From: Cyanophora paradoxa CCMP329 | Lineage: Eukaryota; Plantae; Glaucophyta | Length of the DNA: 64,000 bases | Reading direction: 5' to 3' | Assembly: GCA_004431415.1 (NCBI GenBank) | Contig: QPMI01000064.1 | Coordinates: 344,345-408,344 of the forward strand | In this document: piece after piece, positions 1 through 64,000 of the stretch | How the letters are laid out: each line of letters opens with the position of its first letter | Position numbering within the stretch: the stretch's first letter is position 1 | The notes under the pieces: generated by a model | The model's database searches: none | The model's input: only the letters and a program-made list of their open reading frames with translations | Told to the model about the DNA's origin: nothing | Made by a program: the position numbers and the translations under genes

Positions 1-1665
1 CAAGGGACCCGTGCAGCATGCTAGGCTGGATGCCGCGAGGTCGTCCCCCAAGCTCGCCCACCGCCAGCCCGTCGCCCCTGAAAACGATAGAGGGTTAATG
101 GCGCCGGAGAATTCTAGAAGAAAACGAGGGCGAAAACACACCCCAAGTACACGTAATCAGGCCCAAGCATGCCCACCCGCTGAGCGCTCTCGAAGATACT
201 GGACTGGTTGCTTGCACCCGAGAAAATAGCGATGATATACACGGCGTTCTGTTTTAGGGCCAGAAGCTGCTGCGTCTTGTCGGGATTTGCTGCGGTCGAC
301 TCGGCGCGAGACAGGGGCAGTTTGATATCCTCCGGCATACCGTCGGAGAAGGTTGCGAAAGCAGCCACCCGGAGGCCGATGTTCTGCGCTTCCGCGATGA
401 ACGCCTGCCCAAAACCGTTAGGAAACGACGAATTAGGCACAGCACGCAGCGGCGGAGCGCTAGCGGGCCTTGGCGATGCCCTGGCCGTAAGCCTGCCCGA
501 AGGCGTTAGGAAATATACATATATAGGCGAAGGGTAAAAGGGGCTCAAAGCCTACATCATTCGCGTACAGAACGCCGCAGGAGCGCCAGCCGATATTGTA
601 AATCGTGCGGGCCAGCGCCGGACCCTGGAACACGTCTGAAGGGAAACTTTCGAATTCAGCCCTCGACCGTGGCCTGCAGCGGCCTAGGCACTGATCATGA
701 GCTCGAGGGGGTTTCCCGAACCGCTCGGAATGTTTCTCAGGAAGCTGTCGTACTGTCGACATCGGAGGCGTCAACATTTGGAAGGCGCTGGCCACGGCTC
801 GCTACAATTTAATAGGCAGAGGGCGAGAGAGCGAATGCGCACCATGGATTTTTGACTGAGATCGGGGTCCGTAGCTGCCGGGCTGATTTGCACGAGCCGG
901 TAGGGCCGCAGGAGGTAGGCCACGGGTTTTGCCACGCTGCTTATCGTCATGCCTGCATGGCAGATCTAGATCAGGCTGTGAAGGGTGTGGCGTGGCGGAC
1001 GTGGCGGGCGCAAAGACCGACGACGGCGGTGAGGGAGTTTTCTAAGAGCGCGACCGACTGCTGTGGGGTATTCACGGAACCGACTCCCACGTTGAATGTT
1101 CTGCCCCGGCCACGCAAACCCGGTCAGTGGCAGTGGGGCAGCGAAATTAAAGAGATCTAGAGGGCGGGATTCTAAGAATAGATGGCAAAAAGGATGCGGA
1201 CATACATAGGCTCGATAAGGTGGTTGGGAAGGATGCTTGTGTCGTTGTTGACCAGGTCGCAGGCGAAAATAATTCCAGCGCTGCGCGCACGTGTACATGT
1301 GCATGCGGTAGTTCCTACATCAGCGCATACGCGTATACACGCAGAATACAGAGCTCGAGAGCGAAATGCAGCACAAAATCTCCCACGCACCCAATGATCC
1401 TTCCGCCATTGCTATCTGGGATGAACACGCCCAGCCGGAACTTCCCCTGCGTCTTTCCGACCGCCGGCAGGGGCCGGTTCGGTCCAACGCGCGCTGCTGA
1501 TGGCACGCCCTGGGACTCGGCGCGCTGAAGCAGACCCGCTATGGCCAGGAGAACGATGAGGAGAAAGGCGTTGCAAGGGGCCAGCTGCAGGCCCGAGCGA
1601 AAGGCGCGTGCGCAGCCCGGCGCCGCTCGGGCTGGGCCGAGGCCGCTCGCCGGAGTCCGGCGCAT
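1..1665 (-). CDS. Receptor-like protein with periplasmic-binding type 1 (ANF-receptor/Venus flytrap) ligand-binding domain; multi-exon, runs off the left edge
   Basis: ATG at 1665, then a signal-like hydrophobic stretch (AFLLIVLLAIAGLL). Exons read FRLGVFIP, GIIFACDLVNNDTSILPNHLIEP, SDVFQGPALARTIYNIGWRSCGVLYAND, FGQAFIAEAQNIGLRV and IFESAQRVGMLGPDYVYLG, matching GABA-B/iGluR-ATD/ANF-receptor patterns. Confidence 0.8.
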
Positions 1666-2503
1666 GCTGCCGCAGTGCAGCTGCAGTTGGAATGATGAGC
1701 TGACCGTCGACGTCGGACGCTGCTGTTCAACGGTTTGTGCCGCAGTGCAGCGCGGTTGCAATTGCTGCTGCTGCTCAGCCTGATTTAAATCTGCTGGCGA
1801 AATTGCTGCAACGTAAAAACGTGCAGCGTGCAGCCGCTGAGCTGCAGGCCAGCTGCACAGCCTGCACTGCTGCTGCAGCTGCCGCGGTGCGGCAGCCGGC
1901 GCCTGCAGGCATCAGGCTTATAATTACTAAGTTAGCGACCGTCCGACGGTCGGACGTAGCGATAGTTATAGCTATTGCATCAGACTTTGAGCGCAACGTA
2001 GTTATAGCCTGCAGGTTCAACGGTCACCGGCCCTGACACCGGGTTGCAGCAACTTGCAGGCTACTTGCAGCTTGCAGCTGAGCTCGACGGCTGCTCGAGC
2101 CTCGAGCGCCGTCCCGAGTCCGCGACGTTCTGAAGTTATCAGATTTATATATTCTAGCTCATGTATAGCGATAGATCGATATCTCGCGATTCCGATCTAA
2201 TTATATAAATCATTGAATATCACAGTATACCAAGTATCACCTGAGGAGTCAGTGACTCAGTGCCACGTGCACGCACTGCACGGTGCACGCCGCAGTGCGG
2301 CCGCACGGTGAGGATCCGGAGTCTGAGGTCCAGACTGAGGACGTCGACGTCGACCAGCTCTTCAGTCTGTCGATCGGACGCGCGGCCACGCGCCGGCGCC
2401 GGATCCGGATCGGATCGACCGCCCGGACCGGCCCGGGAAAGGCCTCGGATTAGACTAATAATTATAAAGTATACTGCCATAGTACAGACTATCATAGTAT
2501 ATA

Positions 2504-2732
2504 CTGTAAAACATGCAATATCCAGCGTCACTTTATTTCGTCAAAACCCGAAAAATGCGCCGAAATTGTGGTTCGTCGGCATCATGTTTTCGGCAACACA
2601 GCCAGTCCGCCTAGGCGGCGGGTACATTGATCCTTTTTCTGCCATACATCTGCACAATTCTGGCAGTTTCAAATATTCGGCATCGCAATAGCGCCGAATA
2701 TTAAGTGCCGCCGGAGATTTCATGTTTTACAG
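2504..2732. mobile_element. MITE (Tc1/mariner-type, TA TSD)
   Basis: Left TIR ctgtaaaacatgcaatatccagcg; right TIR reverse-complemented is ctgtaaaacatgaaatctccggcg. TA flanks at 2502-2503 and 2733-2734; 229 bp, non-coding. Confidence 0.85.
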
Positions 2733-2821
2733 TATGAGTCGGACGCCTGATCGGCGGTGATCACCGACTCGACGCCGAGTCGGCGACTCCGATGAGTCCG
2801 ATCGCGATCGTGACTCGCGAG

Positions 2822-3868
2822 TAGGGCTGGGTTCAGTCACTGTCAGTCAAAGTCAGAGGGTCTGACTGACCCGACTGAGTCACCAAATTGGCCGACTGAG
2901 ATTCTCTCAGTCCCATATAGGGCTGCGCACAGTCCACCTCAACCCCCACCCGGTCGGTGGGCCCGCTGACTGTTACCCGCCGGTGGCGGTCGGTACTACT
3001 CGGTAGAGGTGGGGTACTTGCTGCAGTGCGTGAAAATTGACAGGAAATACGCTTAATTCTGCACAGCTTCAAGGCGCTACGCGCCTACTCTGTTCCCAAC
3101 TGTCTAAAGCAAGTGCTTTGCAATTGGGGCGAGTTCAAGCCAGTTGTGGGGGAAGCCGGGGTGGTTGATGCTCAGGAGGGGTACGGGATATCGCGATCGA
3201 TGGCGTCAGCTCCCTTGGGCTCCGTCGGATTGAAGAGCGCAGGAGCGCAGGAGAGCAGGAAGATGAACTAAGCAGAACTTTCCTGGCCTGGGTGCACGGA
3301 ATATGTAACTTTCGCGCGCGAGAATATGAAATTTTCGCGAGCCTACCCCCCTAGAATTTTTATTTGTATGGTACCGGGCGTTGTATGGCGGTGGGCCAGA
3401 CTTTCCACCCGGTCGGTCGGTGGCAGGCTGCCACTGCCACCGGCCGCCACCGGCCCAGCCCTAGTCCCATACAAAACCCTGCTGGGAGCGTGCCCCCCTG
3501 TGGGCTTTTTCCATCTGAAGCTCGACGTGGATCGACCTAACAAGGATCTTCTGTCATCTTACCTCCAGAAAAACAACGAATTCGAAATCTGAACGAAACC
3601 GCCCGCGCTACATATAACGAGGCTGACGGGGGCCGAATTCCTTTCACCAGTGTTCTTAAGCTTTGCTCGCCTAACTTAATAGTAATCACTCCCTACTGCC
3701 CGCGCATTGTGCTTGGCAATTTCGATGGATCGCATCTGGGTCATTTCCGGGTCATTTTCCTCAGTTTTTGCACGGTAGCCTGACTGAACCTCAGGTTGAC
3801 TGATTCAGTCACAGTCAGGGGGGCTGAGCGACTGGGTCAGGGGTGGAGCCTGACTGAACCCAGCACTA
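2822..3868. mobile_element. Non-autonomous hAT-type DNA transposon
   Basis: TIRs tagggctgggttcagtca / tagtgctgggttcagtca (rc). Perfect 8-bp TSD ctcgcgag at 2814-2821 and 3869-3876. Confidence 0.9.
2918..3463. mobile_element. Second non-autonomous hAT element nested inside the first
   Basis: Ends tagggctgcgc...gcccagcccta. 8-bp TSD gtcccata at 2910-2917 and 3464-3471. Confidence 0.85.
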
Positions 3869-4104
3869 CTCGCGAGGCTCGGCGACTCGGCGACTCGACG
3901 GCGAGTTGCCAATTGCAAGTTGATCGGACTCGATCCCGGATCCGAATTCGAATTGATAGCATGCAAATCTGCGATCGATCGATCGCCGAGTCGACGCCGA
4001 CGTCCGACGGACCGGCGACGGTCGACTCGACGCCGAGCTCGAGTCGGCAGCCGCGCCGGCGGTTCCGATCAGATCATTATGGCATGTTCAGTTACTACCA
4101 TATA

Positions 4105-5190
4105 ACAAAATATTAATGCGCTCGATATTAATGCGTTTTTGGACCCGGACCCCGGAATTACTTAATGCGTTTTGAAGCTTTTTGGCGCGATAGGGGGCCG
4201 GGTACATGCATATGTACATACAACCTTCTTAATTGGCGAACCCGGGAAGGGCGCGCAACGTAGGTCGGCGGGGCGGGAGAAGCGCCCGCCGGGCGCGCGC
4301 CCGGAGGGCACAGGTCGCCTCAGTAAGGTCTAGAAGCGCTTCTAGCCGCTTAGCCGCAGTGTCCGTTAGGCGATTCGTTCGTCGGCGGGCGCGGTTGGGC
4401 GTGCGGCCCCCAGGTCAGATCAGCGGTCTCAGCAGTGCTCATTGCCTCTAGTTCGGGCTTCTCTGCGTCGGCGCCGCTCTGCGCAACAGCGCCCGCGCGT
4501 TCCAGCATGTCTAGGCGCAAATCTAGCGAGGGCGGACCAAGCTGGCCGCGGCAGTAGGAGGAGCGACGCAGAGAAGGGCGCGGTGCTCGGGCTCTGGAGG
4601 AGATGGCGTGCTGCTCGGCTCCCGCCGACCAGCCTGGGTTCCCGCCGGGCATTGGCGATGCCGCGCCCAGCTGCAGCTGCCCGCGATGTTGACGCGCGGC
4701 TCGCTGCGCGGCGCTGCAGCTCGGCGGCTGGCGGCGACTCTGGACTCAGCGCTCGCCGTGGAGGCGGCTGAGGAGCGCGGCTCTTGCTGCGCGACCACCA
4801 GTTTTTCATCCGGGCCCTAACTAACGGGGCTCCGGTTTTCTGGGCCTACATCTTTCTGCCGCGCTCACTGCTAGAGGACCGGCGCATATTATGTTCTGGA
4901 GACGACTCGGTAGACTACAGCTAAGGCACTAGCTCGACACGACTACTAGCTGTAGCACTCTTGTTATCTATCTCCTCTTGCAGTCAGCATCTCAGTATCC
5001 GGTAGGCGTGGAGCCGCCGGAGCGGGAGACTGTTGTCAAGTGTGTACGAATGCAGCAGACTTTCAAAAAAAAAAACAACCTTCTTAATTGGCGTTTTGTT
5101 ATTAATATTAACGCGCCCCCAAATTAATGCGTTTGAGGCAGAAAAGTTGAGAAAACGCATTAAATTGGGACGCATTAATTAATATTATTC
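4105..5190 (-). mobile_element. Degenerate CCGTA-family MITE copy split by a retro-insertion
   Basis: 4113-4238 plus 5094-5185 together align to the reverse complement of the 45951-46197 MITE (ttaatgcgtttttggacccggacccc; ttaatgcgttttgaagctttttgg; gcgcccccaaattaatgcgttt). Confidence 0.75.
4239..5075 (+). mobile_element. Non-LTR retroposed insertion (SINE, 5'-truncated LINE or retrocopy)
   Basis: A11 tail at 5065-5075. 18-bp TSD caaccttcttaattggcg at 4221-4238 and 5076-5093. Confidence 0.85.
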
Positions 5191-7244
5191 TGTTATAATT
5201 ATGCGGTGCTACCCAAACTTACCCCCCCCAAATGTTTTGTTTTTGAATCTTATAAAAAACAAAAACAAATCACAAAAACTCTCAGTTATCATGAGTCAGT
5301 GAATCGACAGTGATCATGAATGCATATCATATGTATGTCGGACTCACAGAGTCACAATGCACGTGTCTGATCAGAACCGCCGGCCGCCAGACTCTGAGAC
5401 TAGTACTGGTGCCACTGGGGCGCCACTGGGCCAGTGGCCCAGTGCCCGCCACTGGCTCGCGCGCCACTGGGCCAGGGCCCAGGGGGCGCCACTAGTCACT
5501 GAGTACTGCCGCGCCAATTGCAACCGAGGCCCAACTTCCGCCCAAGGGCCGACCCGGCCGAGGCCCGAGGCTCGAGCCTCGGAGGCCCCTGACTCAACTT
5601 GAGGCCCGCAGGCTCCGCAGCCTGCGGCCGCTCGACTCCCGCTGCGACTCGGCGAGTCCCGCAGCACTGCGGCTACCGTAGTACCGGTATCATAGTATTG
5701 CCACTGTTTTCTTGCAACTCCCGGCCGAGTTGCCACAAGTTGCCCCCATCTTGCAACTGCCGCAGTGCGGCCGCCAACTTGCGGCGCCCAGTCACTTCAT
5801 GATCAACTCACTTGATCATGAAGTTGGGCGCCAATTGCAACTCTCAGACTAATTGAATTCGAACTCGCCGAGTCGGCTGCGACTCCGAGGCTCGGCGGCG
5901 ACTCGAGCTCGCCGGCAAGTCGCGATCGGCGCCCGGCAGGCCGCGGCGGCGGCCAGGTACGTCGGCTGTTGGCGCTAAGTTCGCCGCCAATTGCAAGCGC
6001 TAGCGGCGCCCGGCGGCCAAGTTGCGCCGCCAACATTACTAAATTATATATAAAGTTAACAGCGGCCAACTCGAGCTCAGTGACTTGTGGGCCAAGTAAG
6101 TCGTGGCAACTTCCCCCGGGCCCGGGCCCGCCAACTTGGCAACTTGCCAAGTTGCTCCAACATGTACAGCCTCCAAGTCGCCGCCAGTGGCCCGGCGGCC
6201 GGGCCCGCCAACTCGGCGCCAAGAGGTCCGCGCCCCAACGGACCTGGCAACGGTGCGGTGTCGGCCCGGCGGTGCCACGTTACACTGCCAACACTGCCAA
6301 GTACTAGTCGGTGGCACTCGGTGCTCCAGCGCCGGTGCATGGCGGCTTTGAATTCAAAGTAAGCGGTAATATCGGCCTTGGGGAAAGGAGAGGCCCTTAG
6401 GTCTGTTGGTCACTTGTCACAAAATTTTAGAAAGCGAAATTCGTATTTTTGAAGACACCTGCTACCCCATTTTAGACCCTGGGGAGCACGATGGTCCGGC
6501 CCGTTTTCCTATGAGAGGCCTCTAATGGGCAGTAACAGCACGTCGAAAAGCATCGAAAAGCATTTTCACGAAAAGCGCAAATAACATTGGTCGTCCGAGT
6601 CGAAATTTGAAAATTATTAATTTCAAGAGACCGCACCCCATTCGCTAGGAAATAGTTTCCAAATTAACGGAGCGCCACGGGGCCGGCCAGCAAATTTGTA
6701 TGAGACAGAGTCGATGTGTGCCACGAGGTGGGTTTTAAATATACTTGATGCGTTAGTTGAAAGATTATCAAAATAAACAATTTAGACAGAGCCTTATTAC
6801 TGCGAATTACATTCAAATGATTCATAGATTATTATTAACCACCTCCAAAAAGCGCCGAAAGTCGTTTTCAAAAATATAAGCTGAGACGACCAATGGGCCC
6901 CTCGGGGCCTGTACTCGGTACAATTGCGGCCGATTGGGCCCCGCATCGATATCTGTACCCTTGCGACATAATTTTGTACCCTCTCACTTGAGTGTGTACC
7001 CTTGCCGAGTGGACCCCCTTCTCCTCCCCCTCCCCCGTAACCGCGCGCGGTTGCGGGCCCCCGTTTTAAAACAAAGAGCTGCCACCCTCACGCCTTGAAG
7101 CCCCAAGACCCAAGGCCACTCCTGCTCCGCAGGGACTCGCTTGTCAATAAACCGTGCGCGACGCTGCGGCGACAGAGCTAGAGGCTAGAGCAGGTGAAAT
7201 CAGCGCTAGCAGCCATAAATTTCAAAACGGCGAATCAAAGCAAA

Positions 7245-7815
7245 TCAGCAACTAAGCTATAAGATCTACACCGCATCGGCACTCGAGCTCGCTACTACTA
7301 CTGAGTCGCTAGCTGTGCTCGCTGTACGTCACTCGCTGTCAGGCTCGGGGTCCTTGCGGGGCCATCCCCTCCTCCTGGCGCCCTTCAGGGGAAGCGGCGG
7401 CGTCTGCGGCGAAGCGGGGCGGGGCGGAGCGGGGTGCGGGGGTGAGCAAGTCAACGAAGTGAGGTGGCTCTGGTCCGGCGCCAGCGCCAGCTCACCAGCA
7501 TCAAGGGGGGTAGAGACTCGGGCTCGGGGGCCTCCCCACCCAGGCCCAGCTCCTCCAGGGGTACGGGCGGCTCCTCGCAGGGCTGCGGGGGTACGCGATG
7601 AGACTCTTAGGAGAAACCTGAGAAGGCAGGGGGGGGTACGGCACCCTGAGGAGGGAGCGGAAGTTGGAGTACTCGTCGACGGAGGTGCGGGCGACTCGTT
7701 CGGCGAAGGCCGAATCGGAGGGGGAGAGGGCCGACGACAGGGAGACGCGGGGGGTACGGGGTTTCGAAGAATCCGGGTCGGAAGGGGAGGAGGAGTCCGG
7801 GGGCTCGGGATCCGG
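7245..7815 (-). pseudogene. Truncated duplicate of the 3' end of the mTERF gene
   Basis: Near-identical to ~14690-15245, including introns, the last exons (SLSSALSPSDSAFAERVARTSVDEYSNFR; GWPRKDPEPD) and the 3' flank. The upstream exons are missing. Confidence 0.85.
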
Positions 7816-8146
7816 GCTCTCATATCTAGAGTTTCCCTCTGGACAAATGATCGAGCTCTAGATCTCGATTTCGATCATGTCTGAGGGGTGGCCTCCTAGG
7901 CCTTAGGCATCCGAGCTCTCACCACGTGCACGCCCCGCCCCGCCGCAGACTGCGGCAAAAGTCGAAGCCCCCGCTTCTCCTGAAAGGCACCGCAAGTTCC
8001 TCCTGCCTTCCTGCCAAATTTAAAACGTGCATGTGGTAGCTAGAGGAATGTGCGATATATACATCTTTTGCTTCGGCGGCGAATTAATTGAAATCTACGA
8101 CAAATTAAAACAAATTATATGTAAACAGTAACCAAAGGAGTGAACG

Positions 8147-10240
8147 CTAAGCCCTCCCTGAAGCGTCCCTGCACTCCCGCTTGTGCGTCTTCCAGGCGGC
8201 CCCCTGCGGCACGCGTACGGCGCAGTCGGCCGCGAATGAATTCGAAGCGCCACCGGTTATGGTTCGGGACTGGAGAGCGCACATGGCAGGCCTGGTCGCA
8301 GTAGGCGACGGAAAGGCAGCGGCCGCACTTGCGCAGCCCGTCCTTCGCGAGCTGCTTCCCACAGGCCCCGCAGCGCCACGCCTCCAGCTTCGCGATGTCG
8401 CCCCGGAAATCCTTCATTTTCGCCGACTCCGCCTCCATGTGCGCTTCCGGGCGGACAAAGTTTCAGATGCAGCGACAAAGTTTCAGATGCAGCGAAACGC
8501 AGCAGGTCTCTCCACGCACCCATCTTCTCGTCCTTGAGCTTGAACGTATCTCGCAGCAGCGAGTTCATCATTTCGGAGACCTTGATCATTCCCTCGACGG
8601 GCCTGTCCTGGCGCCCGCCTAGGAAATCCCCTATCAAGGCGTCGTGCTCCGTGATGCCCCGAAGGTGCAGCTTGTTAAGCGTGTCAAACCACGGCTGCAA
8701 GGCGAGCGTGTCAAACCACGGCTGCAAGGCTTAAGCGTGTGGGCATGCTCACGCACCAGGTACTTGATCGGAGGCTTGGCCGGCTCCGAGGCGGCGGGCC
8801 TCGCCCCCCGGAGCGGGGGCGACCGGGCGGCGCTCGGGTGCGCTGCCAGCTCGAGGAGCGACGCGGCGGCGGCGGGGAGGCCGGAGGCCCAGTCGTCAAG
8901 GCGCGCGGACGGGGGCGGCGGCGGAATGTCCGTCAGCCAACCTTCGAGGTCGAACCTGCGCTCTTGTTAGCATGCTCAGCAAATTGGGGAGCGGTGAAGA
9001 CTGAGCGATCACCAGAAATCGGGGAAGCGCGCGACGGGCTCGGACGGCGCGGGGGCCCACGACCCCGCGGCCCACTCGCGCAGGGCCGCGAGCCGCCTCG
9101 CGCTCGCCCTGAGCCAGGCGCCGAAGGGCGCCGCGAGGGCCGGCTGCGTCCCAGGGTGGCCCGGAGCAACGTCAAGAGAACGTAGGCGACCTCGCCGACG
9201 GCGCGGGGCCCCTCCTCAAGGGCGGCCTCGGCGGCGGCGGCGAGCGCGCCGCTCTCCGCGAGGCTGCGGGCGACGGCGGGGCCGTGCCGCGGGTGCCGAA
9301 CGAGGGCCCGCAGGAGCAGAAGGGCGTGCCATCTATGGAAAATCTCGTCAGCCGCCTGTGCCACCGCCAAGCGGCAGCGGCAGAGTGCGCACCGCGTCTC
9401 GAAGTCCGCGTCGACGGCGAGGCGGGCGGCGGCATCCGCGAGGGCAGCCGCGTCGAAGGGGCCCGCCGCGGCGACCGCGAGCGGGTCCTGCGTCGGGACG
9501 CCCCGCGCCGCGAGGGCCTCCAACTGCGGACGCGGGGTCAGGCTAAGGAAAGGCGGAAAAGAGCAGACGCGCCTGGACGGTCGTCAGGCCGGCGGGGTTC
9601 GGCGTGGGCGGCGGGAGCGGGACGGTGGCCTTCTCGGCCCTCTCCGAGGCGGGGTAATGCTCCGCGGAGAGGGCGGCCGACATTGCGATGCGCGACGCCG
9701 CAACGACCGCCGCCCGTCGGATCGCGGCCACCGTCTCAGGCAGGCGGCTCAGGTACGTCTGAGCGGACCCCAAGCCAAGGTCAAGCTTAAGCAGAACTGC
9801 GGACGGGAAATCTGAACGGAGCGCACCTTCCCGTCCACGCGGCCGCGCGTCACGATCTCGACCGAGTGGCGGCTGTAGCGGCCGGCCTGCATCGCGTCCA
9901 CCGCCTCCCGCCGCAGCCGGTCGGCCGCCAACCCCAACAGCGCTGCCACGGCGGGCCCCGCGCGGCACAGGATCTCGTCGGCGAGGTCGGGCGCGGCGGA
10001 GGCGAAGGCGGCGAGGGAGCGGAGCGCCTGCATGCGCTCGATGGCGAGGCCCTGGCACGCGACGCGGGCCAGCGCTGGCGCGGCCGGCCGCAGCAGCCGC
10101 AGGCCCTCGTCGGCGGGAACAAGCGCTCTGCGCGAGGCAGCGTGGTGAACGGCTGGATTCGCAAGGGGTCCGCAATCACCAGCCACGAAGGGACGCACTC
10201 GGCGAGATAGGCTGCCTGCCCATTCAATCAGAACATGCAA
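8147..10240 (-). CDS. MYND-type zinc finger protein (multi-exon; start approximate)
   Basis: C-terminal CGACGKQLAKDGLRKCGRCLSVAYCDQACH...AAWKTHKREC is a canonical zf-MYND. Upstream exons are Ala/Leu-rich and helical. Confidence 0.8.
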
Positions 10241-10385
10241 CGGGCGATGCGAGAAGAAGAGAATGAGAGCTTTAAATTCGAGGCCGAAGTTATAATCATA
10301 GTAATATAATGAAGTATACGTATACGTATAGACGTAGACCGGTTTTATTCCTGAAAGCTTCCACGTACGGTAATGTAGCTATAGT

Positions 10386-13300
10386 TTAATTTAGAGAGAA
10401 ATGATCATGAAGTGCACGCACGTAGAAAGTGACGTAAACGTGGCGGGAGAGGAGGATGTGGGGCAGGGCGCCGGCGAGCCCCAAATCGAGGTACACCCTC
10501 GCCAATGCGTCATTCGCCCGCTTCGGCGGACGCCGCAGGGTACTGACGAAAATGCAGAGGAACTCCTCGTGGTCCTCATGCTGGTGGTGAGACCGGAGGT
10601 GGCGGCGTCGTCAGGGGCGGAGGTGGCGGCGGTGCAAGAAATAATCAAATTCACGGCGCACGGGCCGTTGTACCAACGATGCGATGAAGCGCCGCATGGG
10701 CCCCGGGTCCCACCTCGGGCCCGTCAGAAAGTGCATAGCGCAGTGTGGGCAATCGTCACGGGGCTTGGGATGCGCGGCCTTCAATTCCCCAAATTTGAAG
10801 TGCTGCGCCCGAGCGCGAGGGTCAAAGGTCGAGGTTCGAAAGGTATTCTTCAAGAGAGAATTAGATGCGAGAGCGTCACCTCGCGTTTATGCTCGCCACG
10901 ACCCGAGTCGTCGTCCGGCGTCTCGTCGGGGCCGCGGGGGTCCCAGGCCGGCAGCTCTGCCCAGAGCCAGCGGCTCGGACGCGCCCCGGGCTGCTCCGGA
11001 TCCGCACACGGCGAGGGCGGGGAAGCGGCGGGCACGTGTGCACGTGCGGGCGCCCCCGGGGCGGCCGCGCCACAGGAAGGCGGGGAAGCGGGGGGCACGC
11101 GTGCGGGCGCCCCCGGGGCGGCTCGGGGGCGGCGGCGCCGGCGGAGCTGGAGGGAGGAGAGGGCGGCCGCGGGCGCCGGCCGCAGGGGTCTCCTGAGAAG
11201 AATTCGAAGAGGGGGCCGGTTTATTCGGGCCCTTTTTCTTCTTCTTCTTCTTTTTGCCTTCACCTGCGGCCGCGGTCGCCGCGGCGGCCGCGGCCGTGCC
11301 CGTGCCCACGGGCGGCGCGGACGCCGGCGCCGGCGCCGGCGCCTGCCCCGCGGCGCGGAGGAGCTCGTCGGCGGCGGCGTGCACGCGCCGCAGCGCCGCG
11401 TCGACGTCCCGCGGCGCCCCCGCGACGAGGGCCGCCTCCATGTCGACCTCCGCCCGCTCCAGCTCCGCCCTCGCCCTGCCCGCCGCCTTGCTCTGCGCGT
11501 CCCGCCGCCCCGCCCCGCGTCGGCCGCGAGCGCGAGCGAATTGAAGGCGGAACTGGAGCTACCTGTAGCTGCAGCCCGTCAGCGACAGCCCGGGCGCCCG
11601 TCGCCGCCTCCCGCGCCTTCGACACGCGTTGGTCTGCCACAGGCGCCGGGGCGGCTTTCGCGGCCGCGGGCGACGCCGCTTGCGCCAAATTCGAATTCGA
11701 AGTCTGCTGCTCCCTCGAGAGGAGAATAGTTCCTCGCCGGATCACGTCCACCGCCAGGCTCGCCCCCTTCTCAAGCACGCCCCGCAGCGTCTGAAGCGCC
11801 GACTCCCGCTCATTCTGCGGTGACATCAGCGTGCGCGTGGCGCTGCCGTGCTGGCAGGGCGAGCGGTATGTGATCATGCTCATGAGCCGGCGCGCTGTCG
11901 ATTCTGAAGCGCACCGGCTGGGCCAACCGCGCGACGAGAGACTGCACGTGCGCCATCAACTTCTCGCCGAGCACGTAATCAATAGTCATCGCCAGCTCTT
12001 TTGGGTCCTGCGAGGCGTCGGTTCAGCACAAAGCGTGATCAATGGCATTTGTTGAAATTAAAGTGCGCGGTGCCGTACCATCTCGCGGGCCGCGGCGAGG
12101 GTCTTCGGAAGCTGGCCGGCAGAAATCGCCCCCGCAAGGGCGAGGAACGCAGGGGGGAGCAGCGGAGGAGAGGGTCCCGGCCCGCCGGCGCCGGCACCGG
12201 CCCGGAGGGCCGCCTCGAAGCCTGCGAGGAAGGGCGGGGGCGGGGCCCGCTCCGCGGCCCACTGGCTCGCGAAGCGCTCGAACGCCGGATTCAGCTTGAG
12301 CCGCTTCGTCCTGAGTACCCACTGGCTCGCCTCCTTGATGGCCTGGACGTACTCGCTTCCGGCGGGGTCGGCCCCGCCGGCGTCCAGCGCCGCCAGCCGG
12401 GCGACCGCGCCGGCCGCGTCGCGGCGCAGCGACTCGCAGACCCTCTCCAAGCCGCGCTGCTTTTCCTCCCCGAGCTCCGCGAACGCGGCGGTGGCCTTGA
12501 AATCGGCCTGCGGCGAGTCGACGGGCAATTAGGTCAAATCAGAAGGGTCTGGCGGAAGCTTTAGGTTCGGCATGAAATTCGACGGGTTTGGCATTAACAT
12601 TCAGTTCGATGGCCATCTATTAAGATAAATCCTATTGCATGCGCGCAATTGACCTGGCGATCGCGAGTCTTACGGCACTAAATTGACAGGCGCACCAGGC
12701 TGGAGAATCGCAGTTTAAGGGTGGCCACGTCAACAGACAAGGAATCTTTCAAGCGCTTATTGATGGTCGCAATCGTCTTTGCCTGACTCTGCGCGGCTTC
12801 GTCAGCATTATAAGCGGCAGGGCCTGTGAATCCGCGTTCCTGTGGGCGCACGGAATCATTCGCGGCTGAAGATCCGAGTGCCATTCTTTGAAGCCCCGAG
12901 AAGCTGCGCGCGAGCTCCTCAGCGTCGTCGCCGGCCTTGCACTCAGCCGTCGCTCCGAAGCCATTCAGGGCCGCCCGCGCGGCCTCTACGGCCGCTGCGG
13001 CCTTCTCCGCGTCCCTCTTCTGCAGCGCCCGCTCCAGCTCCGCTTCAGCCGCGTCCTGCGCTCCGCCATGCATGATCAGCCGCGGGCACTGCGAATTTAA
13101 TCTGCAACTGGAGAGTACTAGTGTCGCGCACAAGTCCAAAATTAAACTCACCAGCCGACGGTACGCATCCTTCAAACATTTGCCAGCCTTTTCGCCCAGT
13201 GCCGTGCCGAGGCTTGAAGCCATCACGATCTGACAGCTGTGTCAGTCGTGCACGTGGATAATCCTTTGCTGCAATTGCAATCGCAACAGCGGACGCGCCA

Positions 13301-14420
13301 TTCCTTCCTGTGCGCTCTTGTAATTTCTTTCCTGGATCCTCCGCAAAACAGCAAGCGCCCGCTTGAGGGGCGGCGACCCGCTCGTGTCCTCCAGCACCTC
13401 CTCGAAGAGGTACCATTCGGCGAACGCTTGGAGCGGGACGACGAGAGTTTCGACGCCTACGTGAAGGAGCCTCATCTCCGACTCGCGGACCTCCTTCAAT
13501 TGCAAGAGCCGGGCGGACGTGCCCGGCTTGGCCGCCCGCAGCCGCCGCCTCGCGTCGCGAATCTCGTCCTCTATGCTCGCCTGCAGGGCCGAGGCTGCAC
13601 GCTCCAGTTCGCTCATCGCCGACAGCACGCTGCTGACGCCGGGGGCGAAGGGCGGCATCTTGAGGGCCCCAGCCGGCGCTGGCGAGTCGCTGGGGCCGCC
13701 GTGGTCGCGGAATTGCGAGACGAACAGGACACTGGAAAAGGACCGGCGCACGCCCTGCTCCAGCGCGCGCTGCAGGCGAGTCACGTAAACAAAGCGAGTA
13801 CTTGTATATGAACGGGCCCCCGCGCGCAGCGCTAGGGCGCACCAGCTTCTCAATAGCGTTCTTGCAATCGCCCACGACGCCGCTCGAGCTCGCCAGCCGC
13901 TCCCAGAACGCGACGCAGCCGTCGAGCGCGTCCGCTGCCGCGTGATGGGCCGAATGAATCTCTGGCGCCGTCGGGGACCGGGAGGAAAGCTTCTGGATTC
14001 CAGAAGCCTGGCATGGAGCGCGCGCGTTTGCGTATTCATGATCAGCCGGCGCCGCGCACGGATGACGCTGTACATGTACATGTGCGCGCGTCGGCGCGCG
14101 CGCGGCCGCGCACCACGCCCTTGTCCAGATCGGCGACGGCTCGCTTCGCTTGATCGCAAGAGCTTGCTGCATCTGCTGGCGCCTTGAACGTAGCCTGCGC
14201 ATCGCGAATGAGCGACCGTCGGACGCGTACGACTATACGGCGCCGGCGCCAGGAGCAGAGCTTCGCGCACGATCTCGTCGCAGGCGGATCGCACGTCCTC
14301 CAAGTGTTTCAAGAGCTCCGACAAAGCCTGCTGCGCGTGGACGTGGCCCCCCATGGCCACGAACACGCCGCGCGCCCGCGCGCGCGCGCCGAGATCGGCC
14401 GGCGCCGCAGCCGATGCTCA
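10386..14420 (-). CDS. Hypothetical multi-exon protein(s); one long gene or two genes
   Basis: Chain of coding-like minus-strand ORF segments (13242-14366, 12678-13226, 12058-12528, 11260-11883, 10887-11441, 10611-10853) separated by intron-like gaps. Contains a poly-Lys tract; no recognisable domain. Confidence 0.5.
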
Positions 14421-14751
14421 AACGCTAGCTGCTGAGCTTATGATCTGCCTGCCGATCCTCGATCGCGAGCGATCCTCTAAAGCTCCAGCAGTAGGTTCGG
14501 CGACCCTATAGCTCTTGCAATTGCAAGCCTAGCGCCTGTACCCCCGACCACGGGCCCGGCGCCGCGCCGCGCGCGGCTCGCGATCGCGGCGTGCTGCGGG
14601 CAAGCCTTGATCATGAAGGCTTGTCGCTGTCGTCAGTGTGCGTGAGCTCCAGCGCCCGGGCCGGCGGCGGCTTCAAAATTTCAAGAGATTCAGCATCTAA
14701 GCTATAATTATATAAGATCTACTCGCTAGCTATAGCTATGCTTGCTGTTTG

Positions 14752-17488
14752 TCACTCGCCGTCAGGCTCGGGGTCCTTGCGGGGCCACCCCCTCCTCCTG
14801 GCGCCCTTGAGGGGAAGCGGGGGCGTCTGCCGCGAAGCGGGGCGGGGCCGAGAGGGGTGCGGGGGTGACTCAGTGAGCGGGGACAAGGTGACTCAGTGGG
14901 GTGGCTCTAGATCTGGCCCGGCGCCAGCTCACCAGCATCAAGGGGGGTAGAGACTCGGGCTCGGAAGCCTCCCCACCCAGGCCCAGCTCCTCCAGGGGTA
15001 CGGGCGGCTCCTCGCAGGGCTGCGGGGGTACGCGATGAGACTCTTAGGAGAAACCTGAGAAGGCAGGGGGGGGTACGGCACCCTGAGGAGGGAGCGGAAG
15101 TTGGAGTACTCGTCGACGGAGGTGCGGGCTACACGCTCGGCGAAGGCCGAATCGGAGGGGGAGAGGGCCGACGACAGGGAGACGCGGGGGGTACGGGGTT
15201 TCGAAGAATCCGGATCGGAAGGGGGGGAGGAGTCCGGGTGCTCAGGGGCCGGGCTCAAGTTCGGGTCCCGGCCGAGGGCCCTAAGGTACTCCAGGCGGGG
15301 GCGGATGCGGGAGGGGAGGGAGTACGCCAGCGTGGGGGGGAAGCGGACGATCTGGGGGTACGGGTTACCCAGGGTCGGAAGAAGGGACGAAGGGGGGGTA
15401 CGGGGTGCGCGGACCTCCTGGGGCCCGTACCCGTGGGAGCGGAGGAGCCGAATCTTCGGCTCGAGGTTCGCGGCGGGATCCAGGACGAGGATCTGAGGGG
15501 AGGGGGAGGGGGGCGGTCGCCTAAGCGGGGATTGGGGGATGAAGGGGGGGGGGAATAAGCAGGGGTAGAGTGACCTGCGGCGAGGCGCGGACGAGGGCGG
15601 AGAGGTCGGGCCCGAGGAAGCCACGCGATTTGAGGTACCGCAGGCTGGGGGTACGCGAGTGAGAAGCGGGAAGGAAAAAGGGGGGGTGGGGGTGAAGGGG
15701 GTACCTTCGTTCGAGGCCGACTCGGGAGCGGGCGAGAAGCGGGGGGAACTTGACAATCACCTGAGGGGCGGGCCGTGCGATTAGGAAGAGAAGTGAAAAT
15801 GACTCCGGGCGGATTCGAACCTGAGCAAGGTCGTGCCGGGAGAGGGCGGCGTGGTACGCAAGAGCGGCGATGGAGGGCCGTACCCCCGTCTCGAGGGGGC
15901 GGAGGAACGCCATGGGGGCCCGGCTGAGAATCTGAAGAAAGCGGCGGGCAGGGGGTACGGATTAAAAGGGCGGGGGCGGTGGGGCGGGGGGTACGCGGCG
16001 CGCCTTGGCGATCGCGGGGCCCTGGAGCCCCAGGCCCTCGAAGAACGTGACCTGGGGTACGCCGTTCAGCTTCTGGGGAGTTGGAGGGGGGGTACGCCTG
16101 AACCTTGAGGAGGAAGGTCCGCTCAAGGGAGCGGCAGAGCAGCTCGGGGTACCGCCTCACCACGCGGGCGGCCTCGGATCGGCTCAGCCCGAGGGCCTTC
16201 ATGTACGTGATCTGGGGATGGCAAGGGCAGCAAGGGGGTACACGGTGTGATTATTCAGGAGGGGACGAACGGGAGGGGGGTACGACGCACCCGCTCGCTT
16301 AGCCCCTCGGTACGCATACCGAGTATAAGGGGCTGCCGCTGGATCATGCGGAGGACGCAAGGGCTGAGGAAGGGCGATCAGGGGGTACGACGAAGAGGAA
16401 AGAAGGGGGTACGGCGCACGGGTCGAGGGAGAGCTCCGATTGGAGGAGGGATGACAGGGCCTGGAGGCGCCCGCTGGAGGCTAGGGAGAGCAGCTTCGGC
16501 TGCGAAAGAAGCGAGGGGCAATCAGCGAGGGGGAGGGAGGGGTGGCGCTGCAAGAAAGGAGGGGGGGGGAAGGAGGGGGGGGGGTGGAGGTTCGGCGCAC
16601 GTGGCGGGCGATGAGGCGGCGCGCGGCGTCGGGGGCGAGGCCGGCGCGCTCGAGGGCGGCCGCCGACTCGGACATGGCGCCCTCGCTGAGGCCGACGGTG
16701 CGCGTGGAGAGCAGGAGCCGCGCGGGTTCGACTCCGAAGCGCTCCCGCGCGAAGCGGAGCCGGTCGTGGAGCGTCTCCTCGCGTACCCAGAGCACGTGCA
16801 GGTCGGCGCGGAGGAGGCCGGCGGTCTCGGGCCCCGTCAGCCCGGCGCCGCGCAGCAGCTCGATCTTGCGGCGGAGGCGGGCGGGCCCCATGGCGAGGAC
16901 GCGCGGGGAGGCGGGGAGCGCCGCCGCCAGCTCGGGGGCGCTGAGACCGGCGGAGGCGAGGGCGTCGGCCGAGGGGCGGAGCTCGGCGTCGACGCTGAGG
17001 CGGGCGAGGCCAGGGAAGGCGGCGAGGCAGCGATCGACGTCCGCGCGGCTCATGCCGAGCTCCCGCGTGAGGAACAGCTCTGCCTCCGAGGCCGGGGCGC
17101 GCTTGCTCCGCGGCCTTCCGCGCTTCCGCGGCGCGGCGGGCTGCTCCGCGGGCACGGCCGAGGCGCCGCGCGGGCCCGCGTGCGGGGGCACGCGCAGCTG
17201 CAGTGCTCCGCCGACGAAGAAGCGGGGAGGCCGCTCGACCGGCGCCCGCACAGATCGCCCGTGGAGGAAGATTGGCGAGCGCAGCGGGGAGGCCAGCGAC
17301 TCGGGGCGCAGCAGCGGGGAGCGGAGGGAGAAGGCTGCCGGCGAGGAAGGGGCCGGAGTGGCGCGCGGCGGGCCGGGTGCGCCTCCGATGAAGCCGGCCA
17401 CCCGCGTTCGCGAGGGCGGGCCCAGCGCGCGCGCCGATGGCAAGGTGGCCGCCGGCGGCGGCGGTGGGAGCGCCGCTGCCGGGGACAT
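14752..17488 (-). CDS. mTERF family protein with organellar transit-like N-terminus
   Basis: Repeated mTERF motifs: FLTRELGMSRADVDRCLAAFPGLARLSVDAELRP, LGLSRSEAARVVRRYPELLCRSLERTFLLKV, NLEPKIRLLRSHG, IVRFPPTLAYSLPSRIRPRLEYL, SLSSALSPSDSAFAERVA. N-terminus is Ala/Pro/Ser/Arg-rich. Confidence 0.85.
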
Positions 17489-17818
17489 GCCCGCCGTATA
17501 CTGCGCGTAACCGCGTTACGATCGCGCGACGCTGCAGCTGATCGCCGGGATGACTCGGATGATCCTCGTCGGGGTACAGGCGAAGTCTTGCTGGGTACCG
17601 GGCACGCAAGGAGAGGGTCTAGGAGCCACCTGCAAACGACCGCAGCGCATCAAGCCGCTGCTTCCAGCGGTCCGGCTGCGAACGGCTCCAGCCCGGGAAC
17701 ATCTTTGTTCGCAGCAGGGAGCAGTCGCTCGGCCTAGGAGCCGGTCTACGTTCGGGAAAAAAGACTGCCACGGCAAGCTAGTGCCTCGGGTGGCTTTGCC
17801 GGCAGTCGGTAATCGAAG

Positions 17819-20800
17819 ATGTCGGGCGAAACGGTGGTGATGGATCCCCAGGATCCGAAGACGATTGTCAGCCGCGATGTCACCGACGCGGACCTCGATG
17901 CGGTGCCCACCTACGCGACGTTCCACAGGAACCGCGCAGGTGAGGCTCTCAGGGGCCGCTCGGCACCATCGCCGGCCGCTCGCCGCCGGCTGCGGCCACT
18001 CGGAGCCCCGAAGGATCGCCGTGGCGGTGTCTGACAGAGAGGCGGCGCAGATGCGGAGGACGATGTGGAGGAGCCGGTTCCGGAGAACTGGCAGGAGCTT
18101 CCCGACGTGCGATTCCCGCGCCGCCTAGCGCCGAGTCACCGCGACTCGGCCTTCGGCCGCCGGCCCGCGAGCGCATCGCTGATCCCGCCCGTCCCGCGCA
18201 GCGCGAGATCGCTTGGACGAAGGAAGGGAACCTCGGTCTCAAGGGCGACAAGTGCGAGGACCCGGCCGGCGACCGCGGCACTCTCGTGAAGACCACGACC
18301 TACACCAAGGTCGCCGCCGCCGCCGCCGCAGCCTCCGCCGCGCCGTTCCTGGCTGGACGACCTTCTGACGAAGTCCCCGGCAGCCCTTCACAATCCTCGG
18401 AGAGGTGCTGGAGGAGGGCGGCCAGACCCTCGAGGGCGATGCCGTTTACAGTGCGACGGCGACGCGCACCATCGATCAAGAGTGCGTCACGCGCCGCGTT
18501 CTATGCCGCCCGCGTCTCTGATCGGACGGCAGCTACTACGAGAAGCGCGTGAAGACGTTCCAGGAGGAGAAGGAGACGTTCTACGCGCAGCAGGGTGCGG
18601 CCGCGCCGCCGCCGTCGCCCCGCCTCCTCCTCCGCCACGCACGCCGCTCCGCGCCGCGCTGACCGCCGGCGCCGCCCGCGCGCAGGCAAGCTCATCACGC
18701 AGCAGCAGGTCATCGCGGACAAAATGTTCCTGGACGACCGGACGCTCATCAACGTCACCGAGGCGACGGTCAAGCCGTCGGACATCAAGCCCGTGTTCCC
18801 CGAGGCGCCAGAAATCGAGCAGGACGACTGGGAGTTCTCGGGGCGGTCGAAGGCGCAGAGTGGGCCGACGGTGGAGGACCGCAGGACCGCGCCGCGGCAG
18901 ACGAGCACGGGCGACGTCTGCGAGCGGACCAAAATCGAAGGCACCGACTTGGATTTCAGCGACGTCACGATCCACAAGCCCGCGGACAAGTGCGCGTGCC
19001 GCCCGCGGGTGACGCGCTCGCGCGCCGAGCCGAGCCGACCGCTCGCGCCCGCAGGATCTCGCTCCACTACGACCACATGATCAACCCCCAAATCCTGACC
19101 ATGGTGCGCGGCTCTGGTCAATCGCGCCCTGGGACGCGATCGCGTCGCGGGGGGCGCAAGCAAGGGGCGCGACGGCGCGACGGGGCGGGCGGGCGGGCCT
19201 GACGCGCGTTTGGGGCGGGGCGGGGGCAGTGCGAGGAGGAGCTGAGCAAGGACGACGCGTTCGGGAAGGGCTTCATGGCGGCGATGGCGAAGCACAACAT
19301 CGACATGGCGGAGCTGTTGGACCCGGACTGCGACTTCGACGAGCCGGCCAAGGTCGTCAACATCCACGACAACTGCGCCGTCAACCGTAAGCTATTTATT
19401 TACTTAGAAGGTTGCACTGCTGCTCCTCGATTTGATACTAATCAATTACGTGCTGCTGCGGTTGCAGTCGTCGCCGAGCAGGACTTCACCCTGAAGTGGA
19501 CAGAGGTCGAGCACTCCGACTGGGAGGAGGAGGTCTACTACAAGGGCCTCAAGACCTACACCGAGACGGCCACGTACTCCAAGAACGACGAGTACACCAA
19601 GGCCGCCACCGCCACCCGCAAGGCCTACTTCTTCCAGAAGGGCCAGGAGACCGGCAAGATCCACAGTGCGTCGGCCCCTTCCCCCCCCTCCCCGCCCCGC
19701 CCCGTCGTCAGCGACGCCGACCCTTGACGCCGCGCCCTTCCGCAGCGTACATCAAGCAGACGGGCGAGGGCGCGAAGTCATGGGTCACAGACACGCGGAG
19801 GGTGAATGAGAAGGTCTCGGACGAGTCCGAGATCATCGACGGGAAGTGGCACGAGCCGAGCGCGTGGACGATGGACCGAGGCTCCTGGGACGTCGACGGC
19901 GACGGCAACGAGCGCAAGGTCGGCGAGTTCAAGCCCAAGACGATCCGCTACGTCGAGCAGTCCATCGTGGAGGGCGACGCGTGCTACAGGACGCAGTTCA
20001 ACAAGTGCCCCATCTCCAAGATAGACATCGACGTCTCGTGCCCGGACAACGAGGAGGCGATGGCGGCCAAGGTCAGCCTCAAGGGCCACTGCGTGGACGA
20101 GTCGCCGGAGCTCTTCGACAACGAGCACCGCTGCGGGGAGGGTGCGACGACGGGCTTCGGGCTCGACAACTGCACGGAGGTCATCCGCACGGGCGAGGCG
20201 TTCGACGAGTCCTCGCTGGCGCCGTACAACCGGAGCTCGACCTCGACCTCGACGTCCACCTCGGGCACGACCAGCGGCGGCACGACGTCGTCGAGCAGCA
20301 CCAGCGGCACGACGTCCTCTACCAGCGGCACGACTTCCTCGACCAGCGGCACGACCAGCTCTGGCACGACCAGCTCTGGCACGACGGGCACGGCCGCGGT
20401 CGACCCGAACGACGGCATCCCGCCCGAGGATCTGGACGAGTACACGCCGACCGCGTCGGAGAGGGCGAGCTGCATGAAGGTCGTCAACACGAGCGAGTAC
20501 CAGTCGCTCGACAGCGCCGCGTGCGCTCCTCTCCCGTCGCCTCCGCTCCCATCTCCGTTGACGTTGGCGGCGCCGTCGCAGCGACAAGCTGGCGCTGACG
20601 CTGAAGAAGGCGTACGCGGACGACTACGACTACTCGGGCCAAGGGGCGGTCTGGGACGAGCTCTTCCCCGGCAAGAAGTACGTCACGATGCCGGAGATCA
20701 TCGAGGCCACGAAGGACTCGCAGTACCCCGTGCTGCAGCACATGGGCGGCCGCATCACGGGCCTGTACGGCGGCACCTTCCCTCGCGGCGACGGCACGTT

Positions 20801-22041
20801 CGCCATCGGCGACGGCGACGGTGAGCGCGCGCGGGCGCACCTGTCCGCGCGACGCCGGCCACGGCCCCACGCTAACACACGCACGCGCGCGCGCGCAGCC
20901 AATCTTGACCGGTGGGAGTTCGTCGACTGCAGCACGAACAAGGACGAGGACGTCACCACCTCGGAGCCGTCGACCAGCACCGCGCCAACGACAAACACGT
21001 CCGAGCCAACGAACAGCACCGAGCCGACAAGCACGACCGAGCCAACGAACAGCACCGAGCCGACAAACACGACCGAGCCAACGAACAGCACCGAGCCGAC
21101 AAACACGACCGAGCCAACGAACAGCACCGAGCCAACGACAAACACGACCGAGCCAACGAACAGCACCGAGCCGACAAACACGTCCGAGCCAACGAACAGC
21201 TCCGAGCCGACGACCAACACCGAGCCGGCGACCACCGAGCCGACGACCACCGAGCCGGCGACCACCGAGCCGACAACCACCGAGCCGGCGACCACCGAGC
21301 CGACAACCACCGAGCCGGCGACCACCGAGCCGACGACCACCGAGCCGACGACCACCGAGCCGACGACCACCGAGCCGACGACCACCGAGCCGGCGGGTCC
21401 GACGGCGGAGGAGCTGGCGGCGGCGGCGGCGGAGCTGGCCAAGGCGCGCACGTACCTGGACAATTCGACGTACAAGGCCCTCACGACCCCCGCGGACAAG
21501 CTCGCGTACATCCTCATGTACGCCTACCGCGAGCGGCACGACTACGTGGGCGAGGAGGACGTCTGGGACGCCCTCTTCCCGGGCAAAACCGAGGTGAGCG
21601 GCACCCCGCATCCGCTTTTGGCTCCGTTCCCGTTCCGCGGATCGTGCTGACGGGCGGGCGGCGCCCGACGAACAACAGGTCACGCTGGCGGAGGTCATTA
21701 CCGCGCTCAGCTCGGCGGCGTACCCGATCGTGACGCGCATGGGCACGCGCCTGCCCGGCGTCTACGACGGCTCCGTGGCGCGCGCGGACGGCACCTTCGC
21801 CGTGGGAGACTCGGACGGGCTCCTCGACAAGGCGGAGTTCCTGAGCGTGGCGACCAAGGTTGCGGCGGCGCGCCTGGATGAGGAGGCGCAGACGGTGTCC
21901 GACTCGGCCCTCAACGTCGTCGCCGGCGACGCGTACGTCGACACGGCCGACGTCGTCGTTGACAGCGACGAGATCGACCTCGTCGAGGCCGCCGGCGGCG
22001 CGCCCGCCGACGGCGGTCCCGCCGCCGAGGCGTCCGCGTAG
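17819..22041 (+). CDS. Large acidic protein with Ser/Thr and TEP mucin-like repeats and two tandem ~95-aa modules ending in EF-hand-like loops
   Basis: Strongly GC3-biased exons from the ATG at 17819 to the TAG at 22041. Modules read ...VWDELFPGKKYVTMPEII...GDGTFAIGDGDANLDRWEF and ...VWDALFPGKTEVTLAEVI...ADGTFAVGDSDGLLDKAEF. Confidence 0.7.
20960..21392 (+). repeat. Coding minisatellite (TEPTNS/TEPTT/TEPAT units of 15-21 bp)
   Basis: More than 20 tandem accgagcc-containing units in frame within the 17819-22041 gene. Confidence 0.9.
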
Positions 22042-22628
22042 ACGGCTCGACTCGCCCCCCTGAACCTTCTTCGCCGCGTTTCCTTCGCTTTTATTGGCCC
22101 TGCTTTGATCGTCTATCACGCTCAGCCGTTCTTTATTGGACCCTTGCGTATGCGGCTGTATTTGTCTAGGCACTCGTATCCCCGTAGGGTATTGCAGATC
22201 CGTATTATTCGGGTATGTAGGACGGGTACTCGCTCCCCTCGAGTCAGTTTTTTTTACAGATTCGTACGATGCGACATGTAGGCTGATGTAGCCCGCGACT
22301 GATTTGGTCGTGACCCTTCAAGCTACATAGATCCTTTTTTAAATTCTCATTTGAAGAATTCTGGTCTAGATCTGTTTTGATTTGATCAGGATTCCGTGAC
22401 CGTGAGCCGCTGAGGACACCCAGCCCCGAGCCCAACCTCGCGCTCGGAACGCACTGCAGTTGCAGCTGCGGCGAGACTTCAAGTGCCCCGGGCGTTGGCT
22501 TCACGGAGTCAATTAGCGTCGAAGACACTGAAATGCAATATAACATGATAGCGCTATAGCTATAGCTGTACAAGAGCGCGGCGCAGGCCGCCCGGCCCCG
22601 GCAGCACAAGTATCTACCCGATCCGGGG

Positions 22629-24746
22629 CTAGTCGCCGTCGCCGTCGCCGTCGCCGACGTCGACGTCGTCGTAGTCTCCGGACACGAGGGACATGCGGGG
22701 CCCGCCGCCCCCGCCTGCGCCGCCCCCGCCTGCGCTGCCGCCGCTGCCGGCGCCGCGGTCTCGGAGGCCCGCGATGCCGGAGCTGACCGGCGAGGCGGTG
22801 CCTGACGAGAGCGACGGCGGCGCCGATCTCCTCTGCCTCGCGCTGCCGCGGCCGCTGCCGCCGGCGCTGCTGCTCGCCGCGCCGCCGCCGCGGCTCCCCA
22901 CGCCGCCGCTGCTGCCCGCGCCGCTGCTGCCGGCCGCGCTGCTCGCGCCGTCCGCTCCCGCGTCCCCGTCCTCCTCCTCCTCCTCATCCTCCTCCTCTTC
23001 GTGCCCGGAGCCCGCCCGCCCCCCCCGGCTCGCGATAGAGGGGCCCCCGGGGGCCGCCCCGACGAGCAGCCGGCTGAGCGATGCCCCCTTGTCCGCCTTG
23101 ACGCACGAGGTCAGCCTAGCCGAGGCGCCCGGGGGAAGGGAGGGGGGTACAAAGCGAACCACGAGGGCGGATGGGTCGGCGCTCCTTCTGCGCGACTTGG
23201 CGAGCGCCTGCAGCCGCCGCTCGGCATCGGGGGCCAGCCCGCCCCCGAAGATCGACCCCGCCTTGATCTGAAAGAGGGGGGAGGGGCGGCTCAGGTGCGC
23301 TCAGATCGGTCTGGTCTGAGGGAGATGCCCCGACCTTCAGCCGCTTCGATACGAGGCTCTCGTCGAAGCCCGAGGCTCGTTTGAAGACCGCCTGGAGGGG
23401 TACATAGTTAGAGAAAACCAGGGGGTACGGGGGAGGGCAGGGTGAAGCGGGTAGAGGTACCCACCTCCTTCGCCGCCCGTTTGTCCGCGTCGTTCGCTTC
23501 CAGGAGGGGTATGGCGACCTGCAGAGCGGCTCGTTCGCTGGACGGGGAACGGAAGAGGAAGAGGGGCCGGGCGCAGACCTTCCAGCCCCCGTGCAGCAGC
23601 TTCGTCTCCTCCACCTCCTTCTTCTTCAGCTCTTTCTTCTCGGTCTGCGAGGGTGCGGCTCGCGCTCGGCTTGTTCGCGGTACCCCTCCAGCCCGCGAAC
23701 CGCGTACCCTGAACTTCTTCCGCATCGCGCTCGACATCGCGAAGTCGTCCTCGTGCGTCCTGTCCACGGCAGATTTGATCTGCTCTAAGCGCGGCATCGC
23801 CTGCGTCCTCCCTGCGTGAGCAAGCGGGCGGGCGGGCGGCTGGCGGCTGGCGGCTGGCGAGCCGCGCGCGCGTATGTGAGAGGCGCGGGCCGCACCTCCT
23901 TTGCCTTGACTTCGCTCGCGGTGGCGTGCTCGAGCCGGTAGAAAGCATTCTCGGCGCGCTTCGCGACCTCCTTCGCATCCTCGAGCTTCTCGACCTGCGC
24001 GCGCTCGCTCACTCAAAGGGCGCCTGGCCTCAGGCGCGCGGCGCCGTCGCAGCTCGCCTCCCCCTCGTCAGGCTCGTAGGTCTCTGTTTTCCGCTTCGCT
24101 CCGGACGCCACGACGTAGTCGCACGCCTGCGGGGCGGCGTCAGCGGGCAGACGCGGAGCGGCACTGGATCCGGGCGTGGACGGGGCGGGCCTTCGGGTCG
24201 GTGTGGATCTCGATGTAGTAGCTACATGAAGGGCACTTCATGCGGAAGCTCCAGATCTTGGTCGACAGGTACTTGCCGATGCACTTCTTCTCCGCATTGA
24301 AGCGCACGCCTGCACGTCTGCGGGCTCAGCGGGCGCGGGCGGGGCTCGGCGGCAGCGATCGGCGCTCGGATACCCTTTGCGATGTGCCGCCCGCAGCCAT
24401 CGCACCACACGTCGTAGGGGAGCTCAAATCTGCAAGGAGAAGTACGTCAGCGCATCAGCGGCGCTGAAGACGGCGATACGGGGCTCGCCGGATGACGAGG
24501 ATGCCCAGGTGAAGTTTCTTCGCCCGCTCCCGGAGCGCATGCTGCCCGTGGAACTTGTTGAGGCCGCCCTGCTCGGGCGTCCACTCTGCTCGGCGGAACC
24601 GGCGTGCGTGAGCGCGGGGCGGCAGGCGCTGCGGGCGGTCGGCGCAGCCGGCGCACCCGGCGGGTAGTACTTGTTGACGGCTTTTCGTTCCGCCTGCGCG
24701 AAGGAGTGAGCAGGGCGCGGATCCAGCCAGAAGCCCGCCGCACCAT
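22629..24746 (-). CDS. YJU2B: Splicing factor YJU2B/CCDC130 (CWC16 family)
   Basis: Spliced product reads [93 protein letters not shown]...[19 protein letters not shown]...NAFYRLEH...[14 protein letters not shown]. Confidence 0.95.
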
Positions 24747-24800
24747 TTCGCTGTGTACCCAGACTGAAAAAAAGTTGCTTGCGTCTTGCTCAACGCTGCG

Positions 24801-27800
24801 ATGGCGAGCCCCGTGGCGCAGCGGCTGAAAGGTGAACGCGCGTGGCTCCTTCGTGCCGCGTCCTGACGCGCTCTCCCGTCGGCGCAGCCGCCCGCGCGGG
24901 CCGCGGCGTGTGCCTCATCGTCTGCCAGGACGAGGAGAAGGACAGGAGCCTGCGTGACGCGATCATACAGCAGAACCGCGCGGAGAAGCGCAGCCGGAAC
25001 AGGTCCGACGCGATGAACCCGAAGCGAGCGAGCAAGCGGCTGGCCGAGGCGCGTCTCTCGAGACAGGGTGCGACGCGCTTCGACGCGCGCCTGCCGTCGA
25101 AGGACGCCCGAGCGCTTCCCCGCAGCGATGCGGGGCGCGGCGGCGGAGGCGGAGCTCACTTCGGTGGCGCTCGCCGAGTGGCGGCGGCTGCAACCGGAGG
25201 AGCGGCGGCGCCTGTGCGAGGAAGCGGGGCGCATGTCGAAGGAGGAGGCGCTCGCGGCCCTGGGCCAGGGCGTTGAGCAGATAGCGCCGCTCCCGCCCGC
25301 CGCGCTGGAGGAGATCTACTCGGCGGCAGCGGACTTCGCCGGCGCGACCGGCGAGTGCGCGTCCGACGAGGGCCCCAGCGCGCCGAACCCGGCGCTGGCG
25401 TACCCGCTCCTCCCGCCCGTGCGGCTCGTCCGGACGGTCGCCGACATCTGCGGGCGCGAGGGCGCCTGCGCGGCGTCGGCGGCCGACGAGCCGGTGACGC
25501 TGGACGACGTCGGGTTCGACGGGACCGTCTACGCGGACGAGGCGGAGCAGAACTGCCGGCCCGCGTACACCCTCCAGTGGCCTGAGCGCCCCGAGGAGGT
25601 CCGCGTACCCCCCCCTGGATCGAGGGGCGCGCCCCCGCTCCGCTCCGCCCCGCCTGACGCTATCGCAGCTGTCGGAATCGCTGAGGGCGTCGATCCGTGT
25701 GGCGCCGGGCGAGCTTCCGGACATTCAGGCGACCCACTGCTTCGTCCTGCGCGCCGAGGAGGTCGTGTTCAGCGTACCCGCCGAGCCCGAGCACCCCCCC
25801 GCCCCCTGCGCCTACCACGGGGCCGCCGCACCCTCTTCCCCCTCCCTCCCCGCATCCCCCGGCTCCTCTACCCCCCCCTCCTCAGCCTCCGCGGGCCCGC
25901 CGGCCCCCGGCTGCCGGCTCGGCCAGCCCGGAGCCCAGCACGAGCTCCGGCTCCGCGCGATCGTGTACCCCTTCCCGGACGCCTGCCCCCGCCACGCGGC
26001 CGCGATCGACCTACCCCCCGCCGGCCGCGTCTTCGTCGAGTGGTCGATGACCGACGCCGACCTACGCGAAGTGCGTACCCCCCGGGGTGCTTCTTCCCCC
26101 ATTCGCTCAGACTTTTTCGTAGGCGCTTACCGTTCGGAACCTCGCGGCGGCGGCCGCCGCGGAGAGCAACCCGCCCGCCACGTCCCCTGTACCCGGGGCG
26201 CCCCCGCCGCCCCCTCCGGGGGTATCCTACCGGAACAGCGCCTACATCACCGCCGAGGCGCGCGCGCCGTACCCCGCGCCGCCTTTTTTCCTTTCCTCTC
26301 CGAACCCGTACCCCCCGCAGATCACCAAGTCGCTCGCCCACTCCGTCCACTGCAGCGGCGCCCTCGACGCTTTCTACGGGTACCCCTCTTCCGCATGTGT
26401 CTTTTTGTATCCAGTTTCGTGACGCAGTACCCCGCAGGGCGTCCTGCGTGATGCCGACCTGCCGCGCCAACGCGACCCTCGAGCGCCTGAAGGACGTGCG
26501 CGTACCCCCGGCGCCTGTCCCCTTTCCTTCCCCGACCCCCCTTTCGCCGCAGCGGATCGTGCTCTCGAACGTGAAGCTCGCCATATCCGCCGAGCTGATC
26601 GTGAACATGATCGGTGTACCCGTGGACCCCGGCCCCTGCCTCCGGCCCGACCCCGAGGCACGCCGCACACACGTACCTCCCCTTTCCCCGCTCATTTCCC
26701 CCCCTCAGCCCTGCTCCGCGTGCCGCTTCTTCGCGAGGACCGCGCGGAAGGACCCCGAGCCCCGGTACCCCCCTCCCTGCACCTTCTGTACCCCTCAGAT
26801 CTGACCTCAGATCAGATCTGACCTGGCGCGGCTCGCGGTGGCGCCCGGGGGCGTCTCGCTGCACCCCTCCGTGGACCCCTCCGCCGCCATCCCCGAGGTC
26901 CTCCTCAGGTGAGCGGCCGTCCTCCCCTCCCCTTCCCCCCCCCCTCCCCTTCCTTCTGACGCGGGGGCAGCACGGAGGCTCTCCGGCAGCTCTCCACCGC
27001 CTGGCAGGCGCGCCCGCCGCCCCGCCCCACACGCCCCGCCCCGCCTCGCCCTCGGCCCCGCCGAGCCTCCTCCTAACCTCCTACCCCCCCTCAGATCGCG
27101 GTGTCGTTCGTGCCGTCGGAGGCGGACCGGGCTCTCCCCGCCGCCGACGAGCGCCGCCTCCTCGCCTCCGTCCTCGTCCGCCCCGCCCCGCCCCGCCCCT
27201 CCGGCCTAGCCCCAGCTCGCTCTAGGCTCGATGGCTTCCCACCCAACCGTGCTCCCCTTCCACCCCGTCCCGCCCCGCCCCGCCATAGACTCGACGGCTT
27301 CCCACCCTTGCTCCCCTTGTCCCCCGTCCGATCCGGCGGCGGCGCAGGGGGACTACGGGGACGAGCTGGGGCAGCTGGCGGCGGTGCGCGGGCGCGCCGC
27401 CGCCCTCGAGGCCGCCCTCCTCGCCCTCCAGGTCCGCCCTGCCCCGGCCGCGGCCCTCGCCGCCCCTTTTTAGAGGATCTGAGAGCGCTTCTGAGAGAAG
27501 TCCCCTAGCGCCGGCCCCCGCCCCGGCCGCGGCCCTCGCCGCCCCTGCTTAGAGCATCTCGATGGGAAACCGAAAGCGTGGTCTAGGTCTGATATGGAAG
27601 CTGAGAGCGCTCCTTAGCGCCCGCACCCGCCCCGAGGGAAGCCGAGGGTGCGATCTAGGGAGAGAAGCCGAGGGTGCTATCTAGATTTGAAGGGCCTTTC
27701 CTTCGTCTTCTTCGCGCTCTTAGAAGACCCCCGAGAGCCGGCCGCGCCCTCGGCGCCCAGCCCTACCCGCCCGACCCCTGACCTCGGCACCCCGCCCCGC

Positions 27801-30800
27801 AGGCGCAGCCGACGCCCGACGCCGGGCCACCGCCCGCCGCGCCCCCTGGACCCATATCCTTGCGCCGCGCCGCTTCCCTCATCTTTGCCTGTACCCCCTC
27901 GCCCCCCTCCTTGACCCCGCCTCCCCCACGCCTGCCGCCTGGAATCGGCGTACCCCTTCGGCTTCGACGTCCGCAACGGCATCGCCGTCTGGGCAGGTAC
28001 CCCTCCCCCTCCCTCCCCTCCCCGTACCCCCCTCCTCCTCCTTCTCCCCCTGAAAACCGATGTTCAGGTGGCTACCGGGCGGACTTGCCCCCTTCGGGCC
28101 CCGGAGACCAGCAGGTACCCCCTGATTTCTAGGGCGCGGGCTTATACCGCTTATCCTCTCCTCTCTGCCGCCCCGCTCGTGGATAGCGAGAGCCGAGAGC
28201 CGAGAGCCGCCCCTCTGGACCCGCCGGTGTGGTACCCCGGGCCGCCCCCTCACCCTCCCTCCCTGCCCTGCAGGTCCTCGCCCTCCACGCGATGCGGGCT
28301 CTCGCCCACGTCGCCTCCACCCGCCGCCACCTCTACGAGCAGGTGACCCTCAGCCTTGCGGTCGCCTGCTGTTCTGGTTGATCGTTCGTTCGTCTGAGCT
28401 TCTCTTCTTCCTCCGCCCCGCCAGGCGCAGTACCGGGGCGTGCAGAACCCGGCCGGCGGCGGCGGCGGCGGCGTCTCGGGCGGGGAGGAAGGGGAGCGGC
28501 GGGGCGGGGGCGGGGGCGGGCGGCCGCGGGCGTCGAGCGCGGCTCAGGAGGCCGCCATGGCGCGCATCCGCCGCCTCATCACCACCCAGGTGCCCCGCCC
28601 CCCGCCTAAGCTCCCCCAGATAGCGCGCCGAATCCGCGTGGGTCGTTTCCCTTCGAGCGGCGCCCTCCCCTTCCCTCCTGTGCCCGCCGCCTGGGCTCCA
28701 GACAGCGCGCCGCATCATCTGCGTGGGTCGTTTCCCTCCGAGCGGCTCACCGGCGGGGGCCTCGCGCGCGCAGCAAATCGGGTGCCCGGAGGGCTCCGTC
28801 TTCTGGTTCCACCCCAACCAGGCCTTCCTCAAGGTCCGATAAGAGGCAGATTCTTACGGGCTCTCCTAGTTTCTTGTAGTTTCTTGTGGGTCCTCAAGCG
28901 GCCGGCCCCCGTGGGATCCTCCGTGGGATAAGAGGCAGATTCGTATCGGTTCTTAGTTCTTATAGGCCCCTGAGGGTTCCTGCAAGCCGTCTGCTAGCCG
29001 TCCCCCGATCGATTCCCTCTCCGTCTGACGCGCCCCCTCCCGGCCTCTCGCCTCGAGCAGAAGGCGGGGGAGGCGCTGCGGCGGCTGCTGGAGCGGCTGC
29101 TGGCCCTCTGGGAGGAGAGCGACCACTGGGAGGCCCGCCCCGCCCCGCCCCGCCCCGCCCCGCCCCGCCCCGCCCCGGCCCGGCCCCTCAGAGAAGCGCA
29201 TCTAGTTCACGGAGAAGCCCGCCCGGCCCGGCCCCGCCCCGCCTCCGCCCTTCCTCAGATAGCAGAGAAGCTCCTAGAGGCGCCTCGCCTCGCTCCGCCC
29301 TGCGCCCTCCTCCTCCTCGGATCGATTGCCTGGCCGCTGCTGACGGGGGCGACGCGCGGGGCGCAGGGGTGGGACGGCCCCAAGCCGGCGGCCGCGGACC
29401 CCGCCCTCCACTGGACCCAGGCCCGCCCCGCCCCGCCCCGCTTAGACTTAGACTTCGACTTAGACTTAAGACTCAGAAGAGTTTAGCTTGTAGCTCGGCT
29501 GGGGAAGAGGCCTCTGACTTCTCCCCCCGCAAGCGACGCCCCCCCCTCTCCCCTTCCTCGGCCGGCGCCGCCTTCCTTTCTCCCTCCCTCCCTGATAACG
29601 ATCTGAGGCGCTCACCCCTCGCGCAGCGGGCGATGGACGCGGTGGCGCGGGCGGCGGCGGCGGAGGGCCCCGGGCCCGGCGAGGATCCCGGCGCCCCGGT
29701 ACCCCCCCCCTCTCCTTTCGCCACTGCGGCCCTCTGATCTGGCCCCCTCTGACCTCCGGAGGCGCAGCAGACGCCGACGGCCGAGTCGGTCGCCCGCGCC
29801 GACGCCGCCGCGCAGCGCGTGCGCCCCGAGCCACCCCCTGATCGTTAGACTTAGAAGGAGACTCTAGCTTGTAGCTCGGCTTGGAGAAGAGGCGTTCCCG
29901 CCCCCCCTCGCGCCCCCTCACGCCCCCTTCGCTCCGCCTCGCCCCGCCCCGCCTCACGCCTCGCGGGAACAGGCTGCGGAGCGTGCGCTGGGGGAGGTGC
30001 GGGCGGTGGCGGGCGAGGCGCGGGCCGTCCGCCAGTACCTCGCCCTCTCCGCCCAGGTCCGCCCAAGACAATATCAAGATCATAGAGTTTGTAGACAATA
30101 CAGTATTAAGAACACAGAGTTTATAGACAATACGATACTAAGAACATAGAGTTTATGCAGAACATAGAGTTTTCAAAAGAGTCACAAGAGTTGTACAAAG
30201 AACATAGAGGAACATAGACCCCGCTCTCAGGTCCGCGGGCGGGGCGGGCAGGAGGCCGAGAGAGCCCACGGCTAAACGCCGCCCGCCCCGCCTCCAATCT
30301 AGACGCCGCCCCGCCTTCAATCGAGACGCCGCCCCGCCCCGCCCCGCCCCGCACCGCCTGCCCTCTGAACCTGTACGCCCTCGCAGTGGCTGGGGGCGCA
30401 GCTGGAGCTCCTCAGGGGGGAGCAGATCGCCGCCGTCCTCCGCTCTCAGGTGCCGTACCCCCCTCTCCCCCGGAAGGCAGGGGACCGGCCTTGTCGGCTT
30501 AGCCTCAGATCTGATCTGATCTGATCTGGCCGGCCTTCCCTCTGCAGGCGGTGGCGGTGTGCGCGTCGCGCGGCGAGCGGCGGCGCCGCGCCGTCGCCTG
30601 CTACGAGTGCGCTCAGATCTGATCTGATCCGATCTGATCTGAGCCGACCCCCCCCCCCCGCAGGTGCGTGCGGGCCTGCTGGCTCCGCCGCCTGACGCTC
30701 CGCCTCCACGAAATGGCCCGGGTACCCCTCTTCTGATCTAAATTTAGACATCTCATCTGATTTCTGACGTTTTTGCTTTTTTCGTGGCAGGAGCGGGCCG

Positions 30801-33716
30801 ACGCCACCTGCGACGCTTTGCTCGCGGCCGAAGGCGCGCCCTCGGGGCCCGAGGCCGGAGCGGCGCCCGGCGCCGGCGCCGCGGGCGCGGGAGGGGCGGG
30901 GAGCGCCGGCGACTCCCCTCCGGCGCCGGCCGGGAAGAAGAGCGGCCGGAAGGGCGGCAGGGGGAGGAAGGGCGGCGCGGGGGTACAGGACGAGGCGGCC
31001 GAGCGCGAGGCGAGCTCCTCGGTGCGCGTACCCCTCCCCTCCCGCCCTGACTTCTCTCCGGCTCTAAGTAGTTTCTTGCCTTAGGCGATGGAGGCGGGAG
31101 ACGGGGCCGAGGAACCGTCGGAGGCAGCAGCCGCCGCCGCAGCCGCTGGCGGCGGCCGGGGCGGCGCGTCGGAGGCGCAGGTGGCTCTGGCGTCCTCCTC
31201 CTCCTCTTCGGCGAACCCGAAGGGGAAGGGCAAGGGCGAGGGGCGCGGGGCCGGCAGGGCGAAGGCCGAGGCGGCGGCGCCGGGGCCAGAGGCGAGGCAA
31301 GGGGCGCAGCCGCCTGCCCCGGCGCAGCCGCAGCAGCAGCAGCCGCAGCCGCAGCCGCAAAAGAAGCGGGAGGAGGAGAAGCCTGCGGCCCAGGAGGCCA
31401 GGCCGGCGCAGCAGCCGCAGCAGGAGGCCAAGCATGCGGCGCCGGCGCCGGAGGTCAAGCCGGCTGCGGAGGCCAAGCCGGCTGCGGAGGCCAAGCCGGC
31501 TGCGGAGGTCAAGCCGGCGGGCTCCAAGTCACCGGAGGCCAAGCCGGCGGGGGGGGCGGCGAAGGGCCCCCGGGCGCGGAAGCAGCCGCAGCCTCCGTCG
31601 AAGCAGGAGGAGGGGCTGGCGGCCCCGGCCCCGGCCCCGGCCCTGGCCCCCGGGCCGGCGCGGGCCCTGGCACCGGCACCGGCACCGGTCCCCGAGCCCG
31701 CGCGGGCCCCGGCGTCCGAGCCGGCGCCGCCCTCGGCGCAGCCGAAGGGCTCCAAGCCTCCGAAGCAGCAGCAGCAGCAGCAGCAGAAGGGGTCCCCCCT
31801 CCCCAAGCCGGCGGCGGCGGACGAGCCGGTACCCCCCGCCTCGAAGCAGGCGAAGGGGGAGTCGTCGGCGGCCCAGAGGGGGCCCTCGCAGCCGCCGCCC
31901 TCGGCACACGCGGTGCGGCGAACCCTCCTCCCGCCGAGTTCGATGAGTGAGAGAGAGAGAGAGAGAGAGAGTGACTCGCGATTCGCAGGCGCCCGCCCCC
32001 GCCGCCCCCGCCGCCCCCGCCGAGTCGCCCAAGGCCATCCTCGCCAAGCTCGAGGAGCGGAGAGACCGCGAGCGCGCCGAGCTCCTCGAGCTCTCCCAGG
32101 TTCGACTCCCGCCGGGCCCCTTTCTTTCGTTGTTCTCTCTGACGCGCCGCGGCCGCCGCCACCCCGCCCGCAGCGCGCGGCGGCGCTGGAGGCGGCGGCG
32201 GAGCAGCGGCGGGCCCTCGCGGCCGCGCGGCGTGAGGCGCGCAGTCGTCTAAGCCGTCTGAGCTCTTTCTCGTCTGAGCGGCGGCCGCAGCTCGCCGAGG
32301 CACGGGAGGAGCTGGAGCGCGAGGCGGCGGCCTCCGCCCGGGCCGCCGAGGACCTCCTGCGCGCCCGGGTACCCCTTTCTTCCTTCCTCCCTTTCGCTCC
32401 ATCTCGTACCCCGTCCGACCTCTCTTCCGCTCAGGCGCTGGAGGGGGAGCGCGAGGCGGCGGCGGCGGAGGCGGAGGCGCGGGCCGCGGCCGCGGCGGAG
32501 GAGGCGGAGGCCGCGCGGAAGGCGGCGGCCGCCGAGGCGCGTCCCTCCCGTTCACTTCTATCCTAATTTGATCTGATCGGATCGGAATTGATCTGGCAGA
32601 CGGGGGAGGCGGCGGGGGCGCGGGTGCGGCTGGCGGAGACGCAGCGGGCGGCCGGCGAGGCGGAGGCCGACGCTCGCTCCCTCCGCATCGTCTGCTCCGT
32701 CCTCCGGTGCCCCCGCCCCGCCCCGCCCCGCCCCGCCCCGCCCCGCCCTGAAGCCCCGAAGCCTCTTGAGACTAGAAACGAAAACTTAAGGACGAAACTT
32801 GAGCTCCGCCCTGCCCCGCCCCGAAGCCTCTTTAAGACTAGAAACGAAGCTTGAGTTCCCTTCGCCGTGCTCGTCTCGCGGCTCCCTGCATCGTCTCAAG
32901 CCTTTAGTTTAGTTTATATTCAGGCCTCTAACTTCAAGCGGAACATGAGTCTCTCCGGCTCGCTCGCTCGCTCGCGAGCCTTCACATTGGCTCCGCTGAC
33001 GCGTTCGGGGCCCGCGGGGCAGGGCGGAGGGGGAGAGCGTGCGCGGCCGCTCCCGCGAGGACATCCAGCAGGTCCGCGTACCCCCCGTCCCTTCTTCCCC
33101 CCCCGGGAGGGGGGTAGAGGGGCTCCTCGCGACGCGGCCGCCGGTCTCATAGAGCAGCGCCCGGCGCGCGCGCGGGGGCGCTGACCTTGTATCTTTCACT
33201 AATTATAGACTATAAACTAGATCGATCTCCTAGACTAGAACAACTGTAGCGCGGGCGCTGACCCGGGCCTGGCGGGGCGGGCGCTGGCCTTGTGTACTAA
33301 TGTGAGGCTGGCCTAGTTGTGTGAGGCGTTGCTAGATCGATCGCCTACACCGTAACATAAATTAGATGGGCCGCCCCCGCGTGGGCTGACCTGGGCCTGG
33401 CCTGGCGGGGCGGGCGCAGCTGGTGGACATGCTCTCGGCGACGGCCTCCGCCGTCCGCGCCGTCCTCGACCGCCGCGCCGGCCCCGGCCCCGGCGTGGGC
33501 CCCGGCGCAGGCGACGGCAGCGGCGACGCCGCCCCCGCCCCGAGGCGCAGGCCGCCGCCGCGACCTGAGCCGCGGACCGCGGCGGGGCGGCGGAGGCGGG
33601 GCCGAGGCCGCGATGTCGCCTGCGCTACTAGCACTCGTATGCTGTGCGAAAACATGTTGCAATTGCATTTTGTCAAGCCTCTGACAGTGGTCGACGTCGA
33701 TCAAGTTTGTACTTGA
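24801..33716 (+). CDS. Very large intron-rich hypothetical protein with low-complexity Ala/Pro/Gln/Lys region and C-terminal coiled coil (may be more than one gene)
   Basis: ATG at 24801 followed by a GT intron. Many short exons bounded by C-rich introns, a long exon at ~31085-31910 (AEAKPA repeats, poly-Q) and coiled-coil exons at 32000-32700. Confidence 0.5.
30066..30220 (+). repeat. AT-rich degenerate intronic minisatellite (aagaacatagagttt-like units)
   Basis: About six imperfect copies of acatagagtt / gacaata in an otherwise very GC-rich gene. Confidence 0.7.
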
Positions 33717-34528
33717 AAATAATGAGACCAGCTAAAAAGAAGCCGGAAAATGTGAAAGCCAGTGATGCGACCAAAATCCTTGGGACAACATGGAGAAATG
33801 AGTCTGTCTCGATGTTAGCATTTCTTTTAGCTATAGTACTATCGAGTAGAAATGCTAACATCAACCCCAGACATCCTCCCATCAACAACTGCGATTCTAT
33901 TGGGAATATGTTGCGCAGGTTTTCGAGGAATGTCCCAGGTTCCACAACCGCCTCAAGGTAAGGCCCTAGGCCGCTCGCTTTCCGTCAGATACTGGAACTG
34001 AGTCCGACGGTCTGGCGAGGAAGCAGAAAGAATATATCTTCAGTGAAAGAGCGCACCATCTCCTCGACGTCCCTGTCGGACGAGACATGGATGAGCACGT
34101 CTGCCCCGTCCTGTCCCCTGATCTTGTATTTCAGCGAGACCGCGGCCGCACGGCAGAGCTGTCTGTCTGCGTAACGCGTTACGAGAACGGATTCGCATGC
34201 GCGTGGGCATGGCAGCGGCCGCGGCCGCAGTGGCGCGCCCTCGTGCAGCTTTCGCGACACATTTCCTCCCACTTGATCATGATACCGCTTCGGAATGAGC
34301 GAAGTTTGGGAGCTGCGTGCCTGTCAGGTATATATATGCCTAGGCTAAAGCTTAAGACAAACAGCGAGTCAAGTTTGGCGCACGTCCGCCATTAGAAGGG
34401 GTGATTAACAGCCTCAGCGACCCGCGGCCGTCCCCGCCAACCTGCGCAAGCGCCGAGTCGTTAGCTAGGCGGAGGCTTGAGTCGGAGACTTCCGCTTGAC
34501 CTACCGCCGCGTCGCCCGGGCTGGCCAT
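33673..34528 (-). CDS. PB1-like domain protein with two C-terminal transmembrane helices
   Basis: VSLKYKIRGQDGADVLIHVSSDRDVEEM resembles the PB1 OPCA motif. The last exon has hydrophobic LLMGGCLGLMLAFLL and ILVASLAFTFSGFFLAGLIIF. Confidence 0.55.
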
Positions 34529-34611
34529 AACCGCCACCAGTCCTGTCAGTCCGACGGTCCGCCTTTTTGCAACCCCCCCCCTTCATTCGCCCGGGGTACA
34601 GAAACCCCGCC

Positions 34612-35475
34612 ATGGTTCGCGCCTCTCTCACGCGCCCTGCGGCCCGCCGGAGCACATGGCGGGACGCAGCTAGCGGCACTCTCTCATTACAGCCTGCCGG
34701 AGGCGCCGCGCCGATGGCTGACGTGCCGCGTCCCCGCAGGCGGACTTTGACGACGACGCAGAGCTTGCGGCGATCCGGTGAGGGTCTTGCGATGCTTCTG
34801 ACATCAACCTGCGCCAGAGATCGCTCCGCCTGACCCGCTCGTCGCCCGCTAGCGCCCGGCGGCTTGCGGAGATGCAGGCGGCGGCGGGAGGCGCGCCCGG
34901 GATGATGCCCGGAATGCCTGGAGGCGGACAGGACCCGGCGAAGGCGGAGGAGATGCGGCGGTGCGTCCGCGCGCGGATTCCCGACTTGTTCCATTCCTGA
35001 TCGGTCGGGCCGTCGCCTCGCGCGTGCAGGCAACAGGAGGAGCGACGGAGGATGATGCTGAACCAGATTCTCACGCGGGAGGCGTCCGAGCGCCGTGCGT
35101 TCCCCCCTGCCGCCCGCCCGCCCGCGCATGGCCCGGTCTCATTGAGAGCGCCCGTCCCCCGCGCGCCCCGCCCCGCCGCAGTCAACCGCATCCGTTTGGT
35201 GAAGGAAGAGAAGGCGCGCGCGGTGGAGGACCTGCTCCTGCGGGCCGCGCAGACGGGCCAGCTCCGGGAGAAGGTCGACGAGCCGCGCCTCATCAACATG
35301 CTGGAGCAGATCAACGAGTCGACACAGAAGGAGACCAAGATCACGGTGCGCGTCTGCCGCGCGTGCCCGTCGCCCGCAGCGCGCCCTGCCTCGGCCCCGC
35401 CGCCGACCCGCCGACCCGCCGCCCCGCCGCGCCCGGGCGCAGATCCAGCGCCGTAGGGTGGACGACGACGACTAG
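34612..35475 (+). CDS. PDCD5: Programmed cell death protein 5 (dsDNA-binding domain, TFAR19/Sdd2 family)
   Basis: Spliced product reads MADFDDDAELAAIRARRLAEMQ...QEERRRMMLNQILTREASERLNRIRLVKEEKARAVEDLLLRAAQTGQLREKVDEPRLINMLEQI...KITIQRRRVDDDD*. Confidence 0.95.
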
Positions 35476-35973
35476 GCCCTGAGGCGTGGTCGCCGTCCAA
35501 GGCGCTGCCCGGGGCGCTGGCGTCGGCCGTCGGCCGCCGCCGCCGGGCGGACGATAGGCGCACCTCACGTAGTGATGTACATGTACAGCTAGCGTTGTGC
35601 GAGCTTGGAGGAATGCTATGACTTGTCGGTGCCACTTGATGCGGTGTTCAAGCTTAAGGATACTGCATGATGCGAGACTGGCCATGGGCGGGAGCTGCGC
35701 CGGCGCAGCGTAAGGCACGCGTCGGACGCGCGGCGCGCGCGCAAAGGCATGCATATGAGAGCGCGTGCACAGCGCGCGCATGCGCGGCGCAGGACACCGA
35801 AGAGAGCAAAGCCCGGCGACCTCGAGAGATAGCTCCATACGCATGCGCGCGCGCCGCGGCGCCTGATTTAGAATATAACTGCACGCGCATTCTTCAGAAT
35901 TAAAACTGTACAACGCGTACGGTGAATAAATTCAACATGTACAGCTAGCGCTAAGCGAGGGGCAATTGCAAGC

Positions 35974-36453
35974 TTAAGAGTTCCGGAAAGCATTCAGGTC
36001 GGCGGCAAGAGGGAGCTCCTCGGAATCGATTTCGATGTCCTCGCCGCGCGGCTGTGCATCCACGCGCTCGAACCCGGACGTCGCCGCGTCCGCGGATCCC
36101 CGGATCATGAAGGGCTCGCATGCGTATGCGAGCTCGAGCTCGAGCGGCGCAGCGCCAGCCTGATCACAGGGCCCGCCGCAGCCGAATTCGAAGGAGAGCC
36201 CCAACTGCAAGGCCAGGCCCAGGGCCGAGGGATCCGGAAGGGAGCAGCCGGGGCATGCGCAGGTGCTAGCCCCCTCCCCGGCGCCGTACGGGTACGCGGA
36301 GGCGGCGTAGCAGTGGGAGGTGGAGAAGGCGCAGACGTCGCACAGGCGCGGGAGCACCAGCGGGAGGCCGCGCTCCAGCGCGAGCGCGTCGGTCTCCTCG
36401 GGGTCTGCCCGGCTGACGGGCGGGATGGTCCAGAAGAGGCTGGTGCTGTCCAT
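35974..36453 (-). CDS. Hypothetical Cys-containing intronless protein (159 aa)
   Basis: Open ATG-TAA ORF with coding-like composition; no known motif. Confidence 0.4.
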   Translation of the reverse strand: MDSTSLFWTIPPVSRADPEETDALALERGLPLVLPRLCDVCAFSTSHCYAASAYPYGAGEGASTCACPGCSLPDPSALGLALQLGLSFEFGCGGPCDQAGAAPLELELAYACEPFMIRGSADAATSGFERVDAQPRGEDIEIDSEELPLAADLNAFRNS

Positions 36454-36903
36454 GTGAACGTTCGCTCGATCAAAAGTGGCAGCCCTTCCAATTTCGGGAT
36501 TCCGGAATCCGAATTGAAGACTATTTTGCCAAGTTGAAGTTAACGTTCGCCTGGGAGGCTGGGCGGCTTGGCGGATTTCCGGAGAGTACTAGTCCGACGG
36601 TAGGCGGAGACTGGCAGTGGCCGCGTTTGCCACACGACTGTCAGGTGTCGCCGAGTCACCTGACTCGCTAATTTTTTGGATGCCGTACCCACTTGGCAGT
36701 TAATTGAATCGAAATTAAAAAAGTCGCTTGAAAGTTCGGATTTCTGAATCGGGAATCCCGGCCCGGTGCGCCGATTCGCACGAATTTCCGAGTCGGGCGC
36801 CACAAAAACCCAGAACGATCGCGAGGCCGCCGGTTGTCATTCTACAACTTGGCAACCCAGGTGCGCGGGCGCTTCCGAGCCTCAAGCCGATCCTCAAGCC
36901 GAC

Positions 36904-37595
36904 ATGATGCCCTCCTGCGTGAGTTCGACTCCCGCGACCGCCCATTACGACACTGATGAGGTCGCCGAGGATCACAAGGAGCTCGACCAGACGGCGGACA
37001 AGCTCGAACTCGTCGTCAAGCTGCTCAACTCCGCAAAGGTACATTTTGTCGAATTCTCTCTTTTGATTGGCTAATCTTTCCTCAGGACGGTGACGTCACC
37101 ATCACGGCTGGCTGCCAAGTCAGGACGAGCTGCCGGCTCCGCAAGAGCTCCGGCTTCATCAGCTTCGGCAAGCCCTACTTGCCCGAGTTCAAGCTGCCCA
37201 GGGGGGGCTACCACATGCACGCCGAGCTCCTGGTGTCTGACGGCCAGGGCGGCTTCGAGCTCTTCCACCCCACCGTGCTTGACGGCAAGGGCAAGAGGCC
37301 TGAGCCGGCTAGCGCCGGCCAGCCGGCTCACAACCTCAAGCTGAAGAAGGACGACGAGGACTTTCAGGAGTGGCTACGGGTGACAGTGCAGCTCCAAGCC
37401 TGGAACGGCGAGTCGAGCCCGACCGGGCTTGCCCGCTTGCGGCTCCGCCTGGTCCGCTACAGTGGCTTCGACTCTGACCTCGACCTCATCGCTGTCGGCT
37501 TGACCGAGCCCTTCCTCATAGCCGCCGCCGGCCGGAAGCGGGCTCGGTCGAGCTCGGCCGCCGAGCCGCCTGCGAAGAGCTCGCGCGCAATTTAG
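36904..37595 (+). CDS. Hypothetical protein (one intron, ~37039-37085), beta-rich, with C-terminal basic NLS-like RKRAR
   Basis: GT-AG intron joins ...KLLNSAK to DGDVTITAG...; codons are GC3-rich; stop at 37595. Confidence 0.6.
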
Positions 37596-39003
37596 ATTGA
37601 TCTAGCCAGACCTGGCTCGAATTACATATCATAGTATACCGTATACGTATATACAATTATCATAGTTCAAAAACGGTTTATAAAATTATAAAAGCTGCAT
37701 GCTGCATTAATGATTAACGACAAATACATGCGCGCATATGCTAACTGCTTTTGTGATAGTAAAATTGGTTGTCTAACTTGTCTTGCATTTAATTTTATGT
37801 TGATCTTGATCTAGATCTTGGCATCTTCGCCGAGTCGGATCCCAGCGTTCCTTGATTAGCTATAGCCTATAGTACGCGTGTTCGACTCCGGTCCCTAGCC
37901 TTGCAAGGCTGATCCGCCGCGCAGCCCGGCCGGGCGCCGCGGCGCCGGCGAAGACGAAGAGCTCACCGCGCGCTGTGGATGATCATCGGATCTCAACGCC
38001 TTCGCGAGCGTTCGCGGCGCAACTTCGCGCTGCCTGCGATCGATATCCATGGCCAGCTAGCGCTGCAGCTGGCCATGGCGATCGCGATCAAATCGAGCTT
38101 GGATCCGGATGATCATGAGGTCCGGGCCGCGGCCGTCCGATCCGGCGCGGCTTGCAATTGCACGGTTGCGATTGCTAATCATTTTTTGAATTAAGTCGCG
38201 CGCGAGCGCACTGCACGGCAGCTGCCGCAGTGCACTGCGGCAGGCCGCGGGCCTAGGCCTAGGCCGACTCGGCGAGGCGGCGCCGGCCGTGCTGATGTGT
38301 ACGTATATATACATGTCTTCAAATTCCGAAAAAGTTCTCCGCGCGCGGGCGACGCGCGCGCGCGCGTGCTCACGATGCACTTCAAATTCCGGCCCTGATC
38401 ATGAGTTCTCCAAGACGGCGCCGCGCCCGGCGCCCGGCAGCCGCGGCCGGCCTCGAGCTCGCGTGCGCAAGCGCTTCACGTGACGGACTTTGGCGCGGCC
38501 GTAGATTTTCATAATGTAGAGGGGTACCGAGGCGATGAGGTAGGGGTGGGCGATTATATGTAAAATCATGCAATTGCCAAAAATGTTAATTGTTGCAGTT
38601 GTCACACCCTAGCTGTACAGCTGCGATGACACGTTCCTGCCCGGGCGGCCGAATATCTGAAGTAGACTAGTCTAGATCTAATTATGCTACGTCACGGCGT
38701 CGAGGCCTAGGCATCACTGAGTCATCTGCCTGCAGCTGCAGCTGCAGCCCGTCATTCTAAAATTTACGTCTACTATTCAATATCATAAATGTAAGCGTAA
38801 ACGCCACTATGTACACCCCGCGGCGCCTCGCGGCTATTTATGCAAGAGGAAAAATCCGAAGGCGGACAGGCTTAAGCTTTAGGGCAAGATCCGATGATCT
38901 GCACCTACATCTGGAGGCAAGAAAGAGGCTTCAGTTGCCCCTAAAGCTACGACCCGGCCGGGGGACGGGGGCCGGCAGCAGAGGTCCTAGCTTCAGGCTC
39001 GGG

Positions 39004-41236
39004 CTAGGCAGCAGTCGGGCCGCGCGGGCCCGACTCCGACTGCGGCCCAGCGGCCGCCTCCGGATCCGCCGCGGCGCCGTCCGCCCGCCCCTCGCCCTGG
39101 CCCTGGCCCTGGCCGACCGCGCGCCGCTCGCGGATCGTGGACGAGAGGGCGTCCAGCATCTTGTACGCGTTCGCCTCCGCCTGCGGAGACGAGTCAGAAG
39201 CCGGGCGGGAGGTTGGCTGCGGGGTCGCGCCTGGGCTGCCAGGGAGGCGAGGAGGAGGGCGCCCGGCCCCGGCTCGCCCGGCAGGGCGGCGGCGGGGCCC
39301 GGCGGGCGCTCGCCGTCAACTCGGAGGGGGTACCCCTTCCACTCGACCACGCCCGACTGCGGTCGGGGCGCGTGGGCGGGGGACGGCCGCAGAGGGGTAC
39401 GGGGGCGGGCGGACCTCGAGGGCGGCCTTGATGCCGGGGACGTGGGCCGCGCCGACCACCAGCAGCACGCGCTTCCTGTCGTAGCGGCGCCGGGCTCGAG
39501 TCGGGGCAAGCCTGGGCAAGAGGCGGCGGCCTGGATCGGACCGGTCCTTGGGGAGGCGCGGGTGGCGCAGGGCGCTCCACGAGAGGAACGCGTCCCGCGA
39601 ACGAAGCATCTCCCACTCCATGGCGCCAGTCACGCCCCCCTCCAGCTGGGCGGCGTACCCCGGTCGGCCGGGGAGGGAGGGGGGTTTCCTCGGGGGTACA
39701 GGGCGCGCGCACCTCGCCGCGGAGGGCGCGCCGGTGGGACTCCTTGAGGTCCTCCTCAGTCACGAACACGGCCTCGGCCTGCGGCGGCCTTCGTTGAGGG
39801 GAGGGGGGGTACGGAAATTCAAGGGGGGGGGGCGAGGGTTGGAGGGGTACCGAGGCGAAGAGGTAGGGGAGGGCAGGGAGCGCGAGGGCGACGCCGCCGA
39901 ACACTGCGACCGCCGCCTGGCGGGGGGTACGGGCGGTGAGCGGGGGCCGGGGTGCGGGTCCCGGGGCTGCGGGGGTACCGGGTCGAAGTTGGAGAGGTAC
40001 AGGGAGGCGACGCCGGCGGCGGCGGCGGCGATGAGCGGCCCGCCGAGCGCGTCCGATGCCGCGCGGGAGATCATCTGAGGTACGCTCCCGGGTTCGAATC
40101 CGAGCAGCGCCCGTTTCGGCCCGATCAGGCACGTGGGGGGGGTACCTGGTCGGTGACGGACTGGGGCCGGTCGCCGAGGACGAGGGGTACGCCGGCGAGA
40201 GCGGCCTCCTGGGCGGCGGCGATCATGTCGGCGCCGAGCGACGCTCCGAACTTGGCCGCCGCCTTCGCCGACGAGGTCGCGAAGTAGCTCAGCAGCGCCC
40301 CCCGCGCGCCCTGCGCGCCCGCGCCCGCGGACGTCAGCGCGGCGCGGGCGGGGGCCTCGCAGAGCCCGCACACCTGCGTCATCGTCGCGAGGTACGCTGC
40401 GCATGCGCGAGGAACTGTAAGAAGGGGCGCGGGCGGGCGGGCGGGCGGGGCGGGGCGCGGACCCTCGCGGAAGCGCGGCTCCCGGATGGCCGACTTAAGC
40501 TTGGGCGTGGCGGCGGAGGGCGCGGCGCGCGGGTCGGCGGCGAGGGCGCGCTCGAGCGAGGCGAGGCCCTCGAGGACGAGGACGGAGCGCGCGCCGCACA
40601 GCTCCACAACGCACGCGTCCGGCCGCACCGCCGCGAAGGAGCGGCGCACCTCCTCCTCGCTCGCGCCTGCCCGCGCCGCTCGGAAAAGCCGCGCGCCGGG
40701 GCCGGAGGAGAGGGAAAGCTCTAAGGCGGCCGGCGCACCGCTGACGTGGTCGGTGCCGAGGATGTACACTTCGGTCCCGTCGGCCGCGCGCGCCCGCACG
40801 AGCGAGCCGTCGAGCTCGCGCAGGAGCGCGTCCACGGCGGTCTCGTCGATCTCGGCTGCCGGCTTCGGCTCCGCGACGGCCGAGGCGGACGGCCCGCGGG
40901 GCGCCGGCGCCGGCGGCTGCTCGTGTGCATGCCGGAGGACGCGCTCGGGCCGCAAGCCCTCCCCGTGGAAGCTGCTCGGCGAAGACGAAGCGTAGAAGCG
41001 TCTGGAGCGCCGCGTCGTAGGCCCCGCGCGCGCCGCGGGGCTGCACGGACTGCACGTGGGCCATAATGCGTATGAGAAACGTCGCCCGGGACAGCGCCGA
41101 GCCCGCGCGAGGGTTTCACTCGAGATACGCACCGGCTCACAACAGTTGCGCTCGGCGCCGGAACGACCGGCGCGGCGTTGCCGCAGCAGGCCGCCGGGGC
41201 GATGGCTGCGGCAAAGGCTGGATTGGCGCTCTGCAT
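39004..41236 (-). CDS. TraB/PrgY/GumN (TRABD-like) family protein, probably plastid-targeted
   Basis: Motifs VYILGTDHVS, RPDACVVELC, GADMIAAAQEA...VPLVLGDRPQSVT, RDAFLSWS and KRVLLVVGAAHVPGI. N-terminus MQSANPAFAAAIAP is transit-peptide-like. Confidence 0.9.
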
Positions 41237-41876
41237 CGATCTGGAGTGGAAAGTGCCGCTGCTCGATGGCCCTCTCCGATTTATAGCCAGGACGGGCGTG
41301 GCCGGCACGCGGCACGGGACGCACGAGCTCGAAGTGGGGGGAGCGAATAGGCGGGGGGTACTAGCGCACGGACTTGCACTCTCCGGCCGCTTCAGGGCCG
41401 CGTCTCAGCCTTTCAGGGCGCGCAGCGCATGATCATCCACGGCGGTTCAGGCTGAGCTTGACCCAGCTCTCAAGACGAGCTAAATGGCGCGTGACCAGCC
41501 TCGCTAAAGCGGTCCAGCGCCTCGAGCTCGGGGCCCGGACCCGCGCGCCCTGGGCATCGCGCCGCGCTATTTCGCCCTTATGGCTTCACCGGTACCGCCG
41601 CGCCTTTCGCTGGTGCATGTAAAGCGCCCGCATGCGCGCGAGTGCGCAGTTCATCGCATCGATCTCAGACTCGCGGAAGGAGACACGGGGCGTTCGCGAG
41701 GGGATCCTCTAGTTCTTCGCTGGTGCAGTCGGATCCCGCACCTGGCCCCATTGTCCAACATCTAGATCTAGATCTAGATCTGCATGCGCAGCTGCGCCCC
41801 GCGCGGCGCGCCGCACGGCTCACAGGGGCGCAGGAGGGGCGCCCGGCTGGCGCCGGCTCCGGAATCTCAAGCGCCC

Positions 41877-43220
41877 ATGGCCAGCCAGCGGCCGCCTCGC
41901 GCACCCCGCCTCGCCTCCGCGTGCGGTGACGCCTCCGCCTCCGCCTCGCCTCGTCGCCCTACGGCGACGTCTGCGGAGCTGCACAAGCGTACGTGCGGTC
42001 TATGTCAGCGCGCCTCGCGCTCAGGCCTAGGGGCCGCTAGCTTCTTCGGGCTTGCCTCGTCCTGCGCCCTCCGCCGCCTACCCCACCGTGTACCTTCCTC
42101 CGCCCGCCTTGAAGCCTCCGCTCGCCCATTCCCGTATGCGTGCTCTCCGCCGCCTATAGCTACCCCGCCTTCGAACCTCGTTCGGCGGCGCGGCCGCCCT
42201 GCCGGACCCGGGAGCTGCGGCGGCGGCGCCGGCGGGGCGGCGGAGCAGGGGTCGCGACCCTCGAGCCCTTCTAGATCCCCCCCCCCCCCCCCGTCCCCTG
42301 CCGACGCCGAGCCCACTGGGCCATGTCCGCCGCTGCAATCTAGATCTAGATCTCCACCGGTTCGTGTACCCCGGCCGCTTGCCCCCATCCTTCCCGCCCC
42401 ATCCTTGCCCGGATCCGAACCCGAGCCGCAGGGCATCGACGTCGCCGTGTTCAACCGTGGGGGTACGACGCGGCGACACTGGAATTCGAAGGTTCCCGGC
42501 CGTCTCTTTGGCACCCCCTCCCAACCCCGGCCCTCCGCGTCGTACCCCTGTACCCAACGCGGGGTACAGGGCCCTATAGCTAGGGACATGGAGGAGGCGT
42601 GGCTGCTGGCGGCGACGCCCGAGCGGGCGGCCGCCGCGGGCGACACCTTCCGGTTCGAAAAATTCGCCTCTACCCCCTGCCCTCCGCCCTCGAGCTCGTC
42701 GTTTTCCCCCCCTCTCTCTCCGCCTTGCAGCTGGGTGATCATAAACGTACGTACCCTCGCAGTGCCCCGGAGTGGCGGATAGGTCAAGCGGCCTGCAGCT
42801 GGCGCCTGCTCGTCAACCCCGACCGGTGCCTTGCACCCCCCTTAAGCTTCCTTCAGTTTTTAATTGCGCGGTCGGACCCCTCCTCGCCTTCTAGGGGTAC
42901 ACCATATCCCGCCGCTCGCTCGAAGTTCCTGTCATGATCATGATCAAATATTGATTCATCTTTCGAATTCTCGGCGTGGCCGCGCGCGCCCCCCGGGGCC
43001 CCCATGGCCAGCCGATATCGATGGCTCTGCACCCTGTACGTACTCGGCGTTTACTCCGGATCCTGTACGTACGCTCAATTTTGATTACGCACGTGCACTC
43101 CCTGCAGCTGTCTGCGCCAATTTGCGCCTAGGCCTGGCCTACGCTTCGTTCGCAGGCTTCTGCGCACGCGACGCCGCGCTCACACGTGCACGCACGGGCC
43201 GCGGCCGCGCAATATATTAA
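41877..43220 (+). CDS. Hypothetical multi-exon protein
   Basis: Short coding-like exons (GIDVAVFNR; GPIARDMEEAWLLAA; PEWRIGQAACSWRLLVNPD) between C-rich introns. Confidence 0.4.
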
Positions 43221-43591
43221 TATAGCTCTTCAAGGCTTTCAAGCCTCTTTGTAATTTTTCGTGTCACTGACCATGAGTACTAGTCAGCTTCTGACTCTGA
43301 GATCCGATGATCATGAGATCTCCGAGTCTCGTTCTGTCCGAGACTCTAAGATCTCTAGCCTAGTAGATATTCTAGAGACAGTGTGACAGTCACTGAGTGT
43401 CTCGAGCTCTCTCTTCGTTTTTGAATTTCAAGTTTGTCGTTTTGGAATTGGTTCGTCGACGTCGCCGAGTCTTGTTGACCTTCCGAGAAGTTCGTACGAT
43501 CGTGTTAACGTTAGCGTTCACGGTTAAATTCTTGTCCTTAGGCTACTAGGGCCGGCGGCCAGTGCCGGCCACTAGCTATAGCCTATAGCTA

Positions 43592-43868
43592 CTGTAGAAC
43601 TAGAAATATTTAGTGGGCTGCATATTTATAGTACTAAATTAAAGGTTTTTGGGCGATCTACTAAATATTTCTCGCCTAGCCTGCTAAAGCCGAGAATTTG
43701 TAGGGGTAGCTATATACCAGTATATAGCCCCGTCTCCGCCATTATGGCGCCATACAAAAGCCCTGCGAACTTCGGAAGACTGACCTACTAAACTTTTACC
43801 AGCTGCTAAAGTGGCAGTTTTGGCCAAGTACTAATTATTTTCCTGTACTAAATTAGCTAGTTCTACCT
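43592..43868. mobile_element. Degenerate MITE (CTGTA-type TIR)
   Basis: Imperfect TIRs ta|ctgtagaactag...ctagttctac around an AT-rich interior. Confidence 0.55.
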
Positions 43869-43869
43869 G

Positions 43870-44045
43870 ATACTGGATGATGGCGAAATTCCAGGCGAAT
43901 TGAGCCCCTTCGTATGGTTAAAGGGGTACAGGCGGCTGACCCGTCTGTGGCGAGGGTCCCGGGCCCGGGGTGGCGGACTAATTTTCGACAGGATTTTCGG
44001 GTTTGGGCGAAATAAAGTGCTGGCGGATATTCGTACGTTTACAAT
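43870..44045 (-). mobile_element. Partial relative of the 2504-2732 MITE
   Basis: ttttcgggtttgggcgaaataaagtgctggcggatattcgtacgtttaca matches the reverse complement of 2504-2560. Confidence 0.55.
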
Positions 44046-44334
44046 ATAAATGAATGAAATGCTTTACGGTATAGCCGGGAATCCGGGATAGGCTGAGTAT
44101 TAGCCTACTATTAGGCTCCCGGATATACCGGTAGCCCAGGTACTAGCCCTTGCCAAGTTGTAATTAATTAATATAAGTTGTAAGAACTTGTAACTAACGA
44201 CCATGCATATGGCTGGCATGGCCAGTAACTAATTAAGGCTTACGAAGCTACATTATGCCGCTACATAGCTATAGGCTATAGCCTACTACCGGTAGACTGG
44301 CGGTAGTATAGGCAAGTTCCACTATCGTGTAAGA

Positions 44335-44575
44335 CGGTGTAACACTTCATAAATGCGCCAGAAATGAATGCGGTTTTGGACCCGGACCCCGATTATCATA
44401 GTATGTATATTAATGCATCACCAAATTAAATATTATAATGCGTTGAAGCGTTCAACGGTTTTGCCTGCTGTACGTGTAGGGGGGGTATACGTACATATAG
44501 TAGTTTCTTGCCGTATGGGACGGTATGGCCCGTATCGATATTAATGCGGTACCAAATTAATGCGTTTTGCCCCCG
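44335..44575 (-). mobile_element. Degenerate CCGTA-family MITE
   Basis: Shares ttttggacccggacccc and attaatgcggtaccaaattaatgcgttttgc with the reverse complement of the 45299 and 45951 copies. Confidence 0.65.
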
Positions 44576-45298
44576 CTCATAGCGGTGTGGTTATATAATT
44601 ATCATACACGCTTATCATTTCATGCCTTCCGTGTTCGAATCGCCCTGCGATGAGAATCACGCCTTCGAATCCCGCCCGTTCCACATAATTCCGATCGATC
44701 ATGCCCCACCTTGCCTGTATACGCCGCCACAGTGCTGGAGTAGACTAGAGGCTGTGGCCGGTATTCACCAAAACAAAACAATTTAAAACGCATTTATTTG
44801 GTTCAAGAATTATCATGATCATTGATCGCGATCGAGGTCGATGGCGATTCGTCGGCGAATTGCAAGCGATGACGGACTCGTCACGGTGGAAGAGGTCCTT
44901 GAAGCTCCGCAATGAGTCCGCAAACACAGACTCCGCGACGCAATGCTCGAATCTCTGCCGTTTTCAATTCTAATATTCTCACTGGAAATTTACGAGTCTC
45001 GAGGCTCGAGCAGGAGACTCGAGCTCAGGAGTCGGGAATCATCATTCAATCATGAGCCTCCGATTCGAGACCTCGGCAAGAAAAAAACTGAAGACGCTTT
45101 GAAATTTCGAGTCGTTCAGCAAACTAGTATTTTGCGACTGGCTCGTCTGTAGTATTTTGCAGTATTTTGCGACTGGCTCGTCTCGGCCAGTGGCATCTCT
45201 CGTCCTCGAGCTCGGTCTAGAATCTAGATCTGACATCGGATACTACTCGCCGAGTCGATAGTCGTTTTTTTACACTCGCAATCGCGTCGTTATAGATA

Positions 45299-45563
45299 CC
45301 GTAATGCATTTTATTAATGCGCGCACTTAATTAATGCGGCACCAAATTAATGCGCGCATGCGTTTTCCGCTGGCAAAACGCATTAATTTGGTACCGCATT
45401 ATTATCGAAACGCTAAGAAACTGCTGTATATGTACCCCCAACCGCAGCCAAAAGGCTTCAAAACGCATTATATATATTAATTTGGTGCCGCATTAATAGA
45501 CATTATAGGGGTCCGGGTCCAAAAACGCATTAATATCTGGCGCATTAATTAAGTGCATTACGG
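45299..45563 (+). mobile_element. CCGTA-family MITE (TA TSD)
   Basis: ta|ccgtaatgca...tgcattacgg|ta, with internal attaatgcg repeats. Confidence 0.85.
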
Positions 45564-45950
45564 TATATCGCGTGCTCGATCGAGCTCGACCGAGCCTCGA
45601 CGTCGACAGCGCATCATGGGCATGCGCGCGCATGCGCAGTGCGCACAGCCTGGGCGGCACATGTACTAATGATGTACAGCGGCTACAGCCTCGCGATCGA
45701 CTCCGGCGACTCGGCCGCCGGGCCAGCTGCGCATGCAGCCTGGCAGGCTGCAGCCTGCAGTTGGCGAGTCAATGGCGACGTTGGCCGCGGTTGGCCGGGC
45801 GTCGTCAACTTGGCGAGTCGCGAGTCGCGACTCGCGAGTCGCGATCTACCGGCGGGTACAGTAGCCGCTGACAGGCTAGCGCTGGTACCGTAGTACTACG
45901 GAGTCTACGGTACCGCCGGGCCGGTAGGGCTGTCGACGCCTGTCGTACTA

Positions 45951-46197
45951 CCGTAGAACACTTAAGTAATGCGCGCACTTAATTAATGCGCCCCCGAATT
46001 AATGCGTTTTCCAGCAGCAAAACGCATTAATTCGGGGGCGCATTAATATCGAAACGCTAAGAAACTGCATTATGTACCCCCCAACCGCGGCCAAAAAGCT
46101 TCAAAACGCATTAATTCGGGGGCGCATTATTAGCCATACTAGGGGTCCGGGTCCAAAAACGCACTAATATCGGGCGCATTAATTAAGTGTTCTACGG
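45951..46197 (+). mobile_element. CCGTA-family MITE (TA TSD), best-preserved copy
   Basis: Perfect 15-bp TIR ta|ccgtagaacacttaa...ttaagtgttctacgg|ta. Internal hairpin gcgcccccgaattaatgcgtttt...aaaacgcattaattcgggggcgc. Confidence 0.9.
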
Positions 46198-46444
46198 TAG
46201 TACTACGGTACGCGTAGGACGGATACATCATGGCATCATGGCATATACGGCGTTCGCGTTCATTGCAAAAAGCAGCACTCGAGCCGGCGTCGGCCCGGCG
46301 AGCTCGTACTGCTCAGTGCTGCAGCAGCAACCGTGAAACAGCACTGACTTTGAGCACTGCGGTGGCAGCATGCGTAGTCGTGTGCATCAGCGCGGAGACG
46401 ACGCGAACGCCTGTGAGCTCCCGCGCACGATCGCAAATCCCGCC

Positions 46445-48559
46445 ATGCCGAATGCCAACGCAACTCCAGCACGTAATAACACCCGGATATCGACGCGGAC
46501 GCTCAACGTTGACAAGTACATGCACAAGCTCCGGCAAATCTGCACAGGCGCGCATGCGCAGACGAGGGCAGCACTGCAAACTACGTCGAACCACTCTGCA
46601 GCTGCGTGCGAGCGCGATCCACGCGTACGCCGCATTTGTTCTCGGTCTGATTGCGCCGCTTGAATCTCCATCTGACGTTGTGTTGGCCATGGGCAGGACT
46701 GCGCATTCCGGCCGCCCTCGCCCTCGCCCTCGACCGGCGACGACTCCGACGTCGATCGCGATGTCATCTGCTTGGAGAGCAGCAGCAGCAGCGCTGGCAG
46801 CAGCCGTCGGACCAGCGTCGCGTCGGGTTCCGCCTGCACGGACAATGACAGCGATCGCGAGGGTCTGAGTCCCCTCCGGAGTGCCCGGAGCGATCCGAGC
46901 AGCAGCCTCCCGCGGCTCCCGACGGCGCCGGCTTCCGGATCCGCAGCAGCGCACGTGTCGAGGCTCAGCATTCCGAGGCCGAACTCGTGCCCAGAGATCG
47001 CTGTGGTGGATTCCTCGGGCTCGAAGCTCAAGTCCCCCAGATCCAGCGGGGCGGTGATGCCCCCCAAGTCCTTCGGGGAAGGCTTTTTGAAGCCTGCGTC
47101 AAGATCACTGTCAGCGGAGGGCACGCAGCCTGCACAGTCGCCTTCGGAGTGTGCCTGCCCAGATTCCAAGCAAGGGTCGATTGCCGCCACTTACTACAAC
47201 GAAAAGCACGACCAGCTGGAGAGTCTACTCTCGTGCGTCTCGAAGTCCCAAATAGTCGACCAGGTTCGAATATACTTAATTTCGAATTCGCTTCGAAGGA
47301 TTTTTTTTGACCGCGACGTCAGCTGTGGGACGCTGTGGTCGCTGTGGACACGACAATGGCCGCCAAACGGAAGGCGGCGCCATCCACGTTCTCCCTCCTG
47401 CGATCTCTGCCAAAGCCGTCCGCGTTGGAAGCTCCCGCGATCGAAGGCGCCCCCGGCCCGTCGCGGACCACCTCGGTCACGTACACGGCATACGAGGCGT
47501 TCCACATGGTTCGTGCTTTACATTTTTGATTTGCACACCCGCGGCCGCGCACACTCCGGAACTCCGTCTGATTTCAACTGAAATCCAACAGGCTCTGCAT
47601 CGCGCGATTTTCTCGCCAAGGGCGACATGGGATCTCGATGACGGCAAGAAACTGGCACAGGTGCGAATTTATTCTGATGAACTGAATGCTGATGATCACG
47701 AGCGGCAGTAATATTAATAAAGGGGCACACGTGCGCAGGCGAACTGGACCATCGACACGGACGCGTGCGGGGGCACGCAAATGTCGCGGGAAGCGTTCGA
47801 CAGGGCGGTGCTCAACGTGTCCAAGTTCTGGGCCGCGCAGCTCGAGAGCAGCGGGGTCGTCACCGGCATGCGGCTCCTGGCGGCAGACGCCGGCCTTCCG
47901 GCCGCGGCCGCCGCCTCGCGGGGCCTCGAGCTCGTCTTCCTCGCTTGCTTCACCGCGGTGCGAATCCGGATCTACGAGCTCGAGTCTGAAACTCTGCGCG
48001 CGCATCTCAAAACTGATCATGAACCGGTTTCAATTCTCAGGCCGTGACGAAATCGGCGTCGACGTCTCACGCTCGCGAGACCTCGTGCGCGAGCTCGAGC
48101 GCAAGCAACCCGGTGATCCGTTCTTGGTTCGGTGCGCTACAGCTACAGTTCGTTCGAGTGCAGCGGCATGTGCATTTCGCTGACTGCGATAAATTGTTTC
48201 GTGCCTCAGAGGTGAAGCTCGGCGTTTGCCAGCCGAAAGGAGTCATGTCCACGCTCCAGAAGCTGATCGAAGCCCGCCGCGCCCGCTGCGTGCGGTGCCG
48301 CGCCGGGTACCCGAACGTCAACACGCCCGGCCGCGGCCGCTCGAGCTCCAGCCTTGGGACTCCCGTCGCGCCCGTATGCGCCGAGAAAAGCTCGTCGGAA
48401 CCGTGCATGGAGCTCGAGCGGGCTGCATCCGCTCCCGTCTTGGCGTCCGCTGGCGCCGGCCCCTGCTCGCCCTCCGAGGGGCTCCTCCGCTTTGCCCTGC
48501 ACAACCGCATGGAGAAGATCCTTGAGCAGCGCCGCAGAGCTAGTTCTCAATCACTGTAG
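46445..48559 (+). CDS. Hypothetical multi-exon Ser-rich protein; last host gene before the viral insert
   Basis: Exons 46772-47263, ~47323-47508, ~47591-47661, ~47739-47957 and the final exon(s) to the stop at 48559, with GT-AG boundaries; start approximate. Confidence 0.55.
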
Positions 48560-48986
48560 CTGCGCATGCTTATTCGAATTCGCCCTTGTGGATATGCGCA
48601 TGCCTTGGCCAATGTCTCTAGCATGTGCAGTACGTACCTTTTTCCCCTAGCGAAGTATTGATTAAACTTTTGAAATTAATAGAAGTATTCTCCACAGTAT
48701 TTATATATCCGCGCATATATGCATTTCTTCTTCAATCAGCATGGGCAGTTCCTTCGATTCTTCCAGGGCGATCTACTAGCATGATATATATATTAGCCTA
48801 GTAGATTACGTATACGTCGATCGACTTGAGTTTAGTCTCCGTGCCACGGTGACCCGATGATGTTAAACTACTGTAGACTTCCTTTTTCTAGATCTAGCTA
48901 TAGTTGCGTTTTTTCGGAGATTCGCGATCGCAGTTGTGTGTTTAATTCGCAGATGTATACGTCTACGTATACGTATCCGCTATATA

Positions 48987-49489
48987 CCTCGGCCGCCCCC
49001 TCCAGCAGCGCCGGCCCCAGCCCCGTCCCCTTCTCCCTCGCCGACCGCAGCCCCGTCCCCGCCGCCTTCGCCGCGCCCGTCCCCGGCCCCGGCGCCGTCC
49101 TCTCCGCGATCCAGGGCTTCGGGGCCCAGCAGGAGGCCGAGCGGCAGGCGCTGGCGGCGCGCCAGGCGCGCGAGGCGGAGGAGCGGCGCCAGGGCCTCTG
49201 GGCCCAGCGCCTCCAGCGCACCCTCGCCTTCCGCGCCGAGCTGGAGGCGGGATTCCGCGCCCGCCAGATCTCCGGTGCGGAGGCCTCGGAGACTTGGCGG
49301 GCGTTCGAGGCGGAGACGGCGGGGCTGGCGAAGACCCTCGCCCAGCCCTACCGGCGCGTGGCCGTCCCGCAGTCCTACGCGCGGCGGGCGACGCTGGAGG
49401 CCTCGCGGGCGGAGATCGACGCGGCGGAGGAGCAGGCGGAGCGCGAGGAGGCCGAGGACAACGCGCGCTTCCGGCACCTCCACCACTGA
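48987..49489 (+). CDS. Viral hypothetical coiled-coil protein, 5'-truncated at the insert edge
   Basis: Intronless GC3-rich ORF ending ...EDNARFRHLHH*; the in-frame upstream part is palindromic host spacer. Confidence 0.55.
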
Positions 49490-49536
49490 GGCCTCGAGGC
49501 GGTATTTTTCTCAACCCCTTCCAATTCGGTCTCGCG

Positions 49537-49728
49537 ATGGCCCTCGCTGACAGCTATCCCCCGCATTACTCGCTAGGAGCCCTCGCCGCGACCCTCACCT
49601 GGCTCCTCGGCGGCACGCCCACGGCCTCGGCCGTCATCGGCGTGGGCTTCGGCTACGCCGCCAAGACCCTCTACGCCCCCGGCTCCGTCTCGATGGCGAC
49701 GGCCGGCATGCGCCCCGCCGGGCGTTAA
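49537..49728 (+). CDS. Viral small hydrophobic/membrane protein (63 aa)
   Basis: MALADSYPPHYSLGALAATLTWLLGG...VIGVGFGYAAK; atttttct motif upstream. Confidence 0.6.
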   Translation: MALADSYPPHYSLGALAATLTWLLGGTPTASAVIGVGFGYAAKTLYAPGSVSMATAGMRPAGR

Positions 49729-49835
49729 CTCTCCCTTTTCAAAGTTCCATTCCCCCCTTTCCCTTTTCAAAGTTGCGACGTCCTTTTGAGTCCGTTGGCA
49801 TTTAAATTTTCTTCATCGTCTGTACACGTCTAAAC

Positions 49836-50332
49836 ATGCCCAACGCCGTAGAGAAGCTGTTGTGTACGGTGTTCAAATCGGACTCGCGCTGCAGCAAGAT
49901 CGGCGAGGCTGCCAAGGGCGGGGGCGGGGCGAAGGCCGGCGGCGGGGCGGAGGGGCCTAAGATAAGGGGCGCGGACCCGGCGCCGCCGGCGCTAAAGTCG
50001 ATTAAGGCTGCGGGCAAGGGCCGCGGCGTCGGGCCCCTGCCCCTCGTGGCGATCGCCCCGGGCCAGCGCGAGGCGGCGCACGCGGCGACGGCGGCGCTGG
50101 CCTCGCAGCAGCAGAGGGAGGGGGCGCCGCGCCTGAGCGCCGGCCTCTGGTCGCAGCCTGCGCCCGCGCGCGAGTACGGCGTCAGCGCTTACTTCGACGG
50201 CGCGAACGAGCTGAGCCGCCAGGAGATCTGGCCTGGGAGGCGCGGCGCGCGGTCGACGGGCACCTGCCGTTGCTCGTGGCGCTCGGCGGCTCGCTCCTCA
50301 TGGTCTGGTACCTGCGCGGCTTCGCGATTTAG
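49836..50332 (+). CDS. Viral hypothetical protein with C-terminal TM segment (frameshift near 50235)
   Basis: The shifted frame gives ...HLPLLVALGGSLLMVWYLRGFAI*. Confidence 0.55.
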
Positions 50333-50361
50333 ATAGATTTTCGAAGCGCTAGCTAGTAGAG

Positions 50362-50688
50362 ATGAGCTGGCTCGACGCGCTGCTCACCAAGACCTTTGGG
50401 CCCAAGGGCGCGCCGCGGCTGCAGTTCGGTGAGCTCAACGCCGCGATCGGCGCCACAGTCGAGATGAAGAACCGCGAGAACGTGCTGCGCGGCGACGGAG
50501 GCGCGTGGGCGGACATTGCGGCGGGCGCGCTGGGCTCCGCACTCACCGCACCGGGCAAGGCGGGCCGCGCGCTCACGGACGTGGCCGAGCGCTTCTGGCA
50601 CTGGCTCAAGGTTGCCGTGGTCATCGCCGCAGCGGTTGTGGCGGGTCTCCTGGTGCTCGAGGCTCGCGCGCTATTTTCTAAACGCTAG
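50362..50688 (+). CDS. Viral membrane protein (108 aa)
   Basis: Intact ORF with C-terminal WLKVAVVIAAAVVAGLLVL. Confidence 0.7.
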   Translation: MSWLDALLTKTFGPKGAPRLQFGELNAAIGATVEMKNRENVLRGDGGAWADIAAGALGSALTAPGKAGRALTDVAERFWHWLKVAVVIAAAVVAGLLVLEARALFSKR

Positions 50689-50704
50689 GTAAAGCGAGCG
50701 AACC

Positions 50705-51106
50705 ATGCCCCGCGGCGGCTCTTCCCCCGTGTCTCCTTCGCTGAGAACGAAGTCGCCGCTACCCCCTGGAGCCCGGCGTCAAGCTGGAGCGCGCGAACGC
50801 AGTCTCCGTCAAGAAGGCCAAGCGCGCGCTGGTTCTAGAAGTCCCAAGACCGCCTCGCAGTTCCTTCCCACGTCCGAGTACGACGGCACGGAAGATACGG
50901 AGAAGGTTGCATTCAACAAGCGCAAGACGTACAAGGCGATACGCGAGGGCCAGCTGCTGCCCACGGACGCGGTTCCCGGGCTGCCGGGCACCACGGCCGG
51001 CGAGCTGCTCGTGCGCAACCTGCGCCTGCAGTACGTCTCCCGCCTCCGCCGCTCCAAGGCCAAGAAGGCGCGCCTGGACTCGGGCGATAGCAGCTCTAGC
51101 TCGTAG
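50705..51106 (+). CDS. Viral basic hypothetical protein (133 aa)
   Basis: Intact ORF with attttcta at 50673-50680. Confidence 0.6.
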   Translation: MPRGGSSPVSPSLRTKSPLPPGARRQAGARERSLRQEGQARAGSRSPKTASQFLPTSEYDGTEDTEKVAFNKRKTYKAIREGQLLPTDAVPGLPGTTAGELLVRNLRLQYVSRLRRSKAKKARLDSGDSSSSS

Positions 51107-51122
51107 GGCTCTGTACTCAATA

Positions 51123-51406
51123 CTACCAGTTCCTGTTCCTATCCCAGAGCACGACTCGGGTAAAGGGCACGGTCATAGCGAACATGAACTCGGCAAACTT
51201 GGAGAAGTTCATGAGGGTCCTAGGCGCGGGTCCTCCCAGTAGATAGCTTCGCGCAGGGACTCGTAGATGCGCATGAGGGAGCGCTCGTTCTCGGTCGCGA
51301 AGGCGTCGGAGGGCTCGTCGGGATCCGGATCCGAGAGCTCCGAGTACTCGTCCGAGCTGCCAGCGCTCTCGACGCCTGCGGCCGGGTCGGGCGAGGGGTC
51401 AGCCAT
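51123..51406 (-). CDS. Viral small acidic protein (frameshifted)
   Basis: MADPSP...ENERSLMRIYESLREAIYWED, continuing in another frame as TLMNFSKFAEFMFAMT. Confidence 0.55.
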
Positions 51407-51432
51407 TCTTTGCTGGTAGAAGGGCTAGAAAA

Positions 51433-51774
51433 TCACGGGCGCCGGTACTCCATCGAGTCGCCGCGCCAGTACTTGTTGCCGGAGGCGAGCAGCTTCATCG
51501 GCTCGCCCGTCGAGTCGTGCGTCCAGGCCTCGCCCGTCCAGACGGCCGTGCCGCCGTCCTCTAGCTTGAGGCGGTGGCCCGCCTCGAGCCGATCGCCGTT
51601 GAGCATGCGGCCGGCCATGAGCGCCAGGTCCCACTCGGTGAGGCCGCGCTGCTCTTCGGGGGTGAGGCCGCGCTCGACGCGCTCGGGCTGGCGCGCCTCG
51701 CGCTCCATGCGGCTGAGGCCCACCAGGAAGAAGATCGGCAGCGCAAAGGCCATGAGATCTAGCAGGGCCTCCAT
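51433..51774 (-). CDS. Viral protein with N-terminal membrane anchor
   Basis: Intact ORF beginning MEALLDLMAFALPIFFLVGLS. Confidence 0.65.
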   Translation of the reverse strand: MEALLDLMAFALPIFFLVGLSRMEREARQPERVERGLTPEEQRGLTEWDLALMAGRMLNGDRLEAGHRLKLEDGGTAVWTGEAWTHDSTGEPMKLLASGNKYWRGDSMEYRRP

Positions 51775-51783
51775 TGGCAAGAC

Positions 51784-52077
51784 TTAGAAAAGGTTCCGGG
51801 CCAGGCCCGAGAGCTGCGGGCCCAGGCGCCGGGCGGCGTAGTAGAGCGCGGCGGCCGCGGCGGCCAGGATCAGAAGGCGCGGCGGGCCGCGCGCGGGCTC
51901 CTCCAGGGTCAAGTCCACGGTCTCTGGCTCGCGGGCCGGCGTCGCCAGGATCTCGGGCTCGGAGCTAAGGGACTTGGGCCCGCGGCGGCGGCGCTGCTTG
52001 GGGGCGGAGGCGGCGGCGGCGGCGGAGAGAAGGTCCTCGGGCTCCTGCTTGATACCTGCGCAGTCAGTAAAGTCCAT
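51784..52077 (-). CDS. Viral protein with C-terminal hydrophobic segment (97 aa)
   Basis: Intact ORF containing RLLILAAAAAALYYAARR. Confidence 0.6.
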   Translation of the reverse strand: MDFTDCAGIKQEPEDLLSAAAAASAPKQRRRRGPKSLSSEPEILATPAREPETVDLTLEEPARGPPRLLILAAAAAALYYAARRLGPQLSGLARNLF

Positions 52078-52761
52078 GCTTGCTGGGTACCTCGGAAAAT
52101 TGTGGGAGGTGCCCGGCGGCTGCGAACGTAGGATGGGGGGAGAAGTGACGCGGACGCGAATACGTCATAGTCGAATACGTCATAGTCCAAAACCTGGACT
52201 CGGACTCGGCCCGGGCCCTGGGAGGGGGGTACATGTTATGTCCAAATGTCCAAATGTCCAAATGTCCAAATGTCCAATTGAAAGGTTGCGGAGGTTGCGG
52301 ACGCGTCACAAATACGTCATAGTCGAATACGTCATAGTCCAAAACCTGGACTTGGGACCTGGGCCCAGACTCTCGCCAAGTTTCAAATAATAATACTGTA
52401 CCCTGTTATCTGCAAGCTTATCTTATCGTTATCGTGTCACCTATCCTATCCCGATCCTATCGCTATCCTTTCGCGATCGCTTGACTACACTATTGCATTC
52501 ATTGCTTTTGAATGTAGTTAATGTCATAGCAACTTGAACATGATGTCATGATGATTTCAAGTTAAATACCGGGGTACGGTGTTTTTGTTCAAGTCTCTTT
52601 TTTTTACCGGCAGGGCCGGGCCGAGTCCCGAGTCCAGGTTTTGGACTATGACGTATTCGACTATGACGTATTTGTGACGCGTCCGCAACCTCCGCAACCT
52701 TTCAGTTAATTAATTAAGCACTGGGCTAGCGCTAGGCTAGCTAGATATCGATACCAGCTAG

Positions 52762-53190
52762 CTAGCTCAGCTCTACCCTGCCCAAGTTGATGGTATCTAG
52801 CAGCGCCTGCTCCTCTAAGTCTGCACCGCCTCCTCCTAGCGCTAGCGCTAGCTCGATACCGCCTCCAGACTTGATCTCCCTTGGCTTCAGCCACCGAAGG
52901 GGCTCAGGCCACCTCCTCCTGGTGAAGCCGGTATCGTTGCGCTTGTCCAGCTTGAGGTAGCGGTAGGGCGCCGGCGCCGGCCAGTCGGGCCTGTGGCTGC
53001 TGGCCTCCTTGGCTATGTCCTTGGGCCTACGCGGAAGCAGGTCGGCCTTGGCCTTGGCCTTCTGCAGAGGGCCCAGCGCCTTGAACTTCGGTGCCTTCGT
53101 CGCCGGCAGGGCCTTCGGCTGAGGCTTCGGTGCCTTCTGCGCCTTCGTCTTCGGCTGCGGCTGCGGCTTTAGCTGCTTCGATTTCGGCAT
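52762..53190 (-). CDS. Viral Lys/Pro-rich basic protein (overlaps next ORF)
   Basis: 142-aa ORF MPKSKQLKPQPQPKTKAQKAPK...; its 3' end is invaded by ctag-rich sequence. Confidence 0.4.
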   Translation of the reverse strand: MPKSKQLKPQPQPKTKAQKAPKPQPKALPATKAPKFKALGPLQKAKAKADLLPRRPKDIAKEASSHRPDWPAPAPYRYLKLDKRNDTGFTRRRWPEPLRWLKPREIKSGGGIELALALGGGGADLEEQALLDTINLGRVELS

Positions 53191-53428
53191 ACTTCTTGCT
53201 CATAAATGAGAAAAGCGCCTCGAAGTCGGCTTTTATCTCCTCCTTGGTCCAGGATGTCATCTGAGTCGGGTCACCTGAGAACGGCGCATCGAACGCCACG
53301 TGGAGCGATTTGCAGGCCTGAGCTATCATTGGCTCCGGCCAGGCCAGCTCGATCAGCTGAAGGTAGATACTGAGGGCCTTGTCGAGCTTGGCGCCCTGGG
53401 AGACTAGCTGGGAGATGGCGGGCTCCAT
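53027..53428 (-). CDS. Viral hypothetical protein (133 aa)
   Basis: Intact ORF with attttct upstream. Confidence 0.6.
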   Translation of the reverse strand: MEPAISQLVSQGAKLDKALSIYLQLIELAWPEPMIAQACKSLHVAFDAPFSGDPTQMTSWTKEEIKADFEALFSFMSKKYAEIEAAKAAAAAEDEGAEGTEASAEGPAGDEGTEVQGAGPSAEGQGQGRPASA

Positions 53429-53678
53429 GGTACTGGATTAAGCAGCTAGCGGGGTTCAGAAAATGGCGCCAAGTCCGAGCTTATTTTTTACCGGCGGGGC
53501 CTGGGCCGAGTCCCGAGTCCAGGTTTTGGACTATGACGTATTCGACTATGACGTATTCGCGTCCGCGTCACTTCCCCCCCTCTTCAGGTGAGCGCTCACC
53601 TGACCCTCACCTGAACGGCCTCAAAACCGCAGCCGCGCCGCGCCCTCGCTCACACTTCACAGCCAAGAGAAATCAAGA

Positions 53679-53967
53679 ATGTGCGCCCCAAGTACGAGAC
53701 CTGCTGCCTGACCTTCGGCATCTTCGAGTACGAGGCCATGGACGAGGATCTCGACGAGAACGGCGAGATCTGCTTCAACTACTGCAGGCTGCTGCGCAAC
53801 ATCTCGCTGGAGTGCCGCAAGGGCGACTGCTTCCAGCACATCATGCTCAATCCGCCAAGAACGAGATCACCCTGTACGCCGTCGCCAGCCCCAGCGCCAG
53901 ATTTAGACTCTCGAATATTCGCGTAGCCGTGATTGAGGCTCTCCCCCTCCCCAGTGAGACGAATTGA
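53679..53967 (+). CDS. Viral small Cys-containing protein (frameshifted)
   Basis: Pieces PKYETCCLTFGIFEYEAMDEDLDENGEICFNYCRLL and AKNEITLYAVAS lie in adjacent frames. Confidence 0.5.
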
Positions 53968-54081
53968 ACACGTGTTTTACCTGAATCACCTGAGCGCTCA
54001 CCCGAGGTCAGCCTGAAGTCAGGTGGGGCGGCCTTAAATATTTTCTAGCGCTAGGCTGATCGCACACTAAGCTCAGACAAC

Positions 54082-54875
54082 ATGGCCACCGTCCGCAACG
54101 CCACCGAGATCGACCCCGCCAAGCTCGCCTTCGAAATCGATGCCAACGGCCGCATCAAGGCCAAGTACGACGGCCTGCAGGGCCTCATGATGTACGCGCC
54201 GCCCATGGTCACGATCAACCCGTGCATCAACACCGAGCAAGGCAAGGCGTGGAGCGACGAGAAGAAGGCCTTCGTCATGGAAGAAAACGGCGGATTTTAC
54301 ACGCTGGACCTCACCGATCTCAGCGCCGTCGACGGCCAGACGAACCCAGCCGCGGACGAGTTCCTCAAGCTGCTGGAGGCCCTGGACGCGAAATTCTGCG
54401 AGTTCGTGCAGCAGAACCAGGCCAAGCTCAAGGTCTCGCCCGGGCGCGCCCTCTCCAAGGATCAGATCTCGGTGCTGCAGACGCCCAGCGTGCGCATCAA
54501 GGTCGACAAGGAGTCGGGCCAGGCCTTCTACAAGTACCTCAACATGCGCATCCGCACGCAGACGATGGCGGGCAAGCGCAAGACGATCCCAGTCGTCGAC
54601 ATGTCCAACTACCTCATCACCGAGCGCGCCACCATCGGCACCGGAGACCTGGTGGCGGCCCTCGTTAAAATCGACACCGCCTACGCCATCCCGAGGGCAA
54701 GTTCGGCCTCAAGTGGTCCTTCCTCGCCGTGCAGCAGTGCAAGGTCGGCGCCTTTCGCTTCGCCGGCCGCACGCCCGAGCTGGCCTTCAAGCCCTACGAC
54801 AACGAGGCCGATTTCGAGCCCTACCTAAACCCCGAGTCTATGTACACCACCCCATGCAGTAGTTTAGACGAATAA
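54082..54875 (+). CDS. Viral single-stranded DNA-binding protein (OB-fold, DUF2738/T7 gp2.5-like NCLDV SSB); frameshift near 54692
   Basis: FYTLDL...EFLKLLEALDAKFCEFVQQN...GDLVAALVKIDTAYAI, then shifted GKFGLKWSFLAVQQCK and an acidic/aromatic tail. This is the typical NCLDV SSB layout. Confidence 0.75.
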
Positions 54876-54916
54876 ATTGTAAATTCTCTGGTGCAATTGA
54901 TTACAAGCGTTTACAA

Positions 54917-55715
54917 TCAGAGGCCGTTGAACTTGCCGCCCACCGCCCTGGGCTCCGCCGCCGTCGAGGCCGCCGCCTCCGTCACCTCCTTCATCATCTC
55001 CGGGTTCGCGTTGGCCGCGTGCACCGCCAGCACCGTCTGCACCAGGGCCATCCCCAGGCGCGCCTCGGGCCCCAGGGTCACGTAGCGCGAGTACTTAATC
55101 ACCAGCTCCTCTAAGATCGGCTGCACCTGGTCCATGGAAGAGAGCGTCGCCTGCCCGAGCCCGTCTAACTTCAGGCCGATCGGATCGTACGCTTTGTTAA
55201 GGTGCTCCAGCGAGTGCATGCCCGCGATCAGAAAGAGGCGCGCCGCCTCCAGCGAACCCCGCGTGCTCAGCTCGCGCTGAATTTCCTCGTACTCTTCCTT
55301 CAGCTCGTCCAGCGGCGTGGCGAGGCTCAGCTTCTTCGTGGACGTCAGCTCGCCCCGAACGAGCGCCTGTACTGCGCGATCTGCCGCAGAACCTGCTTCT
55401 TCTCGTCCACGTCCACCTGCGCCTCGTCGCGCGGCCTCTCCTGCAGGTCGATCCCCAGCGCCTTTTTCACGCTCTGCTCCTTCTTCTTCGTCATTTCGAT
55501 GTGCTCCTGCACGCTGAAGCTCGCGCCCTTGCTCGGCGCCGTCGGCGGCACCGTGGCCCGTCGCCCGGTAGCGACGTCTTGTCGGCCTTCGGCGCCTTCT
55601 CGCCTTTTCCTTGCCTTCCTTCGCGGGCGGCCCTTCTTCCGAGGCTGCGGGATCCCCACCGGGTTCGGCCCGTCCACGGCCAGCGCGTCGAAGCCCAGCA
55701 TCGCCGAGGGTCCAT
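54917..55715 (-). CDS. Conserved NCLDV-type protein (DUF5767-like), frameshifted
   Basis: LDELKEEYEEI...LEHLNKAYDPIGLKLDGLGQ...PILEELVIKYSRYVTLGPEARLGMALVQTVLAVHAAN resembles the LDG..EL..KY..PE.RL pattern of this family. Confidence 0.6.
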
Positions 55716-55749
55716 GGTTACGCTTGCCCTTAGAAATTTCCTCGGATTT

Positions 55750-56078
55750 TTACTCCGACGTCAGCTCGACGAAGAGCTCGATGTAAAGCCACAGTTTCTC
55801 GCGCAGCTCGGGCCCGCTCCCGTAGAAGAGCGAGCGCACGGCCGAGGCGTACTCCTGCGGCAGCTTCTCGAAAACTCCGTCGTCCCGCGCCTTAATTAAT
55901 TCGGCCTCCGCGTTGATGTGCCTCCTAAAGAGAACGATGACCGCCGTGGCGCCTATGCCGCGCAGCGACTGGATCTGCGCCCGCACCCCGGCTCCTTGGC
56001 CTCCGGCTCCAGCAGGTCGAGGAAGCGGCCCCAGCGCGCCTCGATCTGCTCGCCCAGCGTCGCCTCCGTCGCTGCCAT
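55750..56078 (-). CDS. Viral small helical protein (frameshifted)
   Basis: WGRFLDLL...ELIKARDDGVFEKL...REKLWLYIELFVEL; similar in pattern to small helical NCLDV proteins. Confidence 0.55.
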
Positions 56079-56092
56079 GTCGCTAAGGGGCT

Positions 56093-57209
56093 TTAGAAAT
56101 TAGCGGCCAGGGATGCCGCCGCCTTTTGGTACATTTCCGCCATGCGTGCGTTGGTTTCCCGTCGGATGTTCTTCTGTCTGTCCTGAGTCTCCACGACCAT
56201 GGCTTGGAATGCCTTTTGGATGTCGAACTGATCGTCGTTTCCATCCCTGCGACAGTACCCTCCTGTCGCACCTGGTTGAGAGCTTCGCGCTGATCCGAGG
56301 TTGTAAAGTCTTTCCCTACGCGATTGTTGGGGTTCACCACCCTCGGCAGCAGATTCTGGTCCGCATACGGCCATGCCGTCGGCAGCGCAGGGCCCCGCGT
56401 GCCTTGCTGGTCCATGAGCATTGCTCCGAAGGGATTGCCCTTGCTGAAGTCGACGTCGTTCCGTCCGTACGGCCTGTTGTGCTCGCTGCTGATGTTCGCC
56501 GTCTGCGCGTTGAACATGGGCGAGAGGTCGGGCGTGTAGCCGGCGCGGAAGCCGCCTTGCCGGCAGCATCGACGGGCCGTAGCGCCCGGCGGGCCCCAGC
56601 AGGTTCTCCTTCTCGATTCTTCCATCGTCTTGATCCAGCCGCGCTCGCGTGCCCACTTCATGACGAGATCGTCGTAGTTCATCGGGAAGAAAACCTTCTG
56701 GTACTTATCGAAACGCTGAATTTCGATATCCTGCTCGATCATGTTCGTAATTCGCTCGAGCAGCTCGGGGTAATATTCCTCGAGCATTTTAGCCACGCCG
56801 GGCTGCTTCAGGTCGAAGGCCGTCATGGCCCACTGGTCGAAATCGCGAATCATGATTTCCTTCCGCAGCGCGAACGCATTCTCGACGTCCTCTTCGTTGA
56901 TCTGGCGGTTGGGATAGGCATTCTGCAGCTGCTGCCGAATGCCCATCCGCATCAGCTTCTCCATCTGCGGGGTGTACTTCATCGCGGCAGGGTCTTCGTG
57001 GGAAGGGCCGTCAACCCGAGGCCCCGCGCCTGATCCTCCGGCGTGTAGATGTCCGCCTTGCCCGGATCTGTGACGTGCACCTCGGGTAGGATCGTGCCGG
57101 CGCATACTTCTCAATGATGCCGTCACCTCGCCCTTCAGGTCGTTCTCAGCGACTGGCGCTGCTTCTTAGAGCCCTCCCCGATGTCCATCATGGAATGGCC
57201 CTTCGTCAT
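56093..57209 (-). CDS. Viral hypothetical (possibly structural) protein downstream of MCP; frameshifted
   Basis: Core DFDQWAMTAFDLKQPGVAKMLEEYYPELLERITNMIEQDIEIQRFDKYQKVFFPMNYDDLVMKWARERGWI. Confidence 0.6.
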
Positions 57210-57299
57210 CGTGCCTCGGTTAGGATCCCAGTGGGAAAATTATTGGTTCACATCGGCGACCGAGGCTCGCCCCCTCTCACACTCTGGCTAGCTGGCAAT

Positions 57300-58736
57300 C
57301 TAATGGAAGCGGCGGTAGGCGCCGCCGTTGATGAAGCTGATCTCGTTGTAGTAGCGGCAGTAGATATCGGCGATCGCGTCGTCAGCGTCCCCGCCGTGGT
57401 GAGCGTGAGCTCGATCGTCTTGAAGGCGCCGAAGTCGAGGCCGCCGAACATCTTCGTGTCGTCTGCCACCTCGGTGCGAAGGGAATAGCGTAGATGAATT
57501 CGGTGCCGTACTGAGCGGAGGCGGCGGTTGCCGCGCCGTTCTGCACCGCTGGCATGATGTCGCTGTTGTTGTAATCCTGGGTGTCAAGGTGGTGATGGCG
57601 GTGTCGTTGCCCGACCACGGGTGCGGGTGAAGGGCATTGCGCAGCGCATTAATGATGGAAACCTCGTTGGTACCGTACGTCGTATCGGCCGCCTCCGCCA
57701 GGGCCTTTGCGCCGTTGGCGTCGGTGTTGTCGGCGAAGCCCTGCAGCAGCTCGAGGTACTTGCGCGTGGGCACGTTGCGGTGCTCGCGGTTCGCGATGGC
57801 GGTGCGCAGGAAATGCGCGTCGTGAATAGAGCTGTCGAGCGCCTTGATGTTATCGCACTTGAGGTCGATTTTGCTCAAGGGCGGAACTTCCAGAAGTTGT
57901 ACCCCTGGTCCGTCGCGGCGCCGTCGCGTACGACAATTACCATCTCGTAGCAGACGCCAGTGAACGGCAGCGGAAGCTCGTGCCGCTCGTGAACTTTACG
58001 TTGTACGACTGCATGTACTTGCCAGCCCACGTGACGCTGTTGGGTGGAGGCTGAGCTCGTACGGGCTCACGTGGGTGTAGCGCAGCACGAGCTTCGAATC
58101 GAGGTCGGTGGTCGCCGTCAGGCCACTGTCGGTGTGGATTCCGGTGGTGACCCAGGTGGCCGTAACATCCTTGTGGCTCGCGTACGTGATCTGAATCTTG
58201 AGGTCGTTGCCCGAGCCGCGGAGCTTATAGAGGGCACGGCGAACTTGCGACCGTAACCGGTGAGAACGCGGAGCGGGATGTGAAGCACCTGCGCCCGCTG
58301 GGAGCGGCGCAGCAGAACCTGTGTCGCCCAGCACTCGTTGATCAGGTTGACCGTGTGCGGAACGGAACGATCCTGCTCGAGCTCGTCGTAGATGGCATCG
58401 TAGGCGCCCTCGTACTCGTGGACGAGCTGCGTGCCCACGAAAACCTTCACCTTCTTCAGCAGGATGAGGCCGGCCTTCGGGAGGTAAATCTTCCCGGAGG
58501 CCACCGCAGGCAGCTTAACCTTGAGCCAAATATCGTTGATGAGGGCGCCGAGTGCGGGATGATGAAATCGAGGTCTGACCGAAGCTGATGCCGCTCTGGA
58601 CGGGGCTGACCTCCAGCACCTCGTCCACGAAGGGCGTCGCGGTGTCGAAGGAGTCGTTCACGTGCACGGACGAGTTCGAGCTCAGGAGCGACTGCGCGAG
58701 GGCGGTGGTGGGGGCGGAGATGAGCGCGGAAGCCAT
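57300..58736 (-). CDS. Major capsid protein, NCLDV-type double jelly-roll (multiple frameshifts)
   Basis: Stitched motifs: ISFGQT...GALINDIWLKVKLP; GLILLKKVKVFVGTQLVHEYEGAYDAIYDEL; LHIPL; NDLKIQITY; FIYAIPFA...FGGLDFGAFKTIELTL; DIYCRYYNEISFINGG. About 480 codons. Confidence 0.9.
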
Positions 58737-58761
58737 GGTTTAGGGGTGCGTTGAGAAAATT

Positions 58762-60880
58762 TTACGAGGCACCGCCAGCCCGTTTCACTTGCTCGGCAAC
58801 CTTGTACAGGCTACGCGCGTCGAAGTCACCCCTCATGAACTTTCGAATTGCAATTTCGGGAACGGCCTCGATTATGTCGTTCGGCAAGTCCAGCAGCATC
58901 TTTGCTTTTATCACGAACCTCTTCTTCAATTCCGTCTTTTGGAACTCTTCCAGATTGTCGGCTCGCTGAACCTTCGCCACGAGCTCGTCGAACACGACTC
59001 TCACCTTTGCCGCTTTGAGGTCCTCCTCCATTTGGATGGCTTCACGTTCGGCAGTCTCGGGTGCATCTTCCATTTCGATTCGTTCGCGATGCTTGCCTCG
59101 AGTGCCTGCACAGCCTCATTCACAGCCTCTTCTTCCATCGCAACTGGCGGGCCCACCGCCGCCTCCAGTTCCTGGCGATGGTCTTCCCTTACGACGGCGC
59201 GGTACTGCTCCGCAGTGCCGCTGCGCCGCTTTGCGAGCACTTCTTCGCGGCCCTGTCCCAACCGTTCGCTGGCTATGTCCGTGCGCCTGTTGTAACCCTG
59301 CAGAAGCATGGATGCCGCGGTGCCCTGCTTCGAACCCCCCTTGCGTTTCTCTTTGGGTCGATGAGGTTCTCGATGGTGCGCGCGGTGACGAGGGCCGCTG
59401 ACCGGGATCGAAGAGCTGGGTACAGCCACCGCCGGGGGAGGGCAGCCCCGGCACTGGCAAAAGTTTGCGCGACGGCGTTGGCCGCAGCCGTGGCCGCCGC
59501 CTCGGCCGCTACCACCTCTGGCGGGCGCGAGGCCCCGCCTGCGGCTCGGGCGGGGCGGGGCGGGGGCTGCTGCTCCGCGGGGGCGCGGATGGCCTGGCCA
59601 CCGTCGCCGGGGCTGGAAGGGCCGGGCTGGGGCGCCAGTGGGGGCGTCTGCGGCGGCCTCGGTGGCGCGTCGCTGGGCCTCCCCCCTCCATCGCCCATAT
59701 CTACATCGCCGTCTCCGTTGCCAGGGGGCGGCCTTGGCCTGCGGGGGGCGCGAAAGGCCACGCTCGGCTTCTTGTACGGCAGCTCTGCCTGGATGAGCGC
59801 TTCCTTGGCGCCATTCCCGTTAAGGGCCTGAGCGCCGCGCTCATCGACGGCATCATTGTCGCGTTGCGTAAGTCGTGCACGCTGGTCCCTCTCCTTCTCT
59901 AAAATTCCGCTGAGCCGCGAGAGGTTCTTGGTCAGGCGTCGATCTCTGCACGTTCATCGCGCTGGCGACTCTCGTTGGGCCCGGGCCTTCATCGTCTTCG
60001 TCCGGCGGATCGGCCTGGCAAAGGTTTGTAGGTGTTCTTCTCCGAATAATCGGGCGGCTTGCCATCGGGGAATGCTGCGTGTGCGTAAATGCTAGTGGGT
60101 TTGAACTCTTCGCCATTGATGATGTACTTGTAATAATAGTAGCATCATCGAGGTTCATCGGGCCGAGCGTCTCAAGCGCTTCTTGCGCTTCAAGAATTCC
60201 GTGACTTGGTCTTCCTTCGACATGCAAAATTCACGTACGCCCGGAGAACAGTTAGATTCTTACCGTCCACGTCGCAGCGCCGGCCCCAGCGCTTTCGTTC
60301 CAGACGTGAAGGCAGATTGGCCCATGAGCCAAGCGCGGAAGCCCTCCTCGTACTCTCCGTCGATTTCCTGTTCCATGTCTTTGAACTTGTTGATGTAGTA
60401 CGCATTTGCAATTGCCTGCGCCTCTACCTCTGCAAGTTTATCGACTTTTGCCTATCCTCGATGCGACGCACGTCGTCGGACCGGTGCAAGGCCGTCTTTG
60501 CCATCTGCTGGAAGCGCGCGTACTTCTCGCTCTCAAAGGGCGTGATTGCGAGTCCCCGCCCCCGGGACTGCCAGCACGTTGCGGGGCGCGAAACGCGAGG
60601 CGAGCCCCTCATTTGCTCTTCTTAGGGTGGCCTTTGAAATTTATCGGTCTTGGCCTTGTCTTCCTTCCCGTCCTTCTTATCGCCCCCTTCTTCCCCTGCT
60701 TCGTCGGCGCATCGCCACGAATATTTCGCCGGGCGAGACGTCCTCGTACAGCGGCTTCGGCCCCTTTGGAAATTCGGCGGGCCCTTCAGCTTCTCCTTCG
60801 CCTCCTTCACCTCCGCCTTTGTCGGCTTCTCCTGTCCGTTCGTGGCGCCTTTTTCGCGGCTTCTTCTGCGTCTCCGGCAT
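58762..60880 (-). CDS. Large viral protein (heavily frameshifted; possibly 2-3 ORFs)
   Basis: ATG at 60880 with upstream motif. Fragments EGFRAWLMGQS, PGVREFC, LGPMNLDDA(Y)YYKYII, a Pro-rich linker and a coiled-coil C-terminus ending at 58762. Confidence 0.5.
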
Positions 60881-60892
60881 AGCTTAACCACG

Positions 60893-61215
60893 CCAGAAAA
60901 ATATGGTTCGCACCCCGTACGTCTCGGGGAACTGCCTCTCCCACCTGCGCATGGCCGCGTCCCTCTGGTCGTCGAGGCTACGGTAGGCGCGGCCCTCTGG
61001 CCCATCACGATTTGCCAGAGCCGTGCACGGACCTCGTCCTGCAGTCTGTACACCCAATCGCGAATGTTCTCGACGATATCCGTCGGCAGCGTGGCCAACC
61101 CCGCCTTCAGCTCAGGCACATCCGTGGATCCTCTTCGAGCGTCAGCTTTTGCATGCGAGCGCGCAGCATCTCAATTTGCGTATCAATTGGGCCCAGTAAG
61201 GACAGATCGAGACAT
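60893..61215 (-). CDS. Viral hypothetical protein (frameshifted)
   Basis: PIDTQIEMLRARMQKL...ELKAGLATLPTDIVENIRDWVYRL. Confidence 0.45.
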
Positions 61216-61226
61216 CGGGGTACGGA

Positions 61227-61487
61227 TCACTGAGAAATTACACTGGGTCGGAAGAGGAGGTACCCCACCAGGATCCCCGCTATAATCCAGAGGGCGACCA
61301 GTCGCGCTCCGCCGCCGCGCCCCCGTGGTGCTGCAGCAGCTGGGCGGCCCCCGGCCTGCTCAGCCCGTGCGTGCGTGGTCCGTGTAGTGCGGGCGCGGGA
61401 ACTGCTCCTGCGGCACGCGAGGCGGGTAGATGCCCTCGAAATGGTTGCGCATTGGTACATATCCCTATCGAACAGCAGGGAGGCCAT
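61227..61487 (-). CDS. Viral small protein with C-terminal TM helix
   Basis: ...LVALWIIAGILVGYLLFR; atttcta motif upstream. Confidence 0.55.
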   Translation of the reverse strand: MASLLFDRDMYQCATISRASTRLACRRSSSRARTTRTTHARAEQAGGRPAAAAPRGRGGGARLVALWIIAGILVGYLLFRPSVISQ

Positions 61488-61701
61488 TTCTTAATTTGGG
61501 AGGGACTTAGAAATACTGCCGTGAGCTCCCTGTCGCGGATCCTGCGAAAGTCGGCGAAGAGGCCGCGCGCGCAGCGCCTGCAGACGAGGCGGGCCGCCCG
61601 CCCACGCGCGCCACCGTGATCTCGTGCCGAACTGCAGGTGGCCCGGGAAGCAGGTGGGGGTAGTCGCAGACGAAGCAGTGGCAGGCAGTTGCGCCGCCGA
61701 A

Positions 61702-62082
61702 TCACTGCTGAAGAATCGCAGGCTCGCTCGCCGCCTTCTTCGGCGCGCGCTGGCGCTTCGGACTTGGCTCTCGGCGGGCGCCGAGTCGTCCGCCGCGCCG
61801 CCGTCTTCTTGACCCGGGGCGCCGCGGGGGCTTCGGACCGTAGGGCTGCCGGTGCCTGGCTCGAGCCGGCGCCGGGCCAGTGGCGTGGGCCACCTGCGGG
61901 CGCTGCGGCGGGGGCTGGTCTCCGGCCCCTCCTCGAGGACCCGGCGCATGAAGCGCGAGACCCGGCCGCTGCATTGCGTGCAGAGCCGACGGCCACCTGG
62001 CGGTTGTTCTTGCTGGTACGCACCTCGACGTTGGCGAGCTTGGTGTTGGAACGCACTTGAAGCAGTAGTGGGCGTGCTCCAT
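61702..62082 (-). CDS. Viral zinc-ribbon protein (DUF5679-like) with basic tail; frameshifted
   Basis: MEHAHYCFKC / RSNTKLANVEVRTSKNNRQVAVG / CTQCSGRVSRF fits the YCxKC...KNxR...GxCxxCG pattern. Confidence 0.7.
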   Translation of the reverse strand: MEHAHYCFKCVPTPSSPTSRCVPARTTARWPSALHAMQRPGLALHAPGPRGGAGDQPPPQRPQVAHATGPAPARARHRQPYGPKPPRRPGSRRRRRGGRLGARREPSPKRQRAPKKAASEPAILQQ

Positions 62083-62083
62083 G

Positions 62084-62246
62084 CTAGCTACGGATGTAGC
62101 AGCCTTCAGAAAAAAGTGCGTAGTAGCGGACGGCGCACCGGGCGCAGCAGACGTAGACGCCCGCTTGAGCACCCAGCCGCGCTTGGTCTGCGGCAGGCGG
62201 CAGATTTCGCAGCAGAGGGCCTGGGCTTGCGGCACGAGGATCCCAT
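62084..62246 (-). CDS. Viral small CxxC zinc-finger protein (frameshifted)
   Basis: CCEIC...VYVCCARC; atttcta motif at 62260-62266. Confidence 0.4.
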
Positions 62247-62265
62247 CTGGCGCGGGGCCTAGAAA

Positions 62266-62740
62266 TCACAATGGGATCACAACGGATTGAGGCGCGTAGA
62301 GGCGATTAAGTAGGCGTCGCAGAGTCGTCGAGCTTGCCGTTGCGATCCGCGATATCGGCAAGCTCGGCGGGTACAAGTCGCGGCACTTGTCCACGGCGCC
62401 GCGCTTGCGCTCCTTGTAGCTCGGGTTCGAGATCTTGAAGAAATGCTTGATGGCGCGCGGGCTCACGATCCGCGCACGCCCGTACAGGAGGCGTGGAGCG
62501 TGCACTCGATGCAGCGATTAATTCCCGTCCTCTGGCCCTCGATCGCGATCTGGTCGGGAAGCCGAACGCTATGGCCGCGAGTAACCTCAACCAGGCGCGC
62601 CACAAGGCGCCACAGCAGCGCGCAGACGGGAAGAGGGCGATCTTTTGCCAGTCGAGAATCTGGATTCCTTTGTCTGCGGATCGAATTCGATGAGCACAAG
62701 CGAAATTAATGACCCCCACATCCACGCCGAGAATCTTCAT
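62266..62740 (-). CDS. RuvC-like Holliday junction resolvase (poxvirus A22 family), frameshifted
   Basis: MKILGVDVGVINFAC, PDQIAIEGQ, IVSPRAIKHFF, YKERKRGAVDKC and KLDDSA supply all the catalytic motifs in successive frames. Confidence 0.9.
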
Positions 62741-62775
62741 TCCGAGTCACAAGAAAATCTGAATGAAGGGGTAAA

Positions 62776-63804
62776 ATGGCCAAGGACCCAAGAAGCCGAA
62801 GAAGCCGAAGGCGGCCAAGCCCCAGGCCGCCCAGCCCGCAGCGCAGCGCCCGCGGCCCCGCCCCCGCCGGCCAGGCACCGGCTCGGGCTCGGGCACCGCC
62901 CCGCCGCCGGCGCCAGCTGCGCGATGGTATGACGGAGGACGGCATGCAGCTCACGCCCGAGCAGGTCAACGCCTTCCTCGACAACTCGAAGACGGCGGCA
63001 TCGAGCGCATGGCCTGCCTGCCCGAACTTAAATGGTTCGACGTGAACACCGTGAAGTCCGACGCCACCGTCGTCTGTGTCGGCAAGCGGCGCACGGCAAG
63101 TCCTTCTTCCTTCGCGATCTCATGTTCAACCTCTCGGCACCTTCCCGGGGTATCGTAATCAGCCAGACCGATCGCCTGAACGGTACTGGAAGCAGTACAT
63201 ACCCCAGCGCTTCATCTGCCCAAGTACAACCCGGGCGTGCTCTTCCATTTATTCAGGAGACAGCAGGCGATCATGCAGCACAACAAGTCCGAAGACGTGC
63301 TGGCGGAAAGGAAGATCCCGTCGACCCGCGATTTTTCGTGCTGCTCGACGACGTGATTTCCGACGCGCGGCTGCGGTACGACGAGGCCCTCAACGAGCTG
63401 TTCGTGGCGGGGCGCCACTACAAAATCATGACCCTTATCACGACGCAGTATGCCAAGGGCATCAATCCCGTCCTGCCGCTCCAATACTGATCTGGCTGTC
63501 ATTTTCAAGTGCTCGCAGGCGATGCAGCGCGAGGCCCTCGCAAAGGAGTGGGGCGACATCATATCCCAGCGCGCCTTCTACTACCTGCCTCGATAAATAC
63601 ACGCAGGATAACCACTGCCTTATCATCGATTCTTCCAACAACTCTACGAACCCTCTGGACGTCCTTTACGTCTACAAGGCGAGGAGCCGCCCCCGTTCCG
63701 AATCGGATCCAAGGAGTACTGGAGGGCGAAACCGTCAACGGGGAAAATCTCGTGGGTCCGGACGACGGCACGGTGGACAAGACGCTCCTCGGCATGATAA
63801 ATAA
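62776..63804 (+). CDS. A32-like genome packaging ATPase (FtsK/HerA), frameshifted
   Basis: Walker A VVCVGKRRTGKSF, Walker B FFVLLDDV, ELFVAGRHYKIMTLITTQY, RSNTD, LDKYTQDNHCLIID and FRIGSKEYW. Confidence 0.95.
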
Positions 63805-63856
63805 TTTCAGGAAGCACGCGCCTCGCCTGATTTTTTCTGAGGCTACGTGCGTAACC

Positions 63857-64000
63857 ATGTCGCCAGCGCCCACATCGCCTCCGTCTTCCGCGTCGAGTCC
63901 ATCGCCTACGACTGCCTCCTGGAGGCCAGCCTTGACCCCTCCTCGCCCTTTAACGACGGCGAGGTCAGCAGCGCCCTGGAGAGGATCTGCGACGCGCTGG
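63857..64000 (+). CDS. Start of next viral ORF (truncated by the window edge)
   Basis: attttttct at 63830-63838, ATG at 63857, then coding-like sequence. Confidence 0.45.
   Translation, partial: MSPAPTSPPSSASSPSPTTASWRPALTPPRPLTTARSAAPWRGSATRW

Follow-up and report, generated by a model that had tools for sequence, protein, structure and literature searches.

Layout of the locus

The window analysed here is a stretch of 64,000 nucleotides from Cyanophora paradoxa CCMP329 (contig QPMI01000064.1), in which host DNA is followed by viral DNA at 48,987/48,988, the boundary placed there by a preliminary description. From 48,988 the viral part has 22 ATG-started ORFs and one 5'-truncated ORF. The earlier count of about 23 intronless ORFs was correct; however, they are not all abutting, and 52,078-52,761 and 53,429-53,678 are non-coding. 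The visible part is the left ~15 kb of the element, and the right end lies beyond the window. The features are:

46342..48987, + strand: spliced host gene with likely 3' UTR, single copy (single-copy-depth unitigs, 0 differences; strand from GT-AG orientation)
48987..48988, no strand: host-virus junction in a short TA-rich tract (unitigs across the junction; contig of run X16 departs here)
48988..49489, + strand: viral ORF with its 5' end cut by the junction (leftward continuation in other copies; frame read by eye)
49537..51106, + strand: four small ORFs, three with hydrophobic stretches and one basic; no family found
51209..52077, - strand: three small ORFs, one acidic and two with hydrophobic stretches
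52136..52707, no strand: non-coding inverted repeat with a partial third arm (z -17.7)
52762..53428, - strand: ORF in two frames, second half K/P-rich; no family found
53513..53580, no strand: fourth repeat arm, 99% complementary to 52136-52203
53679..53926, + strand: small Cys-containing ORF without the shared upstream motif
54082..54872, + strand: ssDNA-binding protein (SSB), PEV_26 homologue (profile E 2e-19; 26-35% identity)
54917..55715, - strand: DUF5767 protein, the Mriya_48 envelope protein by gene position (Pfam E 4e-13; profile E 7e-25)
55750..56078, - strand: PEV_20 homologue (profile E 5e-4 among 1347 segments; position conserved)
56083..57210, - strand: Mriya_51 homologue (profile E 2e-9)
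57300..58736, - strand: major capsid protein (MCP) of double-jelly-roll (DJR) type, 481 aa (nine one-base gaps in the assembly)
58762..60612, - strand: long ORF region; Mriya_1 domain near 59.99-60.45 kb (E 3.6e-11 in sister model P0025, E 0.024 in the window fragment)
60622..62082, - strand: four small ORFs: one K-rich, one helical, one encoding a membrane protein (61227-61487) and a fourth with two Cys-x2-Cys pairs
62266..62740, - strand: RuvC/A22-type Holliday junction resolvase (Ydc2 E 0.019; gamadvirus RuvC profile)
62776..63832, + strand: genome-packaging ATPase of A32 type, with 356 aa in the sister copies (match to P0186)
63857..64000, + strand: following viral ORF, incomplete at the end of the window

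The gene directly left of the viral DNA is intron-rich, as previously described; its GT-AG gap at 46625-46696 is bridged by an X16 contig, and more GT..AG introns can be seen in the sequence at about 47.26-47.74 kb. A PDCD5-type exon lies at 35.2 kb (PF01984, E 3e-17).

Most of the viral gene calls of the preliminary description were confirmed. The SSB is supported by its profile match and by Atlas DUF2738/DUF5871 clusters (0.93-0.95), whereas its best PDB row, the ASFV SSB CP312R, reached only E 0.077. The DUF5767 protein was recovered by Pfam, and the A32 ATPase shares 334 identical codons with sister model P0186. For RuvC, the gamadvirus profile matched one fragment (E 4e-4), and the frameshift-aware score was 39 versus 15-20 in four controls. 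The NCLDV-type DJR capsid is represented by an intact sister model with Pfam Capsid_N, and the DJR fold was matched at TM 0.62-0.66. The names Mriya_1, Mriya_48 and Mriya_51 were assigned by gene position on one locus; Mriya_51 is an abundant virion protein in yaravirus (PMC11253617 Table 1). The Atlas gave no usable match for the Mriya_51 fragment, and a PDB sequence search reached only E 0.048. Several small membrane proteins had been proposed; a hydrophobic 19-mer with a mean of 1.66 or more was found in 4 of the 9 small ORFs tested. The DUF5679-like assignment is unconfirmed, since 2 fragments gave 0 Pfam hits; the sequence shows, across two breaks, two Cys-x2-Cys pairs, a candidate for the motif of that family. 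Two further candidates were rejected: a PEV_34-like match of the acidic small ORF (score 26 versus 17-18.5) was lost with a tighter profile, and a PEV_14-like score at 63.9 kb lay antisense to a real ORF.

RNAP, PolB and integrase families, earlier described as absent, were found by Pfam in none of the 54 fragments scanned, which is a weak negative because the reading frames are broken. The VLTF3, VLTF2, PDDEXK, minor capsid and Mriya_50 profiles gave nothing above controls in the 15 kb, and a motif scan there returned 7 H-U-H matches, none of them HUH-domain-like.

The inverted repeat has 90-nt arms (52276-52365 and 52618-52707) that are 94% complementary, separated by an AT-rich spacer of 252 nt. 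A 29-nt unit with two TGACGT occurs in this region in 4 exact copies (0 expected), and was found in 0 of 220 loci. Located 3 kb inside the left end, the repeat is a candidate origin or enhancer, or might represent joined genome ends. The motif WTTT(T)CTRA, which was chosen after viewing these upstream regions, precedes 19 of the 22 viral starts (one start set 1 nt off) versus 24 of 305 other ATGs. It is also present at 187 of 1045 gamadvirus starts (versus 188/13,196); however, 48 of 288 giant-virus genes are marked by it too, and the motif is therefore not diagnostic.

Integration, reading frames and copy number

The junction, for which the preliminary description had called for spanning long reads, is real, being crossed by single-copy contigs from three DNA runs (X1, X5 and X10). 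Short-read unitigs of X5 (to 49074) and X10 (to 49105) cross it at single-copy depth with 0 differences, extending 87 and 118 letters into the virus; those of X1 extend 29 letters (to 49016). An empty site is given by one contig (depth 7.7) of one run, the RNA-like X16, which leaves the window at the junction with 102 other letters. This empty allele has 779 identical flanking letters followed by an AT repeat, and the letters of the empty site were not found anywhere else in the window. The truncated first ORF runs on leftwards from 49076 in the same frame in other copies (X10 record 3, X16 record 9); no terminal repeat was found at the left end within the window. A true integration into a C. 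paradoxa chromosome is supported, and this copy looks recently inserted. The CpG ratios of virus and host (1.14 and 1.15) do not separate them.

The broken viral genes are long-read sequencing errors, and the true frames are intact. Against sister model P0015 the window MCP has no substitution over 472 codons but 9 one-base gaps, and a 1,372-nt short-read unitig over the MCP likewise has 0 other letters and 9 gaps against the assembly; the unique flank (2,847 nt) has no gaps against short reads. Homopolymers are not favoured by the nine gaps: 2 of 9 lie close to a run of at least 3, against an expectation of 20%. Between the window ATPase and P0186 there are 7 substitutions and 17 small gaps. 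Left uncorrected, such errors give these copies the look of dead pseudogenes and giant-virus debris.

The search for further copies suggested previously found sister gene models on 35 contigs of C. paradoxa (MCP on 32, ATPase on 20, both on 17), which fall into three capsid subtypes; in most copies the gene numbers of MCP and ATPase differ by 5-6. The depth ratio for the subtype of this copy was 12-18 (X1, 2024) and 10-16 (X10, 2012), and 40-53 for the other subtypes. This suggests roughly 50-70 copies in total, although unitig depth is a rough copy measure that may include free viral DNA. The element belongs to a set of dozens of young copies whose frames are intact, and is not a lone relic. 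None of the listed runs that hold the sequence is recorded as RNA. For run X15, guessed to be RNA, contigs cover the capsid, SSB and ATPase genes, with none in the repeat region; these were not used as expression evidence, since contigs show neither level nor strand and DNA carry-over is possible.

The alternative that fares best keeps the same viral class but regards the copies as fixed relics without self-mobility, whose number grew through duplications in the host or the action of a helper giant virus. Most viral genes in C. paradoxa are methylated and silent (10.1101/2025.04.15.648976), the depth ratio is alike in the 2012 and 2024 runs, and the upstream motif contains TCTA, the late motif of CroV/ChlorV, as would be expected of a helper-dependent virus (PMC13196603). 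However, a single-copy flank adjoins a multi-copy virus, an empty allele exists, and the frames are intact; moreover, gamadviruses with their own VLTF2/3 have the motif too. This explanation is therefore rather unlikely.

Affinity of the virus

Gene content and sequence identity link the virus to the 'Gamadviridae' of the Mriyaviricetes, in agreement with the mriyavirus affinity first proposed, through the ATPase and four accessory genes. Of the 12 mriyavirus core proteins, profiles from gamadvirus loci match 6: ATPase, RuvC, Mriya_1, Mriya_48, Mriya_51 and, weakly, MCP. Among the family-specific genes, which include PEV_26, PEV_20, PEV_22, PEV_34, PEV_35, PEV_14, PEV_15 and PEV_27, the SSB (PEV_26) and PEV_20 were matched, and the other profiled clusters were not found in the 15 kb. 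The order Mriya_51, PEV_20, Mriya_48 is conserved with gamadviruses, and all 37 loci retrieved with an ATPase fragment have the gamadvirus gene set. At E 1e-4, none of 70 giant-virus loci is matched by the profiles of SSB, Mriya_48, Mriya_51 and PEV_20. The ATPase is 44-55% identical to 22 gamadvirus-type proteins, including PEV1a (49%), and 31-34% to 10 giant-virus A32s.

The proposed MCP and ATPase phylogenies were reconstructed; Yaraviridae, Zoravirus, VC134 and VC218 sequences were outside their sampling, and the giant-virus outgroups were narrow. The ATPase joins the gamadvirus radiation in a quick tree of three groups only. The MCP forms a long branch outside gamadviruses and the giant-virus set in two trees, in which the gamadviruses are a 100/100 clade without it; its grouping with gamadviruses is not rejected (p-AU 0.25). 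The MCP profile scores were 15-28 bits for giant viruses versus 6-14 bits for gamadviruses, and its 17 nearest non-Cyanophora matches all have Pfam Capsid_N (24-31% identity). In a fold search, virophage and adintovirus capsids rank 40-48, behind the NCLDV types. Where the preliminary description pointed to Yaravirus relatives, the nearest relatives among the sequences compared are the 'Gamadviridae', with the capsid outside the gamadvirus crown. ATPases at 88% and 79% identity may come from free relatives in nature, and JGI metagenomes gave 2 loci at 51%; no close relative was found in IMG/VR with SSB, MCP alignment or P0043 baits. Membership of the Mriyaviricetes is likely but not proven, because HUH, VLTF2/3, helicase and PDDEXK were not seen within the 15 kb.

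A capsid outside the Gamadviridae would also suit a Zoravirus/VC134/VC218-type element, a PLV-sized mriyavirus relative of 20-30 kb that inserts by an rve integrase or tyrosine recombinase of its own. Members of these groups have Mriya48 and often an integrase, whereas mriyaviruses are without integration genes (10.64898/2026.06.19.733378), and an integrase would account for the dozens of copies. Such an origin is nonetheless very unlikely given the ATPase identity to gamadviruses, the SSB, RuvC, Mriya_1, Mriya_51 and PEV_20 homologues, and a left end that cuts a gene and shows no terminal repeat within the window. Still less probable is a piece of an endogenous Megaviricetes giant virus, the first label given to C. 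paradoxa viral regions; giant-virus elements have been reported there (10.1101/2025.04.15.648976), and the MCP is nearest to NCLDV capsids by sequence, profile and fold. However, capsid, ATPase, RuvC and SSB all lie within 10 kb, the MCP-ATPase spacing is repeated in most copies, four gamadvirus profiles match here and in none of the giant-virus loci, and the ATPase is far from giant-virus A32. A chimeric assembly, in which a co-cultured free virus was joined to a host contig, might explain the high viral depth and the many long-read errors in the viral part, but is refuted at this junction by the single-copy short-read unitigs across it.

Proposed mechanism and comparison with known systems

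The best explanation (probability about 0.75) is an integrated small DJR virus of C. paradoxa, likely a separate Mriyaviricetes branch beside 'Gamadviridae', which probably replicates in the nucleus and whose DNA, circular or concatemeric, is probably captured repeatedly at chromosome breaks. For the insertion step, host end-joining at a break in an AT repeat is slightly favoured; HUH-driven insertion is a weaker candidate, and an integrase encoded beyond the window is improbable. The steps of the mechanism were derived from PMC11253617 and the gene functions. Host polymerases would copy and transcribe the viral DNA, and viral VLTF2/3 would direct the host's Pol II to WTTT(T)CTRA. An HUH endonuclease and a helicase predicted further right would initiate rolling-circle replication, with the inverted repeat as the probable starting point. 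Displaced strands would be covered by the SSB and branched DNA resolved by RuvC, and the ATPase would package DNA into a membrane-containing capsid.

A more speculative extension is a third Mriyaviricetes family that is temperate and still mobile, with 50-70 intact proviruses, three capsid types, integrase-free (HUH-driven or end-joining) insertion into AT repeats, and free relatives. If true, latency and integration in the smallest Nucleocytoviricota could for the first time be studied in a culturable system. Mriyaviruses are the proposed closest living relatives of the giant-virus ancestor and have putative rolling-circle replication. With young, intact and apparently strain-variable copies in an easily grown alga, a possible latent chromosomal phase, the insertion route and the use of host Pol II become testable.

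A glaucophyte host had been suggested as a novelty; the host stands, but the link is not new, since Mriyaviricetes-related regions embedded in a Glaucocystophyceae assembly are already reported in a preprint (bioRxiv 10.1101/2025.04.19.649669). These regions very likely belong to the same element family, given the same class, host class and embedded state. The text of the preprint gives them one sentence and mentions neither frameshifts nor copies; its Figure 5f and supplements may hold copy numbers or maps. Outside subscription journals and preprint supplements, no paper was found that gives copy numbers, empty sites or this promoter motif for such elements.

Endogenous PLVs, virophages and the Zoravirus-type groups are likewise multi-copy chromosomal small DJR viruses in protists; however, they integrate by rve or YR enzymes and have defined ends. 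Yaraviridae (Yaravirus brasiliensis) share core genes (PMC11253617 Table 1); Yaravirus is a lytic amoeba virus, and SSB PEV_26 and PEV_20 are listed as gamadvirus-only. The 'Gamadviridae' (Pleurochrysis sp. endemic viruses, Phaglo-G; PMC11253617) have in common with the Cyanophora virus the ATPase, SSB PEV_26, RuvC, Mriya_1, Mriya_48, Mriya_51 and PEV_20, as well as the upstream TTTCTRA motif and a GC-rich algal host. Their capsid is about 550 aa, whereas that of the Cyanophora virus has 481 aa and its own long branch. SSB and ATPase are neighbours in gamadviruses but 8 kb apart here; the gene order is otherwise rearranged, and VLTF3, PDDEXK and the minor capsid are not beside the ATPase. The host is a haptophyte in 'Gamadviridae'; whereas the Cyanophora virus resides in a glaucophyte, in dozens of chromosomal copies.

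The host-virus junction

Left of 48,988 the sequence is eukaryotic host DNA; to the right, directly after a host gene, follow about 23 compact ORFs, as the preliminary description stated, most of them split over several frames. The virus was read up to 64,000. The neighbouring host features are:

Left of 48,988: PDCD5-type exon (domain match)
43.5-46.2 kb: AT-rich repeats, host side
46,342-48,559: spliced host gene (spliced contig of the RNA-like run X16, GT-AG introns)

No Pfam match was found in five scanned fragments of the spliced gene. With the virus about 430 nt past the likely stop of this gene, the 3' UTR would be altered by the insertion. The repeats at 43,500-46,200, which stand 3 kb left of the virus, form an AT-rich, MITE-like host family with those at about 4,100-5,130; the family contains short inverted repeats, and its read depth is very high. 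Another host repeat of about 440 nt has two copies (7,310-7,746 and 14,733-15,183; 89-94% identical), and a host ORF contains tandem coding repeats of 18 nt and 15 nt, rich in Thr, Glu and Pro (20,934-21,435).

Short-read unitigs of single-copy depth cross the junction in two DNA runs, from the flank into the virus to 49,074 (X5) and 49,105 (X10), both with 0 differences; that of X1 (to 49,016, 0 differences) is too short to count as bridging. The virus is integrated in the host chromosome, as first proposed; the junction is real and looks recent. A contig of X16, whose contigs carry a spliced intron, matches 48,209-48,987 exactly and then continues into an AT repeat and other sequence. Since the DNA runs show no branching at the junction, the simplest reading of this one contig is an empty site, in a culture line without the insertion. 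Other copies extend left of 49,076 in the same frame as the first ORF; thus this copy begins within a gene and not at a terminal repeat.

Copies and reading frames

A search with a capsid fragment yielded six proteins, each of them an EukProt model; the full-length capsid yielded 14 clusters. The 24 members examined, drawn from 5 of these clusters, all bear Cyanophora paradoxa accessions, which supports the suspected glaucophyte host. Capsid models were found on 32 contigs, ATPase models on at least 20 (15 of the 18 members of the largest cluster being listed) and both on at least 17, with at least 35 contigs overall. The capsids form three subtypes (identity 59-69% between, 92-99% within); the ATPases of nine copies are 96-99% identical. 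The ratio of unitig to flank depth was 12-18 (X1) and 10-16 (X10) for this capsid subtype, 40-53 (X1) for the others; at the virus's left end it was about 50 (X5). By this rough measure there are roughly 50-70 copies, in agreement with the viral content above 1% listed for Glaucocystophyceae in 10.1101/2025.04.19.649669.

Aligned to the sister model P0015, the capsid gene agrees in 472 codons, without a single substitution, and shows 9 one-base gaps; an X1 short-read unitig of 1,372 nt on this gene likewise has 0 other letters and 9 gaps. The ATPase differs from its sister copy P0186 by 7 substitutions and 17 small gaps, and the unique flank showed no difference over 2,847 nt covered by short-read unitigs. 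Decay would yield more substitutions than indels; failed polishing of a repeat family yields the pattern observed. We infer that the frame breaks are assembly errors of this origin, and the frames of this copy are intact once the errors are allowed for. In the host gene models P0002, P0009, P0025 and P0032, adjacent viral genes are fused via false introns spanning sequencing errors.

Homology and class assignment

A 60-aa piece of the ATPase retrieved 37 IMG/VR loci with a constant gene order (RuvC, MCP, Mriya_1, PDDEXK, SSB, ATPase, VLTF3, minor capsid and more), and PEV1a is named within one ATPase cluster. Profiles of these gamadvirus loci matched SSB (E 6e-20 to 2e-19), Mriya_48 (E 7e-25), Mriya_51 (E 2e-9) and, more weakly, PEV_20 (E 5e-4) and RuvC (E 4e-4); Mriya_1 was matched via the sister model P0025 (E 3.6e-11). 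Names were set by gene position on L101 versus NZEQ01000048 of PMC11253617, and Mriya_48 as DUF5767 and PEV_20 hinge on that count. The RuvC and DUF5767-type protein noticed earlier are confirmed, and the SSB is supported. Mriya_51, PEV_20 and Mriya_48 stand in the same order as in the gamadvirus loci. Profiles for VLTF3, VLTF2, PDDEXK, minor capsid and Mriya_50 gave no match above controls in the 15 kb of virus within the window.

The ATPase, already read as A32-type, shares 44-55% identity with 22 gamadvirus-type proteins and 31-34% with 10 giant-virus A32s (sets thinned from 105 and 47). In the tree it sits on a long branch that joins the gamadvirus radiation and is shared with two sequences outside EukProt, P0064 (ENA, 3,350-nt contig; 88% identical) and P0065 (Logan, 8,181-nt contig; 79%), which are relatives in other assemblies. 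The predicted capsid fold agrees with the NCLDV-type DJR first recognised (pLDDT 68, TM 0.62-0.66), and the capsid scored higher with the giant-virus than with the gamadvirus profile. The proposed phylogeny gave a divided result: the ATPase attaches to the gamadviruses, whereas the capsid forms a long branch outside both them and the giant-virus set. It does so in a tree of 44 rows and again in one of 26 rows that leaves out 7 long-branch hits and 11 reference rows. Judged by capsid sequence, the virus is placed outside 'Gamadviridae'. It works like a mriyavirus and likely is one. Of the initial "Mriyavirus/Yaravirus-like" label, the mriyavirus class is very likely; the trees compare it with gamadvirus-type and giant-virus references, with Yaraviridae and Zoravirus-type groups not among the rows.

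Putative regulatory sequences, proposed life cycle and known systems

The motif WTTTC, frequently in the longer form WTTT(T)CTRA, stands 17-41 nt upstream of 19/22 viral starts versus 24/305 other ATGs, as counted in the regions from which it was picked. Among the genes that lack it are the ATPase and the ORF following the fourth repeat arm. Among the comparison loci (L001-L102), TTTCTRA precedes 187 of 1,045 gamadvirus starts versus 188 of 13,196 other ATGs, with a peak at 20-28 nt; it also precedes 48/288 giant-virus ORFs. No description of this gamadvirus motif was found in the literature searched, subscription journals and preprint supplements being outside reach. At 52.1-53.6 kb, a 29-nt unit that carries two TGACGT sites occurs in four exact copies, arranged as two nested inverted pairs flanking an AT-rich 252-nt spacer. 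This repeat, which may resemble baculovirus hr and herpes origins, is a candidate origin/enhancer or the possible site of the joined genome ends. An 8-nt unit is repeated five times between its first two arms (52,238-52,277).

The data show morphogenetic and DNA-processing genes, a junction with the chromosome, many copies with intact reading frames, a left end that cuts a gene, the repeat and the motif. In the proposed life cycle, replication would occur in the nucleus by host polymerases, an HUH endonuclease starting rolling circles; SSB and RuvC would process the DNA, and the ATPase would package it into a capsid containing a membrane. Circular or concatemeric DNA would be captured where an AT repeat is broken. 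According to 10.64898/2026.06.19.733378, mriyaviruses have no genes for integration, and embedded Mriyaviricetes-related regions are read as accidental insertions in 10.1101/2025.04.19.649669. That young copies number in the dozens, and that an empty allele exists, argues for frequent capture. Most copies are likely kept silent through host CpG methylation (10.1101/2025.04.15.648976).

The link to a glaucophyte host is supported but not new: Mriyaviricetes-related regions in the assembly of a glaucophyte have been described before (10.1101/2025.04.19.649669). The Phaglo-G scaffold was found in Phaeocystis (10.1101/2022.07.28.501842). The upstream motif includes TCTA, the late motif of CroV and ChlorV (PMC13196603). 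The present analysis adds an estimate of how many copies there are, the three types of capsid, the intact frames, the empty site, gene-level homology and a capsid that lies outside both described positions compared, the gamadviruses and the giant-virus set.

Follow-up and report, generated by a model that had tools for sequence, protein, structure and literature searches.

The provirus and its repeat cluster

The window (the whole stretch of 64 kb of Cyanophora paradoxa DNA that was analyzed) consists over its leftmost 49 kb of what we read as GC-rich eukaryotic DNA, and from ca. position 48990 of a compact block of virus-like genes, referred to below as the provirus. The left edge of this block falls inside a viral gene whose paralogs P0208, P0210 and P0213 have a longer N-terminus, absent here, so that the edge must be a break and not a natural end. 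The features discussed below are the following (coordinates in the window, strand, description):

48990..64000, no strand: left part of a multi-copy mriyavirus-like provirus, running past the right end of the window
51784..52077, minus: left diverging gene, 97 aa, with its start 65 nt outside arm A
52142..52203, plus: unit A, outer left arm, with an outer flank containing TGACG, two 15-mers and the core (from exact repeat comparison)
52238..52277, plus: tandem tract (ATGTCCAA)x5, between A and B
52279..52352, plus: unit B, inner left arm
52353..52630, no strand: AT-rich spacer, 278 nt, matching short-read contigs with 0 substitutions
52392-52405/52570-52583: imperfect inner stem within the spacer
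52531-52563: small hairpin within the spacer
52631..52704, minus: unit B', inner right arm, matching the reverse complement of B exactly
52762..53190, minus: enclosed ORF of 142 aa, Lys/Pro/Ala-rich, without Pfam match
53027..53428, minus: enclosed ORF of 133 aa, without Pfam match or usable Atlas hit
53513..53574, minus: unit A', outer right arm, matching the reverse complement of A exactly
53584..53603, no strand: perfect palindrome of 20 nt, next to A' on its outer side; 53986-54005 holds a copy of it at 85%
53679..53967, plus: small Cys-rich gene diverging to the right, with a frameshift in this assembly and variable among copies
54082..54875, plus: SSB-type gene (own HMM, E 5.6e-19), homolog of an ATPase-adjacent gene in free gamadvirus-like contigs
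54917..55749, minus: DUF5767 gene, common to free relatives
57100..58736, minus: possible major capsid gene, frameshifted, of marginal identity
62266..62740, minus: RuvC/A22-like resolvase gene, frameshifted, with weak matches (Pfam Ydc2, E 0.018; own HMM, E 1.8e-4)
62776..63873, plus: A32-type packaging ATPase gene, frameshifted, retrieving 269 relatives, most of them with PF04665

The structural model (pLDDT 48) of the SSB-type protein, a candidate for the T7-like SSB (PEV_26 type) of gamadviruses, had weak similarities to T7 gp2.5 (Z 2.5) and to ASFV CP312R (Z 3.3), and sequence searches of Pfam, PHROGs and PDB gave no confirmation of an SSB function. The gene had 22 matches, 20 in EukProt plus one in ENA (88%) and one in Logan (71%), and queries with it found no locus in the viral or metagenome contigs searched. 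The candidate for the double jelly-roll major capsid gene had no direct HMM hit; its read-through scored 3.7 bits, and the best of 300 shuffles 2.8. No HUH gene is present in the 64-kb window, which shows only part of the provirus, and none of 10 long HUH proteins checked (from 150 listed) came from Cyanophora. The only link to the close clade is that HUH protein P0345 and the close ATPase P0030 have the same length, 8181, for their longest contig. The usual gene-upstream motif of the provirus is of a TTTTC type and not the 15-mer of the cluster; this motif, chosen post hoc, was found upstream of 10 of 12 viral starts vs. a background of 8.7%. When short-read contigs were compared with the window, single-letter gaps appeared at several of the frameshifts. 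Contigs of run X15, guessed to be RNA, lie over several genes and next to none lie over 52102-52686 and 53506-53622, to which we attach no weight.

The initial annotation had described here four units with two tandem 15-mers each, nested as perfect inverted repeats around an AT-rich spacer of ca. 280 bp with repeated TATC, an octamer repeated five times between A and B, flanking genes diverging from the cluster and an SSB gene ca. 500 bp to the right. Exact comparison bore out this description in nearly all its parts. Arm B is the exact reverse complement of B' over 74 nt, as had been claimed, and A of A' over 62 nt, where 60 bp had been given. The four units have in common a core of 42–45 nt with the two 15-mers, and the tandem octamers are found at the coordinates listed. 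The spacer has a GC content of 44% (63% for the viral region) and eight copies of TATC, all on the plus strand between 52407 and 52467. The flanking genes do diverge, with starts at 65 nt from A and ca. 105 nt from A', while no gene start faces B or B' and both enclosed ORFs are on the minus strand; the start of the SSB-type gene is 508 nt to the right of A'.

The 14-mer AATACGTCATAGTC occurs eight times in the 64 kb, each time within one of the four units. Pairs of TGACG at a spacing of 15 nt were found four times against 0.09 expected, a number reached by none of 100 shuffles, and the 12 TGACG of the cluster amount to 8.3 per kb vs. ca. 2 elsewhere. B' and A' are also direct repeats of each other (74 nt, 89%) on either side of the two enclosed ORFs, which look like cargo trapped between them. 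Each of the A and B pairs has its own outer flank together with perfect arms, and a few letters of the inner flanks pair crosswise (A with B' and B with A'), amounting to some two informative sites. The gaps between the perfect arms are 278 nt for B/B' and 1309 nt for A/A'. Folding of the region as a single strand predicts nested A/A' and B/B' stems. The complementarity of B and B' extends imperfectly for ca. 55 nt into the spacer (score 70 vs. 40 ± 8 and none of 500 shuffles, the split point having been picked by us), and therefore the center is a degenerate palindrome around a core of ca. 150 nt. A scan with CRESS-type motifs found no nonanucleotide in any hairpin loop of the cluster; one match of 8/9 letters at ca. 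52388-52398 lies inside a stem arm, not a loop, and is likely due to chance in AT-rich DNA. Rfam gave a single sub-threshold match (E 0.37), and an exact 30-mer had no match in the viral contig collection searched. A switch of GC skew had been proposed as a test, and the sign does change near 53.5 kb, but this mirrors the strand of the genes and is uninformative. Several separate pieces of the cluster are matched with 0 substitutions by short-read contigs. None of these contigs spans a repeat core, and for the order in which the pieces follow one another we therefore depend on the assembly.

Affiliation, copies and free relatives

The ATPase of the window retrieved 80 IMG/VR loci at 40–52% identity. 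These relatives carry VLTF3, NCLDV capsid, YqaJ and A22 genes, and an HUH gene, often followed by a very long ORF, which is the gene set given for the proposed family Gamadviridae (Yutin et al., 2024; PMC11253617). From 17 profiles built on their loci, five matched the window at E <0.001 (SSB-type, DUF5767, RuvC-like and two unnamed genes); those for capsid, VLTF3 and YqaJ found no match in the window, where the provirus is cut at both sides. Two hallmarks of Mriyaviricetes are present, the A32-type packaging ATPase and, with weak matches and in a frameshifted gene, the RuvC/A22-like resolvase. Genomes of the class have 35–45 kb and no DNA polymerase, and 15 kb of the provirus are visible here. 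An ATPase tree was built with 25 rows, taking 22 loci out of the 80, picked for length and repeat content, and three close proteins; the clade of the window forms in it a separate long branch with a support of 100/100. A query from this close clade found no locus in the metagenome contigs searched, and phage records gave no match. The profile matches, the gene set of the relatives and the tree are the reasons why we call the provirus mriyavirus-like, with incomplete membership. It is similar to Gamadviridae in the A32 ATPase, the RuvC-like, SSB-type and DUF5767 genes and two further shared genes, and differs in the shuffled gene order of its clade, in the marginal identity of the capsid and in that HUH, VLTF and helicase genes were not recognized in the visible 15 kb of the provirus.

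Paralogs of its genes, labeled as C. paradoxa gene models, were found on at least 34 contigs. The host contig is single-copy up to the provirus, with a depth of 86 in run X1 (47400-49016) and 34 in run X13 (47400-49105), and the depth beyond is in the thousands. In X1, contigs of the type of this copy have depths of 1491 (50073-50571), 1406 (51866-51994), 1441 (spacer) and 1581 (53375-53532), and those of a more divergent provirus type 5000–6800. The ratio of the copy type to the single-copy host is ca. 17 in X1. In X13, a run of less even depth over the stretch, it is 22; these ratios are rough, and contig depth is not a copy count. The equal depth of the spacer and the flanking viral genes indicates that the spacer travels 1:1 with the virus, and bins over the arms have no excess over those genes. 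No target-site duplication was found at A/A' or at B/B', and no repeat unit in the 49 kb of host DNA of the window. In the divergent subfamily an A'-like sequence starts at the same place, with loose ends at 53476 (X1 and X4) and 53489 (X15), whereas no divergent-type spacer could be aligned to that of the window at 80% likeness. The cluster is therefore not a host MITE, given its 1:1 depth with viral genes and the absence of target-site duplications. The initial annotation would have been undone by a unit dispersed in the host as a MITE or missing from other viral copies; depth, target sites and the host DNA of the window all speak against this. Depth matching, the paralogs and the lack of copies in the host DNA of the window support the view that the cluster is viral, non-coding and acts in cis, with motifs resembling iterons, and that other viral copies have it too.

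The earlier proposal also contained a head-to-head junction of terminal repeats, with the unit mapping to genome termini, and a cruciform resolved by the encoded RuvC. Neither is supported. Gene order was read from the gene numbers in the names of paralogs (at least 47 contigs carry one marker or more). Among the matches listed, the left-side gene was 2–7 gene numbers from the SSB gene on all 18 contigs that have both, and left-side genes were on the side away from the ATPase on 5/5 contigs. The adjacency of the left gene and the SSB gene on these 18 informative contigs places the cluster inside the integrated copies and not at their termini, and its flanks are not mirror images. Extrusion of a cruciform in duplex DNA is not feasible over widely separated arms, and those of the cluster are 278 and 1309 nt apart, so that the cruciform is unsupported and pairing is conceivable only as a panhandle of single-stranded DNA. 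An inversion of the internal segments had been suggested too. We found one opposite-strand joint in the spacer (52519/52571). Its depth (47) is about that of a single copy, and it occurs in X13, one of the three DNA-type runs, but in neither X1 nor X4. Joints between arms were absent from the short-read contigs, which cannot bridge repeats of 42–74 nt. Contig tig00020608 has an odd gene order, with an enclosed ORF beyond the SSB gene, that a flip of A/A' does not account for.

In free relatives, inverted repeats that are perfect over 18 nt or more and lie within 1.5 kb were found in 5/80 ATPase loci and 2/12 HUH loci vs. 0/276 shuffles, one filter having been applied to real and shuffled loci; all 92 loci are partial, and 85 of them had no such repeat. 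One of the seven repeat-bearing loci, L078, is a generally repetitive region. L063 and L065 have in common an arm pair of 42–44 nt around one non-conserved ORF, between diverging genes, i.e., the A..A' layout of the window. The B..B' layout is found in L071, with two palindromes of ca. 200 nt that have tandem 7-mers in both arms and an AT-rich core; both are located between gene starts, and one of them adjoins a long, probably helicase-like gene in which a Walker A motif is present. In L091 one left and two right iteron units lie beside a dinucleotide tract at the contig start, and in L093 a simple-repeat tract with repeats is internal. The contigs of L077, L078 and L091 start with a simple-repeat tract followed by inverted repeats. 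The repeat clusters of L071 and L093 mark a rearranged gene order.

An 11-mer is present five times in L075: three copies surround a hairpin of 35 bp, and the other two lie a short way upstream of the HUH gene. The slot of this hairpin had no inverted repeat longer than 10 nt in 7/7 other loci with the same flanking genes, and a 10-mer of L075 recurs in 12 other loci (an extra match, L095, is on the same contig), which is why this 10-mer may be a promoter motif. Similar repeated motifs are found upstream of several genes in L075, L094 and L076. Motif scans with the units of L063/L065, L091 and L071 gave paired matches in their own contigs only, and none of the repeats of the relatives has sequence in common with those of the window. 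On the ATPase tree the loci with repeats do not cluster (6 changes, against 6.3 when shuffled), and the clade of the window is distant from all of them. Thus, the inverted-repeat design recurs in the class, without a fixed site or a conserved sequence.

A candidate replication origin

The origin of an HUH replicon needs repeats to which protein binds, a core that can melt and a site for nicking, and in many cases it acts as a divergent promoter too. The cluster has repeated sites and an AT-rich core, adjoins an SSB-type gene and lies between diverging genes. We consider that a mriyavirus-like genome, probably a circular one, could have in this cluster both its replication origin and a divergent control region, with a probability of about 0.5. 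In favor of this are the nested inverted units, the AT-rich core, the one-strand TATC array, the diverging flanks, the 1:1 carriage and the internal position. Against it, no HUH gene is in the window or tied to the provirus, the CRESS-type nonanucleotide loop is missing, and the repeats of the relatives are unlike in sequence and absent from most loci (85/92). From the initial annotation, an origin with protein-binding iterons is thus retained in the form of a viral iteron-like cis-element, as the best reading, and its head-to-head and cruciform variants are dropped. Mriyaviruses are described as having an HUH endonuclease and a helicase and no polymerases, and rolling-circle replication in the nucleus has been predicted for them (PMC11253617). 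Mriyavirus contigs include circular or terminally redundant ones (PMC11253617; PMC13768754), and six of seven new Yaraviridae genomes were inferred to be circular (PMC13768754).

For protein binding, nicking and flipping at the cluster, and for any role there of the RuvC-like enzyme, we infer the following course. The paired 15-mers on both sides would be bound by the viral HUH initiator, or by a host TGACG-binding factor that recruits it. The AT-rich core would then melt and be nicked, probably by the HUH nickase of the class, and a host polymerase, driven on by helicase and SSB, would synthesize DNA in rolling-circle or strand-displacement mode. On the displaced strand A/A' and B/B' may pair as a nested panhandle, in line with the predicted fold, and this pairing could keep each arm pair identical and would permit flipping of the inner segments. 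For the RuvC-like enzyme we would expect junctions formed in replication or recombination as substrates, and not an extruded cruciform. A further-reaching version, in which an HUH-nicked origin is also the unit-length junction of the mriyavirus, replication-linked flipping keeps the arms identical and generates genome isomers, and tens of intact integrated copies could excise and replicate, is speculative and we rather doubt it.

By analogy, the design of the cluster resembles that of known viral origins. CRESS origins, in the intergenic region of geminiviruses and circoviruses, have inverted repeats, tandem iterons and a nonanucleotide stem-loop. The cluster is like them in being non-coding DNA between diverging genes with inverted repeats and tandem iterons, in a virus class that also encodes an HUH initiator. 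It differs in that it has no short nonanucleotide stem-loop and is instead 1.4 kb long, with four nested units and two enclosed ORFs, in a dsDNA genome. In the baculovirus hr, the herpesvirus oriS and the adenovirus ITR, palindromic or inverted protein-binding boxes around AT-rich DNA serve as origin and enhancer, with CRE-like TGACG motifs. Here the likeness is one of design, no sequence homology being expected, and the window differs in having a single cluster in the 15 kb seen and a different initiator.

In the texts of papers on the virus group and the host, we found no description of an origin or of an internal inverted-repeat cluster for mriyaviruses. The text of the class paper does not contain "origin of replication" or "hairpin," and the legend of its genome map (Fig. 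2) lists ITR (PMC11253617). We found no mriyavirus origin or cis-element in 10.64898/2026.06.19.733378 or PMC12480563 either. The provirus itself is less new than the cluster, given that a glaucophyte assembly has already been reported to contain regions related to Mriyaviricetes (10.1101/2025.04.19.649669), and C. paradoxa to contain methylated giant-virus elements (PMC12344493). It has been proposed that, of all living viruses, mriyaviruses are the closest to the ancestor of giant viruses, and their rolling-circle replication has been predicted from protein motifs alone. A candidate of 1.4 kb, in many copies and in a culturable host (C. paradoxa grows in axenic culture; PMC12344493), makes this prediction directly testable. 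The cluster also bears on how genomes are colonized by viruses without an integrase (10.64898/2026.06.19.733378). If the reading as an origin is true, this would be the first replication origin located for the mriyavirus class.

Competing explanations

The cluster might instead have arisen by fusion of the two ends of a linear genome that carried hairpins or terminal inverted repeats, either rudivirus-like or as a head-to-tail junction like the double-D of AAV. A circular intermediate would integrate at other sites and leave the junction inside each provirus, which is compatible with an origin. B-spacer-B' does fold as one long imperfect hairpin, three of the contigs of relatives (L077, L078 and L091) start with a simple-repeat tract and then inverted repeats, and the related provirus Phaglo-G reportedly has short tandem repeats on either side (10.1101/2022.07.28.501842). 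Furthermore, the mriyavirus HUH protein is closest to that of SIRV1 (PMC11253617), and SIRV, whose ends are hairpins, encodes an HUH Rep together with a Holliday junction resolvase (PMC5062984), a gene set that, like the imperfect AT-rich palindrome, recalls the cluster and its virus class. However, the junctions of SIRV and poxviruses are perfectly palindromic, head-to-head or tail-to-tail, with ITRs of up to 2 kb (PMC5062984), while the flanks of the cluster consist of different genes, not mirror images, which excludes a head-to-head arrangement, and the cluster is internal on 18/18 informative contigs. The single opposite-strand joint of X13, which would fit fused ends, has about single-copy depth (47) and is missing from X1 and X4, and the internal tract and repeats of L093 suggest that contig starts at simple repeats may be assembly breaks. 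We regard fused ends as unlikely. Similarly unlikely, in our judgment, is that the cluster is only a duplicated enhancer or promoter block, its TGACG pairs being occupied by host bZIP factors to switch on the diverging early genes, and that it takes no part in replication. TGACG is the as-1/CRE-like binding motif of such factors, and its density in the cluster (12 copies, 8.3 per kb vs. ca. 2 elsewhere), the position of A and A' at 65 and ca. 105 nt from the diverging starts, the motifs upstream of several genes in L075, L094 and L076 and the location of both L071 units between gene starts would all agree with this. Yet B and B' face no gene start, other viral genes have a different upstream motif (the TTTTC type), and promoters have no need of perfect inverted identity over 62–74 nt, a degenerate palindromic core or a one-strand TATC array.

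The remaining explanations are much less probable. MITEs and non-autonomous TIR transposons also have short perfect inverted repeats around non-coding or cargo DNA, so a MITE B..B' nested in a two-ORF element A..A' could be hitchhiking in the virus. Each pair having its own outer flank and perfect arms would fit, as would the variable position of the clusters in relatives, some of which (L071 and L093) mark rearranged gene order. We consider it improbable in view of the absence of target-site duplications at either pair, the lack of spread outside the virus (depth no higher than that of viral genes, and 49 kb of host DNA free of copies) and the absence of a transposase among the 27 ORFs scanned. 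A site-specific inversion switch, flipping the spacer or the two-ORF cassette and so altering gene expression, is permitted by the geometry, and the crosswise letters of the inner flanks (ca. 2 informative sites) are as a past exchange of cores would leave them; the odd order of tig00020608 also comes to mind, although a flip of A/A' does not produce it. No recombinase was found in the window (27 ORFs scanned plus a profile search), and the contigs have no joint between arms, even if they cannot bridge the core, so that we give such a switch very little credit. Least credible is that the nested order is an artefact of error-prone long-read assembly. The single-letter gaps against short-read contigs at several frameshifts, and the lack of a contig bridging any core, would point in that direction. 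Nevertheless, the left flank with A, the B core with spacer and B', the outer flank of B' with the ORF, and the ORF with A' were each matched without substitutions, at similar depth and in up to three runs, and the gene order is repeated on 18 contigs.

Size and intactness of the provirus family

Markers of the mriyavirus-like provirus were found on at least 47 contigs, as read from the gene numbers in EukProt paralog names, so that the family is large. In the sequencing run X1 its contigs had depths of about 1450, 2800 and 5000–6800, compared to 86 for single-copy sequence, and judged from these depths the family comprises at least two or three subfamilies. Many of the frameshifts in the provirus copy of the window coincide with single-letter gaps in the short-read contigs, and these are probably assembly errors. 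Therefore, the provirus copies may be less degraded than the assembled sequence suggests.

A variable slot adjoining the repeat cluster

The region between A', the outermost right unit of the viral nested inverted repeats, and the SSB-type gene (54082..54875, + strand) contains a small gene and two related palindromes.

Features between A' and the SSB gene
53584-53603, perfect 20-nt palindrome immediately outside A'
53679-53967, small gene
53986-54005, near copy of the 20-nt palindrome, upstream of the SSB gene

The small gene is present in clearly different versions among the copies, and in X1 a contig of high depth passes over 53727-53960; this site is a variable slot adjoining the repeat cluster. 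In EukProt tig00020608 the basic ORF enclosed between B' and A' is numbered beyond the SSB gene, contrary to the order in the window, which may reflect either a rearranged copy or a neighbouring fragment. Short CTAG-rich palindromes, possibly terminators, follow several gene ends (e.g., 52724-52778). Of the 12 viral gene starts (window 49836-62740), 10 have a TTTTC-type motif in the 50 nt upstream, versus a background of 8.7%; this motif, picked post hoc, is a candidate viral promoter.

Free viral contigs and long HUH proteins

Among the free gamadvirus-like contigs, dinucleotide tracts followed directly by inverted repeats were seen at the starts of L077, L078 and L091 and in L093 (1870-2250); these sites may be points at which a genome ends or has integrated, or breaks in the assembly. 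In L071 palindromic iteron units (4520-4721 and 11989-12199) enclose a 7-kb block whose gene order is unlike that of the other relatives.

Several proteins from ENA and Logan contigs (P0266, P0281, P0287, P0295, P0299, P0304 and P0331) carry gamadvirus-type HUH domains behind fused long N-terminal regions that differ from the short viral protein and that we read as putative FHA- or WWE-like pieces. Their genes are possibly domesticated HUH genes.

Repeats in the host DNA

The host part of the window has repeats of its own.

Repeats in host DNA
45315-46203, 44542-44571 and 4124-4186, nested inverted-repeat family, low-GC stretch
7338-7776 and 14761-15213, direct duplication (293 nt + 48 nt) with tandem repeated motifs

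The nested inverted-repeat family is MITE-like, separate from the viral units and unrelated to them.
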